Of a DNA stretch of 64,000 nucleotides, positions 1 to 64,000 are shown piece by piece. The position numbers and the translations under genes were made by a program. Location: assembly GCA_034521515.1 (NCBI GenBank), contig JAXHMH010000004.1, positions 64,485 to 128,484 of the forward strand, read 5' to 3'. The notes beneath the pieces are model-generated. The model searched no databases and was not told where the DNA came from. It was given only the letters and a program-made list of their open reading frames with translations. The DNA comes from Candidatus Saccharimonadota bacterium (GTDB lineage Bacteria > Patescibacteriota > Saccharimonadia > Saccharimonadales > JAXHMH01). Numbering within the stretch: the first letter of the stretch is position 1; the number at the start of each line of letters is the position of its first letter.

Positions 1-576
1 CCTCTCGTAGTTAATAAATCTACAGGTACAAAATTCGGAAAGTCCGAGGATGGAGCGATATGGCTTGACAATTCGTTAACCAGTGTCTATAAGTTTTACC
101 AATTTTGGCTTAATGTTGATGATATAAGCGTTGAAGATTTCTTAAAGATATATACCTTACTTTCAAAAGATGAAATTTTAGCAACTATGGAGCAGTTCCA
201 AAATGATCGTGGAAGTCGTGCCGCACAGAAGGTACTGGCTTTTGAAGTTACTAAACTTGTGCACGGTCAAAAACGAGCGCAGACGGTAAAAAGCGCCAGT
301 GATGCGTTGTTTGGGCAAGGCAGATTTCATGATTTAGACGAGCAAGCCATCAAGGTACTCAAGCAGGAACTACCAGTTGTTAAAGCCAGTGAGGATATAT
401 ACGACGTTCTAGTGTCAGCAAACTTAGCTCAGTCTAAATCTGAAGCTCGGACCTTTGTTCAATCAGGTGCTATATCGTTGAACGGAAATAAACTTACATC
501 AGACAGCGTGTCGTTTGAACCCGGTAATAATATATTAAAACGCGGCAAAAATGCCTGTGCAATCGTAGTGGCTTAG
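1..576 (+). CDS. tyrS: tyrosyl-tRNA synthetase, C-terminal part (5' end outside window)
   Basis: Frame 1 is open from nt 1: PLVVNKSTGTKFGKSEDGAIWLD (KFGKS = class I KMSKS loop), then an S4-like C-terminal domain; stop 574-576. Confidence 0.85.
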   Translation, partial: PLVVNKSTGTKFGKSEDGAIWLDNSLTSVYKFYQFWLNVDDISVEDFLKIYTLLSKDEILATMEQFQNDRGSRAAQKVLAFEVTKLVHGQKRAQTVKSASDALFGQGRFHDLDEQAIKVLKQELPVVKASEDIYDVLVSANLAQSKSEARTFVQSGAISLNGNKLTSDSVSFEPGNNILKRGKNACAIVVA

Positions 577-602
577 GCTACTTTACTGCTATACTCTTAT
601 TC

Positions 603-1388
603 ATGCCAAAAAAATCAACTCATAAGAAACAAACCAAAAAAACCGCCGACCAGTACGATAATGATAACTACAATTATCTAAAGTATTGGCAGGGTCGTGA
701 TTACGAGCACGCCTCAGAAGAGTTAGCTATTCGTAGACTTTTAAAAGGTATGCATTTTAATCACGCAGTAGATATTGGCGGAGGTTATGGCAGGTTATGT
801 GTTCTGCTTAAGGAATATGCCGACACCGTGACGCTGGCTGAGCCTTCCCAAACGCAACTGGATATTGCAAAGGAATACTTAAAAGATTATCCGGACGTTA
901 ATATTGTTAAAATGCAAGCTGATGATTTGCAGTTTGAACCTGGTAGCGTTGACTTGTTTACTATGATACGGGTTATGCACCACCTGCCAGATCCGTCGGT
1001 AGAGTTCAGCCAGATCGCAAAGGCTCTGCATGACAACGGTTGTTTGGTACTAGAGATGGCCAATTATGCGCATGGCCGAAATCGTCTGAAGCATCTTGCC
1101 AAAGCACAACGTTTACCAAAACAACCAGTCGATATCCGTTCAAAGAAGAATAAACGAGAAGAAGAAATACCGTTTGTAAATCACAACCCAAAGACTGTGA
1201 TAAGGCAATTAGCTCATGCTGGGCTGAAAGTAGACAGAGTTTTATCGGTGTCAAACTTGCGTTCATCGGGTGTAAAGAAGGTTGTTCCACAAAGTGTCAT
1301 GTTGCGTCTGGAAACACTGTTACAACCGGCTTTAGCGCGAAGTTATTTTGGCCCAAGCGTGTTTTTCCTGATCCGTAAAGCTAAATAA
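603..1388 (+). CDS. class I SAM-dependent methyltransferase
   Basis: 261-aa ORF with motif I VDIGGGYGR and a type-11 methyltransferase layout; substrate unknown. Confidence 0.7.
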   Translation: MPKKSTHKKQTKKTADQYDNDNYNYLKYWQGRDYEHASEELAIRRLLKGMHFNHAVDIGGGYGRLCVLLKEYADTVTLAEPSQTQLDIAKEYLKDYPDVNIVKMQADDLQFEPGSVDLFTMIRVMHHLPDPSVEFSQIAKALHDNGCLVLEMANYAHGRNRLKHLAKAQRLPKQPVDIRSKKNKREEEIPFVNHNPKTVIRQLAHAGLKVDRVLSVSNLRSSGVKKVVPQSVMLRLETLLQPALARSYFGPSVFFLIRKAK

Positions 1389-1421
1389 CACTTAGCACGG
1401 ACAATCATATATACTTTAGGT

Positions 1422-3458
1422 ATGACATTAGATAGCTCAGTTAGTGAACTGAGAGGCGTTGGTGAAGAAGTCTCCCGCAAGCTCGAAATATTAGGTGTAC
1501 GAACAGTCGCCGATTTATTGGATTATGTACCTCGCCGGTACGATGATTATTCACAGATTGACGAAATTAATAAATTGAAACCTGGAATGGTCACAGTACA
1601 GGCAAAAATTACGCAAGCAACTGGTCGCTACGTAAGACGCGGTATGCATGTAACTGAAGCCATCGCCTCTGATGACAGCGGCAGCGTCAGACTGGTTTGG
1701 TTTAATCAACCATATCGGACAAATGCGATTAAAGCCGGGAAAGATTATTACATAACAGGTGAGTTCGGTATGCGTCGGACAAAGCTGTCGATATTAAACC
1801 CTTCGGCCGAACTAGTGAGCGATTTTCCTGTTAACACAGCTCGTATCGTACCGGTGTATCGCGAAACCAAAGGTTTGAAATCGGCTCAGATTAGAAAATT
1901 GTTGCGTGAAGCGATTCCACTTGTTCGCAACCTGCCTGAAACACTACCTGAATGGGTAATTGAACAGTACAATTTAATGCCGCGTTCTGCAGCATTTGAA
2001 ATGATGCATTTTCCAGCCGATGCAAAATTGCTCGCTCACGCCAAACGGCGTCTGGCGTATGAAGAGGTGTTTAGTCTCAGTTTGGCGAGTTTGCTCAATA
2101 AATATGAACTTTTGCAAAAAAAAGCTGTGGCGATTTCTTTCCAAGAAAAATTAGCCCGTGATTTTACTGACAGCTTGTCGTTTAATTTAACCGACCAGCA
2201 GCGCAAAGCGGCCTGGCAAATTTATCAAGATCTGGCAAAAACAACTCCAATGAACCGGTTACTGGAAGGCGACGTTGGTTCTGGTAAAACAGTCGTAGCC
2301 ACCATGGCTGCAATTATGGCGGTTGAGCAAGGGTTCCAGGTAGCGTTTATGGCCCCGACTGAACTATTAGCTCGTCAGCACTACCAGACAATCCAAACTC
2401 TTCTAAAGCCGCTAAAGCTTACCAAGAAAGTTGGTCTTTTGGTTGGCGGTCTGAAAAAATCGGCAAAACAGTCCATGCAAAAACGTATTAAAGCTGGTGA
2501 CGTTCAGATTATTGTCGGTACTCACGCTCTAGTCCAAGAAAAGGTTACGATGCAGAATCTAGGTCTGGTTATTGTCGATGAGCAACATCGTTTTGGAGTC
2601 GAACAACGTAAATCATTACAAGCCAAGGCTGAGTTCATGCCGCACGTTCTGGCTATGACAGCCACGCCAATACCGCGTAGCCTTGCATTAACACTTTATG
2701 GTGAGTTGGACATATCGCTTATAAATACTAAACCGCAAGATAGAAAACCAATAAAAACCAGTATTTGTTCGCCAAATTCACGGGCAGCGCTGTATAAAAC
2801 AATTGATAAAGAGCTGGAAGCGGGACGTCAGATGTTTGTCGTATGTCCGTTAATAAGTGAATCTGATAGCTTTCCGGCGCAGTCTGCTGAGCAAGTATAT
2901 GAAAAGTTGAGCAGTAGAGATTTTAAACATCGCCGGGTAGGTCTGTTGCACGGGAAAATGAAAGCAGCTGATAAAGAGTCTGTGATGGATGAGTTCGTGC
3001 GCGGCAAGTTAGACATCTTAGTCTCGACTACGGTGATTGAGGTCGGTGTCGATATACCTAACGCGACGGTAATGTTGATAGAAAATGCTGACAGGTTTGG
3101 CTTAGCGCAGATCCACCAATTACGCGGACGAGTTGGCCGTAGTAGCCACCAAGGGTTTTGTTACCTCATGTTAAGCGATAGCACTCAGCCGAGCCGTCGA
3201 TTGCGAGCACTGGAAAGCTCTACTGATGGATTTGCTTTGGCGGAACTTGATCTTGAGATTCGCGGACCGGGTGCTATTTATGGCACCTTGCAACATGGTG
3301 CGCTTGATCTGCGCGTGGCAAAACTTACCGATGTCAAGCTGATTGCCGCAGCTCGTTCGGGAGCGCAGGCATTTATTGATCACCAAGAAAACCTGCTACA
3401 CTACCATGAGTTGCATGAGCGTATTAAAAAATTACGCGCCGTTACTAATCTTAATTAG
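1422..3458 (+). CDS. recG: ATP-dependent DNA helicase RecG
   Basis: 678 aa; Walker A GDVGSGKT, VIVDEQHRFG box, QLRGRVGR motif VI, N-terminal wedge region. Confidence 0.9.
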   Translation: MTLDSSVSELRGVGEEVSRKLEILGVRTVADLLDYVPRRYDDYSQIDEINKLKPGMVTVQAKITQATGRYVRRGMHVTEAIASDDSGSVRLVWFNQPYRTNAIKAGKDYYITGEFGMRRTKLSILNPSAELVSDFPVNTARIVPVYRETKGLKSAQIRKLLREAIPLVRNLPETLPEWVIEQYNLMPRSAAFEMMHFPADAKLLAHAKRRLAYEEVFSLSLASLLNKYELLQKKAVAISFQEKLARDFTDSLSFNLTDQQRKAAWQIYQDLAKTTPMNRLLEGDVGSGKTVVATMAAIMAVEQGFQVAFMAPTELLARQHYQTIQTLLKPLKLTKKVGLLVGGLKKSAKQSMQKRIKAGDVQIIVGTHALVQEKVTMQNLGLVIVDEQHRFGVEQRKSLQAKAEFMPHVLAMTATPIPRSLALTLYGELDISLINTKPQDRKPIKTSICSPNSRAALYKTIDKELEAGRQMFVVCPLISESDSFPAQSAEQVYEKLSSRDFKHRRVGLLHGKMKAADKESVMDEFVRGKLDILVSTTVIEVGVDIPNATVMLIENADRFGLAQIHQLRGRVGRSSHQGFCYLMLSDSTQPSRRLRALESSTDGFALAELDLEIRGPGAIYGTLQHGALDLRVAKLTDVKLIAAARSGAQAFIDHQENLLHYHELHERIKKLRAVTNLN

Positions 3459-3600
3459 AACGAAAAGCCTAAAAAGCAAGACTCACTACAACCATCATGT
3501 TAGATAAAAATATATATCAGCAAGCGTGTTTTATGCGCAGTTTTCAGTACCGGGCAAAAAACTCGCTGCCAGAAGCGATTAATGCGCAGGGTAGAAAATA

Positions 3601-4419
3601 ATGTACTCCGGAACAACCATAACCAAGTATTCAGGACGTGTCCTTGGTGCTCACCAAAAAATAGATAAAGTGGCTCGCAGGCATCTCAGTCGCTTATTAC
3701 CCGATAATCAGGTGTTTCCAACAGCAAGGCGAATATTACACTTTGAGGGTAAAAATGGTCCCGATGCCATCAAGCGCAAGAGTCCGGCTAAAGATGAGCC
3801 GTGGCATTACTATAGTCCGTTTGACGATGAGGATTCACAGCTAATTGAGCTTATCGAGGAACATTATCATCAATTAGTACGGGAAATTAAGCGAGAAAAC
3901 CAAGAGCGTATTGCTTTTGAGGCAGCCTGGTTGGCGCACGCGCTTGTTGATGGATTAACGCCAGCGCATCATTATCCGTACGAACAAAAATTGGTTGAGC
4001 TGCGGGGCGGAGAGGGAATAGAAACACGAACAAGCGTCAAGGAAAAAATTTTTATGCCTGGCGTCACCCGGCGTGAACGGGTCAAGAACAATTGGAAAAT
4101 GTGGGGACCGAAAGGTTTGTTGACCACGCATGGTTTATTTGAGATAGGCATTGCCACGATTATTGCACCGCTTAGTTTCGGTGAAGCTATTCCCCGCAAA
4201 GAGGATGTTGCCCGCATGCTAGAGATCGGGCCTATAGAATGGTTTCAGCGTTCAGCTCGTGAAATTGCCATTCTCGATATGTACGAACAGTACTACAAAA
4301 AGGGATGGACGCCGAAGTTGGCATGGCAAGTTCGACATAGACTTGGCCCGACTATTATCCAAACCGTTACATTAACTTGGTACGCTGCTTTAGTAGAGGC
4401 AGAAGCTATAAAAACATGA
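3601..4419 (+). CDS. hypothetical protein (His-rich, possible metal-dependent hydrolase fold)
   Basis: 272-aa ORF; its stop overlaps the next start (ATGA 4416-4419); family not recognised. Confidence 0.5.
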   Translation: MYSGTTITKYSGRVLGAHQKIDKVARRHLSRLLPDNQVFPTARRILHFEGKNGPDAIKRKSPAKDEPWHYYSPFDDEDSQLIELIEEHYHQLVREIKRENQERIAFEAAWLAHALVDGLTPAHHYPYEQKLVELRGGEGIETRTSVKEKIFMPGVTRRERVKNNWKMWGPKGLLTTHGLFEIGIATIIAPLSFGEAIPRKEDVARMLEIGPIEWFQRSAREIAILDMYEQYYKKGWTPKLAWQVRHRLGPTIIQTVTLTWYAALVEAEAIKT

Positions 4420-4946
4420 GAATCACGGCTGGTCAGCTAAAAGGAAGATTGTTTGATGATCCGCCAAGTGCACGGGCACATCCAATGTCCGACAGGATTA
4501 AAAACGCGCTGTTTAACAGCTTGGGTGATATAAAGGGGTTGCACTTTTTAGATGGTTTTGGAGGTACTGGGGCTTTGTCATTTGAGGCCATAAGTCGCGG
4601 AGCATCACATGTAACAGTATGCGAGCTTGATAACGGCGTTGCCAAAAGTCTTCAGGGCAATATTGCAAAGCTTGGGCTTGAGTCACGCATTCAATTGATT
4701 GAAAAAAGTGTCTACAGCTACATCAACCAGCAGCCAAAGCCGTTTGATGTTATCATCGCTGACCCACCCTATATGGAGTTTTCTAAACAGAAATTTGAGC
4801 GTTTAACTAAAGTATTAAAACCAGATGGATTGCTTGTCTTATCGTACCCTAGCGCCGCCGATATACCATGGATTGCTGGGCTTGAGCTAGTCAAACAAAC
4901 TCAATATGGCAACGCAGCCCTGGCATTTTATCGACATGTTTCGTAG
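4416..4946 (+). CDS. rsmD: 16S rRNA (guanine966-N2)-methyltransferase, RsmD family
   Basis: MRITAGQLKGR N-terminus, FLDGFGGTGALSFEA SAM site, ADPPY motif; ORF-track start 4377 trimmed to ATG 4416. Confidence 0.8.
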   Translation: MRITAGQLKGRLFDDPPSARAHPMSDRIKNALFNSLGDIKGLHFLDGFGGTGALSFEAISRGASHVTVCELDNGVAKSLQGNIAKLGLESRIQLIEKSVYSYINQQPKPFDVIIADPPYMEFSKQKFERLTKVLKPDGLLVLSYPSAADIPWIAGLELVKQTQYGNAALAFYRHVS

Positions 4947-5030
4947 AATATGTTGAGTTTCTTGCGCGAGTGGTGGCTCAAGTGAAACGTGAGTTCATCG
5001 TAGACACTTGTCCCGTAGTGAGCTCTGGAT

Positions 5031-5115
5031 GCGGCGGTGGCGGAATTGGTAGACGCGCTAGTCTTAGGAACTAGTATCGCAAGATGTGGAGGTTCAAGTC
5101 CTCTCCGCCGCACCA
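5031..5115 (+). tRNA. tRNA-Leu (anticodon TAG), class II, CCA encoded
   Basis: Acceptor GCGGCGG/CCGCCGC+A+CCA, D arm GCG-GAATTGGTAGA-CGC, anticodon stem CTAGT/ACTAG with loop CTTAGGA, long variable arm, T arm GGAGG-TTCAAGT-CCTCT. Confidence 0.92.
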
Positions 5116-5412
5116 AGAATTCAACTACGGGACGCTAGTCCTCGAAACAAGCGCCTTGCGCTGCTACGGGGTAAACTTAGGAACTAGTGCCTCACGTGGC
5201 GTGGAGGTTCACCATATCATCCGATATGGTGCCCTGTCGGATGACAGGGCAAGTCCTCTCCGCCGCACCAAGAATTCAACTACGGGACGCTAGTCCTCGA
5301 AACAAGCGCCTTGCGCTGCTACTGGGTAAACTTAGGAACTAGTGCCTCACGTGGCGTGGAGGTTCACCATATCATCCGATATGGTGCCCTGTCGGATGAC
5401 AGGGCAAGTCCT
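5116..5412 (+). repeat. two tandem 155-bp units, each ending in a tRNA-Leu 3'-half pseudo-copy
   Basis: AGAATTCAAC restarts at 5116 and 5271. The units differ at one base (5168 g vs 5323 t). Each contains CTTAGGAACTAGT...GTGGAGGTTCA + 40-nt insert + AGTCCT. Confidence 0.9.
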
Positions 5413-5433
5413 ATCATCCCCTAACCAAACACC

Positions 5434-5462
5434 AAAAGACCGGTAATCCCGGTTCTTTTTGT
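5434..5462 (+). terminator. putative intrinsic terminator after the tRNA-Leu repeat block
   Basis: AGACCGG-TAATC-CCGGTTCT hairpin (one bulge) followed by TTTTTGTTT. Confidence 0.5.
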
Positions 5463-5499
5463 TTATGTGGAGTATTATTAGGTATAATTATCTTTAACT

Positions 5500-6807
5500 A
5501 TGGCATTATCAACTCAACCATACAAAGGCGCGCGTGATTTTTATCCAGAGGATAAGCGCGTACAAGACTACATGTTTAGCGTTATGCGCGACGCAGTAGA
5601 GCAGTTTGGCTATGAATCATACGATGCACCAATACTCGAGCCTCTAGAACTCTACGCCGCGAAAACCGGGCAAGAGATTGTCGATGAGCAGACTTACACT
5701 TTTACAGATAGGGGTGATCGGCAAGTTGCCATAAGGCCCGAAATGACACCTACGGTAAGCCGAATGGTCGCAGGACGCCGCCAGGAGTTGGCTTATCCAC
5801 TACGTTGGTACTCTATTCCTAATCTGTGGCGCTACGAGCGACCACAACGGGGCAGATTACGCGAGCACTGGCAGCTTAATGTTGATTTGTTTGGATTGCC
5901 TGGCCTAGAAGCTGAACATGAGATTATCTTACTGGCCGACCAGATCATGAAACGATTCGGTGCCAAAAGAAACACCTACGTTATCCGCCTTAACAGCCGT
6001 GAGTTAATGGATGCTGTGCTCGGGGAATATATAGGTTTGGATGAGACACAAAGCCACACCATGCGCAAGCTGATAGACCGCATGCACAAACTTGACGATA
6101 CGGCCGTAGAATCCCAGATGGATGCAATTTTCAGCCCCACTCAAAGAGATGGTGATGCCTACTCTAAACTCAAGGCCTTTTTAGAGATTGAAGATTTACA
6201 AGAGATTCCGGTTGAGCTACAGAAGCACGAGTCAATTGTTAAGCTTCAGAAGCTTATGGAAATGCTCAGAGACTCGTTTGTTTCAAATGTGCGGTTTGAC
6301 CCAACGCTGATGAGAGGGTTTGATTACTATACAGACGTAGTGTTTGAGATTTTTGATACGCATCCAGATAATAATCGATCAATGTTTGGTGGCGGACGAT
6401 ATGATGGTCTGGTTGGTCTGTTTGGTGTTGATCCAGTGCCAACTATCGGTTTTGGAGTTGGAGATGTAACTTTAAAGAATTTCTTAGAAACACACCAGTT
6501 GCTGCCAGAACTGCAATCGCCAGTCGATGTTTACGCGGTACTTATAGGTGACGTATACACACCAGCACAGCGAGCAATCACGGAGCTGCGTGAAATGGGC
6601 ATTAATGTTGCCGTAGATAGTTCTGGCCGAAAGGCTGACAAACAAATAAAAGCCGCCGTAAAACAAGGCATTCGTCACGCGGTTTTTATTGGTGAAAAAG
6701 AGCTCGATAATCAGCAATTTACGCTAAAAGATCTTAAAACCGGACAAGAAGAAGCCCATAGTCTTCAAAAAATTGTCAGCATAGTTAAAGACTATCGCAG
6801 CAGGTAG
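5500..6807 (+). CDS. hisS: histidyl-tRNA synthetase
   Basis: 435 aa; class II motifs RPEMTPTVSRM, FDYYTDVVFE, GGGRYD; anticodon-binding C-terminal domain. Confidence 0.92.
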   Translation: MALSTQPYKGARDFYPEDKRVQDYMFSVMRDAVEQFGYESYDAPILEPLELYAAKTGQEIVDEQTYTFTDRGDRQVAIRPEMTPTVSRMVAGRRQELAYPLRWYSIPNLWRYERPQRGRLREHWQLNVDLFGLPGLEAEHEIILLADQIMKRFGAKRNTYVIRLNSRELMDAVLGEYIGLDETQSHTMRKLIDRMHKLDDTAVESQMDAIFSPTQRDGDAYSKLKAFLEIEDLQEIPVELQKHESIVKLQKLMEMLRDSFVSNVRFDPTLMRGFDYYTDVVFEIFDTHPDNNRSMFGGGRYDGLVGLFGVDPVPTIGFGVGDVTLKNFLETHQLLPELQSPVDVYAVLIGDVYTPAQRAITELREMGINVAVDSSGRKADKQIKAAVKQGIRHAVFIGEKELDNQQFTLKDLKTGQEEAHSLQKIVSIVKDYRSR

Positions 6808-6812
6808 ATAAA

Positions 6813-7256
6813 GTGACAGCGACTAATCACGTTTTAACCGGTGCAGTTTTAGCTGCGGCCTACCCAAACCCACTAGTAGTGTTACCCGCGGCGTTAGTTT
6901 CGCACGTAATCCTGGATGCTCTGCCGCACTATGGTCACGAAGATCACACTGACAGGAAATTTTTGTATGTACTTGCAGTAGACTTTGCAATTGCTAGCTC
7001 CTTCTTGTTGAGTGTTTCATTCTTACGTCCGGAACATTGGTTACTGATAATTGCAGCAAGCGTAGTTGCAGCTAGCCCGGATGCTCTTTGGCTGCCTCAT
7101 TGGCTACGTGAAATAACCGGCAAGCCGGGCAAAGCTAAGTCCAAACTAGAGACGTTTTTGGCGCGTATTCAATGGGCCGAAAAGCCATGGGGATGGATTT
7201 TTGAAATTCCTTGGGCAATCGCTGCCTTTGTTTTGTTTGTTAATCTAAGTCATTAG
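6813..7256 (+). CDS. hypothetical membrane protein (DUF457/YdjM-like?)
   Basis: 147-aa ORF with GTG start, several hydrophobic helices, His-rich HVILDALPHYGHEDH. Confidence 0.5.
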   Translation: MTATNHVLTGAVLAAAYPNPLVVLPAALVSHVILDALPHYGHEDHTDRKFLYVLAVDFAIASSFLLSVSFLRPEHWLLIIAASVVAASPDALWLPHWLREITGKPGKAKSKLETFLARIQWAEKPWGWIFEIPWAIAAFVLFVNLSH

Positions 7257-7287
7257 TTGGCAAGCTGGGACTCATCTGTTACACTCC

Positions 7288-8574
7288 GTGTCTATGCATG
7301 TAAAAACTACTCATCAATCAGATACCGAGGTAACCCTCACTATTGTCGCTTCAGAAAAAGATCTAAAAGCTATTAAAGATCACACATTGACACACTTTCA
7401 AGCAAAAGCTAAAGTCGCTGGCTTTAGGGAAGGTAAAGCACCGTTGGAAGTAGTGGAAAAACATGTAGATCAAGAGCAATTACAAAACCAGTTTCTTGAA
7501 GAAGCGGTCAACCAGATGTATCCCCAAGCTGTGCGGAACGAAGACATTCGACCAGTGGTACAACCTGAGATAAAAATTATAAAGTTTGTACCGTTTAGTG
7601 AACTGGAATTTGAAGCCAAAGTACCGGTAGTGGGTGAAATCAAACTTGCCGATTATACTAAGATACGAAAGCCCAAACCATCAGTTACCATTTCAGAAAC
7701 TGATATTAATGAAGTCATTAAATCTCTACAGACTCGTTTAGCTGAAAAGAAGGATGTTGATCGTGCCGCTAAAACAGGTGATCAAGTCTGGATTGATTTT
7801 AAGGGCACCAACCAAAAAGGTGAGCCGATTAACGGCGCAGAAGGCAAGGATTATCCGTTGGTTCTGGGTAGCAAAACATTTATCCCAGGTTTTGAAGATA
7901 ATATTACCGGTATGAAGGCTGGCGAAACCAAGAAGTTTGACGTGACCTTTCCGGCTGATTACGGCGTAAAAGCTTTGGCTAAGCAGAAAGTAACGTTCGA
8001 AGTAACCGTTACGAAAGTTCAAGAAATGACTGAACCAAAGGTAGACGATGCCTTTGCCGCTCAGGCCGGACCGTTTAAAACGCTAAAAGAACTAAAAGAC
8101 GATATTAAGAAGCAGCTCAAATTAGAGCGTGAACAACAAGCTGGAAACCAATATGAGTCAGAGTTGGTTCGTGAGCTGACCACTAAAAGTAAAGTAGTGA
8201 TGCCTCAGGTGCTCATTGATGAGCAGGTTGAGCGGATGATATCGGAATTAAAGCAAAATCTTACATACCGTGGACAAACCTTCCAAGAATATTTGAAGGC
8301 AGAGGGTAAAACAGAAGAAGAGTATCGCAAAGAACTCGCCCCGCAAGCCGAAGAGCGCGTTAAAGCTAGTTTGGTTTTGGCTGAAGTTGCCGAACAAGAG
8401 AAGCTTGACGTGACACCGGAAGAGCTAGAGATTCGTATGCAAACACTTAAGTCGCAATACCAGGACGAAGCTATGCGAGCTGAACTTGAAAAACCGCAAG
8501 CCCGGCGCGATATCGCTATGCGCATGTTGAGCGAAAAGACTGTAGCCTTACTGGCATCACATGCCACCAAATAA
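7288..8574 (+). CDS. tig: trigger factor
   Basis: 428 aa; ribosome-binding signature GFREGKAP, FKBP-like middle domain, helical C-terminus; start GTG 7288 or ATG 7294. Confidence 0.88.
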   Translation: MSMHVKTTHQSDTEVTLTIVASEKDLKAIKDHTLTHFQAKAKVAGFREGKAPLEVVEKHVDQEQLQNQFLEEAVNQMYPQAVRNEDIRPVVQPEIKIIKFVPFSELEFEAKVPVVGEIKLADYTKIRKPKPSVTISETDINEVIKSLQTRLAEKKDVDRAAKTGDQVWIDFKGTNQKGEPINGAEGKDYPLVLGSKTFIPGFEDNITGMKAGETKKFDVTFPADYGVKALAKQKVTFEVTVTKVQEMTEPKVDDAFAAQAGPFKTLKELKDDIKKQLKLEREQQAGNQYESELVRELTTKSKVVMPQVLIDEQVERMISELKQNLTYRGQTFQEYLKAEGKTEEEYRKELAPQAEERVKASLVLAEVAEQEKLDVTPEELEIRMQTLKSQYQDEAMRAELEKPQARRDIAMRMLSEKTVALLASHATK

Positions 8575-8587
8575 CCGCATAGCTTAG

Positions 8588-8732
8588 CACTACGTACTAC
8601 GTACTACGTACTATGTACTAAGTACTAACCACCAGGCATTATCTAGGTACTAGGTACTAGGTACTATGTACTAAGTACTACGCACTAGGTACTGTGTACT
8701 AAGTACTATTATGTACTGTGTACTAAGTACTT
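8588..8732. repeat. heptanucleotide array, about 18 x TACT(A/G)NG in two blocks (8588-8629, 8641-8732)
   Basis: Read directly: cactacg tactacg tactacg tactatg tactaag tactaac ... tactagg tactagg tactatg tactaag tactacg cactagg tactgtg tactaag. Confidence 0.95.
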
Positions 8733-8745
8733 AAAGCTGGCACTC

Positions 8746-8775
8746 TTGACTTGAGACTGCTAGTTCGGCTATGAT
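8746..8775 (+). promoter_or_regulatory. putative sigma70-type promoter of clpP
   Basis: TTGACT (8746-51), 18-nt spacer, TATGAT (8770-75); ATG 8783 lies 8 nt after the -10 box. Confidence 0.4.
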
Positions 8776-8782
8776 GAATGTC

Positions 8783-9382
8783 ATGAGCACACTTATCCCA
8801 ACAGTTATCGAAAACGAAGGTCGCGTTGAACGAGCCTACGACATCTACTCCCGCTTATTAAAAGACCGGATCATATTTTTAGGCGATGACGTTAACGAAC
8901 ACACCGCTAACCTAATTGTTGCTCAGTTTTTGTTTTTAGATAACGCTGACCCCAAAAAAGATATCTATTTGTATATCAACAGTCCAGGCGGCAGCGTCTA
9001 TGATGCTTTGGCAATTTATGACACCATGAACTTCGTTAAGGCTGATGTACAAACAGTTGGAATTGGCGTGCAAGCCAGTGCCGCGGCGTTTTTACTAAGC
9101 TCCGGCACCAAAGGCAAGCGGATGTTACTGCCTCACGCTACTATTATGATGCATCAACCTTCCAGTGGTACGCGTGGTAAAGTTAGCGATCAAGAGATAG
9201 ACCTACGTGAGTCACTGCGGGTTAAAAAGCTACTTGAGGAAATTATGGCTAAAAATACCGGCCAAAACGTCAAGAAAATACACGAAGACTTAGAGCGTGA
9301 TAAGTGGATGACCGCCCAAGAAGCCAAAAAGTACGGCGTTGTAGACACTGTAGTCGCCACGCAGCCAACAGGTAGTAAGTAG
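8783..9382 (+). CDS. clpP: ATP-dependent Clp protease proteolytic subunit
   Basis: [34 protein letters not shown] matches the usual ClpP N-terminus; the ORF is open from 8771 (alternative starts 8771/8774); no SD before any start. Confidence 0.88.
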
Positions 9383-9648
9383 ATTGCAGCTATTGCCAAA
9401 CTTGCAAAAACATGTTAGTATGATATTCTGGGGGATGTATAGTCTTAAACTCTAAACCTATATTTTTGTCGGATTTTTATGTCCTGCCTTCGGTCTTTAG
9501 CAGCGTATGAGGTATTTTATTGGAATTATCTGATTCACCATTACGTTAGTAGTCATCTGTACATGTAGCTAGTAGCGATTTGCATAGCTTAATTTTCAAT
9601 AGATATAATCTTTAGATCTAAAAGCACTGCATAGAATTTACATATTTC

Positions 9649-9677
9649 TTGACAATAACTTAGTCGTTGTTCACAAT
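9649..9677 (+). promoter_or_regulatory. possible promoter in the long rpoB upstream region
   Basis: TTGACA (9649-54), 17 nt, CACAAT (9672-77); 450 bp of non-coding sequence precedes rpoB. Confidence 0.3.
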
Positions 9678-9835
9678 GTAGTCTAAGAAGTAGTGTACTT
9701 AGGGCAGTGCCGGCTATTGTCGACAAAATGCACCAAAAAATACCCTAGTAGGATCTTCGCGCGAAAAATTACAACAACCAAACAAACAACTGCAAAAACA
9801 GCTGTTACTTTATTAATGTTAAGTGGGAGAGCCGA

Positions 9836-12800
9836 ATGGCGAATAGCGCTAAGACCAAGCAAACCAAGAATAAAAATAACCGAATATTTTATAACGATGT
9901 TGACGACATACTGGACATGCCTAATCTGGTTGACCATCAAAGCAAATCATTCCAGTGGTTCGTACAAGAAGGCCTAGGTGAATTACTCGCTGAAGTTAGC
10001 CCGATTGACGATTATACAAACACCAAGTTATCACTAAATTTTAAAGATTATCGTTTTGAACCGCCAAAAATGAGCGAGACCGAGGCGCGGGAAAACAATG
10101 TCAGTTTTGAAGCACCACTTAAAGCAACGGTCGAACTAACAAATAAAGTTACCGGAGAGGTGAAAAACCAAGAGATTTATTTAGGTGACTTCCCCTGGAT
10201 GACAGAGCGCGGTACATTTGTAATTAACGGTTCTGAACGCGTCGTAGTTAGTCAGCTTATCCGTTCTGCCGGTGTTTTCTTCACAGGTGATTTGCACGGT
10301 ACGACCAATTTATACGGTGCTAAAGTAATTCCAGGACGCGGGGCTTGGCTGGAGTTTGAAACTGCCCCAAATGGTGCATTGTTTGTAAAAATTGACCGAA
10401 AACGCAAGATTGCCGTTACGACACTACTGAGAGCACTCGGTGTGACAGAAGCTCAGTTGCGTGACGCCGTTAAACACGTTGATACCGGTAAACTTAACTA
10501 TATTGATGCCACTCTTGAGAAAGATCCGTCCCGTGGATCAAACGAGGCGCTCATTGAAGTGTATCGTCGTCTACGCCCCGGTGACTTGGCAACGGTAGAA
10601 AACGCTCGCAGTCTGCTGGAAAACATGTTCTATAACTTCAAGCGGTTTGATTTCAGTCGTGTTGGCCGTTACAAAATCAATAAACGACTTGATCTTGATC
10701 TGCCCAATACAATCGAAAACCGTATTATGCGGGTCGAAGATTTATTGGCAATTATCGCCGAGATTATCCGCTTAAATAACACCCAAGATCCATCTGACGA
10801 TATCGATTCGTTGGCTAATCGACGCGTTAAACTTGTCGGCGAACTTGTTCAACGACAATTCAGGATTGGTCTGTTGCGTATGGAACGTAACACCAAAGAT
10901 CGTATGTCGATGAGTGAAATTGAAACCGTAACGCCGGCACAGCTAATCAACGCCCGTCCGGTGGTAGCGGCGGTTCGTGAGTTCTTTGCGAGTTCACAGC
11001 TAAGTCAGTTCATGGATCAGATTAACCCACTTTCAGAGCTTGCTCATAAACGTCGTTTGAGTTCAATGGGTCCTGGTGGGCTTTCTCGTGAACGTGCCGG
11101 TTTTGAGGTACGTGATGCACATGCTACGCACTACGGCCGAATTTGTGCCGTTGAGACTCCAGAAGGTGCTAACATCGGTTTGGTATTAAACCTAGCATCT
11201 TATGCTCGCATTAATGATTATGGGTTTATTGAGACACCGTATCGTAAAGTTATAAACGCAGTGACGGCTAAAGACGCTGTCGGGCACATTGCCAGTGTTG
11301 ACCTAGAAGACGACAAGGGCAAAGTCATCGTCAAGAAAGACGCAAAAATTAGCGAAACTGATGCTAAGAAACTAGCAGCTATAAAGACACGTACGACTTG
11401 GCCGGTAAAATCAAAAGTTACAGACGAAGTGGTTTATCTTGATGCTGCTGCAGAAAAACAGGCAACAATTGCCAGCGCCGGTGAAGAACTAGATGAGCAT
11501 AACTACTTCAAAAACAACCGTGTTAGTGTTCGAACCCACTTAATCGCTGGTGAGGTTGACGCTGAGGAGGTTACACACGTTGATGCATCACGGCGTCAAA
11601 TCATTGGCTCCAGTGCCGGATTGATTCCATTCATTGAGAAAAACTATGTGTATAGAAGTCTTATGGGCAGCAACCAGCAACGTCAGGCGGTGCCATTAAT
11701 CCGGCCAACCGCACCAATTGTTGGAACTGGTCTGGAATCACGCGTAGCTCACAACAGCGGTCAACTTGTGGTTGCAAAAGATGATGGAGAAGTTATTAAA
11801 GCTACCGGTTCGGAAGTTGTCGTTAAATATAAAGACGGTAATGTTAGCTACGTTCCACAGCATTTCATTCGCAGCAACGAAGGCAGCAGCATCAACCAAA
11901 AGGTTGTTGTTTATAGTGGAGATAAGGTTAAAGCTGGTGATCCGCTTATCGAGGGAATGTCAGTTGCTGAAGGTGAACTAGCTCTTGGTAAAGATTTGAT
12001 GGTAGCGTTTATGCCGTGGCAAGGCTACAACTTTGAAGATGCAATTGTTATTTCGAGGCGGTTGGTCGAAGACGACACTTTAACCTCGGTACATATTGTG
12101 GACTTTATGGTTGAAGTCCGCGAAACCAAGCTCGGCCCTGAAATTGTCACCCGCGATATCCCAAATGTTAGCGAGGACGCGTTGCGACACCTTGATGATG
12201 ACGGCATTGTTCGGATAGGTGCGGAAGTTCACCCGGGCGATATACTAGTCGGTAAGATTACACCTAAAGGTGAGCAAGAGTTAAGTAGCGAAGAGCGCCT
12301 CCTGCGAGCAATTTTCGGCGAAAAAGCCAAAGAAGTTCGTGACACATCGCAACGGATGAGCAACGGCAAACACGGAAAAGTTGTTGGCGTTAAAGTGTTT
12401 TCGCGAGCTAACGGCCATGAGCTAAAAGCCGGTGTGATCATGCAAATACAAGTGTTTGTCGCTCAGATGCGTAAGATTTCTGTCGGTGATAAGCTCGGAG
12501 GTCGTCACGGTAACAAAGGCGTGATTGCGAAGATTCTCCCAGTTGAAGATATGCCGTTTACCGAAGATGGAACGCCAGTCGATATCGTCTTAAACCCACT
12601 CGGTGTGCCGTCTCGTATGAATATCGGACAGCTTTTTGAGACACATCTCGGGATGGCTGCTCATAAGCTTGGTTTGAAAGTAGCCAGTCCGGCCTTTGAC
12701 GGTGTTTCAACCAAGAAAATTCAAGAACTGCTTAAAGAAGCTGGATTGCCTGAAGATGGCAAACAACAACTGTATGACGGTCGGAACGGGCAAGCTTTCA

Positions 12801-13417
12801 AAGAACGAACTACTGTTGGCGCGATGTATACCATTAAGCTCAATCACATGATTGCCGATAAAATTCATGCACGCTCAACTGGTCCATACACTATGGTGAC
12901 GCAACAGCCGTTGGGCGGTAAAGCTCAGAACGGCGGTCAACGGTTCGGCGAAATGGAGGTATGGGCACTAGAAGCGTATGGTGCAAGCAATACACTGCAA
13001 GAAATGCTGACAATAAAATCAGACGACGTCTACGGACGCAGTAAGGCATACGAATCGATCATTAAAGGTACAGAAATTGTCGGACCAAAAGTACCAGAGA
13101 GCTTCAATGTGCTTGTAAAAGAATTGCAAGGTCTAGGTTTGAAAGTTGACTTGATTGATTCGGACAATCTGGTTGATGCCGAAAAAGTCTTGTCTGAAAG
13201 CATCAAAGACGAAGCTGCGCATCAAGCTGAAGTTGCAGTACCTGACCCCGAAGTGTCGGATGTTGATGTTACAGAAGATGCAGCAGCAGATGAGTATACG
13301 GTTATGGAGTTGGATGATGATATTCCGACCACCGCGACTGTTTCATCGACTGACGATGAAGATCAAGCAAGCGAAGATACAACAAGTGCACAAAACGATG
13401 ATAAGGAGAACAATTAA
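9836..13417 (+). CDS. rpoB: DNA-directed RNA polymerase subunit beta
   Basis: 1193 aa; GDKLGGRHGNKGV and other beta-subunit blocks; acidic C-terminal tail; TAATG overlap with rpoC. Confidence 0.97.
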   Translation: MANSAKTKQTKNKNNRIFYNDVDDILDMPNLVDHQSKSFQWFVQEGLGELLAEVSPIDDYTNTKLSLNFKDYRFEPPKMSETEARENNVSFEAPLKATVELTNKVTGEVKNQEIYLGDFPWMTERGTFVINGSERVVVSQLIRSAGVFFTGDLHGTTNLYGAKVIPGRGAWLEFETAPNGALFVKIDRKRKIAVTTLLRALGVTEAQLRDAVKHVDTGKLNYIDATLEKDPSRGSNEALIEVYRRLRPGDLATVENARSLLENMFYNFKRFDFSRVGRYKINKRLDLDLPNTIENRIMRVEDLLAIIAEIIRLNNTQDPSDDIDSLANRRVKLVGELVQRQFRIGLLRMERNTKDRMSMSEIETVTPAQLINARPVVAAVREFFASSQLSQFMDQINPLSELAHKRRLSSMGPGGLSRERAGFEVRDAHATHYGRICAVETPEGANIGLVLNLASYARINDYGFIETPYRKVINAVTAKDAVGHIASVDLEDDKGKVIVKKDAKISETDAKKLAAIKTRTTWPVKSKVTDEVVYLDAAAEKQATIASAGEELDEHNYFKNNRVSVRTHLIAGEVDAEEVTHVDASRRQIIGSSAGLIPFIEKNYVYRSLMGSNQQRQAVPLIRPTAPIVGTGLESRVAHNSGQLVVAKDDGEVIKATGSEVVVKYKDGNVSYVPQHFIRSNEGSSINQKVVVYSGDKVKAGDPLIEGMSVAEGELALGKDLMVAFMPWQGYNFEDAIVISRRLVEDDTLTSVHIVDFMVEVRETKLGPEIVTRDIPNVSEDALRHLDDDGIVRIGAEVHPGDILVGKITPKGEQELSSEERLLRAIFGEKAKEVRDTSQRMSNGKHGKVVGVKVFSRANGHELKAGVIMQIQVFVAQMRKISVGDKLGGRHGNKGVIAKILPVEDMPFTEDGTPVDIVLNPLGVPSRMNIGQLFETHLGMAAHKLGLKVASPAFDGVSTKKIQELLKEAGLPEDGKQQLYDGRNGQAFKERTTVGAMYTIKLNHMIADKIHARSTGPYTMVTQQPLGGKAQNGGQRFGEMEVWALEAYGASNTLQEMLTIKSDDVYGRSKAYESIIKGTEIVGPKVPESFNVLVKELQGLGLKVDLIDSDNLVDAEKVLSESIKDEAAHQAEVAVPDPEVSDVDVTEDAAADEYTVMELDDDIPTTATVSSTDDEDQASEDTTSAQNDDKENN

Positions 13418-16400
13418 TGCGCGGCTATAACACAGGAAACAATATTGCAGATTTTGATGCCGTCCGGCTGGCTGTGGCTAGTTCACAGGATATTCTTGAG
13501 TGGAGCTACGGTGAAGTTGCCAAGCCAGAAACAATTAATTATCGTACACAAAAACCTGAACGCGATGGACTATTTTGCGAACGGATATTTGGCCCGGTTA
13601 AAGATATTAATCCACACGACGCCAAGTATAAAGGTGTTAGATCACGAGAAGCCGCAGTTGACAAAAAAGGTGAAATTGTTACCAAAAGTATTGTCCGCCG
13701 TGAGCGAATGGGGCATATAAATCTCGCTGCACCGGTTACCCATATTTGGTTTTTGCGTGGTGCACCGTCGGCAATCGGCCTGCTGCTTGGCATGACTGTC
13801 AAAAATCTCGAGCGAGTCACCTATTTTGCGAGTTATATCGTAAAGTCGGTCGATATCGAAAAACGAGACCAGCTTTTGGCAGATAAAGAAGCTGAATTTG
13901 CCGCGGCGCAAGAAGCCATAAAATCACGCTATGAGAATGAAGCAAAAGCTGAAGATGCTAATGTCAAAGCTCTCGCTGAGATGCAGACCAAAGAAATTGA
14001 AGAAATTACTGAAGAGTTTGAAGAGTTCAGGTCTCAAGTAAACAGTCTGGTTAAGATGAACTTAATAAGTGAAGCTGATTATCGGGCACTTCCTGATGAA
14101 CTGGCGGAAGTCGTCACAGTTGGTATGGGTGGAGCCGCCCTAAAAGATCTGCTGGAAGACATTGATCTTGATCAGCTTATTCAAGACTTGCAAGCCGAGT
14201 CAGAAGAGGCAAAAGGTCAACGTAAGAAAAAGCTAATGAAACGGCTTCGTTTACTTGAGAATATGCAAAACGCCAATATCAAACCTTCAAGTATGTGCGT
14301 TTCTGTGTTGCCGGTTATTCCTCCGGATTTGCGGCCAATGGTGCAACTAACTGGTGGACGATTTGCAACCAGTGATTTGAATGATTTGTACCGCCGTGTA
14401 ATTAATCGAAATAATCGTCTGAAAAAACTAATCGAATTAAATGCTCCAGAAGTAATTCGCCGTAACGAACAGCGCATGTTGCAAGAAGCAGTTGATGCGC
14501 TGATTGACAACAATAATGCCCGGTCAGGTCGGGCGGTGGCAGCTACTGGGCAAAGACGACGCCTTAAATCACTTAGTGACATGCTTAAAGGTAAGCAGGG
14601 TCGTTTCCGTCAGAACTTGCTAGGTAAACGAGTTGATTACTCGGGTCGTTCTGTCATTGTCGCCGGTCCCGAGCTTAAGATTAATGAGTGCGGTCTGCCA
14701 AAAATGATGGCACTAGAGTTGTTTAAGCCGTTTGTGATAGGCAACTTAATAGCAAATGAGCACGCGCATAATATTCGATCTGCAACCCGTATGATTGAAA
14801 CTAACGAAACTGCTGTATGGGACGCACTTGATGAGGTGATCCACGGTAAATACGTATTACTTAACCGTGCTCCTTCATTGCACAGACTTTCGGTTCAAAC
14901 CTTCCAGCCACGACTAATTGAAGGCAAAGCCATCCAATTACATCCGCTTGTCTGTAAAGGTTTCAATGCCGACTTTGATGGCGATCAAATGGCAGTACAT
15001 CTACCACTTTCGGACGAAGCTCAGGCAGAAGCTAGAAACATAATGGTGAGCAGCAAAAACTTGTTAAAACCAGCCGACGGCTCTCCGGTACTTCATATAG
15101 AACAAGATATTGTGCTTGGTTGCTACTACTTAACCTATCAGCACGGTGACATAGCCAGTAAAGTGTTTGACTTCACTGACGTAGCTGAAGCGTTAATGGC
15201 GTATGATCTAAACAATATTAGTCTACAAAGCAATGTGCGGATTCCGTTCAGAGGTGAACTACGTGAGACTACGTTAGGACGGATTTTGTTCAACGAAATT
15301 TTTCCTGAAGATTTCCCATACCTCAATGAAGCAATGACCAAAAAACGAATTACGGCCACTATGGCGTTAGTTTACCAGATGTATGGTCAATCTAAGACAG
15401 CTGAAATTGCTGATGACCTAAAAGATATTGGCCTGGAATTCGCTACACACTCTGGTCTTAGCATGGGCTTGTCCGACTTTACAGATATTAAGGGTTTGGA
15501 CAAGATTATGAAGGATGGAGAGGATAAAGCTACTTTAATTAGCGATCAGTTTGACCAAGGGTTTATCACCGATGAGGAACGATACCGATTAACGGTTGAT
15601 AACTGGATGAAAACTGATACAAACGTTCAGTCGGTGCTTAGCGAGCAGTTTACTAACGAGAACAGCGCTATGTCAGTGGCCGTTGTTTCTGGTGCTCGCG
15701 GTAATATCGGCCAGGTTAAAACAGCGGTAGGTATGCTCGGTGTCACAACCGATGCAAGCGGCCGTGCAATCGAACTTCCAATCCGTTCTAACTACAAGAC
15801 TGGCTTGACTCCGCTAGAGTACTTTACGGCCACGCGAGGTGCACGTAAAGGTATGATTGACACCGCACTGAAAACCGCCGACTCTGGGTATTTGACTCGT
15901 CGGTTGGTTGATGTATCTCAAGATGTCTTTACCATTGATGAAGATTGCGATGACCCAGGATTTCCGCTCTATCGAAGCGACGCTAAAGAAATCGGTATTT
16001 CGTATGCGCAACGACTAACCGGTCGATATGCGGCTGAAAACATTGCAAAATATGTTAAAGCAGGTGAGCTGATTACTGAAGACGTGGCTGTCGAAATTGA
16101 GAAAGATGAAAGCCTTGATTGTATCCGTATAATGAGCGTTCTTTCATGTACCAACGTACGTGGCGTATCGCAGAAATCGTACGGCATTGATCCAGCAACA
16201 GGACAGTTGGTTAGTATCGCGCATCCAATTGGAGTAATTGCGGCACAAAGTATCGGTGAACCTGGTACGCAGTTGACACTTAAAACTTTCCACTCTGGTG
16301 GTGTGGCCGGTGAGGACATTACCACTGGTCTGCCCCGAGTTGAGGAGTTGTTTGAAGTTCGAACGCCAAAAGGTCATGCATTCCTTTCTGAAATTACCGG

Positions 16401-17244
16401 CGTTGTGAGCACCTGGGAAGAAGGTGAGCGCTACATAGTACAAGTTGCAGCGGATGATAAAGATAAAGTCGAGCTGAAAATTGACCAAAGAAATGTTCAG
16501 ATCGCTGAAGGTAATGAGGTAGTAAATGGTGACGTACTTGCTGCAAACGAAGACGGCTCGGATCCTTTAATCGCCCCCGTAGCCGGTAAAGTGCACCTCA
16601 CCAAGAAGCTAATTTCTATTTCTCCGAACAGTAAAAGTATTGTGCGTTATGAAATACCTGGTTTCAAACAGATCGTTGTCAAAGATGGCGACAAAGTGGA
16701 GGCTGGGCAGCGGCTCACAAACGGATCGATTAATCTGCATGAGTTGATGAAGCTTAAAGGTGTCGAAGCCACTCAGCGCTATATAATGAATGAAGTCTTA
16801 CGTATATTTGCATCACAAGGTCAGAACATTTCTGATAAGCACCTTGAAGTGATTGTCAGACAGATGTTTAGCAGAGTTCAAATAGACGAAACAGGCGATA
16901 GCGAATTTGTAACCGGCGATACAGTTAGCAAGCTTTCGGTTGTAGAGACAAACGAACGACTAGCTGCTGAAGGTAAGAAACCAGTTAAGTATGTACAATT
17001 GTTGCTTGGTATAACCAAGGCGTCGTTGAGTACTGACTCGTTCTTAAGTGCTGCAAGCTTCCAAGATACTACTAGAGTTCTGATTGGTGCTGCAACCAGT
17101 GGTCGAGTCGATCACTTGTACGGACTTAAAGAAAACGTCATACTTGGTCGACGAATCCCGGTAGGTACTGGTTACTTGCCAGACGTCGATGGCGATGGTT
17201 TTACTGATACCGACGTACTCGATGAAGGAAACGACGAAGCTTGA
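13417..17244 (+). CDS. rpoC: DNA-directed RNA polymerase subunit beta'
   Basis: 1275 aa; catalytic NADFDGDQMAVH motif. Confidence 0.97.
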   Translation: MRGYNTGNNIADFDAVRLAVASSQDILEWSYGEVAKPETINYRTQKPERDGLFCERIFGPVKDINPHDAKYKGVRSREAAVDKKGEIVTKSIVRRERMGHINLAAPVTHIWFLRGAPSAIGLLLGMTVKNLERVTYFASYIVKSVDIEKRDQLLADKEAEFAAAQEAIKSRYENEAKAEDANVKALAEMQTKEIEEITEEFEEFRSQVNSLVKMNLISEADYRALPDELAEVVTVGMGGAALKDLLEDIDLDQLIQDLQAESEEAKGQRKKKLMKRLRLLENMQNANIKPSSMCVSVLPVIPPDLRPMVQLTGGRFATSDLNDLYRRVINRNNRLKKLIELNAPEVIRRNEQRMLQEAVDALIDNNNARSGRAVAATGQRRRLKSLSDMLKGKQGRFRQNLLGKRVDYSGRSVIVAGPELKINECGLPKMMALELFKPFVIGNLIANEHAHNIRSATRMIETNETAVWDALDEVIHGKYVLLNRAPSLHRLSVQTFQPRLIEGKAIQLHPLVCKGFNADFDGDQMAVHLPLSDEAQAEARNIMVSSKNLLKPADGSPVLHIEQDIVLGCYYLTYQHGDIASKVFDFTDVAEALMAYDLNNISLQSNVRIPFRGELRETTLGRILFNEIFPEDFPYLNEAMTKKRITATMALVYQMYGQSKTAEIADDLKDIGLEFATHSGLSMGLSDFTDIKGLDKIMKDGEDKATLISDQFDQGFITDEERYRLTVDNWMKTDTNVQSVLSEQFTNENSAMSVAVVSGARGNIGQVKTAVGMLGVTTDASGRAIELPIRSNYKTGLTPLEYFTATRGARKGMIDTALKTADSGYLTRRLVDVSQDVFTIDEDCDDPGFPLYRSDAKEIGISYAQRLTGRYAAENIAKYVKAGELITEDVAVEIEKDESLDCIRIMSVLSCTNVRGVSQKSYGIDPATGQLVSIAHPIGVIAAQSIGEPGTQLTLKTFHSGGVAGEDITTGLPRVEELFEVRTPKGHAFLSEITGVVSTWEEGERYIVQVAADDKDKVELKIDQRNVQIAEGNEVVNGDVLAANEDGSDPLIAPVAGKVHLTKKLISISPNSKSIVRYEIPGFKQIVVKDGDKVEAGQRLTNGSINLHELMKLKGVEATQRYIMNEVLRIFASQGQNISDKHLEVIVRQMFSRVQIDETGDSEFVTGDTVSKLSVVETNERLAAEGKKPVKYVQLLLGITKASLSTDSFLSAASFQDTTRVLIGAATSGRVDHLYGLKENVILGRRIPVGTGYLPDVDGDGFTDTDVLDEGNDEA

Positions 17245-17347
17245 TTTCTGTAGTCCAATCTGTTAAAGTTAACTAAACAATATAAGTGTCCTGAGCCGTG
17301 TGTCGGCATTCACATGCTGCAGAAGGATGCAACACTAAGGAGAATAA

Positions 17348-17761
17348 ATGCCAACAGTCAATCAATTAGTGCGCAAGCCGCGCAAGAAGGTGACGACTAA
17401 GTCAAAGTCACCGGCATTGCAGCGCATTACTAACAATCTTAAGAATAAGAACTACGAAAAACCATCACCGTTTAAGCGTGGTGTTTGCGTTAAAGTTACT
17501 ACCAAAACTCCGAAAAAACCTAACTCTGCACTCCGTAAAGTCGCTCGCGTTCGATTGCAAAACGGCCATGAGGTATGGGCTTATATCGGAGGTGAGGGTC
17601 ATAATCTACAAGAACACGCCGTAGTATTAATTCGTGGGGGTCGTGTAAAAGACCTTCCAGGTGTACGCTACCATGTGGTTCGTGGCAGTCTTGATCTTCA
17701 AGGAGTTTCTAACCGAAAACAAGGCCGTTCCAAGTACGGCACCAAAAAGGAGACCAAATAG
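17348..17761 (+). CDS. rpsL: 30S ribosomal protein S12
   Basis: [12 protein letters not shown]..., [13 protein letters not shown]. Confidence 0.96.
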
Positions 17762-17864
17762 ATGAACTATCTGCAAACTTCAAACTTCAAACTTCAAACT
17801 TCAGAGAAGAACCATATTTCAAATACTCAAACTTTGAACTTTAAGCGACCCGAAGGAGCGTGCC

Positions 17865-18341
17865 ATGCCGCGTAAAGTTACTGCATCATTAGTTCGTGAT
17901 ATTAAGCCGGATCGTTTGTATAACAGCGTGATGGTGCAGCGCTTAATTAATCGCGTTATGTTAAACGGAAAAAAGCAGCTTGCTGAGCGTTTGGTGTACG
18001 ATGGCATGCAAAAAGCGGCTGATAAGCTGAAGGTTCAAAATCCACTAGAAGTGTTTGATACAGCCATGAAAAACATCCGCCCAAGTGTTGAGACTCGTTC
18101 TCGGCGGGTTGGTGGTGCAAACTACCAAATTCCGTTTGAGGTAAAAGGCCAACGTCAAAACCACCTGACCATAATGTGGTTTGTCACGGCCGCACGAGCT
18201 CGTAAGGGTATGAGTATGGCTGACCGGATCGCACTTGAGCTAATCGATGCCTATAACGGCACCGGTAATGCGGTCAAGAAGCGTGAAGACACCCACAAGA
18301 TGGCAGAAGCTAATAGGGCCTTCGCTCACTTCGCAAGGTAA
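17865..18341 (+). CDS. rpsG: 30S ribosomal protein S7
   Basis: 158 aa, uS7 family, str-operon position, SD GAAGGAG upstream. Confidence 0.95.
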
Positions 18342-18479
18342 GATAGCTTATGCAGATGGCGCACTTTGAATTTTTCCACTCCAGTACTCATTCACGGTAC
18401 AATTTACGTACCGTTTCTTGCGTGCTTCGAGGAGAAAATCCAAACTGCATCCATCTGCAAAACCTATCAGGGGGTAGAG

Positions 18480-18782
18480 ATGTCTGAGTCTCTTGTCGCT
18501 ACACCTGAACTCTCCTGTTTAGAAAGACCTTGTGCAGTTCTAGAAGCGTACGATAATCACGTTCGTGCTATTAACAGGGGCACCTATCATTGGTCGGATA
18601 GGGAAAGCCATTTTACAGAAATAGAAGAAACAGAGCGGGTTCTAAATGACGCTTTTGTTATTTCGGCAGGGACACGCTGTATCGAGCGGTTGCATGATGG
18701 TGAAGCCCATGTTTTTAATAAAGAGAAAGTAATATGCCCAGTTCTTGCCAAAAGAGCTGGCGTTAAAATTGAGGAATATTAG
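18480..18782 (+). CDS. hypothetical protein inserted between rpsG and fusA
   Basis: The ORF is open 18366-18782; best start is ATG 18480 (GGGGG 8 nt upstream); stop TAG 18780-82 abuts the fusA ATG; no recognisable motif. Confidence 0.4.
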   Translation: MSESLVATPELSCLERPCAVLEAYDNHVRAINRGTYHWSDRESHFTEIEETERVLNDAFVISAGTRCIERLHDGEAHVFNKEKVICPVLAKRAGVKIEEY

Positions 18783-20864
18783 ATGGCACAGAAGAAATAT
18801 GAAATGGGTAAGATCAGAAACATCGGTATTATTGCACATATCGATGCTGGTAAGACAACTACAACCGAAGGTATTTTATACCGCACGGGTTTAAAGCATA
18901 AGATTGGTGCTGTTCACGAAGGTGAAACCACGACTGATTGGATGGCTCAAGAACGCGAGCGCGGTATTACCATCGTGTCTGCTGCGGTTACCTGTTACTG
19001 GAAAGATCACCAGATTAACATTATTGATACACCGGGTCATATTGACTTTACGGTTGAGGTAGAGCGGTCACTTCGTGTACTCGACGGTGCCGTAGTAGTA
19101 TTTGACGGTAAAATGGGCGTAGAATCTCAGTCCGAAACTGTCTGGCGCCAAGCTGATAAATACAATGTGCCACGAATCTGTTTGATAAATAAGATCAACC
19201 AAACCGGTGGAGATTTTTATAAATCACTAGAATCCATCCATAATCGCCTAAGCAAACGAGCTTTCCCAGTGCACTTACCAATTGGGTTTGAGCAGAGTAT
19301 TAACGGCGTAATTGATCTTGTCAGTATGAAGACTTATAGCTACAAGGATTTTACTGACAAAAACCTTACAGAAGGTGACATACCTGAAGACATGCTTGAT
19401 CAAGCTAAAAAAGCTCGTAGTTTGTTAATCGAAAATGCTGTTGCTGAAGACGAAACTTTGTTAGAGCGATATTTTGAGGTTGGTGAAGACGGTTTGAGCG
19501 AAGAAGAAATCAACCACGCGATCCGAGCAGCTACACTATCTGGTAATTTCTTCCCAGTAACTGGCGGTGATGCTCGCGGCGTTATCGTTGAAAAGATCCT
19601 TAATATGGTAAATGACTATTTACCTAGTCCACCGGATCGTGGTGCTGTGTGGGGTACTCACCCAAAAACTGGCGATAAAGATGAGCGCCAGCCTTCTGAG
19701 AGCCAGCCAATGTCTGGTTTAGCGTTTAAGATTGCCACCGATTCGTTTGTTGGAAAGTTAGCCTACTTCCGTGTTTACTCAGGAAAACTTATCGCTGGTA
19801 GTTATGTTTTGAATTCGTCGACTGGCAACAAAGAACGTGTTGGGCGGATAGTTCGCATGCAGGCAGACAAGCGTGAAGAGGTTGATGAAGCTGGTGCGGG
19901 TGATATTGCCGCCATTGTTGGTCTAAAAGGCACAACCACCGGTAATACATTGTGCGATCCGGGTAGCCCGATTATCCTAGAAAGTATTAACTTCCCTGAA
20001 CCGCCAGTTTCTATCGCGATTGAACCAAAGACCAAATCTGACCAAGAAAAAATGAGTATAGCCTTGCAACGGCTCGCAGAAGAAGACCCAACCTTCCGCG
20101 TGAGTGTTGATGATGAAACCGGCCAGACAATTATTTCTGGTATGGGTGAGTTACACCTGGAAATCCTGGTTGATAGAATGAAACGCGAATTTAAGGTAGA
20201 AGCCAATATTGGCGCTCCGCAAGTTGCATACCGTGAAACAATCCGTAAAGACGCTGTAGAGGCTGAAGGTAAGTTTATTCGCCAATCGGGTGGTCGTGGT
20301 CAGTATGGGCACGTCTGGCTCCGTCTTTCTCAAAACGAACAAGGAGCCGGATTCGAGTTCATTAATTCAATCAAGGGTGGTGTTGTACCGGCTGAGTACA
20401 TTAAACCGGTTGAAGAGGGCATAAAAGAAGCTATGAACAATGGTGTCGTGGCTGGGTATCCAGTAGTTGACGTTAAAGTTGAACTGTATGACGGTAGCTA
20501 CCATGATGTTGATTCATCTGAAATGGCCTTTAAAGCGGCCGGTTCTATCGGCTTCAAAGAAGGCATGAAACATGCCAAACCAACACTGCTAGAGCCAGTT
20601 ATGAAGGTCGTGGTTGTTACTCCGGAAGAATTCATGGGTGACGTGATTGGTGACCTTAACTCCAAGCGTGGTCGAATCGAATCCATGGAAGATTTGCAGG
20701 CCGGTGTTAAGGAAATAACTGCGTTTGTCCCGCTCGCAGAAATGTTTGGTTACACCACTAATTTACGCTCCAGTACTCAAGGACGGGCTAGTTCAAGCAT
20801 GGAGCTCGATCACTACGCCGATGTCCCTGGCCATGTTGCTGAAGCCATCCAGGCTAAAAAATAG
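18783..20864 (+). CDS. fusA: elongation factor G
   Basis: 693 aa; [25 protein letters not shown]-domain motifs. Confidence 0.97.
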
Positions 20865-20867
20865 ACC

Positions 20868-21095
20868 ATGAAAGCTACTATGCACCCATCCGGGTCACCT
20901 GAAAATAATCCAAGCAACGAGGATTTAGAAGTTCGTGACCCTGATTTAGGTAGAATTGCAAAAACTATGCTGGTGGGATTTGCTGCCATGGCTATTGTTG
21001 TCGGAGGCTGGAAAGTAGTCAGTGATGACGAGAACTGCCCAACAAACATCGATACTGCTGCAGAGAACTGTGAAGCCGTACCGACTGGTGAATAG
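20868..21095 (+). CDS. small hypothetical membrane protein
   Basis: 75 aa; starts 3 nt after the fusA stop; one hydrophobic helix MLVGFAAMAIVVGGW. Confidence 0.4.
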   Translation: MKATMHPSGSPENNPSNEDLEVRDPDLGRIAKTMLVGFAAMAIVVGGWKVVSDDENCPTNIDTAAENCEAVPTGE

Positions 21096-21132
21096 TTGCA
21101 CCTAGCTCAAAAAAATGCATTAATGTAGATTA

Positions 21133-21387
21133 ATGGACTCAAAAATACAGGACAAAGAGTCGTTCAGAGAAGCTTACTGGAGTTACGCAAATTCGCACGT
21201 CGAACGCTTTAATAAGCATAGCGAAAGAAACGATATACTCAGAAAACCGTTTATGGTTGGCCGCTTCATAGTAGGTGTATCCAGTTCATTATTTCATGCG
21301 TCTTGGCAAACTATATCTGATTCTTTCCAAGAAGCTGAGCCAGAAACACAGCACGTAAGTGAAGATGAAGAAATCTCAGATGTATAG
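21133..21387 (+). CDS. small hypothetical protein
   Basis: 84-aa ORF between fusA and tuf; acidic C-terminus; no family recognised. Confidence 0.3.
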   Translation: MDSKIQDKESFREAYWSYANSHVERFNKHSERNDILRKPFMVGRFIVGVSSSLFHASWQTISDSFQEAEPETQHVSEDEEISDV

Positions 21388-21414
21388 TGCTGTGAAAGTT
21401 TGCTCACAACAGGG

Positions 21415-21443
21415 TTTACAAACCTCTTAAACTTCGGTACTAT
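21415..21443 (+). promoter_or_regulatory. putative tuf promoter
   Basis: TTTACA (21415-20), 17 nt, TACTAT (21438-43); followed by a roughly 130-nt leader with hairpins (TTTGTTGG/CCAACAAA; TTTTCATG/CATGAAAA). Confidence 0.45.
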
Positions 21444-21579
21444 ACATTGGTAACTCGCGTGAGGGCTTTTGTTGGTTTGTGCCAACAAATATGGATCGCG
21501 AATCGTTATCAACAATAATTCATTAAACCCTCATGACTCATTTTCATGAATCATGAAAATACGAAAGGATTTATTAACT

Positions 21580-22761
21580 ATGGCAGATTTTGACCGAAGC
21601 AAGCCACATGTAAACGTTGGAACTATGGGGCACGTTGACCATGGTAAAACCACATTGACAGCAGCTATTACAGCAACGCTTGCAAAAAAGCTTCCGAGCG
21701 ACGTAAATAAACCAATTGCATATGATCAGATCGACAATGCACCGGAAGAAAAGTCCCGCGGTATTACTATCGCAACTTCTCACCAGGAATATGAGTCAGA
21801 AAACCGGCACTATGCACACGTCGACATGCCCGGTCACGCCGACTACGTAAAGAACATGATTACCGGTGCAGCTCAGGTTGATGGTGCAATTTTAGTCGTA
21901 TCTGCCGCTGATGGCCCTATGCCACAAACGCGTGAGCATGTTTTGCTTGCTAAGCAAGTAGGAGTTCCTAGCATTTTGGTCTTCATGAACAAAATGGATC
22001 TTGCAGATCCGGAACTAGTAGAACTTGTCGAAATGGATATTCGCGAATTGCTTGGTAAATACGAGTTTGATGAAAATGCTCCTATCGTTAAAGGTTCTGC
22101 AATCAAAGCTCTTGAAGGTGATGCAGAGAACGAAGACGCTATTATGGAGCTTATTAAGGCGATGGATGATTATATTCCAGAGCCAAAGCGTGATCTTGAT
22201 AAGCCTTTCTTGATGCCGGTTGAAGACGTGTTCTCTATTAAAGGTCGTGGAACGGTTGCTACTGGACGCGTCGAACAAGGAGTCGTTAAGGTTAACGAAG
22301 AAGTCGAAATTGTTGGTGTTCGTGACACTCGTAAATCAGTTGTTACTGGTGTAGAGATGTTCAAGAAAAATCTTGATCAAGGTCAAGCCGGTGATAACGT
22401 CGGAATTTTGCTACGCGGTATTGAACGCGATGACATCGAACGCGGACAAGTTATTTGTAAACCTGGTTCAATCACACCACACACTGAGTTTGATGCAGAA
22501 GTTTACATTCTTAAAAAAGAGGAGGGTGGTCGACATACCCCATTCTTTAAAGGGTACAAGCCGCAATTTTACATCCGTACAACCGATGTAACTGGCGAAG
22601 TTGAACTACCAGCAGACAAAGAAATGGTAATGCCAGGCGACACAGTAACCTTTAAGGTTAAGTTGCTTGCCCCGATTGCTATGGAGCAAGGTCTTCGCTT
22701 TGCTATCCGTGAGGGTGGCCGAACTGTTGGTGCTGGTGTAGTAACCAAAATCAACAAGTAG
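21580..22761 (+). CDS. tuf: elongation factor Tu
   Basis: [41 protein letters not shown]; start trimmed to ATG 21580 (AAAGGA SD). Confidence 0.97.
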
Positions 22762-22784
22762 CAGCTAACAGAGCACAAAAAGTA

Positions 22785-22820
22785 AGGGAGTGAATAAATC
22801 ACTCCCTCTTTTTTTGTTTT
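22785..22820 (+). terminator. intrinsic terminator of tuf
   Basis: AGGGAGTGA-ATAAA-TCACTCCCT hairpin followed by a T-run (CTTTTTTTGTTTTT). Confidence 0.85.
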
Positions 22821-22845
22821 TGAGGCATTTCGCGATTTTCTTTCC

Positions 22846-23145
22846 GTTACGCACTCAACGTATTAGTATACGTCTCGCTTACGTTACTCAAGAGAAATCA
22901 CAAACTGCACTCAACTCTGTCAGCTGCGTCGTCCTCGGAAGAAATCAAAAACTAGCACCGTGTGTGAATCCCTCAGAAGCGTTCCAGGCGTTACATTGTG
23001 CACGGGGATTTTGTTACGCACTCAACGTATTAGTATACGTCTCGCTTACGTTACTCAAGAGAAATCACAAACTGCACTCAACTCTGTCAGCTGCGTCGTC
23101 CTCGGAAGAAATCAAAAACTAGAACCGTGTGTGAGTTCCTCAGAC
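22846..23145. repeat. direct duplication, 2 x about 133 bp with a 167-bp period
   Basis: GTTACGCACTCAACGTATTAGTATACG...AAATCAAAAACTAG(C/A)ACCGTGTGTGA at 22846 and 23013; near-identical. Confidence 0.9.
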
Positions 23146-23410
23146 CCGGGACAATCCAACTTTCAGTATTGAGAACACAGCTTGCAGGTGACTACGGCAG
23201 CAAAGTGTATAATTGGTTGTAGACGAAACTCTTAATTTGTTGTAAAATCGATACATAAATTAATCGTGTCGAGAACTCGTCCGGTCACTCATCACTCCGG
23301 AAGAGGTTACGATACACCGGTAAGTCTCCAGTTACCAGTTGCTTGTCACTAGAGAACCTAGAGACTAGAAACAAAAGACCAGAGACTACAACTACTGAAA
23401 GGAGTTGTCC

Positions 23411-23758
23411 ATGGCTGAAGCCAAAAAATCATCAACCCCCGCTAAAAACGAGGTAAAGCAGCGCATACGTATACGACTAAAGGCGTATGATCATAAAGTA
23501 ATAGATCAATCCACAAAACAGATTGTCGATACAGCGATTCGTACCGGTGCTACAATTGCCGGACCTATCCCATTGCCAACTAAGCGATCAGTATTTACGG
23601 TCGTTAAAAGCCCTCACGTTTATAAAAAACACCGCGAACAATTTGAGATGCGTGTTCATAAACGACTTATCGACGTATTAGAGCCAACACCGAAGACGAT
23701 TGACTCACTCATGAATCTCTCATTGCCTGCCGGCTGTGACGCCGAAATCAAGATGTAA
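23411..23758 (+). CDS. rpsJ: 30S ribosomal protein S10
   Basis: [17 protein letters not shown]..., ends AEIKM; SD GAAAGGAG, ATG 23411 (ORF-track TTG 23405). Confidence 0.95.
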
Positions 23759-23766
23759 GGCTGCGA

Positions 23767-23886
23767 CCTGCCCGTCTTGTCAGACAGACAGGCGGGCCTG
23801 CCCGTCTTGTCAGACAGACAGGCGGGCCTGCCCGTCTTGTCAGACAGACAGGCGGGCCTGCCCGTCTTGTCAGACAGACAGGCGGG
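23767..23886 (+). repeat. four perfect tandem 30-nt palindromic units
   Basis: CCTGCCCGTCTTGTCAGACAGACAGGCGGG x4; 11-nt arms pair with one G-T wobble and one mismatch. Confidence 0.95.
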
Positions 23887-24013
23887 CGCCGAAATAAAAA
23901 TGTAGCAAGTTGGGTGCTTGCCCCGCAGTAATGTGTAGTATTTACTGACGGAATGAGGCTGAAATTAAGATGTAGCACTTGCTTCTGTAGCTTTGTGATA
24001 CCATATTAATATT

Positions 24014-24292
24014 GTGGCAAACAAACCAAAAAAACACAGTAAAACATCCAATAACCAAGATAGCGTATTTGTACTAAAAATACTTTTGTATTTGCTGCTA
24101 GGAATGCAGTGGGTGTGGTTCGTTGATGCGTTAGGTAATGTAGTATTCTTACTGCCCTTTGGGCCAGCACTAGGGTTGCTATTTGCTAGTCACGAACACT
24201 TTAGTCTTGATAGAAAACTTGATTACACAGTTTTGTTATTGTCTGGAGCGGTTAGTTTTTTGCTTGGTGTAGGGTTTTACTTTACCGTTTAA
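24014..24292 (+). CDS. small hypothetical membrane protein
   Basis: 92 aa, GTG start, three hydrophobic segments. Confidence 0.4.
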   Translation: MANKPKKHSKTSNNQDSVFVLKILLYLLLGMQWVWFVDALGNVVFLLPFGPALGLLFASHEHFSLDRKLDYTVLLLSGAVSFLLGVGFYFTV

Positions 24293-25481
24293 GCGTTTTG
24301 TTATTGAGACAAATAGCACAATACTCTTCGGTGTCATTACGTGCTCGCCATATTTTTATAGCCTTCTTGGGCTGCATGATATCTAAATAACCAAATAAGT
24401 CTGCTAAGTCCCGTATTACAGAAGCAGTAATTCCTCTTAAAGAATAACCTCTGTAGTGAAGTAGCGCCCATTTATTACCAACCGGAACGACCACGATTGG
24501 GCTACGGGGCTTGTATTTTTTAAGTTTTTTGCCTTTTAACTGGCGCTGTAATTGGCTTGCTACGTAACCCGCGTCGTGTACTGCGGTTTGCGCATAACCA
24601 CTGTTAGCAGTGTCTGCGTTATCCCCAATAACAAAGACATCGGGGTGAACTTTCAGGTAATTGTCTACTAGTATTTTACCGCGTTTAGAAATACCAAACC
24701 ACTGGTTGTTTTGTCTATAAAATGAAGGTAATTTCGCTCCGGCGCACCATACGGCGGTGTTGGTATCAAATAAATGTTTATCGGTTACTAGTTGTTTAGA
24801 GGTCTCTTTTTTTACATTGGTTTTTGGCCAAAATCGTATACCTAACCTTTTCAACCTAAGTCGAGCATGCTTTGACGTGCTAACAGGTAAGTTTGGTAGC
24901 GGTTTGTCTGAACGATCAACAAGGTCAATTTGTACCTTGGGATGCTTGATTTTATGTTTTTTAGCTATCTTTTGTACATACGATGCTAAACCTGCCGATA
25001 CTTCTACACCTGTTGCTCCAGCTCCAATAACAACGTAACTATGCTCGGAATTGTGTGCTGTTGTCATGAAATCGTGTAGGTGTTTCCGTAAATCTAAAAT
25101 TTCATCAGGGGAAGTCACGCTAAAGGCGTTTTGTTTGATACCTGGTGTGTCAAAATAGTCTGGTACGGAGCCTAGTGCAAGAACGACCTTATCGTAGTGT
25201 AGCGACTTACCGGATCCAGTAGTTAAGATATGTTTGTTCATATCAATGTGTTTGGCACGACCGTATATAACTTCTACATTTTTTAATGGTTTAGTTATAT
25301 CCTTAATCGGTATGGAGGAAGCGCGCATTGTAAAGCCTGTGGCAGTACGATACAGGGCGGGGCAATAGCGAAAGTCATGTCGCTCCGTTAAAAGCGTAAT
25401 TTGAACGTCACTGCGAGAACGGAGTTGCTTAGCAAGAGCTAAACCTCCAAACCCGCCGCCGACAATAATTAATCTAAGCAT
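24282..25481 (-). CDS. ndh: type II NADH dehydrogenase (NDH-2) / FAD-dependent pyridine nucleotide-disulfide oxidoreductase
   Basis: 399 aa; RLIIVGGGFGG FAD fold and second VVIGAGATGVE dinucleotide fold. Confidence 0.85.
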   Translation of the reverse strand: MLRLIIVGGGFGGLALAKQLRSRSDVQITLLTERHDFRYCPALYRTATGFTMRASSIPIKDITKPLKNVEVIYGRAKHIDMNKHILTTGSGKSLHYDKVVLALGSVPDYFDTPGIKQNAFSVTSPDEILDLRKHLHDFMTTAHNSEHSYVVIGAGATGVEVSAGLASYVQKIAKKHKIKHPKVQIDLVDRSDKPLPNLPVSTSKHARLRLKRLGIRFWPKTNVKKETSKQLVTDKHLFDTNTAVWCAGAKLPSFYRQNNQWFGISKRGKILVDNYLKVHPDVFVIGDNADTANSGYAQTAVHDAGYVASQLQRQLKGKKLKKYKPRSPIVVVPVGNKWALLHYRGYSLRGITASVIRDLADLFGYLDIMQPKKAIKIWRARNDTEEYCAICLNNKTLKR

Positions 25482-25560
25482 TAGTAATACTATAGCTTTA
25501 TCTGTAGCCTGTATACAAGTAGTTGCACAGAATCACGGTAACGGTTACTCTATTAGTGAA

Positions 25561-27213
25561 ATGACAAAATATATAAAAGAAATAGAAAAACAAATTACTG
25601 GTGAGGTTAGCACTGAAGCAGAAATTAAGAATGCTTACAGTCACGATGCCAGTCTGTTTGAGGTTGTACCCCAAGCTGTGGTGTTTCCAAAGGATAGCTC
25701 AGACGTTCAGAGTGTCGTTAACATCATACGTAAAGCCAAACAATCAGGAGAAAATGCCGCAATTACAGCTCGAAGTGCAGGTACTGATATGGGCGGTGCG
25801 GCAATAGGCGAATCGATAGTACTAGACATGACGAAGTACTTTAATGCTATTCACGAAGTCACGTCGACCTCAGCGCACGCGCAGCCAGGAGTTTATTATC
25901 GAGATTTTGAGGTATCAACACTTGAACATGGTGCTTTATTGCCACCGTATCCTGCCTCAAGAGGGCTGTGTACGATTGGCGGCATGGTTGCTAATAACTC
26001 CGGAGGAGAAAAATCACTTCAGTACGGCAAGACTGAAAACTTCGTACGTGAGCTAAAGGTAGTGCTGTCAGATGGTAATGAGTACACCATTAAACCTCTA
26101 AAAAAGCCTGAACTCGATAAAATAATGAAAAAGAATACATTCGAGGGTCGATTTTATAAGCAAGTATTTGATCTAGTAGAAAATAATTATGACGAAATAA
26201 AAGCTGCTAAGCCTAATGTAAGTAAAGACTCCACCGGATACCATATATGGAATGTTTGGGATAGGGATACGGGTATATTTGATTTGACTCAGTTGATAGT
26301 CGGTTCACAGGGTACTTTGGGTATAGTTACCGATATAACATTTCGACTCGTGCCCGCACCGAGACATTCCGGAACTCTTGTTGTATTTCTAAGAGACATT
26401 AGCGATCTTGGAAAATTAATAAATGATGTATTGCGACATAAACCTGCTACTTTCGAAGGTTTCGACAACTATACATTGATGCTTAGTATTAAACTGTTCT
26501 TTTACTTTAGAAAAACACTTGGTTGGTTTGGCATGATGAAACTAGGTCTGCAACTTATACCGAATGCTCTTATGATGTTCCGCGGCATACCGAAAATGGT
26601 CTTACTGATTGAGTTTAATGGCCAGACCAAAGACGAGGTTAAGCAAAAAGTTCACAATATGCGTACTGCACTAAAGCCTTACAACCATGAAGCATTGTTC
26701 GAAGAAGATGAGACCGAGGCCAAAGCCAAGAAATTTTGGATTATGCGCAGAGAGAGCTTTAACTTGCTAAGGAAAAAGGTTAAAGACAAGCATACTGCAC
26801 CATTCATTGACGATCTTGTAGTGCCACCTCATCACCTACCAGCATTTTTACCTAAGGTGAGAGAAATTATGAAGCGGTATAAGCTACTTGCAACCATTGC
26901 TGGTCATATGGGTGATGGTAATTTTCATATTATTCCGCTTATGGAAATTGAGAAACAAAGTGAACGAGACAAACTAGAGCCAGCAATGAGAGAAGTCAAT
27001 AAATTAGTTTTAGAATTTGGCGGTTCGTTATCAGGTGAACATAACGATGGTATGATACGCGGCCCGTGGTTAGAGCAAATGTATGGAGCCAAAACTCTGG
27101 GATACTTTAAACAGGTAAAGTCAATATTTGACCCAACCAATATATTCAATCCACATAAAAAGACTGATGCTGAGTGGGAATATAGTATCAACCATGTTCG
27201 CAAGAGCTTCTAG
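25561..27213 (+). CDS. FAD-binding oxidoreductase (GlcD / D-lactate dehydrogenase-like)
   Basis: 550 aa; PCMH-type FAD-binding N-terminal domain, C-terminal GSLSGEHNDGMIRG block typical of FAD-linked oxidases. Confidence 0.75.
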   Translation: MTKYIKEIEKQITGEVSTEAEIKNAYSHDASLFEVVPQAVVFPKDSSDVQSVVNIIRKAKQSGENAAITARSAGTDMGGAAIGESIVLDMTKYFNAIHEVTSTSAHAQPGVYYRDFEVSTLEHGALLPPYPASRGLCTIGGMVANNSGGEKSLQYGKTENFVRELKVVLSDGNEYTIKPLKKPELDKIMKKNTFEGRFYKQVFDLVENNYDEIKAAKPNVSKDSTGYHIWNVWDRDTGIFDLTQLIVGSQGTLGIVTDITFRLVPAPRHSGTLVVFLRDISDLGKLINDVLRHKPATFEGFDNYTLMLSIKLFFYFRKTLGWFGMMKLGLQLIPNALMMFRGIPKMVLLIEFNGQTKDEVKQKVHNMRTALKPYNHEALFEEDETEAKAKKFWIMRRESFNLLRKKVKDKHTAPFIDDLVVPPHHLPAFLPKVREIMKRYKLLATIAGHMGDGNFHIIPLMEIEKQSERDKLEPAMREVNKLVLEFGGSLSGEHNDGMIRGPWLEQMYGAKTLGYFKQVKSIFDPTNIFNPHKKTDAEWEYSINHVRKSF

Positions 27214-27235
27214 ATATCAATACTTATACATAAAT

Positions 27236-27268
27236 AAAAATCCTCGGTGTATATAACCGAGGATTTTT
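27236..27268. terminator. bidirectional intrinsic terminator between convergent genes
   Basis: AAAAATCCTCGG-TGTATATAA-CCGAGGATTTTT. Confidence 0.75.
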
Positions 27269-27292
27269 CAGTATTAGCTGGAAGTTTAGTTG

Positions 27293-27832
27293 CTAGCTGA
27301 GTATAGGGAACTTTTTCACTAAAGCAGTTTTCTTCCATTGTTTACCAAAGCCAAGTCGTTGATTGTTGTCACCGAAGTAGATGGCTGCTAGTAGGACGCT
27401 GTAGACTACATGGTCATCTAATACTGGGTGATGTTCTGGTGGTAGCACTGCAGTCCACATCATCATGAGCATAACTGCACCACTGATAGTTCCTAGTTTT
27501 GTTGCGATTCCAAATGTTAGCGCAACACCTATACCAAGAAGACCCGTCATAAATAACAAATCAATAAAACCGTTTCCAGCCAAACCTGCATAAAAGTCTG
27601 CGAATGGTCCTTGAGTGCCAAACTTTAAAAATCCAGTGGTTGACGAGCCGCCCTGTAGTGCTGCACTGTCACACATTACGTTAATGCCATTGGTCGCCGC
27701 ATCTCGGCAAGTGGAAAAACCAAGCCCAATTAATTTGTCAAGAAACGCCCATAAAAACACCAGGCCAACGCTAATTCTAGCGATTCCAAGCGATACGAAC
27801 AGTTTATTTAGTGATTCTTTCTGTCTTGCCAT
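27293..27832 (-). CDS. DoxX-family membrane protein
   Basis: 179 aa, four hydrophobic helices, DoxX-like LIGLGFS / GLAGNGFIDLLFMTGLLGIG pattern. Confidence 0.65.
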   Translation of the reverse strand: MARQKESLNKLFVSLGIARISVGLVFLWAFLDKLIGLGFSTCRDAATNGINVMCDSAALQGGSSTTGFLKFGTQGPFADFYAGLAGNGFIDLLFMTGLLGIGVALTFGIATKLGTISGAVMLMMMWTAVLPPEHHPVLDDHVVYSVLLAAIYFGDNNQRLGFGKQWKKTALVKKFPILS

Positions 27833-27990
27833 AGTTTATGACTCCGTTGTTACTTTATATATCGTATAATAAGCATTAGCGTGACACTTTGCAAGTGTCG
27901 GTGGATTTAGCGCAGCTTTGAAATCAATATTTGAAATCTTTACCGTAATAGTGTTTATTGTAAAAAAATATATGTAGAATGAACAACATA

Positions 27991-28020
27991 TTGACAGGAG
28001 TAGGCGTTAAGTGCTAATCT
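27991..28020 (+). promoter_or_regulatory. putative promoter of the rplC-led operon
   Basis: TTGACA (27991-96), 17-18 nt, (C)TAATCT; about 135-nt leader before rplC. Confidence 0.35.
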
Positions 28021-28159
28021 GTTTTGGTATATAAAAATTCCAGACGGGATGGTTGATGTTGCAGGTCTACCAAATCAGAGGTAGAAACCACCACAGACCA
28101 GTATGTTACGAGTGCGCTAATAAACGCATCAAAGATAAATCTAAATATTAAGGGACGCT

Positions 28160-28771
28160 ATGAAAGCTTTAATCACCAGAAAAGTTGGCATGACTAGCAC
28201 TATCAATGATGATGGTACGGTTCAAGCCGTAACTTTGCTTTCCGCTAGCCCAAATACCATTACACAGGTGAAGTCCGACGAGACAGATGGTTACACATCT
28301 GTCCAGATTGGTATGGGTACAAAAAAACACGGCAAAGCGCAGGCAGGACATTTTAAAAAATCTAACGTTATGCCGGAAGTATCACGAGAAGTCCGTGTAG
28401 AAGAAATATCAGAAGACCTCACCGTTGGTAACCATCTAACAGCTGAGGTTTTTTCAGTTGGCGACACCGTCCATATCACCGGAACCAGTAAAGGTAAGGG
28501 TTTTGCCGGCACTATTAAACGTCACAATTTTCATCAACAACGCAAAACACACGGCGGAAACGGCAATGTACGTAAACCGGGTTCAATCGGTTCAATGTAT
28601 CCTCAGCGTATTTTTAAAGGCAAAAAAATGGCTGGACAGATGGGTGGCGAACAAGTGACAGTTCGTAATCTACGCGTTGCACTGATTGATGCGGAACATA
28701 ATGTCATAGGCATTGCCGGAGCAGTTCCAGGACCCCGCAAAGGTATAGTGATAATCAGGGAGGCCAAATAA
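28160..28771 (+). CDS. rplC: 50S ribosomal protein L3
   Basis: 203 aa; KGKGFAGTIKRHNF. Confidence 0.95.
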   Translation: MKALITRKVGMTSTINDDGTVQAVTLLSASPNTITQVKSDETDGYTSVQIGMGTKKHGKAQAGHFKKSNVMPEVSREVRVEEISEDLTVGNHLTAEVFSVGDTVHITGTSKGKGFAGTIKRHNFHQQRKTHGGNGNVRKPGSIGSMYPQRIFKGKKMAGQMGGEQVTVRNLRVALIDAEHNVIGIAGAVPGPRKGIVIIREAK

Positions 28772-29412
28772 TGTCTGTAGCAACTTACACCAAGACAGGC
28801 AACAAGGCCACTGCACCGATAAAACTCGATAAAAAAGTGTTTGAAGTTGAAGTCAAGTCACATGATTTATTAAAACAGGTTTACGAAACCTACCTGTCGA
28901 ATGGTCGACAAAATTTAGCGGTTACCAAAAAACGTGGCGAAGTAAGCGGAGGCGGACGCAAGCCATGGAGGCAAAAAGGTACCGGCCGTGCACGTTTTGG
29001 TTCTAGCCGAAATCCAATTTGGCGAGGAGGCGGTATTGCGTTTGGGCCGAATGGTTCTGAGACTTATATCAAGAAATTAACCCAAAATACCAAACGCACG
29101 GCTCTTCGCCAGGCATTAAGCCTAGCTGCAAAAGAAAATCAGCTAATTGTCATTGACGATTTTGCAGTTAAAAATTCCAAAACATCCGAAGCAGCAGCTT
29201 TACTCAAGAAAATCGGTGCTCCTAAAAATGTTCTTTTAGTTGTTCCAACCAAGGAAACAACGGTTGAGCGAGCACTGTCTAATCTTAAGAGCGTAAAATT
29301 GGTTTCAGCTATGTATTTAAATGTATTTGATGTAATAAATGCCGATCATGTAGTTATTACAGCCCCAGCACTTGAGCAAATTTCAACATGGCTAAGAGGA
29401 GACAATAAATGA
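28771..29412 (+). CDS. rplD: 50S ribosomal protein L4
   Basis: 213 aa; GGGRKPWRQKGTGRAR. Confidence 0.95.
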   Translation: MSVATYTKTGNKATAPIKLDKKVFEVEVKSHDLLKQVYETYLSNGRQNLAVTKKRGEVSGGGRKPWRQKGTGRARFGSSRNPIWRGGGIAFGPNGSETYIKKLTQNTKRTALRQALSLAAKENQLIVIDDFAVKNSKTSEAAALLKKIGAPKNVLLVVPTKETTVERALSNLKSVKLVSAMYLNVFDVINADHVVITAPALEQISTWLRGDNK

Positions 29413-29753
29413 AGATAATGACTCTAAAGCCACGAATGAGTGAAAAAACTTACGCCTTATCACAAGAAAAAAACGTCTATGTATTTGATGTACCTAAAGA
29501 TGCGAACAAGACTACGGTTGCTCATGCTGTAAAGCAGCAGTTTGGTGTCAAGGTAACAGATGTTAACATCACCAACATCAAGGGTAAATCAAAACGAACT
29601 GTTCGGCGCGGTGGACGCCCTATAGCTGGGCGTCAGTCAGATGTAAAAAAGGCTTACGTTGTACTTGATAGCAAGGACTCAATCCCAGTATTTGCGGCTG
29701 TCGAAGAAGCTGAAAAGAAGGCTGAAAAAGCCGCGAAAAAGGAGGCTAAATAA
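29409..29753 (+). CDS. rplW: 50S ribosomal protein L23
   Basis: 114 aa; ATGA overlap with rplD; uL23 family. Confidence 0.93.
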   Translation: MKIMTLKPRMSEKTYALSQEKNVYVFDVPKDANKTTVAHAVKQQFGVKVTDVNITNIKGKSKRTVRRGGRPIAGRQSDVKKAYVVLDSKDSIPVFAAVEEAEKKAEKAAKKEAK

Positions 29754-30589
29754 TGGCGATTAAACAGATGAAACCAACTACGCCAGGCCAGCGCGGCATG
29801 ACAACCCAGGACTTCTCTAAGGTGACTTCAAAAAGACCTGTTAAATCATTGCTAGTCACCAAAAAGCAAAAAAGTGGTCGCAACAATCAGGGTCGAATCA
29901 CTACACGACATAAAGGCGGCGGTGCGCGTAAGTTTTACCGAGTTGTTAATTTTAGCCTTGCGCCTGGAACCGAGGCTGTCGTTGAGCAAATTGAATATGA
30001 CCCAAATAGAAGCGCTCGAATCGCACGCATTAAGGATCAACACGGTAAACTACACTACATCATTGCTGCACAAGGTATGAGTGTCGGAACAAAAATAGCG
30101 GCTGGTGATGAAGTAGCCGTAGAAGTTGGGAACCGACTGATGTTAAAGAATATTCCAGTTGGTAGCGTGGTGCATAACGTTGAGCTGCAACCCGGTAGAG
30201 GTGCGCAACTTGTTCGATCAGCAGGTAATGGAGCCCAATTAACTGCCAAAGAAGGTAAGTACGCGCATGTTAAGTTACCAAGTGGCGAAGTGCGTATAGT
30301 ATCTTTGGATTGCATGGCTCATGTGGGAGCTATCGGCAACGAAAAGCATCAGAATATTAAGATCGGAAAAGCTGGCCGAAATCGCCGTAAAGGTATTCGT
30401 CCGTCTGTGCGAGGTATCGTTATGAATGCCGCAGATCACCCACACGGTGGTGGTGACGGAGGTTCGCATGGAGTGGGACGCGATCCACGTACGCCATGGG
30501 GTCAGCCAACTTTGGGTTACAAGACCCGATCACGTAAGCGAAATAATAAACTTATCGTCCGCAGTCGACATGCGGCCAAGAGGAAATAA
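29753..30589 (+). CDS. rplB: 50S ribosomal protein L2
   Basis: 278 aa; MNAADHPHGGGDG. Confidence 0.96.
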   Translation: MAIKQMKPTTPGQRGMTTQDFSKVTSKRPVKSLLVTKKQKSGRNNQGRITTRHKGGGARKFYRVVNFSLAPGTEAVVEQIEYDPNRSARIARIKDQHGKLHYIIAAQGMSVGTKIAAGDEVAVEVGNRLMLKNIPVGSVVHNVELQPGRGAQLVRSAGNGAQLTAKEGKYAHVKLPSGEVRIVSLDCMAHVGAIGNEKHQNIKIGKAGRNRRKGIRPSVRGIVMNAADHPHGGGDGGSHGVGRDPRTPWGQPTLGYKTRSRKRNNKLIVRSRHAAKRK

Positions 30590-30601
30590 GGAGTAAGCAA
30601 T

Positions 30602-30877
30602 ATGAGTCGTTCACTGAAAAAAGGACCATTCGTAGATCCGAAGCTTGCCAAAAAAGTGGCCGCATTGGGTTCTGATGATCGTACCATCATTAAAACATGG
30701 GCACGTAGCAGCACGATTTCGCCAGAATTTGTAGGCCGTACTATAGCAGTCCACAACGGTAAAGTGCATGTGCCGGTATTTGTTACCGAAAACATGGTAG
30801 GTCATAAGCTAGGTGAGTTCGCGCCGACACGTAAATTCCGTAGTCATGGCGGTAAGCTCGCGAAAGGCGGCAAGTAA
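30602..30877 (+). CDS. rpsS: 30S ribosomal protein S19
   Basis: [25 protein letters not shown]. Confidence 0.96.
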
Positions 30878-31314
30878 TGAGTGTTAAAGCATCAGCAAAA
30901 GGCGTACGTTTGAGTCCGCGCAAAGTCGGCGTGGTAGCTGCGCTTGTTCGTGGACGGACAGTAGCGGATGCTATAACAATATTGGATCATACACCGCGTC
31001 GTCCGGCCAAAGCTGTTAAAACTGTCATCCAATCAGCTCAAGCTAATGCTGATAATAACCATGGCTATAAGCCCGACTCTCTTCGTATATCTACGATAAC
31101 TGTAACTCCCGGACCACGCTATAAACGATTTCGACCAGCGGCTCACGGTAGGGCGTTGCCGTACATGCACCGAACGTCACATATTTTTATAGAAGTTGAT
31201 GGCGATAAACGAGAACGTAAAAAGCCAGTTCGACAAGCCCAGGGTAAGTCGGCTGCAAAGCGTACCTCAACCAAGAACTCTGCGACTGACGCTCAGAGTA
31301 AAGGAGACAAATAA
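30877..31314 (+). CDS. rplV: 50S ribosomal protein L22
   Basis: 145 aa; RLSPRKVGVVAALVRG; basic C-terminal extension. Confidence 0.94.
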   Translation: MSVKASAKGVRLSPRKVGVVAALVRGRTVADAITILDHTPRRPAKAVKTVIQSAQANADNNHGYKPDSLRISTITVTPGPRYKRFRPAAHGRALPYMHRTSHIFIEVDGDKRERKKPVRQAQGKSAAKRTSTKNSATDAQSKGDK

Positions 31315-31946
31315 TGGGACAAAAAGTAAATCCAATTAGCATGCGCCTCCAAGTGACTAAAAACTGGCGAAGTAAATGGTTTGCCAATAAACGTGACTAC
31401 GCAAAAGTCCTTACCCAGGATCTAAAAGTTCGTAAAATGATTCAAGACAAACTAGGATCACGGGCGGCAATTAATACTGTTGATATAGAACGCTCGCCTA
31501 ACCTTGTATCGGTTACTATCAGTACTGCTAAGGCAGGAGTAGTGATTGGACGCGGTGGTGTGGGTGCACAAGAGCTAAAAACAGCAATTGAAAAAGTGTT
31601 TAACATTCCAGCTCGAGTAAACATTGAAGAAGTTAAAAAACCTGAGCTGCATGCAAAACTAGTAGCCGAAAACATTGCACATCAATTAGAACGACGAATA
31701 TCGTTCCGTCGTGCTATGAAATCATCAGCAGCAGCAACTATGAGAGCTGGCGCAAAAGGAGTTCGTATTGAGTTGTCTGGGCGCCTGGGCGGTAACGAGA
31801 TGTCCCGTCGCGAAAAAGAGGTTCAAGGCAGCGTGCCACTACACACTGTACGAGCAAATATTGACTATCATGCAGCGCGTGCGCAATATCCAAATTCAGG
31901 GATCATAGGCGTGAAAGTGTGGATTTACAAAGGAGAAGCAAGCTAA
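31314..31946 (+). CDS. rpsC: 30S ribosomal protein S3
   Basis: [14 protein letters not shown] domain. Confidence 0.96.
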
Positions 31947-32359
31947 TGTTAATGCCTAAGCGTACAAAATACCGCAAAATCCGTAAAGGAAAAATTCGTG
32001 GTGTCGCTACGTCGGGACACGAGATTGCCTTTGGGACGTACGCATTACAGTCTCAAGGAATGGATCGGATTACAGCTCGACAAATTGAATCTGCTCGTCA
32101 AGCGATGACACGCCATATAAAGCGCGGCGGTAAGATTTGGATCAGGATATTCCCTCATACTGCTGTCTCACGCAAACCACAGGACGTAAAAATGGGTAGT
32201 GGCAAAGGTAACCCCGAGTTTTTCGTTGCTAAGGTGCGACCAGGCACAATTTTGTTCGAGATGCAGGGAGTACCAGAAGCTACTGCTCGTGAAGCAATGA
32301 GACTAGCCGCACATAAGTTACCGATTAGAACCAAATTTCTAGTCAAGGAGGAGGCGTAA
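31946..32359 (+). CDS. rplP: 50S ribosomal protein L16
   Basis: [11 protein letters not shown]; TAATG overlap with rpsC (ORF-track start 31919 trimmed). Confidence 0.95.
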
Positions 32360-32361
32360 CC

Positions 32362-32562
32362 ATGAAGATTATGGAAATACGTAAATTATCAACCGCTGAA
32401 TTGACTACCGAGAGTACTAAATTGCGTGATGAAATCGCTGAACTAAAGCGACGTCTTCACATGGGCGAATTACAAAATAACCGCATTATTCGTGAGAAAC
32501 GAAAAGATCTAGCTCGTATGTTGACCGTCCTCAGCGAGCAACTCACAAAGGAGAACATCTAA
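32362..32562 (+). CDS. rpmC: 50S ribosomal protein L29
   Basis: 66 aa, uL29 pattern and position. Confidence 0.9.
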   Translation: MKIMEIRKLSTAELTTESTKLRDEIAELKRRLHMGELQNNRIIREKRKDLARMLTVLSEQLTKENI

Positions 32563-32873
32563 TGGCTAAATCATTTGTTGGTGTTGTTTCGTCTGATAAA
32601 GCACATAAATCAATCGTTGTTACTGTGCAGACTCACAAAACGCACCCTATCTACAAAAAACAATATGTTTCTACAAAGAATTTTATGGCTCATGACGAGA
32701 CTAATCAGGCTAAAAAAGGTGACAAGGTTCTAATTGAAGAAACTAAACCTTTGAGTGCTCGTAAACGATTTATATTGAAAGACATTTTAAATCGCGCAGC
32801 TATACAACACACTGAAGCTTCGATCGAAGTTCCTGGCGTTGCGTCGAAAGACGAACAGGAGGAGCAAGCATGA
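32562..32873 (+). CDS. rpsQ: 30S ribosomal protein S17
   Basis: [18 protein letters not shown]; acidic C-terminal tail. Confidence 0.94.
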
Positions 32874-33238
32874 TTTCTCAAGAATCACGTTTAGGCGTCT
32901 GCGATAACAGCGGCGCAAAAGAAATCCTTTGCATTAGAGTTCTGGGTGGCACCAAAAGGCGTTACGCTCGTGTTGGTGATACTATCGTAGCTTCAGTAAA
33001 ACAAGCCAGTCCAACAGGGAATGTCAAAAAGAAGACAGTTGTTCAAGCTGTCATTGTCCGAACTCGAGATACTATTCGACGTAAAGATGGGTCAACAATT
33101 AGATTTGATGAAAACGCTGCAGTAATAATCGGTGATGACAAACAACCAAAGGCAACCCGAATATTTGGCCCGGTACCTCGTGAGCTACGAGACAAGGGCT
33201 ACGCCAAGATAATCAGCCTAGCTCCGGAGGTACTATAA
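32870..33238 (+). CDS. rplN: 50S ribosomal protein L14
   Basis: [17 protein letters not shown]. Confidence 0.96.
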
Positions 33239-33591
33239 TGAGTACAAAGTATAAAGTACAAAGTTCGAAGGTATATAAAATTCGATTAAAAAAAGGCGAT
33301 ACTGTAATTGTTCGTTCCGGTAAGCATAAAGGGCAAACCGGTAAAATTACAGCGGTACACCCGACTGAAAATACTGTAACGGTTGAAGGAATTAATATTG
33401 TCAAAAAACACCAAAAGCCTAACAAGGCGTATCCACAAGGCGGCATTATTGAAATAACTAAACCAATATCAGTAAGTAAGGTAGCGATGTATGACTCTGT
33501 CAATAAGAAACCGTCGCGAATTGGCTTTGAAATTGATAAAGACGGTAATAAGAAGCGTGTTCTTAAGACGTCTGGCAAGGAGGTGAAATGA
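33238..33591 (+). CDS. rplX: 50S ribosomal protein L24
   Basis: KOW motif KGDTVIVRSGKHKGQTGKI. Confidence 0.94.
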   Translation: MSTKYKVQSSKVYKIRLKKGDTVIVRSGKHKGQTGKITAVHPTENTVTVEGINIVKKHQKPNKAYPQGGIIEITKPISVSKVAMYDSVNKKPSRIGFEIDKDGNKKRVLKTSGKEVK

Positions 33592-33712
33592 TGTTTTGTT
33601 CCACCCAACATCAGGTTTTTGGTTTTAGGTTAGAGGTTATAGCTTCTATGAGCCTTCCGACACCTAGCACATACAGACTAACACCTACAAGTGACCGAAG
33701 GGAGATTGCATA

Positions 33713-34312
33713 ATGGCTGAAACTAAAGCAAAGACACCAATAGCTACTGCTCGTCTGAAACAGCAGTATAACGACACCTATGCTAGGGAACTACTAAAAG
33801 AGCTCGGTCTTAAGAACTTTAACCAGGTACCAATGTTACAGAAAATTGTTATTAACGTAGGTCTTGGGAAGGCTAAAGACGACAAAAAGGCTATAGAAGT
33901 AGCAGGCAATACAATCCGTAAAATAACCGGACAACAGCCGGTTGATACCTACGCCAAAGCTTCAATCGCAGGTTTTAAATTGCGTGAAGGAAATAAGATC
34001 GGCATAAAGGTAACTTTACGTGGCGATAAAATGTATGAATTCATGGATCGACTCATAAATATAGTGCTTCCGAGATTGCGTGACTTCCATGGCGTAAGTA
34101 CAAAATCGTTTGATAAATCTGGAAACTTTAGCTTAGGAATTCCTGACCAATCCGTTTTCCCGGAATTAACTTTTGATGAGACGACTACAACGCATGGCTT
34201 ACAGACAATATTTGTTGTTGATTGCGAAGAAGCCGCACATTCCAGGGCACTTTTAGAGAAGTTTGGTATGCCGTTTGAGAAATCTAATCAGCAAAGTAAG
34301 GGGGCTAAGTAA
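33713..34312 (+). CDS. rplE: 50S ribosomal protein L5
   Basis: 199 aa; LQKIVINVGLG, uL5 family. Confidence 0.95.
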   Translation: MAETKAKTPIATARLKQQYNDTYARELLKELGLKNFNQVPMLQKIVINVGLGKAKDDKKAIEVAGNTIRKITGQQPVDTYAKASIAGFKLREGNKIGIKVTLRGDKMYEFMDRLINIVLPRLRDFHGVSTKSFDKSGNFSLGIPDQSVFPELTFDETTTTHGLQTIFVVDCEEAAHSRALLEKFGMPFEKSNQQSKGAK

Positions 34313-34416
34313 TGAGTTTGAGCGAAATTAGCAACCAGAGCTTGAATTCATTTCAAGCCCTGCGCGATGAGAAAAACCGTAGGTTTGTTTCATGTATAGA
34401 TAAGGAGACTGAATAA
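34312..34416 (+). CDS. 34-aa micro-ORF between rplE and rpsN
   Basis: ATG 34312 overlaps the rplE stop (TAATG) and its TAA overlaps the rpsN ATG (TAATG). Peptide: [35 protein letters not shown] paralogous segment lies upstream of rplK. Confidence 0.35.
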
Positions 34417-34685
34417 TGGCCAAAAAAGCAATTGTGGCACGTGATGCCAAACGACAGAAAATGATTCAAAAGTATGCCGCCAAGCGAGCTGAATTAAAAG
34501 CTATGGGGGATCGTGAAGGTTTACATAAGCTACCTCGAAACAGCTCACCGACTCGTTGGAAGAATCGATGCGCCGAAACCGGACGTCCGCATGCTTATAT
34601 GCGTCAATTTGGTTTAAACCGAATTAGTTTTCGTGAGCACGCAAGTAAGGGAGAAATACCAGGCGTTACTAAATCAAGCTGGTAG
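34416..34685 (+). CDS. rpsN: 30S ribosomal protein S14 (long, non-zinc form)
   Basis: [15 protein letters not shown]..., ends KSSW; no CxxC pairs. Confidence 0.94.
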
Positions 34686-34700
34686 GAAAGGAATAAATAT

Positions 34701-35102
34701 ATGTCAACAGTTACAACCGACCCAATCGCCGACATGCTCTCACGGATTCGTAATGCTATTGCGGTTCGCAAGACAGAAATTAACCTTCCGCATAGCAAGG
34801 TTAAACAATCAATCGCAGAACTGTTAAAAACAAACCGCTTTATTGATGATGTTAAAGTTGCTGATGCCAGCATCGGAAAGTCATTAAAAATCATGATTCA
34901 CGATGATAATTCAAATGCTCGAATCACTGAGATTGTCAGATTAAGCAAACCAGGACGGCGTTATTATGCCAGTGCAGATAAAATACCGACCGTAAAACGT
35001 GGCCGTGGACTGGTTGTTGTCAGCACCAGTAAGGGCTTAATGACCGGTCAAGACGCCAAAAAGCAAGGTGTCGGCGGCGAATTAATTTGTAAAGTTTATT
35101 AG
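34701..35102 (+). CDS. rpsH: 30S ribosomal protein S8
   Basis: DPIADMLSRIRNA. Confidence 0.95.
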   Translation: MSTVTTDPIADMLSRIRNAIAVRKTEINLPHSKVKQSIAELLKTNRFIDDVKVADASIGKSLKIMIHDDNSNARITEIVRLSKPGRRYYASADKIPTVKRGRGLVVVSTSKGLMTGQDAKKQGVGGELICKVY

Positions 35103-35213
35103 GATGTTAAGAGTTATGAGACAAGAGACAAGAGAACAAAAGATGTTTGCATCGCAAATTTCTCACTACTCGCAGTTCCCTACTCACAGCTCTATAACTG
35201 AAAGGAGTGAAAG

Positions 35214-35753
35214 ATGAGTCGAATAGGAAAACTGCCGATTGAAGTACCAACCGGCGTGACAATCACTGTCGACCAGGATAATATCACCGTTGTCGGGCCG
35301 AAAGGCACGTTAACGCAGTTTATGTTGCCCGGTATCACCGTGAAACAAATAGAAGGTCAGGTTACAGTAAACCGCGTTAATGATGAGCCACAAAATCGCA
35401 GTAAACATGGTCTCATGCGGTCGCTTATAAACAATATGATTGTCGGTGTTACCGATGGATTTGAAAAAAAGCTTGAATTAAGCGGTGTTGGCTACAGAGT
35501 ATCGGCAGCAGGTAACGATTTGAAGCTTAATATAGGCTTGTCACACGAAGTAATATATAAGATACCAAGTGAAGTAACGGCAAGCGTTGACCAGAATACA
35601 ATTACCATAAAGGGTATAAGTAAACAGCAAGTTGGACAGATTGCATCAGAAATTCGGAGCTTACGTAAACCAGAACCGTACAAAGGTAAAGGCATTAAGT
35701 ATGCAGATGAACGAATTTTACGGAAATCTGGAAAATCAGGAAAGGATAAATAA
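35214..35753 (+). CDS. rplF: 50S ribosomal protein L6
   Basis: [12 protein letters not shown]. Confidence 0.95.
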
Positions 35754-36109
35754 TGACAAGACTATCTGATAAATTACGCAACCTTTCACAGCGAAAACGA
35801 CGCGTCCGTTCTACGATCACCGGTACGGCTGAGAAGCCGCGACTCAGTGTTTTTATTAGTAACAAGCATGTATTTGCCCAGTTAATAGATGACACGTCGC
35901 ACTCCACCATTGCTGCTGCAACTACCGTCGGGCAGAAAAAGCTTACTGGTACAATGACCGAAAAGGCCGAATGGGTCGGTGAGCAAATCGCTAAAAAAGC
36001 CAAATCATCCAACGTAAAACAAGTTGTTTTTGATCGTAATGGCAGGTTATATCACGGACGCATTAAGGCATTAGCTGAGGCAGCTCGTGCAGGAGGATTG
36101 GAGTTTTAA
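35753..36109 (+). CDS. rplR: 50S ribosomal protein L18
   Basis: [21 protein letters not shown]. Confidence 0.94.
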
Positions 36110-36110
36110 T

Positions 36111-36710
36111 ATGATTCAAAAGCAACAAACACGTCGACAGTCAGGCCAACCGCAAGTTGAAGAGAAGCAGTTTGATGAACGTGTAGTTCATATTGATCGT
36201 GTGGCACGAGTCGTTAAGGGTGGACGTAGGTTCAGGTTCCGTGCGCTCGTGGTTATTGGTGATCACAAAGCTCAAATTGGCATTGGCGTATCAAAAGGAG
36301 CTGACGTAACTACAGCAGTGACTAAGGCTGTAGACGTCGCTAAGAAAAACTTGGTCAAGATTGCCATATATAACAACACTATACCGCACGAAGCTGAAGC
36401 AAAAGTAAGTGGTGCACATATTCTGGTCAAACCAGCAGCACCTGGTACTGGGCTGATTGCTGGTGGTGTCGTACGGATTGTTCTTGAAGTCGCAGGTATT
36501 AGTAATGCGTTATCAAAGTCACTTGGCTCGGCCAACAAAATTAACATCGCATATGCTACATTAAAAGCGCTACAAAGCATTGAGCCAGCAGAAAATTGGC
36601 ACACTACACGCTATAAACAGGAGCAAAAGGCTGATAAATCAAGCACTAAGTCAAAGACGGTTAAAACAAAGTCCACCGCAGCCACTAAGGAGAGCAAAGA
36701 TGAAGTATAA
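36111..36710 (+). CDS. rpsE: 30S ribosomal protein S5 (C-terminally extended)
   Basis: IDRVARVVKGGRRFRFRALVVIGD; ATG 36111 after SD AGGAGGA; Lys/Ser/Thr-rich tail. Confidence 0.94.
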   Translation: MIQKQQTRRQSGQPQVEEKQFDERVVHIDRVARVVKGGRRFRFRALVVIGDHKAQIGIGVSKGADVTTAVTKAVDVAKKNLVKIAIYNNTIPHEAEAKVSGAHILVKPAAPGTGLIAGGVVRIVLEVAGISNALSKSLGSANKINIAYATLKALQSIEPAENWHTTRYKQEQKADKSSTKSKTVKTKSTAATKESKDEV

Positions 36711-37167
36711 TCAATTGAATACTAAATCTCACACTAAAAAAACTCGTGCCGGACGCGGTATAGCGGCCGGACGTGGCAAAACAGCAGGACGTGGCACCAA
36801 AGGACAGAACGCCAGAACTGGTGGCGGTGTACGACCTGGATTTGAAGGTGGGCAAAATCCGCTATTGCAGCGTATTCCAAAGCTGCGTGGTTTTATATCA
36901 GCTCGTAAGGCAGCTGAAGTAGTCTACACTAACCAACTTGGATCGCTAAAGTCGAATGTTGATAATTTCACGCTTTTTGATGCAGGTTTGGTTAGTAGCC
37001 CGCATACAAAGGTAAAGCTACTGCTTAAGGGCGAGGTATCAAAGAAGTTTGATATCAAGTTACAGTCCGCAAGCAAGCAAGCTATCGAAGTAGTACAAAA
37101 GGCCGGCGGTAGTTTTACGAAAGTAGATCAAGTAAAACGACAGGCTAAACCAAAAACTACTAAGTAA
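36700..37167 (+). CDS. rplO: 50S ribosomal protein L15
   Basis: MKYNQL...GRGIAAGRGKTAGRGTKGQ; ATG 36700 (SD AAGGAG) overlaps the rpsE end, leaving no room for rpmD. Confidence 0.94.
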   Translation: MKYNQLNTKSHTKKTRAGRGIAAGRGKTAGRGTKGQNARTGGGVRPGFEGGQNPLLQRIPKLRGFISARKAAEVVYTNQLGSLKSNVDNFTLFDAGLVSSPHTKVKLLLKGEVSKKFDIKLQSASKQAIEVVQKAGGSFTKVDQVKRQAKPKTTK

Positions 37168-37259
37168 TTCTGTCGCTCCACTATAAATTGAGGAGATTGT
37201 ACGGTATCCTGTAGCGTAGAGCGAAAAAACTTAGAAAGTGTTAAGGGGTAAAACGAAAC

Positions 37260-38753
37260 ATGAACTGGAAGATTATTTGGCGGTCATTGAGAAATAGCGA
37301 CATGCGTCGCCGGGTTCTCGCTGTACTGGGTATTTTGCTGGTGTTTCGTATATTGGCACATGTACCTATACCGCTTGAAGATTCAGAGACATTGGTACAG
37401 ATACTAGAGAATCTGTTTTCTGCTGACACGCCTCAGCTACTGAGCTTTATTGATATTATTTCCGGAGGTGCATTGGCGAATTTCTCGATAATGATCGTTG
37501 GTCTTGGACCATACATTAATGCTAGCATCATTATGCAGCTCTTAACTCGCGCCATTCCAAAATTAGAGACGTTAAATAAAGAGGGTGGCTTTGGGCGCAA
37601 AAAGATCAACCAATACACTAGAATGCTAACGTTCCCATTGGCAATTATTCAGTCAATCGGTGCAATTTATTTGGTCAGGCAGGCTGCAACCCGTGTCGGA
37701 GGTATAGGCGATATCACCGCGAACACTTCGATTTTACAGTGGGTGTTGATGGTGTCAGCCCTTACTGGCGGTGCTATGTTACTTATGTGGCTTGGTGAAC
37801 TCATTACTGAACAAGGCATAGGCAATGGTATATCTTTGTTAATTACTGCCGGGATCGTGAGCCAGTTACCGGTTACTATTCAATCCATCCAGGACGCAGT
37901 GTTTCGAGGACCTGGCGATATGGAGGTCTTTGGTATAAGCCTAAATAGCGTAGAGGCTATATACGCAATGGTTATTCTAGTCGCAACAGTGCTGTTAACG
38001 GTGGGTATCGTCAAATTGAACGAATCTGCACGCAGATTAACAATTCATTATGCTAAGCGAGTACAAGGCAATCGAACTTACGGTGGAGTCACCACCACTA
38101 TGCCAATTAAGCTTATTACAGCCGGCGTAATTCCGATTATATTTGCAGTTGCTTTTTTGAGCGTGCCAAGTTTCGCTGGTCAGATATTAATCGGAATGAG
38201 TAGTGAAAGATTGCAAGTAATTGGCGAAAAGTTAAGCATTTGGTTCGCGAACCCGACCGCAGAAACATTTGCTGCTGGCGGCTGGGAACCGTTTATATAT
38301 CCTGTCACTTATTTCTTATTGGTGTTTATGTTTACCTTCTTCTATACGGGAATCACTTTTAACGCCAAAGAAATTGCCGAGAATCTACAAAAACAAGGCG
38401 GTTTTATAGAAGGTGTCCGATCAGGGTTACAGACTGAAAAGTATTTATCAAAAGTCGTAAACCGGTTGACGCTGTTTGGTGCGACAGCATTAGGCTTTAT
38501 TGCCCTTACACCGATTATTGGACAAATATTCCTGACGTCCAATATAGCAATCGGTGGAACCAGTATATTGATCTTGGTAGCTGTTGCGGTGGAAACATTG
38601 CGTTCTATAGAATCAAGAGCGCTCATGGTGACATACGATCAATACGAACAACCTGATTTCTTCACTGAAATGGAACAACGCCAGGAGGAAGAAAAAACTT
38701 CATCCCGGCGCAAGAAGGTATTATCTAAACTGCGCAGAAAAAATAAGAGCTAA
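37260..38753 (+). CDS. secY: preprotein translocase subunit SecY
   Basis: 497 aa, 10 TM; GGALANFSIMIVGLGPYINASIIMQLL. Confidence 0.96.
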   Translation: MNWKIIWRSLRNSDMRRRVLAVLGILLVFRILAHVPIPLEDSETLVQILENLFSADTPQLLSFIDIISGGALANFSIMIVGLGPYINASIIMQLLTRAIPKLETLNKEGGFGRKKINQYTRMLTFPLAIIQSIGAIYLVRQAATRVGGIGDITANTSILQWVLMVSALTGGAMLLMWLGELITEQGIGNGISLLITAGIVSQLPVTIQSIQDAVFRGPGDMEVFGISLNSVEAIYAMVILVATVLLTVGIVKLNESARRLTIHYAKRVQGNRTYGGVTTTMPIKLITAGVIPIIFAVAFLSVPSFAGQILIGMSSERLQVIGEKLSIWFANPTAETFAAGGWEPFIYPVTYFLLVFMFTFFYTGITFNAKEIAENLQKQGGFIEGVRSGLQTEKYLSKVVNRLTLFGATALGFIALTPIIGQIFLTSNIAIGGTSILILVAVAVETLRSIESRALMVTYDQYEQPDFFTEMEQRQEEEKTSSRRKKVLSKLRRKNKS

Positions 38754-38776
38754 TCTATAGACTTATGAAAAAACTC

Positions 38777-38806
38777 TTTACAGATAGACTGTCTATCTGG
38801 TAAAAT
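38777..38806 (+). promoter_or_regulatory. putative infA promoter
   Basis: TTTACA (38777-82), 18 nt, TAAAAT (38801-06); short SD-less leader. Confidence 0.35.
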
Positions 38807-38824
38807 TACTTGACGTTATATTTT

Positions 38825-39043
38825 ATGGTCAAAAATAAGGAAGTTATCGAACTAACGGGAGAAATCATCGAGGCCCTACCAGGGACTCAGTTCCGAGTCG
38901 AACTCGAAAACGGCCATCAAATTATAGCTCACGTTGCTGGAAAGATGCGGAAATATTATATCCGATTGGTTCCTGGCGACAGCGTTACCGTTGAGTTGAC
39001 CCCTTACGATCTTACGAAGGGCAGAATCACGTACCGCAAGTAA
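38825..39043 (+). CDS. infA: translation initiation factor IF-1
   Basis: [37 protein letters not shown]; ORF-track TTG 38810 trimmed to ATG 38825. Confidence 0.94.
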
Positions 39044-39169
39044 TTATAAATTAAGCAGTGTGTCTTTCGTAGCTTTAGCGAAGAAGGATCCGCATTACAC
39101 AAGGAGTGTTCATGCGTGCAGCAATAAGAACAAAAGACTTGTTCTTCGTAGTCCGGAGGACAGAGTAGT

Positions 39170-39286
39170 ATGAAAGTACGTGCAAGCGTCAAAAAAATAA
39201 GTCCCGACGACAAGATTGTTCGCCGTAAGGGTCGATTATACGTTATCAATAAGATGAAGCCGAAACACAAGCAGAGGCAGGGATAA
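39170..39286 (+). CDS. rpmJ: 50S ribosomal protein L36
   Basis: Below the ORF-track cutoff: [46 protein letters not shown] upstream. Confidence 0.9.
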
Positions 39287-39410
39287 TGATGTTTCGCTTT
39301 ACTCAACATCAGTACACAGTACAAAGTACACAGTTCGCGGCTACTCCAAGCCTAACTATCAACTGTAAACTGTATACTGATCACTTTAGTGACCGAAGGG
39401 AGATTGCGTA

Positions 39411-39797
39411 ATGGCAAGAATTTCCGGTGTAACTATCCCTGATGCAAAGCAAGTCCAAGTAGCCTTGACATATGTTCACGGTATTGGTCCAAAAATCAGC
39501 CGAGATATCTTGCAGTCTGCAAAAATTGATCCGACTGTCCGCGTCAAGGATTTAACCGATAATGAACTTGGCAAAATTCAGGATGTAATTGGTGAAAAAT
39601 TTACTGTCGAGGGCGAACTACAAAGAATTGTTGTCGGCAATATTAAGCGATTAAAAGATATTAAATCGTATCGAGGGCTTCGCCATCAAGGTAGTCTTCC
39701 ATCTAGAGGTCAACGAACCCGAACCAATGCTCGAACCAGACGAGGTCGGAAGATGACAGTCGGTGGTACAACTAGAAAAGCTCCAAGTAAAACATAG
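39411..39797 (+). CDS. rpsM: 30S ribosomal protein S13
   Basis: MARISGVTIPD. Confidence 0.95.
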   Translation: MARISGVTIPDAKQVQVALTYVHGIGPKISRDILQSAKIDPTVRVKDLTDNELGKIQDVIGEKFTVEGELQRIVVGNIKRLKDIKSYRGLRHQGSLPSRGQRTRTNARTRRGRKMTVGGTTRKAPSKT

Positions 39798-39809
39798 GGA
39801 TAATTGATA

Positions 39810-40214
39810 ATGACTGAAGCAACAACCACCAAGACAACCACGAGAAAAAAGAAGATAAAGCGCAGTGTTCCTGCCGGCCAAATGCACGTTTTGGCTACGT
39901 TTAATAACACACTAATTACGTTTACCGATAAAAGCGGCGGCGCACTAACGAACTCCAGTGCGGGTAGCTGTGGTTTTCGCGGCTCCAAAAAAGGTACGGC
40001 ATACGCAGCTCAAATAGCGACGGAAAAAGCTGCACAAGCTGCGAAGCAACAGTTTGGCCTATCCAAAGTTGACGTCTATGTTCGTGGTATCGGCCTCGGC
40101 AGGGAAGCAGCCATTCGCAGCCTTACTAACGCAGACATTCAAGTAGAGTCTATTAAAGATGTAACCGGAGTACCTCACGGGGGCGTTCGCCCGCGTAAGG
40201 CGCGACGAGTATAG
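39810..40214 (+). CDS. rpsK: 30S ribosomal protein S11
   Basis: HVLATFNNTLITFTD; ATG 39810 (ORF-track TTG 39804). Confidence 0.94.
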   Translation: MTEATTTKTTTRKKKIKRSVPAGQMHVLATFNNTLITFTDKSGGALTNSSAGSCGFRGSKKGTAYAAQIATEKAAQAAKQQFGLSKVDVYVRGIGLGREAAIRSLTNADIQVESIKDVTGVPHGGVRPRKARRV

Positions 40215-40231
40215 GTTGAAAGGTTAATATT

Positions 40232-40849
40232 ATGGCAAGAGATACACAATCAATCGTCAAGATGTCACGCCGCGAGGGCTATGCATTGCACCCCAAAGCC
40301 CATAAAGCTTTGGTGAAGCGACCGACACCACCTGGCGAAACAAATACTATGGGTCGACGAAACAAACCCAGTCAATACTCTATACAATTGCGAGAAAAGC
40401 AAAAGGTCAAGCGACTATACGGTTTACTTGAGCGACAGTTCTCAAAATTAATGAAAGAAGCATCGCGCAAAAAAGGTCAATCTGGTGAGATGTTACTACA
40501 ATTACTGGAACTACGCGCTGACAATACTATATATCGGTCTGGTTTGGCGCCAAGCCGTAGAGCAGCACGCCAGCTTGTTACGCACGGCCATTTTTTACTT
40601 AATGGGCGCCGTTTCGACATCCCGTCACTTCGGGTTAAAAGCGGCGATAAGCTTGAGCTTCGGGATAAAAGTAAGACAAACGACTATTTTAAGAGCCTAG
40701 ACGATATCAGTCCTGCACCTACAGAAACCCCCAGTTGGATAAAAGTAGATCGTAAGAAGTTCACGGTTGATATAACCGGAATACCATCAAGAGAAGAAGC
40801 TGAACCAGATATAAATGAACAATTAATCGTAGAGTATTACTCACGCTAA
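40232..40849 (+). CDS. rpsD: 30S ribosomal protein S4
   Basis: 205 aa, uS4 with S4 RNA-binding domain. Confidence 0.94.
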   Translation: MARDTQSIVKMSRREGYALHPKAHKALVKRPTPPGETNTMGRRNKPSQYSIQLREKQKVKRLYGLLERQFSKLMKEASRKKGQSGEMLLQLLELRADNTIYRSGLAPSRRAARQLVTHGHFLLNGRRFDIPSLRVKSGDKLELRDKSKTNDYFKSLDDISPAPTETPSWIKVDRKKFTVDITGIPSREEAEPDINEQLIVEYYSR

Positions 40850-40866
40850 GGGAGGCAGAGGAAAAT

Positions 40867-41808
40867 ATGTCAAAATCAATTTATACACCAGGTCTTGTAA
40901 ACGTCGATGAACAAGGCGAAAACAGTGCCGTTTTCACCATCGAACCACTACACACCGGTTACGGTATGACGCTTGGTAACTCGATCCGCCGAGTTTTGCT
41001 ATCAAGTATTGCCGGTGCAGCAATTACTTCGTTTAAAATCGAAGGCGTGTCACATGAGTTCACGACTGTTCCGGGCGTAAAAGAAGACGTGGTTGATATT
41101 ATGCTGAACCTCAAGGGCGTACGTGTACGTGTATTCGGTGATGAGCCTCAGAATCTTAGGCTAACTAAAAAAGGTAAGGGTAAAGTTGTCGCTAAAGACA
41201 TTGAAACCAATGCTGATGTTGAAATTGTTAATCCAGACTACGAAATCGCTACAATTGATGATGATAAAGCTACCTTTATTATGGATCTAACCGTAGAAAA
41301 AGGTCGTGGCTACCGCACGATTGAAGAAGAAGCTGAGCGTAAGTCAAGCGATATGATTGCTCTTGACGCGGTTTTTAGCCCCGTACTACGTGTTCGATAT
41401 AAAGTTGAGCATACTCGTGTCGGACAAATGACTGATCTGGACAAGCTTATTATTACGATTGATACTGATGGTACGATAACTCCTGAAGATTCTTTTGAAG
41501 AAGCTGCCGCGATTTTGGTTAACCAATACACTGCATTGGCCGGACAAACGCGGGTTGAAGCCGCTGCGCCTCTAACGGCTGATGCCGAAAACAACGGAAG
41601 TGACGAAAATGAAGATTCGGCTGAACTCATGACGTCAATTGAAGATCTGAACCTTTCGGCAAGAACCACCAATGCTTTGATTAACAACGAGATACACACA
41701 CTGAAGGATTTATTTAGCTTGGGTGATGCTGAACTTCGCGAGCTAAAAGGCTTTGGCAGCAAGGCTTTGGATGAAGTTAAAGAAAAAATGGCCGAATTGG
41801 AGCTATAA
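40867..41808 (+). CDS. rpoA: DNA-directed RNA polymerase subunit alpha
   Basis: 313 aa; NTD GNSIRRVLLSSI, CTD helix-hairpin-helix LSARTTNALIN. Confidence 0.95.
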   Translation: MSKSIYTPGLVNVDEQGENSAVFTIEPLHTGYGMTLGNSIRRVLLSSIAGAAITSFKIEGVSHEFTTVPGVKEDVVDIMLNLKGVRVRVFGDEPQNLRLTKKGKGKVVAKDIETNADVEIVNPDYEIATIDDDKATFIMDLTVEKGRGYRTIEEEAERKSSDMIALDAVFSPVLRVRYKVEHTRVGQMTDLDKLIITIDTDGTITPEDSFEEAAAILVNQYTALAGQTRVEAAAPLTADAENNGSDENEDSAELMTSIEDLNLSARTTNALINNEIHTLKDLFSLGDAELRELKGFGSKALDEVKEKMAELEL

Positions 41809-41904
41809 TGAAGTTAAAAGTTCAAAAGTTCATAAAGTATAAAGCTACTCAGTCTTTCTACTATCTACTTTCTACTTTCAACTCGCAAAGCCGGAGGTTT
41901 TGTC

Positions 41905-42384
41905 ATGCATAGACACGGATATAAAGGAAGAAAATTTGGACGCGAGCGAGATCAACGCAAAGCGTTGGTTGTGAGCTTGGCAGAGTCGCTCATACAATAT
42001 GAAACAATCGAAACAACTCTGCCTAAGGCCAAAGAGGTGTTGCCTTACGTTGAAAAACTTATAACCAAGGCCAAAAAAGGCGATCTTCACAACAGAAGAG
42101 AAGTTATTCGTAGTCTGCAGACTATAGAAAGCGGACACAAGCTGGTCGACGAAATTGCGCCAAAATTAGGCAATCGTGTTAGCGGTCACTTACGTATTAA
42201 AAAAACACGTTTGCGACGAGGCGATAATTCACAACTCGCACGCATCAGTTTTGTAGATGATCTTCACGAAAGCTCGGTAGCAGAACAAGAAGCTGCTTCA
42301 GGGGACACGGTTTCTGTAAAAGCACCAACTGAACCTAAAAAAGCCCAACCAAAAACCAAGCTTGCTGCAAAGGAGGCCAAGTAA
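41905..42384 (+). CDS. rplQ: 50S ribosomal protein L17
   Basis: MHRHGYKGRKFGRERDQRKAL; C-terminal extension. Confidence 0.94.
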   Translation: MHRHGYKGRKFGRERDQRKALVVSLAESLIQYETIETTLPKAKEVLPYVEKLITKAKKGDLHNRREVIRSLQTIESGHKLVDEIAPKLGNRVSGHLRIKKTRLRRGDNSQLARISFVDDLHESSVAEQEAASGDTVSVKAPTEPKKAQPKTKLAAKEAK

Positions 42385-42824
42385 TGAAAACCTATAGTGC
42401 AAAACCAGCCGAAGTAAATCGAAAATGGTACGTACTTGACGCGAGTCAAGCAGCATTTGGCCGAGTTGCAACTCAAGCTGCGCAATTACTATCCGGCAAA
42501 GGTAAATCTATGTATACAAACCACATAGATTGCGGTGATTACGTTGTTATTATCAATAGTGATAAATTGGTTGCTACCGGTAAAAAATTGGATGACAAAA
42601 TATACTATCGACATACTAACTACCCTGGTGGCATTAAACAAGCTACCCTTAAAGAAAAGATGGACAAAGATTCCACAAAAGTGTTGTTCCAGGCTGTCCA
42701 AGGGATGCTTCCAGACAACAAGTTGCGCGCTGAGCGGTTAAAACGACTTAAAATTTATACTGACGGCAATCATGGTCATGATGCCCAAAAACCTCAACAG
42801 TTGAAGGTAAAGGAAGGTAAGTAA
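42384..42824 (+). CDS. rplM: 50S ribosomal protein L13
   Basis: KWYVLDASQAAFGRVAT. Confidence 0.95.
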   Translation: MKTYSAKPAEVNRKWYVLDASQAAFGRVATQAAQLLSGKGKSMYTNHIDCGDYVVIINSDKLVATGKKLDDKIYYRHTNYPGGIKQATLKEKMDKDSTKVLFQAVQGMLPDNKLRAERLKRLKIYTDGNHGHDAQKPQQLKVKEGK

Positions 42825-42828
42825 TCGT

Positions 42829-43239
42829 ATGGCTACAACAGACACGAAACATTATAACTACGCTCTAGGTCGAAGAAAATCAGCAACAGCTCGTATTCGC
42901 CTTATGAACGGCAAAGGTAATTTTACAGTTAACGGAAAAGAAATTTCAGATTTCTTAGAGGGTAGTAAGTTCCTGGCTAATGAGCTCCAGAAACCATTCA
43001 ATGCTCTAGAACTTGATAACAAAAAGTACGATATCAGTGCTGTTGTTACTGGTGGAGGTCAACATGGGCAGGTTGAGGCAATGCGACTTGCTATTGCGAA
43101 AGCTTTTGTCGCTATGAATGAAGACTACAGGAGTACATTACGTCGTGCTGACCTACTCGGGCGTGACCCACGTGAAAAAGAACGCAAGAAGTTTGGCCTC
43201 AAAGGCGCTCGAAAACAACGTCAGTTTACCAAGCGTTAG
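42829..43239 (+). CDS. rpsI: 30S ribosomal protein S9
   Basis: GGGQHGQVEAMRLAIAKA, ends RQFTKR. Confidence 0.95.
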   Translation: MATTDTKHYNYALGRRKSATARIRLMNGKGNFTVNGKEISDFLEGSKFLANELQKPFNALELDNKKYDISAVVTGGGQHGQVEAMRLAIAKAFVAMNEDYRSTLRRADLLGRDPREKERKKFGLKGARKQRQFTKR

Positions 43240-43278
43240 TACAAGCCTCGTGTTGAATATATTCGGTAAGGCTATGTT

Positions 43279-44103
43279 ATGTCAGATGTGATCGGTATCC
43301 AGGGCGGCAAGGCGTCGTATCACGAGTTAGCAGTTAAACAGATGCATCCTTCTGCGACAATAAAGTACTTTGAAACATTTAAAGATGTATTTACAGCTCT
43401 TAAAAATTCATCAATTGATTCGGCTTTGGTTGCTTTAGCCAACAATCGGATGCAGTTTATTTCTGATACTTACGAGCTGCTAACTTCCAATACTGAAGAT
43501 TTTGTAATTGTCGGCGAGAAATATCTAAAAGTTGAGCATGCATTACTTGCTCTGCAGGGCGGACAATTGTCATCAATTCGCGAAGTTTATTCTCAAGCTC
43601 CTGCTTTGCTTCAGTGTAGCAATTTCATAGATAACGAGTTGCCGCACGCTTCAATTATCGAAACACATGACACAGCTGACAGTGCTGAGTTTGTGTCAAA
43701 AAGCCGTGATACATCAAAAGCAGCAATCGCTAGTATGCAAGCCGCAAAACTATATGGATTAGATGTAATTGCCAAGAAAATTCAAAACGATAAAGACAAT
43801 ATTACACGTTTTATTCAGTTAAAACGGCGCGGTGATGATGATGTTGATGTATTGAAAACTGCCGATAAAACGAGTATGTTGTTATTCACGCCTCAGACGG
43901 CCGGTTCACTAATTAGTGCTTTACTTCCTTTTCAGGAATCTGGGATCAATTTAAGTTACCTACAGTCAAAAGTTATGCCTAATTCGGCATTTGATATGAT
44001 GTTTTTTGTTGAATTTGAAGCCGGAATGCAAGAAATGAGATCACGTTGTACGCTTGATGAGCTACACTCCCTAGGACACCGCACAAAAATACTGGTAAGT
44101 TGA
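43279..44103 (+). CDS. pheA: prephenate dehydratase (PDT + ACT domains)
   Basis: 274 aa; IGIQGGKASYHE N-terminus, NITRFIQL (TRF motif), ACT-like C-terminus. Confidence 0.75.
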   Translation: MSDVIGIQGGKASYHELAVKQMHPSATIKYFETFKDVFTALKNSSIDSALVALANNRMQFISDTYELLTSNTEDFVIVGEKYLKVEHALLALQGGQLSSIREVYSQAPALLQCSNFIDNELPHASIIETHDTADSAEFVSKSRDTSKAAIASMQAAKLYGLDVIAKKIQNDKDNITRFIQLKRRGDDDVDVLKTADKTSMLLFTPQTAGSLISALLPFQESGINLSYLQSKVMPNSAFDMMFFVEFEAGMQEMRSRCTLDELHSLGHRTKILVS

Positions 44104-44177
44104 TAAGCAGGCACAATATCACCAATGTCCAGTCGCAAGTTATACAGCCTGTAGTATTAATGATAAAATATAAGTGA

Positions 44178-45200
44178 ATGAGTAAACCAGTTATACTAAC
44201 CGGTCTTCGGGCTAACAATGACCTTCATTTGGGTAATTATCTTGGAGCTTTATTGCCAATGGTAGATATGGCTAACGAGCATGCCGGTAAATACCAAATA
44301 AACTTATTTGTGCCAGATTTACACAGTTTTACCACGCCGATAAACCATGACGAACTTTATAAGCAAATACTTAATAACGTCAAAGTGTTCGCTGCTGCCG
44401 GTTTGCCGCTCGACAATCCAGATATACATATATATCGCCAAAGCTACATTCCAGCACATTCTGAAATGACGTGGATACTTGATTGTTTCACCGGCTTTGG
44501 CGAGATGTCCCGCATGACTCAGTTCAAAGAGAAATCAGAGAAACTTAATGAGGACAGAATCAGTGTAGCATTGTTTAATTACCCTGTTCTTATGGCGGCG
44601 GATATTTTGCTACATGACGCTACCTATGTGCCAGTCGGCGATGATCAGACGCAGCATCTGGAGTTTACTCGTGATATAGCCAAGCGCATGAATAACAAGT
44701 TCGGCGAGCTGTTTGTTGTGCCCAAACCAGTTAAAGAACAGCATAAAATGTTCGGTAAAGACCAAGGCTTGCGTGTCCGAGACCTCGCCAATCCAACCAA
44801 GAAAATGAGTAAATCAGATGAAACCGGCAAGGGCGTTATTTTCTTGAGCGATTCGCCAGATGTTGCCAAGAAAAAGATAATGAGCGCTACGACAGACAGC
44901 CTTGGGCAAATTAGTCATGATTACGTAAATCAACCTGGTGTCAGTAACCTGCTCGACATCTTGGAGCTATTTGGTGGTAGCAAAGACAAGTTTATTGGCG
45001 ATACGCAGTACGGCCCATTGAAGTCAGCTGTTGCGGATAAAGTCATAGTCTTTTTGCAAGAATTCCAGCGCAAGCTCACTAATGTAGATGAAGCCTCCGT
45101 GATAAGTAAGCTGGAATCATCTGAAAAGACAATGTACGACGTCGCTGTTTCTAAGCTTTCACGGGTACAACAAGCTATCGGGCTACGTCCAAAAGCATAA
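44178..45200 (+). CDS. trpS: tryptophanyl-tRNA synthetase
   Basis: HLGNYLGA (HIGH) and KMSKS motifs, 340 aa. Confidence 0.92.
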   Translation: MSKPVILTGLRANNDLHLGNYLGALLPMVDMANEHAGKYQINLFVPDLHSFTTPINHDELYKQILNNVKVFAAAGLPLDNPDIHIYRQSYIPAHSEMTWILDCFTGFGEMSRMTQFKEKSEKLNEDRISVALFNYPVLMAADILLHDATYVPVGDDQTQHLEFTRDIAKRMNNKFGELFVVPKPVKEQHKMFGKDQGLRVRDLANPTKKMSKSDETGKGVIFLSDSPDVAKKKIMSATTDSLGQISHDYVNQPGVSNLLDILELFGGSKDKFIGDTQYGPLKSAVADKVIVFLQEFQRKLTNVDEASVISKLESSEKTMYDVAVSKLSRVQQAIGLRPKA

Positions 45201-45202
45201 GT

Positions 45203-46249
45203 ATGGCACTGAAAGAACTTGTAGTAAACGAGGAGCAAAAGGGACGGAGATTTGATGTCGTGGCGGCTGAAATGCTGCCCATGCTAAGCCGAGCTTTCGT
45301 GCATAGACTCATTAACCAAGGCCAGTTCTTGGTAAATGATAATACCCAGAAGCCTGGATATAAGTTACGCACCGGAGACTCTATAAGTACGGATGTAGAG
45401 ATTGCAGACTTAGATAGTGTTGCCGACATTGACCTACCAGTAATTTATGAAGATAGTAATGTACTGGTTATTGATAAGCCAGTTGGCGTGATAAGCCATA
45501 GCCGAGGAAGGTACTGGAATGAACCTTCAGTCGCTTCATTTGTTCGCCAACGTGTATTTACGAATTCAAGACTTTCGCATTTGGATGGCCGACAAGGCGC
45601 TGATGAAGCGCAGACTGAGCCGTATATAAAATACGGCGAAGGAGCACTGGAATCAGCAACACAGCCGGATGCCAAAAGCAGCGGCAGCCTTTCTGACTCT
45701 GCCGGAAAGCAGGACGCTGCGGTGCAAAGTTTTGAAGGGGAACGGGCGGGAATTGTCCATCGTTTAGATAGGGCTACCTCTGGAGTTATGATATGTGCCA
45801 AAAATCAAATGACGCTAAAACACCTGCAACAACAGTTTTCAAACCGGAGTGTAAAGAAGCGGTATTTAGCAATTGTCGATGGGCACATGAATGACAATGA
45901 AGCTGTAATCGATATGCCAATTGAAAGAAATCCCATAAAGCCTCAAACATTTAGAACGGGTGCTAATGGAAAACCTGCGCAGACACACTATAGTGTAATA
46001 AAGAAGCTTAAAGAACACAGTGTAGTTGCGCTCACGCCTCGTACTGGGCGCACGCATCAATTAAGGGTTCATTTAAGCTATATTAAACATCCCATTGTTG
46101 GCGACGTACTGTACTCTGGCGAAACAGCCGAAAGGCTGTACCTCCACGCCATGGAGCTAGTGATTAAACTACCAAACAGCCAGTACGCTACAAAATTTGT
46201 TGCGCCCAAGCCAGAAAGCTTCAAATCTTTTGAGAAAAAACATGGATAA
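45203..46249 (+). CDS. RluA/RluD-family pseudouridine synthase with a roughly 50-aa low-complexity insertion
   Basis: S4-like N-terminus, catalytic HRLDRATSG, RTGRTHQLRVHL. Confidence 0.85.
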   Translation: MALKELVVNEEQKGRRFDVVAAEMLPMLSRAFVHRLINQGQFLVNDNTQKPGYKLRTGDSISTDVEIADLDSVADIDLPVIYEDSNVLVIDKPVGVISHSRGRYWNEPSVASFVRQRVFTNSRLSHLDGRQGADEAQTEPYIKYGEGALESATQPDAKSSGSLSDSAGKQDAAVQSFEGERAGIVHRLDRATSGVMICAKNQMTLKHLQQQFSNRSVKKRYLAIVDGHMNDNEAVIDMPIERNPIKPQTFRTGANGKPAQTHYSVIKKLKEHSVVALTPRTGRTHQLRVHLSYIKHPIVGDVLYSGETAERLYLHAMELVIKLPNSQYATKFVAPKPESFKSFEKKHG

Positions 46250-47096
46250 AATACTCATTCATTCCACTACAGAACAAGCCCTAAACCTGCTTCTGCAAGG
46301 AGACCATCACGCTGTTGGTTTGATTGGACCATACGGCGCCGGTAAAAGTTATCTTGCATATTGGTTGGCTTGTAAATTCCTCGATGTCGCAAAACCCTCA
46401 ATCAATCAAGTTAAAGAGATATGGCCGGAAAAAAATAGTATAGGTATTGACGCAGTACGCAATATTCAATCAACGCTCAAACTTAAGGCGCCCGGATCTC
46501 AAAAAATTCGCCGTGTTATTATCATTCACGATGCTCAAAATTTAACAGTCGAGGCTCAAAATGCTCTTTTGAAAATTCTAGAAGAGCCGCCGGAAGATGT
46601 ACGCATCATAATGACCTCAGTTAGTCAAAAAGCCTTATTGCCGACAGTAGAATCAAGACTACATCATGTTAACGTACTCCCAATTCAGCTCAGAGAGCTT
46701 TATTCTGCCTACAGTACACATGTTGACCAAGCGACTATCAACAAGGCATATGCTATAAGTGGCGGTTATGCCGGATTATGCCTTGGGATTTTAGAAAACG
46801 CCGACCATACCTTAATTAGATCTATTGAACAAGCTAAAACACTATTCGGCGAAAAACCATACGATAGATTATTACAAGTTGACCAGCTCAGTCGAGATAA
46901 AGAAAAAGTTAGAAGTCTATTGTTCGCAATCAAGCGGGTTCAGATTGCAGTTGCCGAAAAAGCAGCACTACAGCATCAAACTACTACACTTTTGAAAATC
47001 CAGGCAAGTCTCAGGGCTGTATTAAATGCCGAAGCAAAAATTGACCACAATCCAAATCTTAAATTATTAGTCACTGATGTATTGCTACAATTGTAG
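46242..47096 (+). CDS. holB: DNA polymerase III delta' (clamp-loader) subunit
   Basis: GPYGAGKS, IIHDAQNLTVEAQNALLKILEEPP; ATG 46242 overlaps the upstream stop. Confidence 0.8.
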   Translation: MDKILIHSTTEQALNLLLQGDHHAVGLIGPYGAGKSYLAYWLACKFLDVAKPSINQVKEIWPEKNSIGIDAVRNIQSTLKLKAPGSQKIRRVIIIHDAQNLTVEAQNALLKILEEPPEDVRIIMTSVSQKALLPTVESRLHHVNVLPIQLRELYSAYSTHVDQATINKAYAISGGYAGLCLGILENADHTLIRSIEQAKTLFGEKPYDRLLQVDQLSRDKEKVRSLLFAIKRVQIAVAEKAALQHQTTTLLKIQASLRAVLNAEAKIDHNPNLKLLVTDVLLQL

Positions 47097-47111
47097 TATA
47101 CTGGTTGGTAT

Positions 47112-47768
47112 ATGTTAGAGCTTTTGTTGCTTGCAGGTTTTGGTGTGATGGTAGTTCACAGTATCAGTGTCCGAGATGATGAATTCTCACTGTTGCCACG
47201 TAAAGTTAGCGATAAAATCGGTAAACTGTGGGACATTGCACATCAGGGGATGCGCGAAAACCGGTTTTTGCGTGCCGAAAAAGCTTTGCTTAGTATTTTA
47301 AAAATCGATGAGAAGAATGCCGCTGCTTATAATCGTCTGGGCATTTTGTACGCCAAGCAAAAAGAATATAAAGATGCAATTGACTGTTTCGAGATTGCTT
47401 CATCGATTGAGCCCAGCGCCTCAAGCCTTCATAACCTCGGCCTAATATATTTTGAAACTGAAAATTACCCAAAAGCTGCAACCGCCTTTGAGCACGCCTT
47501 AAAACTAGAGGATAGTCTAGCAGCGCGCCATATTGCCTATGCGAAAGTTCAAGAAAAACTAGGAAATCAGAAAGTCATGTTGGATGAATTACAAAAAGCT
47601 GTAGAACTTGAGCCCTCACAAGAAAGCTATCGGCTAATTCGAAAAGCCTACGAAGACATGGGCATGCAAGCTGAGGCAGATCTAATTGCTGAGAAGATGA
47701 AACACTCAACAAAACACACGTCTCATAGAAAGAAACGATTATCACGCCCAAAGCGTGTTGTCATTTAA
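47112..47768 (+). CDS. TPR-repeat protein with N-terminal membrane anchor
   Basis: 218 aa; hydrophobic N-terminus, repeated AxxYxxLGxxY-type TPR units. Confidence 0.7.
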   Translation: MLELLLLAGFGVMVVHSISVRDDEFSLLPRKVSDKIGKLWDIAHQGMRENRFLRAEKALLSILKIDEKNAAAYNRLGILYAKQKEYKDAIDCFEIASSIEPSASSLHNLGLIYFETENYPKAATAFEHALKLEDSLAARHIAYAKVQEKLGNQKVMLDELQKAVELEPSQESYRLIRKAYEDMGMQAEADLIAEKMKHSTKHTSHRKKRLSRPKRVVI

Positions 47769-47799
47769 CCCCTGTTCTGCTACACTTTCTCGGTACTTT

Positions 47800-47876
47800 G
47801 CCACCTTAGCTCAGCTGGTTAGAGCGGCGGTTTTGTAAACCGTAGGTCCGGGGTTCGAATCCCCGAGGTGGCTCCA
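47800..47876 (+). tRNA. tRNA-Thr (anticodon TGT), CCA encoded
   Basis: GCCACCT...AGGTGGC acceptor, anticodon loop TTTGTAA, T arm CGGGG-TTCGAAT-CCCCG. Confidence 0.92.
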
Positions 47877-47976
47877 AGAACTTTTTGCGAAAGTTCAAGT
47901 ATAAAGTAAAAAGTTATCAAGTAAAAAAGTAGCTACTACTTTATACTTTTGGGCTTTTACACTTTCAGCTACGCTT

Positions 47977-48061
47977 GCAGGAGTAGTGAAGCGGTCAAAC
48001 ACGTCTGACTGTAAATCAGATGGCTCAGCCTTCGGGGGTTCGAATCCCTCCTCCTGCACCA
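47977..48061 (+). tRNA. tRNA-Tyr (anticodon GTA), class II, CCA encoded
   Basis: GCAGGAG...CTCCTGC acceptor, anticodon stem TCTGA/TCAGA with loop CTGTAAA, long variable arm. Confidence 0.92.
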
Positions 48062-48062
48062 T

Positions 48063-48137
48063 GCCGACGTAGCTCAGCGGTAGAGCATCGCCATGGTAAG
48101 GCGGGGGTCACGAGTTCAAGTCTCGTCGTCGGCTCCA
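48063..48137 (+). tRNA. tRNA-Thr (anticodon GGT), CCA encoded
   Basis: GCCGACG...CGTCGGC acceptor, anticodon loop ATGGTAA, T arm ACGAG-TTCAAGT-CTCGT; only 1 nt after tRNA-Tyr. Confidence 0.9.
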
Positions 48138-48259
48138 TTTAACTCGCTGTGCTCGCTTATCTTTCGACCCTTAGGCTCAAGATCGAAGAGTGGTGAACCA
48201 GTCATTGTTTGTACAGCGGGTCGAATAACCCTGAGCCTGTCGAAGGGCCAGAATAACAA

Positions 48260-48345
48260 GCAGGAATAGTGAAGCGGTCAAACACATCAGAAATAACTCC
48301 CTCTGTTTGCGGGGGTCAAGCCAAGACTTGACCCTTGATTACGTG
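48260..48345 (+). pseudogene. tRNA-Tyr-derived pseudo-copy
   Basis: 48260-48291 matches the first 32 nt of tRNA-Tyr at 29/32. The anticodon stem-loop is deleted. The T-arm position is replaced by hairpin GGGTCAAG-CCAAGA-CTTGACCC. Confidence 0.6.
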
Positions 48346-48396
48346 GCCTTAATCTGTTAAACTAAACAAAATTGCATTATATAAAGGTAGGAAATC

Positions 48397-48591
48397 ATGG
48401 CCAAAAAAGGCGACAAACGAAAAATTATTGGTATGGTGAGTGAAGAAAGCGGCGGTAGGCATTATTACACCAGGAAGAACACAATGAATACTCCCGATAA
48501 GATTTCACTGCGTAAATACGACCCAGTGTTGCGTAAGCACGTTATATACACCGAGACAAAGAAAAACCTAGGACGCAACGAAGTAAAATAG
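48397..48591 (+). CDS. rpmG: 50S ribosomal protein L33 (non-zinc form)
   Basis: MAKKGDKRKIIGMVSEESGGRHYYTRKN...YDPVLRKHVIYTETK. Confidence 0.88.
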   Translation: MAKKGDKRKIIGMVSEESGGRHYYTRKNTMNTPDKISLRKYDPVLRKHVIYTETKKNLGRNEVK

Positions 48592-48613
48592 GATAGACTA
48601 AGCCTAATAACGT

Positions 48614-48645
48614 AAAACGACCACAATCAAGTGGTCGTTTTTTGT
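48614..48645 (+). terminator. intrinsic terminator of rpmG
   Basis: AAAACGACCAC-AATCAA-GTGGTCGTTTT followed by TTTGTT. Confidence 0.85.
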
Positions 48646-48661
48646 TATTTCGTAGCATACA

Positions 48662-48737
48662 TGGCAGGGGTGACAGGACTTGAACCTGCGACACCTGGTT
48701 TTGGAGACCAGTGCTCTACCAGCTGAGCTACACCCCT
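48662..48737 (-). tRNA. tRNA-Trp (anticodon CCA), CCA encoded
   Basis: Minus strand reads AGGGGTGTAGCTCAGCTGGTAGAGCACTGGTCTCCAAAACCAGGTGTCGCAGGTTCAAGTCCTGTCACCCCTGCCA. Confidence 0.92.
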
Positions 48738-48979
48738 ATATTCAATCTTTTTAGTAATGCTGTTCGTGTACCACGGCTTGATTTTACCGTATGTTCTCTC
48801 CTGCGTGCTAATTCTTGGGAAAGAAATGCTTCGTAATAGATTAACTTAAAGGGTCTCCTGCTTTTGGTTGATTCAACTTTACCGTCATTGTGATGTCTAA
48901 TACGTCGTTGCAGGTCATTAGTTGATCCGTAATAATGTTCATTATCAACTTCTGAAGTTAATACGTAAAAGTACCACAT
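48728..48979 (-). CDS. small GIY-YIG nuclease family protein
   Basis: 83 aa; WYFYVL (GIY), HYYGST (YIG), RRIRHHN, YYEAF motifs; the stop codon lies inside the tRNA-Trp acceptor stem (10-nt overlap). Confidence 0.85.
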   Translation of the reverse strand: MWYFYVLTSEVDNEHYYGSTNDLQRRIRHHNDGKVESTKSRRPFKLIYYEAFLSQELARRREHTVKSSRGTRTALLKRLNIGV

Positions 48980-48986
48980 ACAGCTA

Positions 48987-49039
48987 CTCTACCAGCTGAC
49001 CCGCCTGTCTGTCGACTAGACGGGCAGGGCTACACCCCT
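48987..49039 (-). repeat. duplicate of tRNA-Trp nt 1-24 interrupted by a 29-nt palindromic element
   Basis: 48987-48999 plus 49029-49039 equal 48714-48737. The insert at 49000-49028, CCCGCCTGTCTGTCGACTAGACGGGCAGG, is the reverse complement of the rpsJ-locus 30-mer with 1 substitution and 1 indel. Confidence 0.9.
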
Positions 49040-49161
49040 TTAACCTACAGTTATTCATGTACCGGTTTTAGCACATAACTTGCATTATACTACTGCAAAT
49101 TTCTATCTTTGTCATCCGTGTCTGCTTTATTTTGACTACCTAATCTGGTATAAATGTAGCA

Positions 49162-49821
49162 ATGAAACAAGAGCTTGCACGCACGGCGTTGATACTACTA
49201 TATGGGTTTCCTGGATCCGGTAAGACATTTTTTGCTAGACAATTCTGTGATGACTTCAAAGCGGCGCATGTTCAAGATGACCGCATACGTAATGAACTGT
49301 TTGAAAACCCAAGGTATGACAAACAAGAGAATCAGGTAGTTAACCACCTAATGACTTACATGGCAGAAGAATTTTTAGAAGCGGGCGTCAGTGTTGTTTT
49401 TGACACCAATGCAATGAGAGTAAGCCAGCGCAGAAAACTTCGTGAATTAGCTAGAAAGTCCAAGGCGCGTTGTATGCTTATATGGTCACAGATAGATACC
49501 GAAACTGCTTTCACGAGAACCACTAAACGGGATAGGCGAAAATCCGACGATAAATATGCACAAGAAATTGACCGCGCAAAGTTTGACGCTATAAGTCAAA
49601 ATATGCAAAATCCTGAGCCGACCGAAGACTACGTAGTTATTAGTGGTAAGCATACCTTTAAGACACAACGGCACATGGTTGCTAAGAAAATGTACGATAT
49701 AGGTCTGATTAGCCCTGACTTACGCGATGCCAATGCTGTTAAACCTGGCATGGTTAATCTGGTTCCGCCGCGTTCAGCCGGCCGCGTTGACTCTAGCCGA
49801 CGTAATATTAGTATTAGGTAA
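49162..49821 (+). CDS. P-loop kinase (AAA_33 / zeta-toxin-like fold)
   Basis: 219 aa; LLYGFPGSGKTFFARQF Walker A; function unknown. Confidence 0.65.
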   Translation: MKQELARTALILLYGFPGSGKTFFARQFCDDFKAAHVQDDRIRNELFENPRYDKQENQVVNHLMTYMAEEFLEAGVSVVFDTNAMRVSQRRKLRELARKSKARCMLIWSQIDTETAFTRTTKRDRRKSDDKYAQEIDRAKFDAISQNMQNPEPTEDYVVISGKHTFKTQRHMVAKKMYDIGLISPDLRDANAVKPGMVNLVPPRSAGRVDSSRRNISIR

Positions 49822-49828
49822 CATAGTA

Positions 49829-50551
49829 ATGGCTACCAGACAGGTACAGGTTTATGGCGTCGGAAACGTACAGTTCAGAAAGAATCGACGATCAAAATCA
49901 ATAAAATTAAGTATTACACATGACGGCAAGGTAAATGTATCGCTGCCGTCATGGGTTCCTTACAGGTTCGCAGAGCGTTTTGTCGCCCAAAAAAGACAAT
50001 GGATTATTCAAAATAAAATTGATCCGGTTGTTATGCAACACGGACTGAAAATCGGCAAACTGCACACACTGATATATAAAACATCACATACTGCAGCAAG
50101 GGCTACGAGTAGAATAAATAATAATGAAGTTATTATTTTTAGACCTGCTTCAAATTTAGCCGACACGAACCAAATCCATGCTGTTACGCAGCGTGCAATT
50201 GACAGAGCCCTACAGATTCAGGCACAAGCATTGCTAGCCAATCGACTTACTGATCTAGCAGAAAGTAATGGTTTTGTATACCAGGCGGCCTCTATTAAAA
50301 AACTAAAAAGTCGTTGGGGAAGTTGTAGCCACGACAAGCATATTGTTCTCAACCGATATCTTGTTCAATTACCTTGGGAACTTATCGATTACGTTATACT
50401 ACATGAGTTAGTCCATACCGAAATTATGCAACACGGACGACCTTTTTGGACTGAGCTTGCGAAATATGTTGACGACCTCCCCAGCAAGCGCAAAAGAATG
50501 CGACAACAAAGACCGCACATTTACACAAACATCGACCAATCTGTGGCATAA
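49829..50551 (+). CDS. YgjP/DUF45 (M48-like) metal-dependent hydrolase
   Basis: WGSCSHDKHIVLN...ILHELVHTE (HExxH); ATG 49829 (ORF-track start 49727 lies inside the upstream gene). Confidence 0.75.
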   Translation: MATRQVQVYGVGNVQFRKNRRSKSIKLSITHDGKVNVSLPSWVPYRFAERFVAQKRQWIIQNKIDPVVMQHGLKIGKLHTLIYKTSHTAARATSRINNNEVIIFRPASNLADTNQIHAVTQRAIDRALQIQAQALLANRLTDLAESNGFVYQAASIKKLKSRWGSCSHDKHIVLNRYLVQLPWELIDYVILHELVHTEIMQHGRPFWTELAKYVDDLPSKRKRMRQQRPHIYTNIDQSVA

Positions 50552-50597
50552 TAGAGCTAGTGTTTAATATTACATAGGTAAAGGTGTATTTTTTTAT

Positions 50598-51710
50598 ATG
50601 CTCCAAGACAGCAACCTGCCAACCCAAAACCCAAACGATGCTGAACTAGAACGAGAACGACTGGTTAGCTTAATCAACAGTATGGCTGACGGTGTTATTG
50701 CTGTCGACGAACAGGCTCAAATATTGGTGACTAACGGAGCAGCGCTCAATATTCTTGATGTGAACAGTTCACTTGTCGGTAAGCCGCTTGCTGAAGTATT
50801 AAATATTATTGACAAAGACAATCACGCAGTCGATATACAAAATATAGTACTAAATACCAAAACGCAGCTAACATCCCGTGATTGGCGCATGGTGTATGTC
50901 GACGGCGAAAAAATCAATCTTTACGCCAGTATTGCACCGGTTCGTCTTGGTTTTGGTAAAAAAGGTATGCGAGGCCACGTAGTGCTGCTGCGTGATATTA
51001 CTCGTGAGAAATCTCTAGAAGAAGAACGGGATGAATTTATTGGTGTTGTAAGTCATGAGCTGCGAACACCAATTTCTATTGCCGAGGGAAACATTGGCAA
51101 CGCCGAGTTTTTGTATGCTAAATCATCAACTAAAGATCCAGTAGTCGTCGAGGCTCTAAAACAAGCTCATACGCAAATAACATTTTTAGCCGGACTAATT
51201 AACGATTTATCGACTTTATCACGTGCAGAACGCGGTAAATTGCAGGTAGAAGTAGAATCGGTTAATGCTCACGATCTGGTTGTCGAGCTTTGTCAAGCAT
51301 ACACTAAGGATGCCGAGAAAAAAGGCTTAAATATCACTACAGACATAGATCCTCACCTAGAACTATTAAAAACAAGCAAGTTATACCTGCGTGAAATACT
51401 CCAAAATTTTATAACAAACTCCATAAAATACACCGAACAAGGCAGTGTTACAATTGGAGCTCGATCCAAGGAAAAGGGTGTAGAATTTAGTGTTTCTGAC
51501 ACTGGTATCGGCATAAGTAAGACAGACAAAGAAAAGATTTTTGATAAGTTCTTTCGTAGCGAAGATTATCGTACCCGTGCCAATAGCGGAACTGGGCTGG
51601 GTTTATATGTAACAATGAAGCTGGCTCGTTTGATTCATGCTGAAATTAACATGGAGAGTGAACTCAACCAGGGTTCTACGTTTACTATTTTTGTACCAGA
51701 TCTAAGTTAG
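50598..51710 (+). CDS. cytoplasmic PAS-domain sensor histidine kinase (orphan)
   Basis: 370 aa; PAS-like N-terminus, H-box VSHELRTPISIAEG, HATPase_c N/G boxes (DTGIGI, GTGLGL); no TM segment; no adjacent response regulator. Confidence 0.85.
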   Translation: MLQDSNLPTQNPNDAELERERLVSLINSMADGVIAVDEQAQILVTNGAALNILDVNSSLVGKPLAEVLNIIDKDNHAVDIQNIVLNTKTQLTSRDWRMVYVDGEKINLYASIAPVRLGFGKKGMRGHVVLLRDITREKSLEEERDEFIGVVSHELRTPISIAEGNIGNAEFLYAKSSTKDPVVVEALKQAHTQITFLAGLINDLSTLSRAERGKLQVEVESVNAHDLVVELCQAYTKDAEKKGLNITTDIDPHLELLKTSKLYLREILQNFITNSIKYTEQGSVTIGARSKEKGVEFSVSDTGIGISKTDKEKIFDKFFRSEDYRTRANSGTGLGLYVTMKLARLIHAEINMESELNQGSTFTIFVPDLS

Positions 51711-53260
51711 CCTGTCCGCTTTGGTATCTTGGGAAGATGCGGGATGGCAGTCATGACAGGTATGCATACGTTTCGGTCTTTCCATTTAACCTCACTAAAT
51801 TCATACCTAAACATAGACAAATGAGCTATATATATTTCGGTAATGACCGCAATAGGAAAGTTTATAAGTGCAACGGCAACACTTGCAGGATTGCTAACCA
51901 CCATAATCAAATAATGAACGCTGATATAAACTGCACAAGCAAGCAGTGCCAGCCAATGATAAGCACCGAAACCAGTTATCACTCCAGACAACATATACAA
52001 GAACGGGAAGACTACACCAATGGCTTGTATAGCTGTAACAATACAAATAAATTCAGGGCGCTGCTTTACTTGAGGGTAGCGCATTCGAACAGCAGTTTGT
52101 AGTTGCTGCTCGACAGTTTTAACTGTACGAAGGTTTAATGATTCGTTCGCCCGCATAAATGAATATTTGCCGGTTTTAGCAATCTCACGTGCAAAAAATC
52201 CTTCGGGTAAAATTGACTGGCGTACTCCCTGAAACCCTCCGAGCTTTTTGGCGACCCGGCGTCGAACTGCCCAGCAGGTACTTAATACCGGCGGACGGTT
52301 TTTGTAGCTTCTCGGTAGAGCTAACTCCCACCAGTAACGGAGTGGCTGGATGAATGATGTCCTGACACCTCCACCTATTCTGAGCGGCATAACACTGATC
52401 ATATCTCGCCCGTTTTCAATGAATGAATCGACAAGATTTCGTATGGCACTAGAGCCAAACCGAACATCAACGCCACAAAATACTACAATTTCACCAGTAG
52501 CCTCATCTAGTAATTTGTCATAGGCCTGATTCTTGGCAAGCCACCCAAAGGCCGGTTCTTCACCGTTAATGAAGCGAACTCCATCGTGCGCAAAATCTTT
52601 AATTATAGCCGCTGTTTGATCCTGCGAACAGTCGTCCAGCACAAGTATTTCAAGCTTAGGATAGTTGTTAGCAAGTATTGATTCCAAACAAGCTGATAGA
52701 TCAGGCGTTTCGTTACGAGCCGGGATTGCTACCGTAACGGTTGGAAGCTGCTTATCTGTTAAATGAGTGCTTGCCTTACGGTGGTTAGTTTCAAATATAT
52801 TCCAACTTGTTATTGCCAATAACGCAATTCCGGCAATTATCTGCGAACTCAACAAGATAACTAGTAGATCAACAGAAGAAATATGACTCACGATTGTCTC
52901 TATAAAAACCAATATCCCAAGTTGTAGTGTAACTAGAGTGTAACTTGTCTGACGTGTTGACTTGTATAACCGTGCCTGTGGGTGACGTTCTTTCGCTATG
53001 CGTAGCAGATTAAACATCCGGTATGCGGATATAAAACAAATAGCTAGCCAGAACGCATAGCCGGCACTCACGTATGACATGCCAGTCCATAAGCCAAGGA
53101 ATGAGATTGCCGGAATCAGCAAAATGCGGCGATACCTCCAGGCTTTAGGAGTTGATGAGATCAGTAACTCAAACGCTGCACTTAGTCCAAAAATTACAAA
53201 TACCATGTTGCTTATGACTATACAGTAATTACATAAAAATGCGGAGACGAATGTGATCAA
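51707..53260 (-). CDS. polytopic family-2 glycosyltransferase
   Basis: 517 aa; TM helices flank a GT2 core (VTVAIPARNE, LVLDDCSQD); start uncertain (TTG 53260 or ATG 53206). Confidence 0.75.
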   Translation of the reverse strand: MITFVSAFLCNYCIVISNMVFVIFGLSAAFELLISSTPKAWRYRRILLIPAISFLGLWTGMSYVSAGYAFWLAICFISAYRMFNLLRIAKERHPQARLYKSTRQTSYTLVTLQLGILVFIETIVSHISSVDLLVILLSSQIIAGIALLAITSWNIFETNHRKASTHLTDKQLPTVTVAIPARNETPDLSACLESILANNYPKLEILVLDDCSQDQTAAIIKDFAHDGVRFINGEEPAFGWLAKNQAYDKLLDEATGEIVVFCGVDVRFGSSAIRNLVDSFIENGRDMISVMPLRIGGGVRTSFIQPLRYWWELALPRSYKNRPPVLSTCWAVRRRVAKKLGGFQGVRQSILPEGFFAREIAKTGKYSFMRANESLNLRTVKTVEQQLQTAVRMRYPQVKQRPEFICIVTAIQAIGVVFPFLYMLSGVITGFGAYHWLALLACAVYISVHYLIMVVSNPASVAVALINFPIAVITEIYIAHLSMFRYEFSEVKWKDRNVCIPVMTAIPHLPKIPKRTG

Positions 53261-53282
53261 AAATTAAGGTGAAACGATTTAC

Positions 53283-53311
53283 TTGACGTTTCCTACAGCA
53301 CAGGATACTAT
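53283..53311 (+). promoter_or_regulatory. putative promoter upstream of secE-nusG
   Basis: TTGACG (53283-88), 17 nt, TACTAT (53306-11). Confidence 0.45.
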
Positions 53312-53322
53312 TGACTTGTGCG

Positions 53323-53348
53323 AACCTACTGTTTAAGTAGGTTTTTTT
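53323..53348 (+). terminator. promoter-proximal terminator-like hairpin
   Basis: AACCTACT-GTTTA-AGTAGGTT followed by TTTTTT, only about 12 nt after the -10 box. Confidence 0.45.
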
Positions 53349-53379
53349 AATGGGATGAGCCCAATGGGAGTACATAAAA

Positions 53380-53778
53380 GTGGTTGATAAAGAAAAAATA
53401 CCTCGGCGAGTCAAAAAAACCGAGACAATTAGAGAAAAGGCTAACAAGCCGGTTAAAGAAAAGCCTCGTCGAATAATTAAAGCTGCAGATAAAGCAACTC
53501 AACCAGTAAAAAAAGCTGGCAGAGCCGGCAGAAAAGAGTTCCATCTGCCAATACCAGACAATAAGCTCGGTAGGTTTTTAAAGCGACGTGTTAGAATTAT
53601 TCCACCATATTTTATAGAATCTTGGAACGAGCTAAAACAGGTAACCAGACCAACCCGTCGAGAGACTATACGATTAACAATTGCTGTGTTGCTTTTTGCC
53701 GTATTTTTTGGAGGCGTAATTTATGTCGTCGACCTTGGATTAGAAAAAATATTTAGAGAGGTATTAATAGGATCATGA
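53380..53778 (+). CDS. secE: preprotein translocase subunit SecE (long basic N-terminal extension)
   Basis: WNELKQVTRPTRRET plus a single TM helix at the C-terminus; GTG start. Confidence 0.85.
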   Translation: MVDKEKIPRRVKKTETIREKANKPVKEKPRRIIKAADKATQPVKKAGRAGRKEFHLPIPDNKLGRFLKRRVRIIPPYFIESWNELKQVTRPTRRETIRLTIAVLLFAVFFGGVIYVVDLGLEKIFREVLIGS

Positions 53779-54317
53779 GTAAACGATACAACTCACATAA
53801 AAACTGGTATGCCATCCATACCTACAGTGGCTACGAAGAGAAAGTAGCCGAATCTATCAGGCAGCGCGCGGAAAGCCTGGATATGAAAGATAAGATTTTC
53901 CAGGTATTGGTGCCAAAAGAAAAAATGATTGAAGTTAAAAATGGCAAACGAAAGGTCGTCGAAAAACGTATTTTCCAAGGCTACGTTATGGTTCAAATGA
54001 AAATGAGCGAAGACGCCTGGTATATCGTACGGAACACACCATCTGTTACCGGCTTCGTGGGCAGCGGTAGTGACCCTAGCCCAGTTTCTGATGATGAGAT
54101 GGACAAGATCATGAAACGCATGGGTAGAGATGAGCCTAAGCATAAGATTGACTATAAAGAAGGTGAAGTTGTAAATATTATCGACGGACCCTTCAAAGGC
54201 TTCGATGGAACTATCAATGAGATTGATGAGCAAAAAGGAAAACTCAAGGTGCTGGTTAATATGTTTGGCCGCGAAACCCCTGTCGAACTAGACAGCTTAC
54301 AAGTTAAGCGAGTCTAA
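53775..54317 (+). CDS. nusG: transcription termination/antitermination factor NusG
   Basis: NGN KNWYAIHTYSGYEEKV, KOW GEVVNIIDGPFKGFDGTI. Confidence 0.95.
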   Translation: MSKRYNSHKNWYAIHTYSGYEEKVAESIRQRAESLDMKDKIFQVLVPKEKMIEVKNGKRKVVEKRIFQGYVMVQMKMSEDAWYIVRNTPSVTGFVGSGSDPSPVSDDEMDKIMKRMGRDEPKHKIDYKEGEVVNIIDGPFKGFDGTINEIDEQKGKLKVLVNMFGRETPVELDSLQVKRV

Positions 54318-54320
54318 AGT

Positions 54321-54482
54321 ATGCTAGAAATTGACGGCGTTCGAGCAACACTGTCTCACGATCCTAGAGTAGAGCTAGCGATTGATTTATCTACGCGCCC
54401 AGGCAGAGCAAACAAAGCTAGAATAGAGACGCATCTAGCGAAGCTATTAGACTACGATGAAGTTGTTGGAGAGATACTTTAA
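54321..54482 (+). CDS. 53-aa hypothetical ORF directly after nusG
   Basis: Below the ORF-track cutoff; ATG 3 nt after the nusG stop; MLEIDGVRATLSHDPRVELAIDLSTRPGRANKARIETHLAKLLDYDEVVGEIL; no SD. Confidence 0.25.
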   Translation: MLEIDGVRATLSHDPRVELAIDLSTRPGRANKARIETHLAKLLDYDEVVGEIL

Positions 54483-54648
54483 AAGACAATGAAACATCTG
54501 GCTTAGAAGGCGTTTCTGAAGCCTACGCGTTAACCATCGCACAGATTAGAGATATAATCGCTATTGAGCTTAGGGAAAAGAGAAGCCCGAGACTTGAGCT
54601 TGGCTCAAGCCCGGCGCGATGAGAAAAACCGTAGGTTTGTCTCATGGG

Positions 54649-54677
54649 TAGACAACAGAGGTAGACTGTAGTATAAT
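54649..54677 (+). promoter_or_regulatory. putative rplK promoter
   Basis: TAGACA (54649-54), 17 nt, TATAAT (54672-77); about 115-nt leader with GCGGTC-AAA-GACCGC hairpin. Confidence 0.5.
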
Positions 54678-54796
54678 CCTCAAGTTACGCACTAAGCGGT
54701 CAAAGACCGCAGTAGATGGCAATAAGTAAAATGCAGCTGGGTCGCTTCACCTTTTGCTTTTTACATTTTACTAACTACTAATTTACGGAGTTATTT

Positions 54797-55231
54797 ATGG
54801 CTGAGAAAAAGGCTGTTAAAGCAAATATCAAAATGAAACTTAAAGGCGGACAAGCCAGTGCTGCGCCTCCGGTCGGGAGTGTTCTTGGGCAATACGGTGT
54901 AAACATGATGGATTTTATAAATCCATTTAATGAAGCTACTAAGGATAAGATGGGCCTGGATGTGACAGTCCATATCGCAATATACACTGATAAAACTATT
55001 AATTGGCGAGTTGTAGGCACCCCGACAGACGATCTTATTCGTAAGGCTTTGGGCATTTCGAAGGGTTCTGGTAAGCCAAATACCGATAAACTACCCAAGA
55101 AATTGTCAGATGCTCAGCTTGCAGAAATTGCCGAAACTAAAGCAGAAGACATGAATACCGATGACATTGATGCTGTTAAACGCATGGTCGCTGGCACCGC
55201 CCGCTCTATGGGTGTAGAGGTAGAGGGCTAA
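54797..55231 (+). CDS. rplK: 50S ribosomal protein L11
   Basis: PPVGSVLGQYGVN, 144 aa. Confidence 0.96.
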   Translation: MAEKKAVKANIKMKLKGGQASAAPPVGSVLGQYGVNMMDFINPFNEATKDKMGLDVTVHIAIYTDKTINWRVVGTPTDDLIRKALGISKGSGKPNTDKLPKKLSDAQLAEIAETKAEDMNTDDIDAVKRMVAGTARSMGVEVEG

Positions 55232-55236
55232 CTATT

Positions 55237-55395
55237 ATGACTAGGGAAACTATCCATATCGCTGGCCTAGTTGAAATTTTAAATTCTGACAAATCCTGGG
55301 ATGAGCGCGAAGATCAAGTGAGGTCATTAGTAGAAATGCTGAGTGTACTGGGGATGTACGAGAAGCAACTGGCAGAGTACCAATGTGACTGGTAA
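55237..55395 (+). CDS. 52-aa hypothetical ORF between rplK and rplA
   Basis: Below the ORF-track cutoff; ATG 5 nt after the rplK stop; MTRETIHIAGLVEILNSDKSWDEREDQVRSLVEMLSVLGMYEKQLAEYQCDW. Confidence 0.25.
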   Translation: MTRETIHIAGLVEILNSDKSWDEREDQVRSLVEMLSVLGMYEKQLAEYQCDW

Positions 55396-55623
55396 CGCTG
55401 GGCATTCATGATCAGAATCTTGAGATTGTCACGCGGCTGTTCGGTGCCGAATGCTGCATGCTCATGTGTTGCCAGACGGAAGCATTTACCATTGTAGGCA
55501 TCCGTACAGAATTTAATAATTAATAATTTGTGGGACCCGGCCTTCCACAGGAAAGCCGGGGTTAATACCACGACCCCAACAGTAAACACGAAAGTTACCG
55601 TGGGGCAGAAAGGATAAGACATT

Positions 55624-56586
55624 ATGGCAAAAAAAGCAGAATTACTTGAGGAAGCAAAAGCCTTAAAGCTTGATGTTAATCAAAAAAACACCATTGCTGA
55701 AATTGAGGCAGCCATACAGAGCCATGAGCAAGGAGCTGTGAGTAATGAGGAAGCTCAAGGCTCTGACGACAAGGTCGTCGTTGCCAAGGCCGGCAAGCGA
55801 AGTGCCAAGGCTATAAAAGAGGCAGAAGAACTACAGGCCAAAGAAGAGCGCAAAGCACAAACTGCAACAGACGAAGAAACTACAGCCAAAAAGACCCACA
55901 AACCAGCTCGTTCACGACTAGAACGCCGAGCTAAAGGGTACAAAAACGTACAAAAACTTATAGAGGCAGGCAAACAGTATGGCGTGGCTGATGCTGTTGA
56001 GTTAGCGAGCAAAACCAGCCCGGTCAAATTCGATGCTACGGTTGAACTTCACGTTAATCTAAATGTAGATCCGAGACAGGCTGATCAAAATATCCGTGAT
56101 ACAGTTGTTTTGCCAGCAGGGACAGGCAAAGAAACAAGAGTGGCGGTGTTTGCCGATACCGCAGGCGTCGCAACAGCAAAAAAAGCGGGGGCAGACATTG
56201 CGGGAGAAGATGAATTATTACAACAACTGGATAAAGAACAGTTCGATTTTGATGTGCTCATTGCAACTCCAACAACTATGCCGAAACTAGGTAAATATGC
56301 TCGATTGCTTGGGCCAAAAGGACTTATGCCGAACCCAAAAAGCGGCACCGTAACAACCGACATAGCCAAAGCTGTTGAAGAAGCGAAAGCTGGTAGAGTT
56401 GAATATCGTGTTGATAGTACCGGAATTATCCATATGGCCGTTGGTAAAGTGAGCTTTGGTAAACATAAGCTTTTTGATAACGCACGTGCAGCCATCAAGA
56501 GCATTAGGGGTAACAAGCCAGCTAGCGTAAAGTCGTCATTCATTACATCAGCTCACGTTACAACCAAGTACTGCCCGATTCCATAA
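55624..56586 (+). CDS. rplA: 50S ribosomal protein L1 with a roughly 95-aa N-terminal extension; 3' end apparently frameshifted
   Basis: uL1 core from about residue 100 (KFDATVELHVNLNVDPRQADQNIRDTVVLPAGTGK). The ORF ends ...HVTTKYCPIP, whereas the -1 frame continues ...SIKVDVNDVNAL to 56618. Confidence 0.85.
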   Translation: MAKKAELLEEAKALKLDVNQKNTIAEIEAAIQSHEQGAVSNEEAQGSDDKVVVAKAGKRSAKAIKEAEELQAKEERKAQTATDEETTAKKTHKPARSRLERRAKGYKNVQKLIEAGKQYGVADAVELASKTSPVKFDATVELHVNLNVDPRQADQNIRDTVVLPAGTGKETRVAVFADTAGVATAKKAGADIAGEDELLQQLDKEQFDFDVLIATPTTMPKLGKYARLLGPKGLMPNPKSGTVTTDIAKAVEEAKAGRVEYRVDSTGIIHMAVGKVSFGKHKLFDNARAAIKSIRGNKPASVKSSFITSAHVTTKYCPIP

Positions 56587-56637
56587 AAGTTGACGTCAAT
56601 GATGTCAACGCGCTTTAGCTTTGCTACAATACAGTCA

Positions 56638-56826
56638 ATGACTAACCGACAGCGACCTTCCAGTATTCGGGTGCAATGCAAGGCGTTTGCGATGCGCGCA
56701 GTAAAGCGTATTTCTGATACGCTGAACGAGCACAGCAACAAACAACAATGCAGTGCCCCGAAAAGTGCTGAAGCAAAACGGGCTTTGCTCGTTTTAGATC
56801 AGCTCTGGTCTGGAGGTCGGGTGTGA
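56638..56826 (+). CDS. 62-aa basic hypothetical ORF coupled to the downstream kinase
   Basis: ATG 56638 within ORF-track 56590..56826; its stop overlaps the GTG start at 56823; TACAAT -10-like box at 56625-30. Confidence 0.3.
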   Translation: MTNRQRPSSIRVQCKAFAMRAVKRISDTLNEHSNKQQCSAPKSAEAKRALLVLDQLWSGGRV

Positions 56827-57584
56827 TTGTTATAGGAATGACCGGCCCAATCGGCCATGGTAAAAGCACCTTTGCTAGCGCCATTAAAGAGCTCGAGCCA
56901 ACAACGATTCATTTAGAGTCTAGTCTGATAATCGCCGAAATAGCTAACGCTATGCACGCAACCTTAACCGATATTCCTGATCCTTACGATGTAAACTCTC
57001 TAAATCAATGGCTCCGGTCACTTCCTGCAATACTACTTGATGTAATGAATGTTAAATGTGACATGAGTCAGATTCGTCTGGATCCGGCTGATATTGAACA
57101 GCATCCCGCCGAATATCAAAAACTCATTTTGCACGTAGAGAACCTGCAACGTGAGCCTCATTTGGCAAAACAAGAGATAACCAAAGACAACAAAGAGGCT
57201 TATCGACCAATGTTGCAATGGTTAGGCGGTTATTTAGTAGAAAAAGTTAAACCCACCATTTGGTATGACGAGGTTGTAAGACGTGTTCAAAAAGCACGAG
57301 AGTCCGGATGCAAACTTGTTATCGTTGGTGGATTACGATACCCGTCAGATGCAACGGCTCTGCGAAAGATCGGTGGAATTATCATCAAGGTTTATCGCCC
57401 CGGTCACTTACAAAACGACATGTTGGATCCAACAGAGCGAGAGCGCGACAATATTAGAGTGGATAGTACTGTGATGAGTAACGGCTCGATTGAAGATGTA
57501 CCTCGTTGCGCAAAACTGATCATCAAAGACATCAAAGCCGACAACCTGCAAACACTCTACCAAACGGTTGACGCCCGTAAATAA
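56823..57584 (+). CDS. P-loop nucleotide kinase, dNMP-kinase/dephospho-CoA-kinase-like
   Basis: 253 aa; IGMTGPIGHGKST Walker A, VIVGGLRYPSDA...IIKVYRP resembles phage-type dNMP kinases; GTG start. Confidence 0.6.
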   Translation: MIVIGMTGPIGHGKSTFASAIKELEPTTIHLESSLIIAEIANAMHATLTDIPDPYDVNSLNQWLRSLPAILLDVMNVKCDMSQIRLDPADIEQHPAEYQKLILHVENLQREPHLAKQEITKDNKEAYRPMLQWLGGYLVEKVKPTIWYDEVVRRVQKARESGCKLVIVGGLRYPSDATALRKIGGIIIKVYRPGHLQNDMLDPTERERDNIRVDSTVMSNGSIEDVPRCAKLIIKDIKADNLQTLYQTVDARK

Positions 57585-57644
57585 CTAGGCACTTGTATCA
57601 AAACTTGCTTAGCATATATTGTTACGCGTACAATACAGTCTATT

Positions 57645-58139
57645 ATGAAAGCTAAAGAGGTGACCAAACGGCCAGATTGGGATCAATATTTTTTTGGAAT
57701 TATGGATTCCGTAGCCACACGAGCAACTTGCGATAGAGGTCGTTCTGGATGTGTAATAACACGAGAAAACCGGATTATCGCTACCGGGTACGTGGGAGCA
57801 CCTCCAGGGTTACCACATTGTGATGAAGTTGGTCATGAATTCATGGAAAGAGTCAATCCGGATGGCTCAAAAAGTACTCATTGTATACGTACTGCTCACG
57901 CTGAAGAGAACACTATTGTTCATGCTGCACGCTTTGGCGTGAAGCTCAAAGGAGCAACCCTGTATTGTAATATGACGCCATGCTATACCTGCGCCAAAAT
58001 GATTGTTACAGCCGGTATTACTCGCGTAGTAATTCGCAATGATTATCACGCTGGTCAAAAGAGTAAAGAAATGTTTGATAACGTGGGTATTGAATGGCAT
58101 CTACTTGATAAAAAAGTAGTAACCTACGAGAAAATGTAA
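57645..58139 (+). CDS. dCMP deaminase (ComEB family)
   Basis: Zinc motifs HAEENT and PCYTCAKMI. Confidence 0.88.
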   Translation: MKAKEVTKRPDWDQYFFGIMDSVATRATCDRGRSGCVITRENRIIATGYVGAPPGLPHCDEVGHEFMERVNPDGSKSTHCIRTAHAEENTIVHAARFGVKLKGATLYCNMTPCYTCAKMIVTAGITRVVIRNDYHAGQKSKEMFDNVGIEWHLLDKKVVTYEKM

Positions 58140-58471
58140 TGTCCATTGATTTAACAAAACTACAAAAAGAAGTCATGCGCAATAAGCTTGAAAAGGGTTT
58201 TAACACAACCGATATTGCGCAAGAATTTTGCCGCGCCTATGAGGAGCTTTCGGAAGCATTCTCTAAATTGAACAAACATGAAGATGGTGTTGGCGAAGAG
58301 TTTGCCGACGTTATTATTTTTATTCTTGGAATGAGCGAGATATTAGGATTCGACTTAGAAAAAGAGATTACCGACAAAATCCAAAAAAATAAAAATCGAA
58401 AATATAAAAAAATTAAAAGTCCCGATGGCAAAGATGTATTTGTACGCATAAAGACTCCCCAAGACCCGTGA
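58139..58471 (+). CDS. MazG-like nucleoside triphosphate pyrophosphohydrolase
   Basis: 110 aa; EELSEA...EEFADVIIFILGMSE metal-binding helices; TAATG overlap with the upstream gene. Confidence 0.75.
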   Translation: MSIDLTKLQKEVMRNKLEKGFNTTDIAQEFCRAYEELSEAFSKLNKHEDGVGEEFADVIIFILGMSEILGFDLEKEITDKIQKNKNRKYKKIKSPDGKDVFVRIKTPQDP

Positions 58472-58581
58472 TCCGCCGTTAGTTATAAAAATTACTACGT
58501 GTTTAATTGGTCGGTTTCGCAAAGAACTATTACAATATAGGTAGTTGATCCGGTGGGCACAGCTATAAAAGGAGGGAACGA

Positions 58582-59577
58582 GTGCAGCGCGGATTATTTC
58601 TCGTAATTGAAGGAACTGACGGATCGGGTAAAGGTACGCAGTTTAAGTTATTGGTAGACCGGCTCGAGCGTGAGGGTTATGACGTCGCTACATTTGATTT
58701 CCCCCAGTATGAACAAGATTCCAGCTTTTTTGTACGCGAGTATTTAAATGGCAAGTATGGAACAGCTGAGGACGTCGGTCCGTATACCGGCTCATTGTTT
58801 TACGCACTTGATAGGTACCACGCCGCTTATAAGATTAAAGAAGCACTGGCTAAAGGTAAGATTGTGCTAGCTAACCGTTTTACCGGTAGCAACATGGCAC
58901 ACCAAGGAACAAAATTTTCAAATACTGAAGAACGGCGCGGTTATTTTATCTGGCTTGATAATTTAGAGTTCCGTATGCTTGGTATACCACGACCTAATCT
59001 ATCTTTGGTGCTTCGAGTTCCAGCCGAGACCGCTCAGCAACTGGTTGACACTAAAGATACACGATCTTATACCGATAAAAAACGTGACATTCATGAAGCC
59101 GATATCAACCATCTGCGTCGGTCTGTTGAGGTGTACGACGATCTTTGCCAGCTGTTTCCAAAAGATTTTTTACGAATTGATTGTGTGCGCGGTGGCGAAC
59201 TTATGGATATTGAAACCATCAACAAGCATTTATGGCAAACGATTGAACCGTTACTGCCTGAACAATCAAAGAAAGGAACCGGTAAAATTATGAAGAAGAA
59301 AGTTGATAACCCATACATCCGTAAAACAGATGAAGGTTTTATAATTACTGACGAAGGTAAGAAGTTTCTTGAAGAGTCGATAACCAGCACAGATGATAAC
59401 GTGTATGCCTTTAATGAAAACCTAAGCCCTGTAACTGTTGCCGCAGCAATGGCTCGATTGTCCCGTCGTGGAGACGATATGCGAGTTACGGTGCTGGATG
59501 AGTTCGCCCAAGGCGGCTCAAAGGACGAAAAACTACTCCAACGTGTTATTACAGCCTACGGCGACGATCCAAGCTAA
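58582..59577 (+). CDS. tmk: thymidylate kinase fused to the N-terminal part of a ThyX-like protein
   Basis: LVIEGTDGSGKGTQ P-loop and Tmk core in the first ~215 aa. Residues from ~235 on (...VTVAAAMARLSRRG...VITAYGDD) continue in the same frame into the next ORF after two stops. Confidence 0.8.
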   Translation: MQRGLFLVIEGTDGSGKGTQFKLLVDRLEREGYDVATFDFPQYEQDSSFFVREYLNGKYGTAEDVGPYTGSLFYALDRYHAAYKIKEALAKGKIVLANRFTGSNMAHQGTKFSNTEERRGYFIWLDNLEFRMLGIPRPNLSLVLRVPAETAQQLVDTKDTRSYTDKKRDIHEADINHLRRSVEVYDDLCQLFPKDFLRIDCVRGGELMDIETINKHLWQTIEPLLPEQSKKGTGKIMKKKVDNPYIRKTDEGFIITDEGKKFLEESITSTDDNVYAFNENLSPVTVAAAMARLSRRGDDMRVTVLDEFAQGGSKDEKLLQRVITAYGDDPS

Positions 59578-59589
59578 CAACGGAGTTAG

Positions 59590-60891
59590 GCTCTCCATGT
59601 CGTAGTCGAAGGTGCGTCAAACTTGCTAACTAAAAAGCTGGAGTGGGGACGATTAGCGTCGTATTTAGAACAATCAACAAGGTACATATACTTTGATCAA
59701 AAAGACAATAGCGGCAAGTATAAATACTATACGCCAGAACATTTTGACAAAAAAACCGCAAAAAAATATGACAAAACTATGGATCAAATCTTTGATAACT
59801 ATTCAGAGCTGGTTCATAAACTCACTGATTTCGTCAGAAAACACGACCCAACCCCAGAAGAAGAACGCGATATACCATGGAAAGGTGCCACGCGCGCCCA
59901 AGCTTGTGACGCAGCTCGTGCAGTACTGCCGGTTGCTACAAAATCTACCGTTGGTATTTATGCCTCAGGTCAAGCTCTAGAAAGTTTAATCATGCACCTG
60001 ATGAGCGACGAGCTTAAAGAGGCAAAAAACGTCGGTCAGAAAATCCTAAAACACGGACGTAAAGTCACGCCAACGTTTCTAGAACGTGCTGATAAACCTG
60101 AACGCGGTGGCGCGACGATTGCGTACCGTGCCAATACGCATACAGCGGTCGCTGATCTTGCCCAGAAACACTTACCAGAAAATCACGCCGGTGAAACTGA
60201 GCCAGTACAACTTACATCCTATTGGCCGCGCAACGAAATGGATCTTATTCCTGATATGTTATTTGAGCACAGTAATTTGCCGCATGATGAAATTAGACAA
60301 CAGGTTAACCAGTGGCCGATTAAGCGAAAAGAAGAGGTTTTTAACGCTTACATGGGTGAACGTCTAAATCGTCGACATAAGCCAGGCAGGGCAATCGAAA
60401 AAGCGCATTACAGCTGGGATCTTGTCTGTGATTATGGCATATTCCGAGATTTGCAACGACACCGCATGGTAGACGACCTCAATTGGCAACAATTAACTCC
60501 GCGATATGGCTATGAGATACCAAAGTTGGTAGAAGACGCTGGACTGACTGATCTGTTTGAAGCTTGTTTTGATCTTAGTTTAGAGCTTTATAGCCAACTA
60601 CAGTCAGCAGGCTACGCGCTAGATGCTCAATATGCCACCTTGCTAGGTCATAAAATGCGCTGGAAGGTTACATATAATGCTCGTGAAGCGTTTCATTTGC
60701 ATGAACTACGTACCAGCCCTCAGGGACACTCAGGCTACCGTAAGCTCGTTCTAGAGATGCACGAAAAATTAGCTGAAGTTCACCCAATGCTAGCCGAAGC
60801 AATGAAATTTGTTAATCAAGGCGAAGACCCGAAGTTGGCTCGACTAGCCGCCGAACGTTACACTCAATTTAAACTAGATCAGATTCAGTAG
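59590..60891 (+). CDS. thyX: ThyX-like FAD-dependent thymidylate synthase (tandem Thy1 domains), continuation of the upstream ORF
   Basis: Same frame as 58582..59577; LASYLEQSTRYIYF (degenerate RHR..S....S.RY) and second-domain LQRHRMVD. There is no convincing own start (ORF-track TTG 59623). Confidence 0.7.
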   Translation, partial: ALHVVVEGASNLLTKKLEWGRLASYLEQSTRYIYFDQKDNSGKYKYYTPEHFDKKTAKKYDKTMDQIFDNYSELVHKLTDFVRKHDPTPEEERDIPWKGATRAQACDAARAVLPVATKSTVGIYASGQALESLIMHLMSDELKEAKNVGQKILKHGRKVTPTFLERADKPERGGATIAYRANTHTAVADLAQKHLPENHAGETEPVQLTSYWPRNEMDLIPDMLFEHSNLPHDEIRQQVNQWPIKRKEEVFNAYMGERLNRRHKPGRAIEKAHYSWDLVCDYGIFRDLQRHRMVDDLNWQQLTPRYGYEIPKLVEDAGLTDLFEACFDLSLELYSQLQSAGYALDAQYATLLGHKMRWKVTYNAREAFHLHELRTSPQGHSGYRKLVLEMHEKLAEVHPMLAEAMKFVNQGEDPKLARLAAERYTQFKLDQIQ

Positions 60892-61228
60892 TCTGATTGC
60901 TAGCCTTGTATTCAAAGTTTAGCGGTTCTTCACCATGTGGGGTTTCAACGGTAACAATATCAACACATAGTTTATGACCAAGCTCTGTTACTACATAAGT
61001 AGCCTTATCGTCTTCGAGAACCTCTCCAACAATTCTTAACTCTTTACAAAACTTATCGTGGGCAATGTCGTGAACCTCAATACCCAGATTTACTGGAAAA
61101 TTTGCCCTAAAACTATCCCGGCCTCCGTATAGAAAGTCGTAGTAGTTGTCAAGCACTGCTTGTGCCATCTCAATACCGACATCTAGAGGGCTCCGTTCTG
61201 ATAAAACCTCCTGCTCGCTTTGACTCAT
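60869..61228 (-). CDS. hypothetical protein
   Basis: 119-aa acidic ORF convergent with thyX (23-nt overlap); no family recognised. Confidence 0.45.
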   Translation of the reverse strand: MSQSEQEVLSERSPLDVGIEMAQAVLDNYYDFLYGGRDSFRANFPVNLGIEVHDIAHDKFCKELRIVGEVLEDDKATYVVTELGHKLCVDIVTVETPHGEEPLNFEYKASNQTTESDLV

Positions 61229-61318
61229 AGTCTCAGCATCAAAAACTGCATCAGTCGTAGCGGAGCCCGGCTTTGTCTATCGTGTTGATGCTCCATTTTC
61301 GTCTCCATATTATCCCGT

Positions 61319-61348
61319 AAAAAAACCGGATCCTCGGTTGGAATCCGG
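61319..61348 (-). terminator. minus-strand intrinsic terminator
   Basis: Minus strand reads CCGGAT-TCCAACCGAGG-ATCCGG followed by TTTTTTT. Confidence 0.6.
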
Positions 61349-61689
61349 CTCTGTGTTTTCGTTTAATTTCGTGCTACAAGATTCCAACCATTATTTTTTT
61401 GCCACAATTGCTAGTAAACCGACTTTCTGCTCTGGATGACTTTGCAATAAAGTTCATTGTTTACCATGAGTATTAAAACAGCACCTTAAGTCGCCTCTTG
61501 TCAAGTCATACGTCCTGGTGTATTGTGGAATTTATGATATTAAACATGAAGACACGCCACTCCTCTCTCGGCCTACCAGGGCTGTGCTTCAGTATGGTTG
61601 AAGCCTGAGCGATAAAGGTTTCTAGCACAGCCCAAGAATAGTCAGGGCTTCACCGCCTGATTTTTTATATGTATAAGGAGTGTTCAATA

Positions 61690-61818
61690 ATGATTACAAA
61701 CGAAAATATACAAGGTGGGTACGACCCTAGTGAAATTCCTACACAAGAGGAGATTGACCGCTACAATCAGAACATCCGACGACAGAGAGAAGCCGAAATA
61801 ATGTCTGTAGTGATATAG
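61690..61818 (+). CDS. 42-aa hypothetical ORF
   Basis: AAGGAG SD 8 nt upstream; MITNENIQGGYDPSEIPTQEEIDRYNQNIRRQREAEIMSVVI; another frame stays open for about 40 further codons. Confidence 0.3.
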   Translation: MITNENIQGGYDPSEIPTQEEIDRYNQNIRRQREAEIMSVVI

Positions 61819-62010
61819 GTTCGACAGCAACGGGTGGCTCAATACAAGTAATTCGACAAGTACCTTACAGTGGTGATGAAGAGCCAATCGAGCAATTTAT
61901 CGGACGCAGCACTCTGGAACTTTCCAGCTTGAGGTTAATTCGTTAATGTGTTTACTGGACTATGATTTTTAGCGAAGTGTCCAAACTGCTGCAAGAAAAA
62001 ATCAGGTTTA

Positions 62011-62197
62011 CCGCACAGTGAGTTTTCCGAGATTCTCTAGATAATTGCTGAGGAGTAATGCCCGGCATAGCCGGGTCACTCGAAAGTCTACTGCTGGGTT
62101 GACCCGGCAGTGAGCTTTCGAGACTCCTCAGATAATTGCTGAGGAGTAATGCCCGGCATAGCCGGGTCACTCGAAAGTTAATGGGCCCGGGTTGACA
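62011..62197 (+). repeat. two tandem ~91-bp structured units ending in duplicated GGGTTGAC
   Basis: Identical 49-nt core AGATAATTGCTGAGGAGTAATGCCCGGCATAGCCGGGTCACTCGAAAGT at 62039-87 and 62130-78; GGGTTGAC at 62096 and 62188. Confidence 0.9.
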
Positions 62198-62220
62198 AAC
62201 AGAGGGAAACAGAGTATACT
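62192..62220 (+). promoter_or_regulatory. rplJ-rplL promoter
   Basis: TTGACA (62192-97), 17 nt, TATACT (62215-20). Confidence 0.6.
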
Positions 62221-62340
62221 TGCGTTACCAAAGACAGCGACGGTTTTGTACGCTTATTGCGCATAAAAACATGATAATGTCGCCGAGGCAGCAGCAAAAA
62301 TTTAGAATTTTGATTCTAGATTTGAGAATGTTGAATCTTT

Positions 62341-62372
62341 AAAGTCTTTGGCAATGCCAAAGACTTTTTTAT
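62341..62372 (+). terminator. terminator/attenuator hairpin in the rplJ leader
   Basis: AAAGTCTTTGGC-AAT-GCCAAAGACTTT followed by TTTTAT, about 100 nt before the rplJ ATG. Confidence 0.65.
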
Positions 62373-62470
62373 TAGGTAACAGTGTGTTAATGCCGATGGG
62401 GCGCGAGAACTTACAAAACCATAAACTAGACACTAGCAACTAGCGTCTAACCACTACTCTAAGGAGTTAT

Positions 62471-62998
62471 ATGGCGTTAACAAAAGATAAGAAAAACCAA
62501 GTCATTGCCGAAGTCAGCCAGCTACTGGCAGATTCAAAGATGACTGTCATCGCCGCCTATCAAGGCACGCCGGTAAAAGCTATGCAACAGCTTCGACGCG
62601 AAGGTCGTGAAAACGGAACTACACTAAAGGTCGTAAAAAATCGCCTTGTTAAAAAAACGATCGAAACGACCGATAATGTGAAAGACACTGATACAAGCGC
62701 CTTAAACGGTATGCTGTTATACGCGTTCAATAGCCAAGATGAAGTTGCCCCAGCACAAGTGCTTGCTGACTATGCTGTAAAAAGCAACCTACGCTTCAAT
62801 TTGTCGGCGCAATTTCAGAGAACGGTAAGTTCTTGCCGCCAGAAGAAGTTCAGGCGCTTTCAGCACTACCAAGTACAGACGAGAACCCCATTGCTCAAGT
62901 CCTCGACGCTAACTTCACCACTAGATGACGTTACAAATGGGTTGTCTGGCAACCTTCACGCGCTGCTTGACGGCGTAGAAACAAAAGCTGTCGCCTAG
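62471..62998 (+). CDS. rplJ: 50S ribosomal protein L10 (internal segment apparently out of the ancestral frame)
   Basis: The N-terminal 104 aa and the last ~30 aa are uL10-like. Residues ~105-145 (SNLRFNLSAQFQRTVSSCRQKK...) are not, while the -1 frame reads KQPTLQFVGAISENGKFLPPEEVQALSALPSTDENPIAQVL. Confidence 0.85.
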   Translation: MALTKDKKNQVIAEVSQLLADSKMTVIAAYQGTPVKAMQQLRREGRENGTTLKVVKNRLVKKTIETTDNVKDTDTSALNGMLLYAFNSQDEVAPAQVLADYAVKSNLRFNLSAQFQRTVSSCRQKKFRRFQHYQVQTRTPLLKSSTLTSPLDDVTNGLSGNLHALLDGVETKAVA

Positions 62999-63101
62999 GG
63001 CTTACAGTACAAAGTGACAAGTGTATAAAGTAAAAAGCAATAACACTTTATATACTCTCTACTTTCAAACTTTTAACTAACTAAATCGGAGATTTAATAT
63101 T

Positions 63102-63485
63102 ATGGCAAAAGACCTAAAGAAACTTGCAGAAGAATTAACTGGTTTGACTGTACTAGAAGTCAACGAACTTAAAACAATCTTAAAAGATGAATACGGCATT
63201 GAGCCTGCAGCAGCTGCAGCTGTAGTTGCTGGTCCGGCAGCCGGCGGTGAGGCTGCACCAGCAGAAGACGAACAAACTGAGTTTGACGTTGTTCTAAAAG
63301 ATGCAGGCGCACAAAAAGTTGCCGTTATTAAGGCTGTTAAAGATTTGACGGGTCTCGGACTTGGCGAAGCCAAGGCAGTAGTAGACGGTGCACCAAAACC
63401 GGTACTCGAAAAAGCGGCCAAAGAAGACGCTGAGAATGCTAAGAAAGCACTCGAAGAAGCAGGCGCTACTGTAGAACTAGCCTAA
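63102..63485 (+). CDS. rplL: 50S ribosomal protein L7/L12
   Basis: Ala-rich hinge, [27 protein letters not shown]. Confidence 0.96.
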
Positions 63486-63503
63486 GTTTTACAAAACATT
63501 TTC

Positions 63504-63540
63504 ATAACCGCTGCACAATCTGTGGCGGTTATGTATTTGT
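63504..63540 (+). terminator. putative terminator after rplL
   Basis: ATAACCGC-13 nt-GCGGTTAT followed by GTATTTGT (weak T tract). Confidence 0.45.
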
Positions 63541-63660
63541 AGACCGACACTAAGCAAGTTTTCCACAGTTAATTGAACTTTTTTGACTTGCATTATTAAA
63601 CATGCTAGCTTTAAGTGTAAGTGTACCCAAATAACAAACACTTATGAGAGAATTAAAACA

Positions 63661-64000
63661 ATGCCGGATGTACCAGAAAAACAAGTAAAAGGTTACGAAC
63701 ACTTATTCAAGACGCCGAAACAAACCTAGCTGCAGCAAAAGAGCTGTTGATTAGTCTGGTAGGCGATGATGCTTGCTCCCACCGTTCATAGTACCGAAGA
63801 TAACCTTGGTAAAGTTATAGAAGGTGTTTTTGACGGACAAAACATGGTCGGATCAGACGGAAAGACTTACCCCGTTCCAGCCAATTATGCAAGCAAGTCA
63901 AAACTTGTTCAGGGAGATATCCTAAAACTGACTATCGCTGATGACGGGGCGTTTATGTACAAACAAATCGGCCCAATTCCGCGTAAACAACTTGTCGGGA
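63661..64000 (+). CDS. hypothetical protein, frame-disrupted and truncated by the window end
   Basis: Three frame segments read as one protein: MPDVPEK | TSKRLRTLIQDAETNLAAAKELLISLVGDDA | APTVHSTEDNLGKVIEGVFDGQNMVGSDGKTYPVPANYASKSKLVQGDILKL... Confidence 0.5.

What the first reader, a model, noticed from the sequence alone, without database searches (positions are those of the whole stretch)
49000..49028. The same 29/30-nt palindromic element marks both duplicated gene termini, in the same orientation relative to the host gene
The reverse complement of 49000-49028 is CCTGCCCGTCTAGTCGACAGACAGGCGGG. The rpsJ unit is CCTGCCCGTCTTGTCAGACAGACAGGCGGG. They differ by one substitution and one loop indel. 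At both loci the element lies on the sense strand of the host gene. At both loci it sits inside the redundant copy of a duplicated terminus (27 nt of rpsJ, 24 nt of tRNA-Trp), never in the functional copy. A recurrent architecture at two unrelated essential genes 25 kb apart argues for a mechanism (target-specific insertion coupled to, or selected with, terminus duplication) rather than chance. The adjacent GIY-YIG gene is a candidate mobilising or cleaving enzyme.
Basis: inference. Interest (0 to 1): 0.72.

Follow-up and report, generated by a model that had tools for sequence, protein, structure and literature searches.

The report
Mobile palindrome tied to tRNA-embedded nuclease
A 30-base GC-rich palindrome recurs in Saccharibacteria genomes: in-frame inside genes, between genes, and always in the discarded 5' stub of tRNA-Trp beside a tiny Slx1-like GIY-YIG nuclease gene. 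Together the palindrome and the nuclease gene look like an undescribed selfish DNA pair that sits where the ends of essential genes have been replaced.

Summary
A 30-nt quasi-palindrome ("HP30") occurs four times in perfect tandem just after rpsJ (23767-23886, +) and once as a 29-nt variant at 49000-49028 (-). Shuffled sequence gives no matches.

In the window, each copy sits inside a redundant copy of a gene terminus. HP30 is a family found in several Saccharibacteria. Elsewhere it lies in-frame inside intact UvrA, S41 peptidase and RluD-like genes, and in intergenic spacers, without flank duplication.

In eight lineages the same cassette precedes tRNA-Trp, in this order:
- orphan tRNA nt 1-11
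- HP30
- D-arm remnant
- an 83-aa Slx1/UPF0213-like GIY-YIG ORF, whose last codons and stop are tRNA nt 1-10
- the functional tRNA

One near-identical strain pair shows the cassette present versus absent. HP30 is better conserved than its flanks and is decayed where the ORF is decayed.

Best reading: a terminus-replacing mobile nuclease ORF, like fungal mitochondrial mORFs, coupled to a dispersed palindrome resembling yeast mitochondrial GC clusters. The palindrome is probably the nuclease's DNA site. That enzymatic link is inferred, not shown.

The parts
23414..23758 (+). rpsJ (ribosomal protein S10), functional gene. Its last 27 nt (23732-23758, GGCTGTGACGCCGAAATCAAGATGTAA) are the live terminus, copy 1.
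   Evidence: ORF list. All Saccharibacteria S10 homologues end ..[13 protein letters not shown].
23759..23766 (+). First 8 nt (GGCTGCGA) of the orphan rpsJ terminus, copy 2.
   Evidence: Sequence. Together with 23887-23905 it encodes GCDAEIKM*. It differs from copy 1 at 4 positions, all synonymous third positions.
23767..23886 (+). HP30 array: four identical 30-nt units, CCTGCCCGTCTTGTCAGACAGACAGGCGGG. The array is in frame with orphan copy 2, reading ..GCD[[10 protein letters not shown]]x4 AEIKM*.
   Evidence: An independent contig, L058, breaks at its right edge.
23887..23905 (+). Remainder of the orphan rpsJ terminus, copy 2 (CGCCGAAATAAAAATGTAG).
23955..23975 (+). Third, oldest rpsJ terminus remnant (GAGGCTGAAATTAAGATGTAG). 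Its downstream flank matches the flank found after rpsJ in a relative.
   Evidence: Window cacTTGCTTCTGtAGCT compared with L048 atcgTTGCTTCTGcAGCT directly after the rpsJ stop.
49029..49039 (-). Orphan tRNA-Trp nt 1-11 (AGGGGTGTAGC), still next to the native upstream flank and a promoter-like site (49115..49087).
49000..49028 (-). HP30, 29-nt variant CCTGCCCGTCTAGTCGACAGACAGGCGGG, inserted exactly between tRNA nt 11 and 12 of the orphan copy.
   Evidence: Same position in seven further lineages.
48987..48999 (-). Orphan tRNA-Trp nt 12-24 (TCAGCTGGTAGAG). It serves as the 5' leader of the nuclease ORF, 7 nt before the ATG, and contains an SD-like / -10-like GGTAGAGT.
48728..48979 (-). 83-aa stand-alone GIY-YIG nuclease ORF (NCBI MDZ7744964.1). 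The last codons ATA GGG GTG TAG are supplied by nt 1-10 of the functional tRNA-Trp.
   Evidence: PF01541, E 6e-17. Catalytic Y5, G18, R26, H30 and E50 are invariant in 21 homologues. Nearest sequence matches in the PDB are UPF0213 proteins 1zg2 and 1ywl. The model (pLDDT 93) is closest to UPF0213 and to Slx1.
48662..48737 (-). Functional tRNA-Trp (CCA). Its first 10 nt overlap the end of the nuclease ORF.
   Evidence: ARAGORN. Rfam RF00005, 70.4 bits.
5095..5412 (+). Analogous architecture with different palindromes. It starts inside the 3' end of tRNA-Leu (5031-5115), whose last 21 nt (5095-5115) it shares. Two 155-nt tandem units follow. Each carries a foreign-looking pseudo 3' half of tRNA-Leu, whose T-loop (GGTTC|AAGTCC) is split by twin hairpins ACCATATCATCCGATATGGT and GCCCTGTCGGATGACAGGGC (5211-5250 and 5366-5405). 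Each unit ends in an orphan 3' end.
   Evidence: Twin hairpins fold at -15.6 kcal/mol, z = -6.9.

Best explanation
SHOWN

HP30 is a conserved ~30-bp GC-rich quasi-palindrome, CCTGCCCG-N10-CAGACAGGCGGG. It is 67 % GC in a 43.6 % GC window. It is dispersed in Saccharibacteria genomes as a presence/absence insertion in either orientation. It persists where it does little harm:
- as exactly 10 extra codons in protein loops
- in intergenic spacers
- in orphaned gene termini

At tRNA-Trp, HP30 is the constant left-end component of a ~310-bp cassette. Its order is: native promoter region, orphan tRNA nt 1-11, HP30, D-arm remnant (leader / ribosome-binding site), an 83-aa Slx1/UPF0213-type GIY-YIG nuclease ORF ending in tRNA nt 1-10, then the functional tRNA. 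The cassette replaces the 5' terminus of the tRNA with its own copy, so the gene stays intact and the native terminus is left as a stub. It is present in one strain and absent in a 97 %-identical one.

INFERRED

(a) The cassette spreads like the terminus-replacing mobile endonuclease ORFs (mORFs) of fungal mitochondria: a break in the empty allele is repaired from the filled allele.

(b) HP30 is the DNA site the small nuclease works on. The nuclease may bind it as a symmetric dimer or cut it as an extruded hairpin or cruciform, which is Slx1-like structure specificity. This would explain the conserved arms with a free centre, the orientation independence, the joint decay with the ORF, and the spread of solo copies to other loci.

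(c) At rpsJ, HP30 landed in frame 19 nt before the stop and expanded to four copies. The gene end was then replaced by a 27-nt terminus from a diverged functional allele, which orphaned the HP30-bearing end. An earlier replacement left the third remnant.
For: Family and dispersal:
- Exact-pattern scans of 185,579 genomes and of metagenome contigs gave 11 low-GC loci with the full element. Three are in one Saccharibacteria MAG. The high-GC hits are unrelated.

In-frame, translated copies:
- S41 peptidase reads ..ILDGN[TCPSCPTDRR]VGYLK; UvrA reads HCP[TRLSGERDGQ]VCGKP in two diverged species; an RluD-like gene also carries it. All are full-length ORFs.
- PDB homologues show a 10- and a 9-residue gap at these places.
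- None of the 114 listed UvrA homologues with the region readable carries the HP30 insert; most read HCP[V/I]CG, including an 88 %-identical one.
- The reading frame used in UvrA and RluD has a stop in 5 of 6 copies outside coding regions but in 0 of 3 CDS copies.

Cassette:
- Eight lineages: window/L037, L050, L035, L039-47, L051-53, L054, L055, L183. tRNA-Trp D-arms differ, yet HP30 is always at nt 11|12, or 10|11 in L055.
- L018 (empty) and L035 (filled) have a 97.1 % identical flank, 75/76 identical tRNA, and a 309-nt difference.

Constraint on HP30:
- L039 vs L051: upstream flank 55 %, leader 60 %, ORF 78 %, HP30 97 % but flipped. Window vs L051: HP30 90 %, ORF 68 %.
- L054 has a degenerate ORF start and three arm mutations in HP30.
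- L055 has two successive HP30-split stubs before the live tRNA, which suggests a second invasion followed by a second replacement.

Nuclease:
- PF01541 only and an invariant catalytic set.
- Sequence matches to UPF0213 structures.
- The predicted fold is closer to Slx1 (TMq 0.65-0.71, 27-32 % identity) than to I-TevI (TMq 0.48).
- Prokaryotic Slx1-like proteins are the minimal stand-alone GIY-YIG form (PMC1564403).

rpsJ:
- The 4 differences between live and orphan termini are all synonymous third positions (p = 0.007).
- The third remnant keeps the ancestral downstream flank.
- Reading through the array stays in frame.

Precedent:
- Fungal mORFs carry a replacement C-terminus, leave the native one downstream, and show synonymous-only differences (PMC3630166).
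- Yeast mitochondrial GC clusters are palindromic, occur in-frame in var1, and form tandem arrays (PMC8811140).
Against: - There is no biochemical or genetic evidence that the nuclease binds or cuts HP30 or the tRNA-Trp gene.
- L018 and L019 come from the same metagenome (whether from the same genome was not established). Both carry HP30, while the tRNA-Trp site on L018 is empty. If they are one genome, solo copies can exist without the adjacent cassette.
- The rpsJ locus has no nuclease gene and is a single instance.
- HP30 shows no target-site duplication and no clear target consensus.
- Its predicted hairpin is only about -7 kcal/mol as ssDNA, which is weak for spontaneous cruciform extrusion.
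- If the nuclease targets the tRNA D-arm, the live tRNA in cassette-bearing genomes would remain a target. The model does not resolve how self-cleavage is avoided.
- An 83-aa protein lacks the DNA-binding domain that gives classical GIY-YIG homing enzymes their long target sites.
- Eleven of the HP30 copies were found with a pattern that fixed the arms, so arm conservation is fairly measured only on the cassette copies.
- Only fragments of genomes were available. No whole-genome census or co-occurrence test was possible.
Confidence: 0.5

Rival explanations
1. HP30 is an autonomous-looking but non-autonomous miniature selfish element moved by some other, unseen enzyme. Its constant presence in the tRNA-Trp stub is then protective or permissive. 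Either it destroys the residual homing site of the GIY-YIG endonuclease in the orphan copy (immunity), or it shortens the direct repeat so the cassette is not lost by recombination.
For: - HP30 occurs at many loci with no GIY-YIG gene nearby.
- It splits the stub at one fixed point, nt 11|12, as expected if that point is the critical part of a recognition or cleavage site.
- It cuts 24-34 nt of repeat into 11 + 13-19 nt.
- A different palindrome pair splits the tRNA-Leu stubs in the same window.
Against: - It does not explain why the same sequence family is used in all eight lineages, in both orientations.
- It does not explain why the arms stay conserved while neutral flanks randomise, or why arm decay accompanies ORF decay (L054).
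- No candidate transposase was seen near any copy.
Confidence: 0.25
2. HP30 is a cis-regulatory element rather than mobile DNA. It could be an operator or promoter module for autoregulation of the nuclease gene, or an RNA stem-loop that stabilises or insulates transcripts. Copies elsewhere would arise by occasional recombination.
For: - It always lies 13-27 nt upstream of the nuclease start codon.
- In the window its centre (TCGACA) plus the D-arm remnant (TGgTAGAGT) forms a promoter-like pair (9/12).
- Palindromic operators are orientation-independent.
- From my own knowledge: I-TevI is known to autorepress through an operator resembling its homing site.
Against: - A regulatory role does not explain precise 30-nt in-frame insertions inside UvrA, S41 and RluD-like genes with presence/absence among close homologues.
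- It does not explain the four-copy array behind rpsJ or the complete flips.
- There is no T-run for termination.
- No Rfam family matches.
- A regulatory role could coexist with the main explanation.
Confidence: 0.12
3. Two unrelated things coincide. The duplicated termini are scars of ordinary integrative elements or illegitimate recombination. A randomly inserting palindrome is seen there only because insertions elsewhere in these dense genomes are removed by selection.
For: - Saccharibacteria genomes are compact, so neutral landing places are few.
- The tRNA-Leu pseudo 3' half starts in the anticodon loop like a classical att remnant and has a different but well-formed variable arm.
- L039 and L056 have recombinase genes near the tRNA.
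Against: - Random insertion would not hit the same inter-nucleotide position (11|12, or 10|11 in L055) in eight lineages and twice in L055.
- At tRNA-Trp it is the 5' end that is duplicated, and no integrase is nearby in the window.
- The palindrome is under sequence constraint.
Confidence: 0.1
4. Assembly artefact: the tandem array or the duplicated stubs are mis-assemblies of a metagenome bin.
For: Short-read assemblers break at the array (L058 ends at its edge). The copy number of 4 rests on one assembly.
Against: - The tRNA-Trp locus is identical in an independent assembly (L037).
- The same architecture is found in contigs from many unrelated samples and assemblers.
- The array (120 nt) is shorter than a typical read.
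Confidence: 0.03

Closest known systems
Mobile endonuclease ORFs (mORFs) with terminus duplication in fungal mitochondria (Allomyces macrogynus atp6; Glomus atp6, atp9, cox2, nad3)
   Same: - A free-standing endonuclease ORF (LAGLIDADG or GIY-YIG) is inserted at the end of an essential gene.
- The element brings its own copy of the gene terminus.
- The native terminus is left as an unexpressed orphan.
- Differences between the two termini are synonymous, which points to import from a diverged allele (PMC3630166).
- The cassette is present or absent among close relatives.
   Different: - Here the host is a bacterium (Saccharibacteria) and the target is the 5' end of a tRNA gene.
- The ORF's stop codon lies inside the tRNA.
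- The nuclease is an 83-aa catalytic domain with no DNA-binding module.
- The orphan terminus is always split by a conserved palindrome that also occurs elsewhere in the genome.
Yeast mitochondrial GC clusters (and byp elements of Magnusiomyces)
   Same: - Short GC-rich palindromes in an AT-richer genome.
- Polymorphic in-frame insertions in a coding gene (var1).
- Single elements and tandem arrays.
- Loops vary faster than stems.
- Linked to recombination and to deletion or insertion of flanking DNA (PMC8811140).
   Different: - No sequence relationship.
- GC clusters show AG/TAG target duplications; HP30 shows none.
- HP30 is tied to a specific nuclease gene.
- The evidence here favours translation of the insert rather than ribosomal bypass.
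REP/BIME elements and their REP-associated tyrosine transposases (RAYTs)
   Same: - A 20-40-nt imperfect palindrome is dispersed in the genome.
- One enzyme gene is flanked by a copy of the palindrome.
- The element is non-autonomous and the enzyme is presumed to act in trans.
(From my own knowledge of the family.)
   Different: - The partner is a GIY-YIG nuclease, not a Y1 HUH transposase.
- HP30 copy number appears low: 2 loci in 64 kb, and 3 exact copies in one MAG.
- HP30 also sits inside coding regions.
Rickettsia palindromic elements (RPEs)
   Same: Palindromic selfish DNA inserted in-frame into functional protein-coding genes and tolerated as extra peptide segments. (From my own knowledge; the term was retrieved.)
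   Different: - RPEs are 100-150 bp.
- They have no known associated nuclease.
- They are confined to Rickettsia.
Slx1 / bacterial UPF0213 (YhbQ-like) stand-alone GIY-YIG proteins
   Same: - Best sequence matches are UPF0213 structures 1zg2 and 1ywl.
- The best fold matches after UPF0213 are Slx1 nuclease domains bound to branched DNA.
- Minimal single-domain architecture (PMC1564403).
   Different: - Slx1 works with Slx4 on flaps and junctions in repair.
- No function is known for the bacterial proteins.
- A selfish, tRNA-embedded, palindrome-linked lifestyle has, as far as the searched literature shows, not been described.
Phage T4 SegB and other free-standing GIY-YIG homing endonucleases in tRNA gene clusters
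   Same: A GIY-YIG gene sits next to tRNA genes, with preferential inheritance through cleavage of the rival allele. (From my own knowledge.)
   Different: - Seg proteins are over 200 aa and have DNA-binding domains.
- No terminus duplication or palindrome partner is described for them.

Membership tests
GIY-YIG nuclease superfamily (PF01541) | GIY-YIG catalytic domain with the conserved Tyr/Gly motifs, Arg, His and Glu | tested here: met
   PF01541 E 6.3e-17, positions 1-73 of 78. Y5, G18, R26, H30 and E50 are invariant in 21 homologues. The model has pLDDT 93 and the expected strand-helix order.
Prokaryotic stand-alone Slx1-like / UPF0213 clade | Single minimal GIY-YIG domain without auxiliary domains; closest to UPF0213 and Slx1 rather than to I-TevI or UvrC | tested here: met
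   83 aa, one domain. phmmer matches 1zg2 at 4e-8 and 1ywl at 2e-4. Foldseek ranks 1zg2 first, then Slx1 chains (TMq 0.65-0.71, 27-32 % identity), with I-TevI at TMq 0.48.
Prokaryotic stand-alone Slx1-like / UPF0213 clade | Structure-specific cleavage of branched or hairpin DNA | not testable with these tools
   Needs nuclease assays.
Terminus-replacing mobile endonuclease ORF (fungal mitochondrial mORF type) | Endonuclease ORF inserted at a gene end, carrying a replacement terminus, with the native terminus left as an orphan | tested here: met
   The ORF ends in tRNA nt 1-10. Orphan nt 1-24 lies upstream next to the native flank. Same in seven other lineages.
Terminus-replacing mobile endonuclease ORF (fungal mitochondrial mORF type) | Presence/absence polymorphism between close relatives at the same site | tested here: met
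   L018 (empty) vs L035 (filled): flank 97.1 % identical, 309-nt difference.
Terminus-replacing mobile endonuclease ORF (fungal mitochondrial mORF type) | The encoded enzyme cleaves the ORF-less allele | not testable with these tools
   Biochemistry or genetics required.
Classical GIY-YIG homing endonucleases (I-TevI, Seg) | Catalytic domain joined to a DNA-binding domain that reads a long asymmetric target | tested here: not met
   Only 83 aa. No second Pfam domain passes threshold (T5orf172, a GIY-YIG-related family, scores below its cut-off over the same residues). TIGR01453 scores 20.8 bits against a cut-off of 56.
Yeast mitochondrial GC clusters | Short GC-rich palindromes, polymorphic in-frame CDS insertions, single copies and tandem arrays | tested here: met
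   HP30 is 67 % GC vs 43.6 % for the window. In-frame in UvrA, S41 and RluD-like genes. A 4-unit array.
Yeast mitochondrial GC clusters | Terminal AG/TAG repeats read as target-site duplication; mitochondrial origin | tested here: not met
   No repeated flank at any of 17 insertion sites. The host is bacterial.
REP / RAYT system | Associated Y1 (TnpA-REP) transposase gene flanked by REPs | tested here: not met
   The gene flanked by HP30 is a GIY-YIG. No transposase-like Pfam hits among the neighbours tested.
REP / RAYT system | High-copy extragenic distribution (tens to hundreds per genome) | tested here: inconclusive
   2 loci in 64 kb; 3 exact copies in MAG CAYXCB01. No whole-genome census was possible. 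Some copies are intragenic.
MITE | Terminal inverted repeats plus target-site duplication, usually 50-500 bp | tested here: not met
   30 bp; no TSD.
CRISPR array | Repeats separated by unique spacers | tested here: not met
   The four units abut with no spacer.
Integrase att-site duplication at tRNA genes | Duplicated 3' part of the tRNA with a tyrosine or serine recombinase gene in the inserted DNA | tested here: not met
   At tRNA-Trp the 5' part is duplicated and the only inserted gene is the GIY-YIG. The tRNA-Leu pseudo 3' halves could be such scars, but no integrase is nearby.
Any Rfam RNA family | Match at gathering threshold | tested here: not met
   Only tRNAs and the L10 leader pass. 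The array gives sub-threshold microRNA-hairpin noise.

The most novel reading that the evidence does not exclude
HP30 and the 83-aa Slx1-like GIY-YIG protein could form a new kind of transposition or homing system. In it, a structure-specific nuclease with no DNA-binding domain recognises an extruded 30-bp hairpin, cuts at its base, and so moves or flips what would be the smallest known mobile DNA unit. The unit can land in-frame in essential genes and drives repeated replacement of gene termini. This would give the widespread bacterial UPF0213/Slx1-like family its first function. A still bolder variant, not excluded, is that HP30 copies inside genes are removed or bypassed at the RNA or ribosome level, as byp elements are.
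Probability: 0.25. Interest if true: 0.85.

Novelty: new variant of a known kind. Interest (0 to 1): 0.66.

Why it matters
- It would extend terminus-replacing mobile endonuclease genes and GC-cluster-like palindromes to bacteria. Both are known so far mainly from fungal mitochondria.
- The host group, Saccharibacteria/CPR, has a poorly charted mobile DNA repertoire beyond rRNA introns.
- It offers a concrete, testable function for the stand-alone Slx1-like GIY-YIG proteins (UPF0213), which are common in bacteria and have no assigned role.
- It shows that essential, highly conserved genes (tRNA-Trp, rpsJ, uvrA) in minimal genomes carry 10-codon selfish inserts and recycled termini. This matters for annotation, for phylogenetic markers, and for understanding how reduced genomes tolerate parasites.
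- Saccharibacteria can now be cultured and transformed, so homing, flipping and nuclease specificity can be tested directly.

Tried and rejected
- **CRISPR:** rejected; the units have no spacers.
- **Known RNA family or riboswitch/leader:** nothing at gathering threshold. Permissive hits over the array are microRNA-hairpin noise.
- **Intrinsic terminator:** the scan calls none at HP30. L015 has a T-run after its copy.
- **General litter of GC-rich hairpins in this genome:** rejected. A scan for stems of at least 9 bp finds such inserts only at the tRNA-Leu stubs, plus one unexamined hairpin at 55536-55560.
- **Phage or viral origin:** 120+ viral-contig hits to a loose pattern are chance. None has the HP30 core. 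The tRNA-Leu hairpin pair is absent from viral contigs and from all fetched loci.
- **Only 4 GIY-YIG relatives in viral contigs**.
- **Integrase/att explanation for tRNA-Trp:** rejected; 5' duplication and no recombinase.
- **DNA uptake sequence:** considered and dropped; far too rare and too long (inference).
- **Strand-specific RNA hairpin inferred from G·U pairs:** dropped. Each orientation has one wobble and one mismatch, and both orientations occur at the same site.
- **Exact look-up of the window's S10 protein:** found nothing.
- **Co-decay test on L183:** uninformative. The ORF has one possible frameshift and HP30 is intact.
- **Literature searches** for Saccharibacteria + palindromic/in-frame, GIY-YIG + Saccharibacteria, and UPF0213/YhbQ found no prior description.
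Full report
**1. Observation**

The pattern CCTGCCCGTCT-N4-10-AGACAGGCGGG occurs five times in the window. Four are identical 30-mers in head-to-tail tandem at 23767-23886 on the + strand. One is a 29-nt variant at 49000-49028 on the - strand. None of 100 dinucleotide-preserving shuffles gave a match (TRF). There are no further copies with up to three mismatches and no isolated half-sites. I call the element HP30. It is 67 % GC in a 43.6 % GC window. As single-stranded DNA it folds only moderately well, about -7 kcal/mol with z about -2.5. Its arms read CCTG-CCCG ... CAGG-CGGG, so either orientation contains one wobble and one mismatch.

**2. Anatomy in the window**

*rpsJ.* The gene (23414-23758) ends GGCTGTGACGCCGAAATCAAGATGTAA. 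Directly after the stop comes GGCTGCGA, then the four HP30 units, then CGCCGAAATAAAAATGTAG. This is a second copy of the last 27 nt, split after its 8th base. Reading the second copy through the array stays in frame..GCD[[10 protein letters not shown]]x4 AEIKM*. A third, more decayed terminus lies at 23955-23975. Its downstream flank (TTGCTTCTGtAGCT) matches what follows the rpsJ stop in a relative (L048), so it is the ancestral end. The live and orphan termini differ at four positions. All four are synonymous third-codon positions (p = 0.007 for four random changes).

*tRNA-Trp.* The gene lies at 48662-48737 on the - strand. On that strand the order is:
- AGGGGTGTAGC (tRNA nt 1-11, orphan)
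- HP30
- TCAGCTGGTAGAG (nt 12-24)
- 7 nt
- an 83-codon ORF (48979..48728) whose last codons ATA GGG GTG TAG are nt 1-10 of the functional tRNA

It is therefore the 5' end of the tRNA that is duplicated, and HP30 lies exactly between nt 11 and 12 of the stub. An independent assembly of the same sample reproduces this locus (L037). Another assembly stops at the right edge of the rpsJ array (L058).

*tRNA-Leu.* A third locus follows the same logic with different palindromes. Starting inside the 3' end of tRNA-Leu (5031-5115), two 155-nt tandem units each carry a pseudo 3' half of the tRNA. That half has a different but well-formed variable arm. Its T-loop is split by two strong hairpins (-15.6 kcal/mol, z -6.9), and each unit ends in an orphan 3' end.

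**3. HP30 elsewhere**

Exact-pattern scans of one genome per species (185,579 species) and of metagenome contigs returned many high-GC chance hits and eleven low-GC loci with the full element. Three of these lie in one Saccharibacteria MAG. Their contexts change the picture.

In L007 the element lies on the sense strand inside a full-length S41 peptidase..ILDGN[TCPSCPTDRR]VGYLKISRF. In L006 it lies antisense inside an RluD-like pseudouridine synthase. In L021/L024 and in the diverged L026 it lies antisense inside UvrA, between the two cysteines of a CPxC motif: HCP[TRLSGERDGQ]VCGKP.

Alignments to solved homologues show a gap of 10 residues in S41 and 9 in RluD at those places. Of the 120 listed UvrA homologue fragments, 114 have this region readable. 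None carries the HP30 insert, and most read HCP[V/I]CG, including one 88 % identical to the carrier. The empty site can be reconstructed to the base: CCAA|TTTGT, splitting an ATT codon.

All CDS copies are exactly 30 nt. The frame used in UvrA and RluD contains a stop codon in five of the six copies outside coding regions (four intergenic, plus the rpsJ array unit), but in none of the three CDS copies. The inserts are therefore most likely translated.

Other copies are intergenic: L009, L015, L036, L018 and L019. L019 sits between groES and groEL. None of these sites shows a flank duplication or an obvious target consensus.

**4. The tRNA-Trp cassette is general**

The 83-aa ORF has only a GIY-YIG domain. 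Its close homologues are all 81-91 aa. Most end in ..IGV*..GA* or ..GE*, that is, in codons supplied by the 5' end of a tRNA-Trp gene, with the stop formed by tRNA nt 8-10.

Contexts were fetched for seven further lineages: L050, L035, L039-47, L051-53, L054, L055 and L183. All show orphan nt 1-11, HP30, D-arm remnant (to nt 19-30), ORF, tRNA-Trp. This holds although the tRNA D-arms differ strongly between clades, GTGTAGCTCAGCTGG versus GCATAGTACAACGG. HP30 is at nt 11|12 in every case except L055, where it is at 10|11.

Orientation is not fixed. Four lineages carry CCTGCC..GGCGGG on the tRNA sense strand and four carry the reverse complement.

L039 and L051 carry the same element flipped: 29 of 30 identical only after reverse-complementing. 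Their upstream flanks are 55 % identical, the leaders 60 % and the ORFs 78 %. Between the window and L051, HP30 is 90 % identical while the ORFs are 68 % and the tRNAs 72 %.

In L054 the ORF has lost its start and HP30 has three arm mutations.

L055 has two successive HP30-split stubs. The second stub includes 12 nt of the ORF end and tRNA nt 1-37. It is followed by 16 nt of filler, a repeat of those 12 nt, and the live tRNA. This looks as if the restored tRNA had been invaded again and restored again.

L018 and L035 are 97.1 % identical over 590 nt of flank and 75/76 in the tRNA. They differ by 309 nt, which is the whole cassette.

**5. The nuclease**

The catalytic residues (Y5, Y16/G18, R26, H30, E50) are invariant or nearly so in 21 homologues. 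The nearest solved sequences are the UPF0213 proteins BH0048 and EF2693. A confident model (pLDDT 93.3) is closest to BH0048 and then to Slx1 nuclease domains, including complexes with branched DNA (TMq 0.65-0.71, 27-32 % identity). It is clearly further from I-TevI and UvrC. Prokaryotic Slx1-like proteins are described as the minimal stand-alone form of the fold (PMC1564403). There is no DNA-binding domain. More distant relatives also sit next to tRNA genes with local palindromes: L056 at tRNA-Arg and L179 at tRNA-Lys.

**6. Most likely mechanism**

*Shown.* HP30 is a conserved, dispersed, presence/absence insertion. A small nuclease ORF with its own copy of the tRNA 5' end sits in front of tRNA-Trp and is polymorphic between near-identical strains. 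HP30 is a fixed and sequence-constrained part of that cassette.

*Inferred.*
- The cassette behaves like the terminus-replacing mobile endonuclease ORFs of fungal mitochondria. Those bring a replacement C-terminus, leave the native one downstream and show synonymous-only differences (PMC3630166).
- HP30 is the site on which the Slx1-like nuclease acts, either as a symmetric dimer site or as an extruded hairpin. This accounts for conserved arms with a free centre, indifference to orientation, flips, joint decay, and solo copies at other loci.
- At rpsJ the element first landed in frame near the C-terminus and expanded. The gene end was then replaced from a diverged allele, and a previous round left the third remnant.

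In relatives rpsJ is followed directly or nearly directly by rplC. In the window 4.4 kb of unrelated genes intervene. This spot is therefore a recombination scar in any case.

**7. Rivals**

- HP30 is moved by something else and is kept in the stub because it destroys the residual homing site or breaks up the direct repeat.
- HP30 is an operator or promoter module of the nuclease gene. In the window its centre plus the D-arm remnant forms a promoter-like pair. This may be true in addition to the main model.
- It is a coincidence of scars and a randomly inserting palindrome. The fixed position and the sequence constraint argue against this.
- It is an assembly artefact. This is excluded for the tRNA-Trp locus.

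**8. Comparison with known systems**

The closest analogues are:
- fungal mitochondrial mORFs, for the cassette
- yeast mitochondrial GC clusters, for the palindrome: in-frame in var1, tandem arrays, loops evolving faster than stems (PMC8811140)
- REP/RAYT pairs, for the element-plus-enzyme logic
- Rickettsia palindromic elements, for in-frame tolerance

HP30 is a member of none of them. It has no target duplication, no Y1 transposase, a bacterial host and a length of 30 bp. The nuclease does qualify as a member of the GIY-YIG superfamily and of its stand-alone Slx1/UPF0213 clade. It fails the defining two-domain architecture of classical GIY-YIG homing enzymes.

Full-text searches found no description of such a system in Saccharibacteria or of a function for UPF0213 proteins. 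GIY-YIG genes in CPR have been noted only inside rRNA insertions (PMC11270868).

**9. Limits**

- No enzymology was done.
- Only genome fragments were available, so no census or co-occurrence test was possible.
- The rpsJ case is unique so far.
- The array copy number rests on one assembly.
- Arm conservation among the eleven pattern-derived copies is biased by how they were found.
- The model does not explain how the live tRNA escapes the nuclease if the D-arm is the target.

**10. Verdict**

The finding is genuine. The orientation rule and the 'never in functional copies' rule do not hold outside this window. I rate it a new variant of known kinds of selfish DNA, of clear interest to people who work on mobile elements, CPR genomes and GIY-YIG nucleases.

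Noticed in passing
window 5031-5430: tRNA-Leu is followed by two 155-nt tandem units (99 % identical). Each holds a pseudo 3' half of tRNA-Leu with a different, well-formed variable arm. Its T-loop is split by twin perfect hairpins (ACCATATCATCCGATATGGT and GCCCTGTCGGATGACAGGGC). Each unit ends in an orphan 3' end, and the last orphan is degenerate (AAGTCCTATCATCCCCTAACC). This is the same 'palindrome in the redundant terminus' logic as HP30, but a different palindrome family. These hairpins were not found in any fetched locus or in viral contigs.
   Followed up: partly
window 22846-22977 and 23013-23144: A 132-nt direct repeat (98 % identical, 167 nt apart) fills much of the unusually long tuf-rpsJ spacer. 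No Rfam match; nature unknown.
   Followed up: no
window 24014-27832: rpsJ and rplC (28160-28771) are separated by about 4.4 kb. This stretch carries a small membrane-like ORF, a Pyr_redox_2 (NDH-2-like) gene on the - strand, an FAD-linked oxidase and an unknown 179-aa ORF. In relatives (L048, L049) rplC follows rpsJ after 0.2-0.7 kb. The HP30 array sits at this rearrangement boundary.
   Followed up: partly
window 49015-48986 (- strand): The centre of HP30 (TCGACA) and the D-arm remnant (TGgTAGAGT) are spaced 18 nt apart and form a promoter-like pair (9/12 with extended -10) just upstream of the nuclease ORF. A second promoter-like site at 49115-49087 is probably the native tRNA-Trp promoter.
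   Followed up: no
L055 2439-2939: There are two successive tRNA-Trp stubs. Each is split by HP30 (2445-2474 and 2776-2805, 1 nt different, same orientation). One lies on each side of the GIY-YIG ORF, followed by filler, a 12-nt repeat of the ORF end and the live tRNA. This looks like two rounds of invasion and terminus restoration.
   Followed up: partly
L018 5670-5740, L035 475-545, L019 10470-10545: HP30 is nested in the loop of a second palindrome (ATTCCCG..CGGGAAT). The composite (~65 nt, TTACTGGATTCCCGA-HP30-TCTKGCCGGGAATGAC) recurs at two loci from the same metagenome. One is ~100 nt upstream of tRNA-Trp and one is in the groES-groEL spacer. L018 carries it although its tRNA-Trp site lacks the cassette.
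   Followed up: no
L039 3286-6160: Immediately downstream of the cassette-bearing tRNA-Trp lies a large serine recombinase (569 aa) with a Replic_Relax gene. This is a separate integrated element using the 3' side of the same tRNA.
   Followed up: no
L056 2277-2760: A distant GIY-YIG homologue (P0021) lies ~150 nt downstream of tRNA-Arg. The 3' end of that tRNA runs into a perfect 26-nt palindrome (GCCACGTCGTTCGCGAACGACGTGGC), followed by a repeat of ACGCCAC. A tyrosine integrase gene is adjacent. In L179 another homologue lies 100 nt upstream of tRNA-Lys, with a hairpin between a GGGGCC stub and the tRNA.
   Followed up: partly
proteins P0151, P0152, P0173, P0177 (UvrA fragments): Some Saccharibacteria UvrA proteins carry a different, 7-residue insert at the very same CPxC loop (HCPALMPDGTRCGKPV). 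This loop therefore tolerates insertions of more than one origin.
   Followed up: no
protein P0030 (S10 homologue, 145 aa): One metagenomic S10 carries an internal tandem duplication of ~31 residues ([29 protein letters not shown] twice). This is another odd rearrangement inside rpsJ in this group.
   Followed up: no
window 55536-55560: An isolated GC-rich hairpin, CCCGGCCTTCCACAGGAAAGCCGGG (72 % GC), lies just upstream of the ORF that starts at 55624. It is unrelated in sequence to HP30.
   Followed up: no
window 8589-8731: A degenerate heptanucleotide tandem repeat, (ACTAGGT)n, of about 20 copies, between ORFs 7288-8574 and 8771-9382.
   Followed up: no

What the first reader, a model, noticed from the sequence alone, without database searches (positions are those of the whole stretch)
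56587..62470. A complete dCMP-to-dTDP module is inserted between rplA and rplJ
The rplK-rplA and rplJ-rplL pairs are normally contiguous. Here 5.9 kb intervene. The block carries a small basic ORF, a phage-type dNMP-kinase-like P-loop protein, dCMP deaminase, a MazG-like NTP pyrophosphohydrolase and a Tmk::ThyX-like fusion, all tightly coupled through GTGTGA and TAATG overlaps. A convergent unknown ORF and about 1.2 kb of structured non-coding DNA follow. The enzyme set covers dCTP/dUTP to dCMP/dUMP to dTMP to dTDP. It resembles the nucleotide-conversion cassettes of phages, which also underlie modified-base pathways. A Tmk-ThyX fusion with tandem Thy1 domains, the first having a degenerate RHR motif, is unusual.
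Basis: partly seen in the sequence, partly recalled or inferred. Interest (0 to 1): 0.6.

Follow-up and report, generated by a model that had tools for sequence, protein, structure and literature searches.

The report
Conserved thymidylate operon splitting ribosomal cluster
The 5.9-kb block between the ribosomal genes rplA and rplJ is not a foreign or phage-like insertion but the usual, inherited thymidine-nucleotide operon of Saccharibacteria, and its "non-coding" tail holds a conserved regulatory RNA that matches no Rfam family.

Summary
The genes are real: a T4-gp1-like dNMP kinase, dCMP deaminase, a MazG-like pyrophosphatase and a Tmk::tandem-ThyX fusion sit between rplA and rplJ in a Candidatus Saccharibacteria MAG. 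The block is not an insertion. In all 58 related loci where both flanks are in reach, thymidylate genes fill the same gap (median 6.05 kb; 5.9 kb here). The 754-793 aa fusion is intact in about 70 of 80 species. Closest relatives of every gene are Saccharibacteria (55-81% identity); phage relatives reach only 31-47%. The one local novelty is that dCMP deaminase plus MazG occupy the slot held by dCTP deaminase in 67 of 82 relatives. An independent assembly of the same organism reads straight through them and also repairs a double frameshift in rplJ, so they are assembly errors. The "small basic ORF" is probably a promoter-bearing spacer. The "1.2 kb non-coding DNA" contains a known L10 leader, a frameshifted small-protein gene, and a 110-nt terminator/antiterminator RNA. 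That RNA is conserved in 45 of 83 relatives, shows covariation and has no Rfam match. Verdict: an ordinary lineage-typical operon, with a modestly interesting RNA by-product.

The parts
54797..56586 (+). rplK (54797-55231) and rplA (55624-56586): upstream flank of the interval
   Evidence: Pfam Ribosomal_L1 1.6e-55; tblastn synteny map; full-length single-frame match to relatives' L1
56587..56822 (+). 237-nt spacer. The mechanical 78-aa ORF (56590-56826) is probably not a gene. Promoter-like ATGTCA-17-TACAAT at 56602-56630. GGAGG Shine-Dalgarno at 56811-56815 for the GTG at 56823.
   Evidence: No family hit; no relative in 83 loci; relatives have only 60-100 nt here; promoter scan; sequence
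56823..57584 (+). dNMP-kinase-like P-loop protein (T4 gp1 family)
   Evidence: PF21448 29.5 bits (cut-off 27.1); PHROG 139 dNMP kinase 1.2e-20; 464 relatives, the 119 best other hits 62-76% identical, named ones Saccharibacteria/Patescibacteria; between rplA and tmk in at least 18 of 82 relatives
57645..58139 (+). Zn-dependent dCMP deaminase (ComEB type; HAE and PCxxC motifs present)
   Evidence: PF00383 9.1e-23; TIGR02571 109.8 bits, below its cut-off; PHROG 174 6.8e-43; same slot in L020, L050, L062
58139..58471 (+). MazG-like all-alpha NTP pyrophosphohydrolase (EELSE...EEFAD metal motif), translationally coupled to the deaminase (TAATG)
   Evidence: PF12643 28.3 bits; PHROG 3301 pyrophosphatase 6.9e-13; weak PDB hits 1vmg, 4qgp, 7ody; orthologues 81% and 71% in L020 and L062
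58582..60891 (+). Tmk::tandem-ThyX fusion gene (about 769 codons). Tmk domain about 58582-59256; ThyX N-domain about 59290-60200 (WGR...SYLEQSTRY); ThyX C-domain about 60201-60891 (RHR...TPRY, ELRTSPQGH).
   Evidence: PF02223 5.7e-20 and PF02511 4.7e-33; intact 754-793 aa orthologues in about 70 of 80 species; about 80% identity to L003 and L004 along the whole length; AF2 models match Mtb Tmk (TM 0.84) and T. maritima ThyX (TM 0.68-0.70)
59569..59592 (+). Garbled patch with in-frame TAA (59575-59577) and TAG (59587-59589): an assembly error, not biology
   Evidence: Motif AYGDDSVQQL invariant in 62 of 62 relatives; Logan assembly of run SRR26473340 is 99.5% identical and reads AYGDDSVQQLVGLH; 11 of 18 differences fall in 59559-59591
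60869..61228 (-). Convergent orphan ORF, 119 aa, acidic, function unknown
   Evidence: No hit in Pfam, NCBIfam, PHROGs or PADLOC. Relatives carry unrelated convergent ORFs at the same place. The exact product is not on record elsewhere.
61324..61350 (.). Bidirectional intrinsic-terminator hairpin (CCGGAT...ATCCGG with T-runs on both strands); likely end of the thymidylate operon
   Evidence: Terminator scan on both strands; 86-93% identical copies in L061 and L075 at the equivalent place
61559..61668 (+). Conserved 110-nt leader RNA. P1 (GGGCUGUGC/GCACAGCCC), inner UUCA...UGGUUGAAGCC, a variable hairpin, then an intrinsic terminator whose 5' arm can instead pair with GGUUGAAGCC (antiterminator). 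Promoter-like TTGTCA-17-TATTGT at 61498-61526.
   Evidence: Covariance model 92.7 bits, E 5.5e-21; 45 of 83 related loci, and 32 of the 80 metagenome loci fetched, carry it; covariation exceeds 500 of 500 shuffles on covariation score, percent paired and double-change cells for both the terminator and antiterminator folds; no Rfam match
61690..61932 (+). Small-protein gene behind the RNA (AAGGAG + ATG), split over two frames by assembly indels. Carries the family motifs VPYSGDEEP and C-terminal WNFPA.
   Evidence: Three-frame translation; relatives with (V/I)PYxGTE...xLPA-COOH in L009, L018, L019, L030, L039, L061, L071, L116, L133
62025..62178 (+). Two copies of a 63-nt unit (91-nt period) forming a very stable imperfect palindrome; lineage-specific, role unknown
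   Evidence: Repeat finder, 92% identity; only two copies in the window; MFE -94.7 kcal/mol, z = -6.5; the Logan contig breaks inside the repeat
62192..62379 (+). rplJ promoter-like site (TTGACA-17-TATACT, 11/12) and L10 leader with terminator 62341-62367
   Evidence: Promoter and terminator scan; Rfam RF00557 51.7 bits versus gathering 44, E 4e-6
62471..63485 (+). rplJ (62471-62998; about 62779-62906 is out of frame through two compensating assembly deletions) and rplL (63102-63485): downstream flank
   Evidence: Pfam; the alternative frame restores KKQPTLQFVGAISENGKF...; the Logan assembly has the intact frame

Best explanation
The interval is the vertically inherited housekeeping thymidylate operon of Saccharibacteria. 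In this class it lies between the rplKA and rplJL gene pairs.

The steps below are inferred from domain families; none was assayed.
- The MazG-like pyrophosphatase converts dCTP (and probably dUTP) to the monophosphate.
- The Zn-dependent dCMP deaminase makes dUMP.
- The tandem-ThyX part of the fusion methylates dUMP to dTMP, using FAD, methylene-tetrahydrofolate and NADPH.
- The N-terminal Tmk domain of the same polypeptide phosphorylates dTMP to dTDP.
- The gp1-like kinase phosphorylates other salvaged dNMPs.

The two ThyX halves carry complementary parts of the ThyX motif. The N half keeps S...SxRY and the C half keeps RHR and the R...H segment. The fusion probably acts as a pseudo-heterodimer with fewer complete active sites than a homotetramer.

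In this lineage the deaminase + MazG pair has displaced the dCTP deaminase (DCD) that fills the same slot in most relatives. It supplies the same product, dUMP, from dC nucleotides.

Transcription probably starts in the rplA-kinase spacer and ends at the bidirectional terminator at 61324-61350.

Downstream lie a separate attenuator-controlled small-protein gene and then the L10-leader-controlled rplJL operon.

The two stop codons in the fusion are assembly errors.
For: - Organism: Candidatus Saccharibacteria MAG.
- Synteny: in 82 related loci, 58 have both rplA and rplJ in reach, and all 58 carry tmk::thyX between them. The rplA-to-rplJ distance is 2975 / 6051 / 12641 nt (min / median / max), against 5885 nt here. 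The nearest relative, L083, shares the whole neighbourhood from YgjP to rplL.
- Fusion: 754-793 aa and intact in about 70 of 80 species representatives. More than 7850 relatives exist, annotated 'thymidylate synthase ThyX/thymidylate kinase'. There are 628 clusters at E<=1e-30.
- Folds: Tmk TM 0.84 to 1g3u; ThyX TM 0.68-0.70 to 1o26/3g4a.
- Displacement: DCD lies immediately upstream of tmk in 67 of 82 loci, and deaminase(+MazG) in the same slot in 4.
- Lineage residence: kinase 62-76%, deaminase 55-66% and MazG 71-81% identical to Saccharibacteria orthologues, against at most 31%, 47% and 35% in 50,697 phage genomes. None were found in IMG/VR.
- Catalytic motifs are present in all five enzymes.
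- Stops are artefacts: an independent assembly is intact, and the same MAG also mis-assembles the essential rplJ.
- Background: Patescibacteria lack de novo nucleotide synthesis and rely on nucleotide interconversion (PMC11665869).
Against: - No enzyme was assayed, and substrate specificities of the MazG-like protein and the gp1-like kinase are inferred from context only.
- The tandem ThyX is divergent. It scores 65.9 bits against an 87.9-bit cut-off for TIGR02170. A family profile does not reach PDB ThyX chains by sequence at E<=0.01. Neither half has the full RHRxxSxxxxSxR motif.
- The kinase and MazG families are best known from phages.
- The deaminase + MazG pair is patchy (3-4 of 82 relatives), so that piece was exchanged at some point and is not strictly vertical.
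- Operon boundaries rest on consensus scans only.
Confidence: 0.85

Rival explanations
1. One reading: a phage-derived nucleotide-conversion cassette inserted into the ribosomal cluster, possibly feeding a modified-base pathway.
For: The gp1-like kinase, dCMP deaminase, MazG and ThyX are a typical phage gene set, and PHROG families match. The kinase's only phage relatives are actinophages; by general knowledge, not tested here, cultivated Saccharibacteria live on Actinobacteria. There is a weak MazZ resemblance (7ody, E 0.14).
Against: The arrangement is present in all 58 flank-complete relatives. Orthologues are 55-81% identical within Saccharibacteria, against at most 47% in phages. No close relative was found in IMG/VR. 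Composition is flat across the block at GC 0.36-0.47. There is no integrase, no hydroxymethylase, no transferase and no other modifying enzyme.
Confidence: 0.04
2. The P-loop protein plus the deaminase are a split anti-phage dCTP-deaminase (nucleotide-depletion defence) rather than housekeeping enzymes.
For: Both proteins touch the same PADLOC model PDLC02373 'dCTPase', in the order kinase-like then deaminase: 16 bits and 58 bits. NCBIfam anti-phage dCTP deaminase scores 53 bits.
Against: Scores are far below the cut-off (53 versus 400 bits) and cover only the roughly 50-residue zinc core. In at least 18 relatives the same kinase sits next to a DCD-fold enzyme instead. The genes are embedded, with translational coupling, in an operon with tmk::thyX next to ribosomal genes. 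An organism without de novo synthesis needs dUMP from dC nucleotides.
Confidence: 0.04
3. The tandem ThyX is not a thymidylate synthase but a diverged flavin enzyme with another substrate or product, or a pseudo-enzyme scaffold for Tmk.
For: Neither half has a complete ThyX motif. Sequence scores are below NCBIfam trusted cut-offs. In relatives that carry ThyA/DHFR the ThyX motifs decay while the fused polypeptide is kept: 3 of 10 intact against 65 of 68, Fisher p = 5e-6. This shows the domain can persist without catalysis.
Against: That same decay pattern argues that, where ThyA is absent (as here), the ThyX part is the thymidylate synthase under selection. The complementary halves together supply RHR, S...SxRY and R...H, and about 130 positions are invariant across 40 sequences. 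No other thymidylate synthase lies in the locus. A dUMP-producing enzyme lies immediately upstream.
Confidence: 0.07
4. The two stop codons are real, and thyX is a recent pseudogene or split gene in this strain.
For: They are in the deposited MAG sequence, and NCBI annotated the 331-aa product.
Against: An independent assembly of run SRR26473340, 99.5% identical, has the intact motif. The same MAG region also has compensated frameshifts in the essential rplJ and in the small ORF, which the independent assembly lacks for rplJ. The rest of the 2.3-kb gene is undamaged.
Confidence: 0.04

Closest known systems
Flavin-dependent thymidylate synthase ThyX (T. maritima TM0449, PDB 1O26; Pfam PF02511)
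   Same: Same fold (Foldseek TM 0.68-0.70), Pfam Thy1 4.7e-33, RHR and SxRY elements present, and the same place in the pathway after a dUMP-forming enzyme.
   Different: Two Thy1 domains in one chain, each with half of the ThyX motif (WGR..S..SxRY, and RHR..(+3 aa)..TxRY), fused to Tmk. Only 16-20% identical. Below the TIGR02170 cut-off. Activity untested.
Thymidylate kinase (M. tuberculosis-type Tmk, PDB 1G3U)
   Same: P-loop GTDGSGKGTQ, DRY motif, fold TM 0.84, NF005923 1.2e-36.
   Different: It is the N-terminal domain of a 770-aa fusion. Some family members have a degenerate P-loop (P0125, P0152).
Bifunctional DHFR-TS of protozoa and plants (fusion of consecutive thymidylate-cycle enzymes)
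   Same: Consecutive steps of dTMP metabolism joined in one polypeptide, which plausibly favours channelling or co-regulation.
   Different: Different enzymes (ThyX + Tmk, not ThyA + DHFR) and no homology. Channelling here is speculation.
dCTP deaminase DCD / bifunctional DCD-DUT (Pfam PF22769)
   Same: It occupies the identical slot upstream of tmk::thyX in 67 of 82 relatives and would deliver the same product pool (dUTP/dUMP).
   Different: The window has no DCD here. It has a CDA-fold dCMP deaminase plus a MazG-like pyrophosphatase, a non-orthologous displacement.
All-alpha MazG-like NTP pyrophosphatases (e.g. Sulfolobus SSO3215 1VMG; dCTP pyrophosphatase DCTPP1 as a functional analogue, recalled from knowledge)
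   Same: About 110 aa, EExxE...ExxD metal motif, Pfam PF12643, 1vmg E 0.002.
   Different: Substrate unknown. The dCTP/dUTP preference is inferred only from the gene it is coupled to and the gene it replaces.
Phage T4 gp1 deoxynucleoside monophosphate kinase (PDB 1DEK; PF21448)
   Same: Family hit just above the gathering score (29.5 versus 27.1), PHROG 139 at 1.2e-20, N-terminal P-loop.
   Different: A chromosomal, lineage-wide Saccharibacteria gene. At most 31% identity to any phage copy, over half the length. Substrates unknown.
Ribosomal protein L10 leader (Rfam RF00557)
   Same: 62210-62379 passes the gathering score (51.7 versus 44), ends in a terminator and lies directly upstream of rplJ.
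   Different: Nothing notable; a regular member.
Transcription-attenuating riboswitches and leader RNAs (three-way-junction aptamer followed by mutually exclusive terminator/antiterminator)
   Same: The 61559-61668 RNA has a conserved core closed by P1. It has a terminator and a covarying alternative helix between the core and the terminator's 5' arm, followed by an SD and ATG.
   Different: It matches none of 4227 Rfam models. The ligand or protein partner is unknown. Downstream genes are heterogeneous.

Membership tests
ThyX / flavin-dependent thymidylate synthase | Thy1 fold | tested here: met
   Pfam PF02511 4.7e-33, two stretches. The AF2 model of the window's 433 aa (pLDDT 83) matches 1o26/3g4a with TM 0.68-0.70, probability 1.00.
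ThyX / flavin-dependent thymidylate synthase | ThyX motif RHRxxSxxxxSxR in the domain | tested here: inconclusive
   The N domain reads WGRLASYLEQSTR (S, S and R kept; R and H lost). The C domain reads RHRMVDDLNWQQLTPR (RHR kept; first S lost; 3-aa insertion; S->T). The motif is complete only if the two halves complement each other.
ThyX / flavin-dependent thymidylate synthase | Curated equivalog score (TIGR02170 >= 87.9 bits) | tested here: not met
   65.9 bits for the window part and 58 bits for the intact L003 orthologue.
ThyX / flavin-dependent thymidylate synthase | FAD-, NADPH- and CH2-THF-dependent conversion of dUMP to dTMP | not testable with these tools
   Supported only indirectly: the motifs decay when ThyA/DHFR are present.
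Thymidylate kinase | P-loop, DR(Y/F) motif, Tmk fold and family score | tested here: met
   PF02223 5.7e-20. GTDGSGKGT and LDRY are present. Fold TM 0.84 to 1g3u in the orthologue model. NCBIfam scores are below the equivalog cut-offs (126 versus 193 bits).
dCMP deaminase (CDA fold) | Zinc motifs H(A/C)E and PCxxC; family score | tested here: met
   HAEENTI and PCYTCAKM in the translation. PF00383 80.5 bits versus 25. The ComEB equivalog cut-off is not reached (109.8 versus 219).
MazG-like NTP pyrophosphohydrolase | All-alpha domain with EExxE...ExxD metal-binding residues; Pfam gathering score | tested here: met
   YEELSEA...GEEFADV. PF12643 28.3 bits versus 27. Substrate not testable.
T4 gp1-type dNMP kinase (PF21448) | Pfam gathering score and N-terminal P-loop | tested here: met
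   29.5 versus 27.1 bits. The match covers only profile positions 122-229, and the P-loop is GMTGPIGHGKST. A marginal member; PHROG 139 at 1.2e-20.
Phage-borne or horizontally inserted nucleotide-modification cassette | Absent from close relatives' rplA-rplJ gap; close homologues on viral contigs; presence of a base-modifying enzyme | tested here: not met
   Present in 58 of 58 flank-complete relatives. No IMG/VR relatives. Phage identity at most 47%. No modifying enzyme among the ORFs.
Anti-phage dCTP deaminase (PADLOC dCTPase / NF041025) | Single protein with kinase-like N domain and deaminase C domain, reaching the model cut-off | tested here: not met
   Two separate genes. 53 bits versus a 400-bit cut-off. 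PADLOC 16 and 58 bits over short cores.
L10 leader RF00557 | Rfam gathering score, position upstream of rplJ | tested here: met
   51.7 bits versus 44, model positions 1-138 of 138, 91 nt upstream of rplJ.
Riboswitch (metabolite-binding leader) | Conserved structured core with covariation and an expression platform | tested here: met
   P1 is 98% paired with 2 double-change pairs. The terminator has 4 and the antiterminator 7 double-change pairs. No shuffle of 500 reached the observed covariation score, percent paired or double-change cell count. Slid controls give 14-49% paired against 89-96% for the proposed pairs.
Riboswitch (metabolite-binding leader) | Direct binding of a small-molecule ligand | not testable with these tools
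   Downstream genes (small xLPA proteins, truncated LeuA-like genes, a hydrolase) do not point to one ligand. A protein-binding attenuator is equally possible.

The most novel reading that the evidence does not exclude
The 110-nt RNA at 61559-61668 may be a new riboswitch class (a ligand-sensing transcription attenuator) specific to Saccharibacteria. It would control a set of small secreted-looking proteins ((V/I)PYxGTE...xLPA) and truncated isopropylmalate-synthase-like genes. In these symbionts, which import most metabolites from their host, such an element would report what the cell senses. Separately, the Tmk::tandem-ThyX fusion could be a pseudo-heterodimeric, substrate-channelling 'thymidylate synthasome' shared in its stand-alone tandem form with other CPR bacteria and DPANN archaea.
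Probability: 0.3. Interest if true: 0.65.

Novelty: new member of a known kind. Interest (0 to 1): 0.35.

Why it matters
For the finding as posed, it matters mainly as a correction. A block that looks like a phage cassette wedged into a universally conserved ribosomal cluster is in fact the ancestral layout of a whole bacterial class. The apparent gene break is a MAG assembly error, so it should not be pursued as a modified-base system.

It does yield useful annotation logic. The deaminase + MazG pair replacing dCTP deaminase in the same slot gives a context-based function (dCTP/dUTP -> dNMP) for an uncharacterised MazG subfamily. The decay of ThyX motifs wherever ThyA/DHFR arrive supports ThyX activity of the odd tandem enzyme.

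Saccharibacteria cannot make nucleotides de novo. This operon is therefore probably essential, and the fusion is a candidate lineage-specific target.

The conserved RNA with no Rfam match is a concrete, testable candidate regulator in a group where almost nothing is known about gene regulation.

Tried and rejected
1. Small inversion as the cause of the garbled ThyX patch. Reverse-complementing about 22 nt removes the stops by eye, but a systematic scan of all inversions improved the mean alignment score to 62 homologues only from 38.0 to 39.3. Rejected, and later superseded by the independent assembly.
2. Chimeric contig joining two species at the patch. This was suggested when a 'ThyXC' query gave only about 35% identity to relatives. 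That query was out of frame, which was my error. A proper alignment shows about 80% identity to L003/L004 along the entire fusion. Rejected.
3. Stop-codon reassignment (TAA/TAG read as Gln). TAA aligns with an invariant Q, but the Logan sequence has CAA, and several neighbouring bases and indels differ too. Rejected.
4. Frameshift errors throughout the window. Overlapping ORF pairs elsewhere turned out to be distinct adjacent genes. The verified defects cluster at 59.5-63 kb.
5. The conserved RNA as a known family (SRP RNA, T-box, purine, TPP and others were considered by eye). cmscan at E<=10 on 241 nt gives only noise hits.
6. Homology of the convergent ORF (60869-61228) with the convergent ORFs of L001 and L083. 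None at E<=10.
7. Literature. No paper in the held library links Saccharibacteria with ThyX, and none describes a Tmk-ThyX fusion or a tandem ThyX.
8. A family profile against PDB sequences does not reach ThyX at E<=0.01, so residue-level equivalences to T. maritima ThyX rest on motif inspection only.

Full report
WHAT IS THERE.

The window comes from a Candidatus Saccharibacteria MAG. The 331-aa Tmk ORF is identical to NCBI 'hypothetical protein U5K77_04480' on a 128,593-bp contig. The gene order on the + strand is:
- secE, nusG, rplK (54797-55231) and rplA (55624-56586)
- a 237-nt spacer
- a P-loop protein of the T4 gp1 dNMP-kinase family (56823-57584; PF21448 29.5 bits; PHROG 139 1.2e-20)
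- a dCMP deaminase (57645-58139; PF00383 9e-23)
- a MazG-like pyrophosphatase overlapping it by TAATG (58139-58471; PF12643)
- Tmk plus two Thy1 stretches (58582-60891)

After these come a convergent orphan ORF (60869-61228), 1.24 kb without long ORFs, and then rplJ and rplL. rpoB and rpoC lie 45 kb upstream (9836-17244), not after rplL.

THE FUSION AND ITS TWO STOP CODONS.

Read from 58582, the frame is open for 770 codons except TAA (59575-59577) and TAG (59587-59589). These sit in a 24-nt patch that replaces AYGDDSVQQL, which is invariant in 62 of 62 orthologues.

Orthologous fusions are intact and 754-793 aa long in about 70 of 80 species representatives. The window protein is about 80% identical to the closest ones along its entire length.

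I tested and rejected a small inversion. I also rejected a chimeric contig; that idea arose from an out-of-frame query of my own.

The same part of the MAG has a compensated double frameshift in the essential rplJ. The alternative frame restores KKQPTLQFVGAISENGKFLPPEEVQALSALPS. It also has two frameshifts in a small ORF.

The decisive evidence is an independent Logan assembly of run SRR26473340.
- It carries the identical kinase, deaminase and MazG proteins.
- Its tmk::thyX gene reads through for 573 codons to the contig end, with ...AYGDDSVQQLVGLHVVVEGAS....
- It is 99.5% identical to the window, and 11 of the 18 differences fall in 59559-59591.
- A second Logan contig has an in-frame rplJ.

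The stops are therefore assembly errors, and the fusion is intact in the organism.

IS IT AN INSERTION?

No. They are titled Saccharibacteria, Saccharimonadales or Patescibacteria, apart from a few generically or differently labelled MAGs.

I mapped window proteins and proteins from two further relatives onto all loci.
- 58 loci have both rplA and rplJ in reach, and in all 58 tmk::thyX lies between them.
- The rplA-end to rplJ-start distance is 2975 / 6051 / 12641 nt (min / median / max), against 5885 nt here.
- The nearest relative, L083 (kinase 76% identical), shares the entire neighbourhood from YgjP, a PAS histidine kinase and a glycosyltransferase through to rplL.

The thymidylate genes between rplKA and rplJL are thus an ancestral feature of the class.

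Each gene is lineage-resident.
- The kinase has 464 relatives, and the 119 best other hits are 62-76% identical, on contigs up to about 1 Mb.
- The ThyX part has more than 7850 relatives.
- The best matches in 50,697 phage genomes are 31% (kinase, half length), 35% (MazG) and 47% (deaminase).
- IMG/VR holds no close relative.
- Composition is unremarkable.
- No integrase or base-modifying enzyme is present.

WHAT VARIES.

The slot immediately upstream of tmk::thyX holds a DCD-fold dCTP deaminase in 67 of 82 loci. It holds the window-type dCMP deaminase in 4 loci, with MazG in 2 of them: L020 (62% / 81% identity) and L062 (55% / 71%). About 10 loci carry a ThyA/DHFR/second-deaminase block instead.

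Relative to its nearest kin, the only thing 'inserted' in this organism is the 0.83-kb deaminase-MazG pair in place of DCD. This is a non-orthologous displacement. Because both versions must feed dUMP to ThyX, I infer that the MazG-like enzyme turns dCTP (and dUTP) into the monophosphate for the deaminase. This step is inferred, not shown.

Where ThyA/DHFR are nearby, the ThyX motifs are mostly lost although the fused polypeptide is retained. Motifs are intact in 3 of 10 such loci against 65 of 68 others, Fisher p = 4.9e-6. This is what one expects if the tandem ThyX is the working thymidylate synthase wherever ThyA is absent, as here.

THE TANDEM ThyX.

AF2 models were made for an intact orthologue (pLDDT 86) and for the window's 433 residues (pLDDT 83, pTM 0.80). 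They give a Tmk domain like M. tuberculosis Tmk (TM 0.84) and ThyX folds like T. maritima ThyX (TM 0.68-0.70, 16-20% identity).

The established ThyX motif RHRxxSxxxxSxR is split between the halves. The N domain has WGRLASYLEQSTRY. The C domain has RHR, then TPRY after a 3-residue insertion, plus an invariant ELRTSPQGH...YR segment. A pseudo-heterodimer in which the halves complement each other is the natural reading, but I could not superpose structures, so it stays an inference.

The family is large: 3152 clusters at 50% identity, 628 of them at E<=1e-30. It has two architectures. One is about 525-560 aa (tandem ThyX alone; named examples are in Woesebacteria and a DPANN archaeon). The other is about 720-800 aa (the Tmk fusion). 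Sources already call these proteins 'FAD-dependent thymidylate synthase' or 'ThyX/thymidylate kinase'. No paper in the held library discusses them.

THE REST OF THE INTERVAL.

The 78-aa 'small basic ORF' has no relatives, no family hit and no SD. It overlies a promoter-like site, and the kinase's GTG has its own GGAGG. I treat it as a spacer.

After the convergent orphan ORF comes a bidirectional terminator (61324-61350), conserved in L061 and L075.

Next comes a 110-nt element (61559-61668) that blastn found in about 40 of the 84 fetched loci, always on the thyX/rplJ strand. Its features are:
- P1, GGGCUGUGC/GCACAGCCC
- an almost invariant UUCA...UGGUUGAAGCC
- a variable hairpin
- an intrinsic terminator, CAGGCUUCAACC-GAAGCCUG-U5-6
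- AAGGAG and an ATG 10-20 nt further on

The terminator's 5' arm is the exact complement of GGUUGAAGCC.

Pair counts on 39 sequences support both folds. P1, P2 and the terminator are 95.8% paired, with 6 pairs carrying double changes. The antiterminator helix is 88.9% paired, with 7 pairs carrying double changes. No shuffle of 500 reached the observed covariation score, percent paired or double-change cell count. Slid controls are only 14-49% paired.

A covariance model finds the element once in the window (92.7 bits) and in 45 of 83 related loci. It also finds it in 32 of the 80 loci fetched from a metagenome pattern scan that reported 120 matching stretches; the other fetched loci are chance matches. 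Where flanks exist it again lies between thyX and rplJ. In L130, however, it directly precedes a 388-aa isopropylmalate-synthase-like gene with no thyX within 8 kb upstream. It matches no Rfam 15 family.

The downstream genes are heterogeneous.
- A recurrent family of small proteins with (V/I)PYxGTE and a C-terminal xLPA. The window's copy, 61690-61932, is split by indels but shows VPYSGDEEP and ...WNFPA.
- Truncated LeuA-like genes (L011, L041, L063, L100, L130).
- Others.

I read the element as a transcription-attenuating leader of unknown effector.

Further on are two copies of a 63-nt unit forming a very stable palindrome. Then come a near-consensus promoter (62192-62220) and a regular L10 leader (RF00557, 51.7 bits) with its terminator.

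VERDICT.

It missed the broken frame, which is an artefact, and it mislabelled a spacer and a gene-bearing stretch.

The pathway idea is reasonable. A split anti-phage dCTP deaminase is a remote alternative.

The module is a regular member of a lineage-wide, already annotated kind. The displacement of DCD, the ThyX decay pattern and the RNA leader with no Rfam match are the parts worth keeping.

Noticed in passing
window 61559-61668 (+); also L001-L083 and L085-L164, coordinates: Conserved 110-nt terminator/antiterminator leader RNA with covariation. Found in 45 of 83 related Saccharibacteria loci and in 32 of the 80 fetched metagenome loci. No Rfam 15 match. One copy in the 64-kb window.
   Followed up: yes
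window 61690-61932 (+); L009 12480-12674, L018 4075-4314, L019 3150-3599, L030 7861-8049, L061 13224-13766, L071 3550-4065: Family of small proteins behind that RNA, sharing a (V/I)PYxG(T/S)E(P/G) motif and a C-terminal xLPA end. The window copy is split over two frames. Function unknown. Not scanned against protein-family libraries.
   Followed up: partly
window 59559-59591, 61815-61930, 62779-62906: The deposited MAG has a cluster of consensus errors in 59.5-63 kb: a stop-containing patch in thyX, two frameshifts in a small ORF, and two compensating deletions in rplJ. Independent Logan contigs (L205, L206) of run SRR26473340 are intact for thyX and rplJ. Overlapping ORF pairs elsewhere in the window are distinct genes rather than frameshift products.
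   Followed up: yes
L002, L060, L067, L076, L080-L082 (fusion genes start near 10001, or as listed): In relatives that carry ThyA and/or DHFR next to tmk, the ThyX part of the fusion has lost RHR and/or SxRY, and is shortened to about 550-670 aa in some of them, but stays fused to Tmk. Motifs are intact in 3 of 10 such loci against 65 of 68 others, p = 5e-6.
   Followed up: partly
L130 8474-9784; L011 12830-14120; L041, L063, L100: The same RNA directly precedes a 388-390 aa isopropylmalate-synthase-like gene lacking the C-terminal regulatory domain (NF002086 249 bits, far below cut-off). In L130 this is outside the thyX-rplJ context. It is odd for organisms thought to lack amino-acid biosynthesis.
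   Followed up: partly
window 62025-62087 and 62116-62178: Two copies of a 63-nt unit (91-nt period) fold into a very stable imperfect palindrome (-94.7 kcal/mol, z = -6.5) just upstream of the rplJ promoter. Unique to this lineage. The Logan contig ends inside it.
   Followed up: partly
window 9836-17244 versus 62471-63485: rpoB and rpoC lie 45 kb upstream of rplJL rather than downstream of rplL. In relatives rplL is followed within a few kb by dnaX. The classical rplKAJL-rpoBC cluster is thus broken twice in this class.
   Followed up: partly
P0125, P0152, P0178 (proteins): Some Tmk::ThyX fusions have a degenerate Tmk P-loop (e.g. LESTHDTEQNKQ, IEGTEGVDRDQQ) and a deletion in the lid region while the ThyX part is well conserved. 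This is the mirror image of the ThyX decay seen elsewhere.
   Followed up: no
window 56823-57584; phage hits H1-H8: The only phage relatives of the gp1-like kinase are phages of Arthrobacter, Streptomyces, Microbacterium and Brevundimonas, mostly Actinobacteria (28-31% identity in the listed hits). By general knowledge, not tested here, Actinobacteria are the usual hosts of cultivated Saccharibacteria.
   Followed up: no
P0444, P0491/P0513: Stand-alone tandem ThyX proteins of about 540 aa, without Tmk, occur in Woesebacteria (CPR) and in a 'Candidatus Norongarragalinales' archaeon. The two-domain ThyX is therefore shared by reduced-genome symbiont lineages of both domains of life.
   Followed up: partly
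window 55237-55395; L001 6703-7014; L002 523-798; L083 6317-6872: A small unannotated ORF (or two) sits between rplK and rplA in the window and in relatives. L1 carries a lysine/alanine/glutamate-rich N-terminal extension of about 100 residues. Neither was examined.
   Followed up: no
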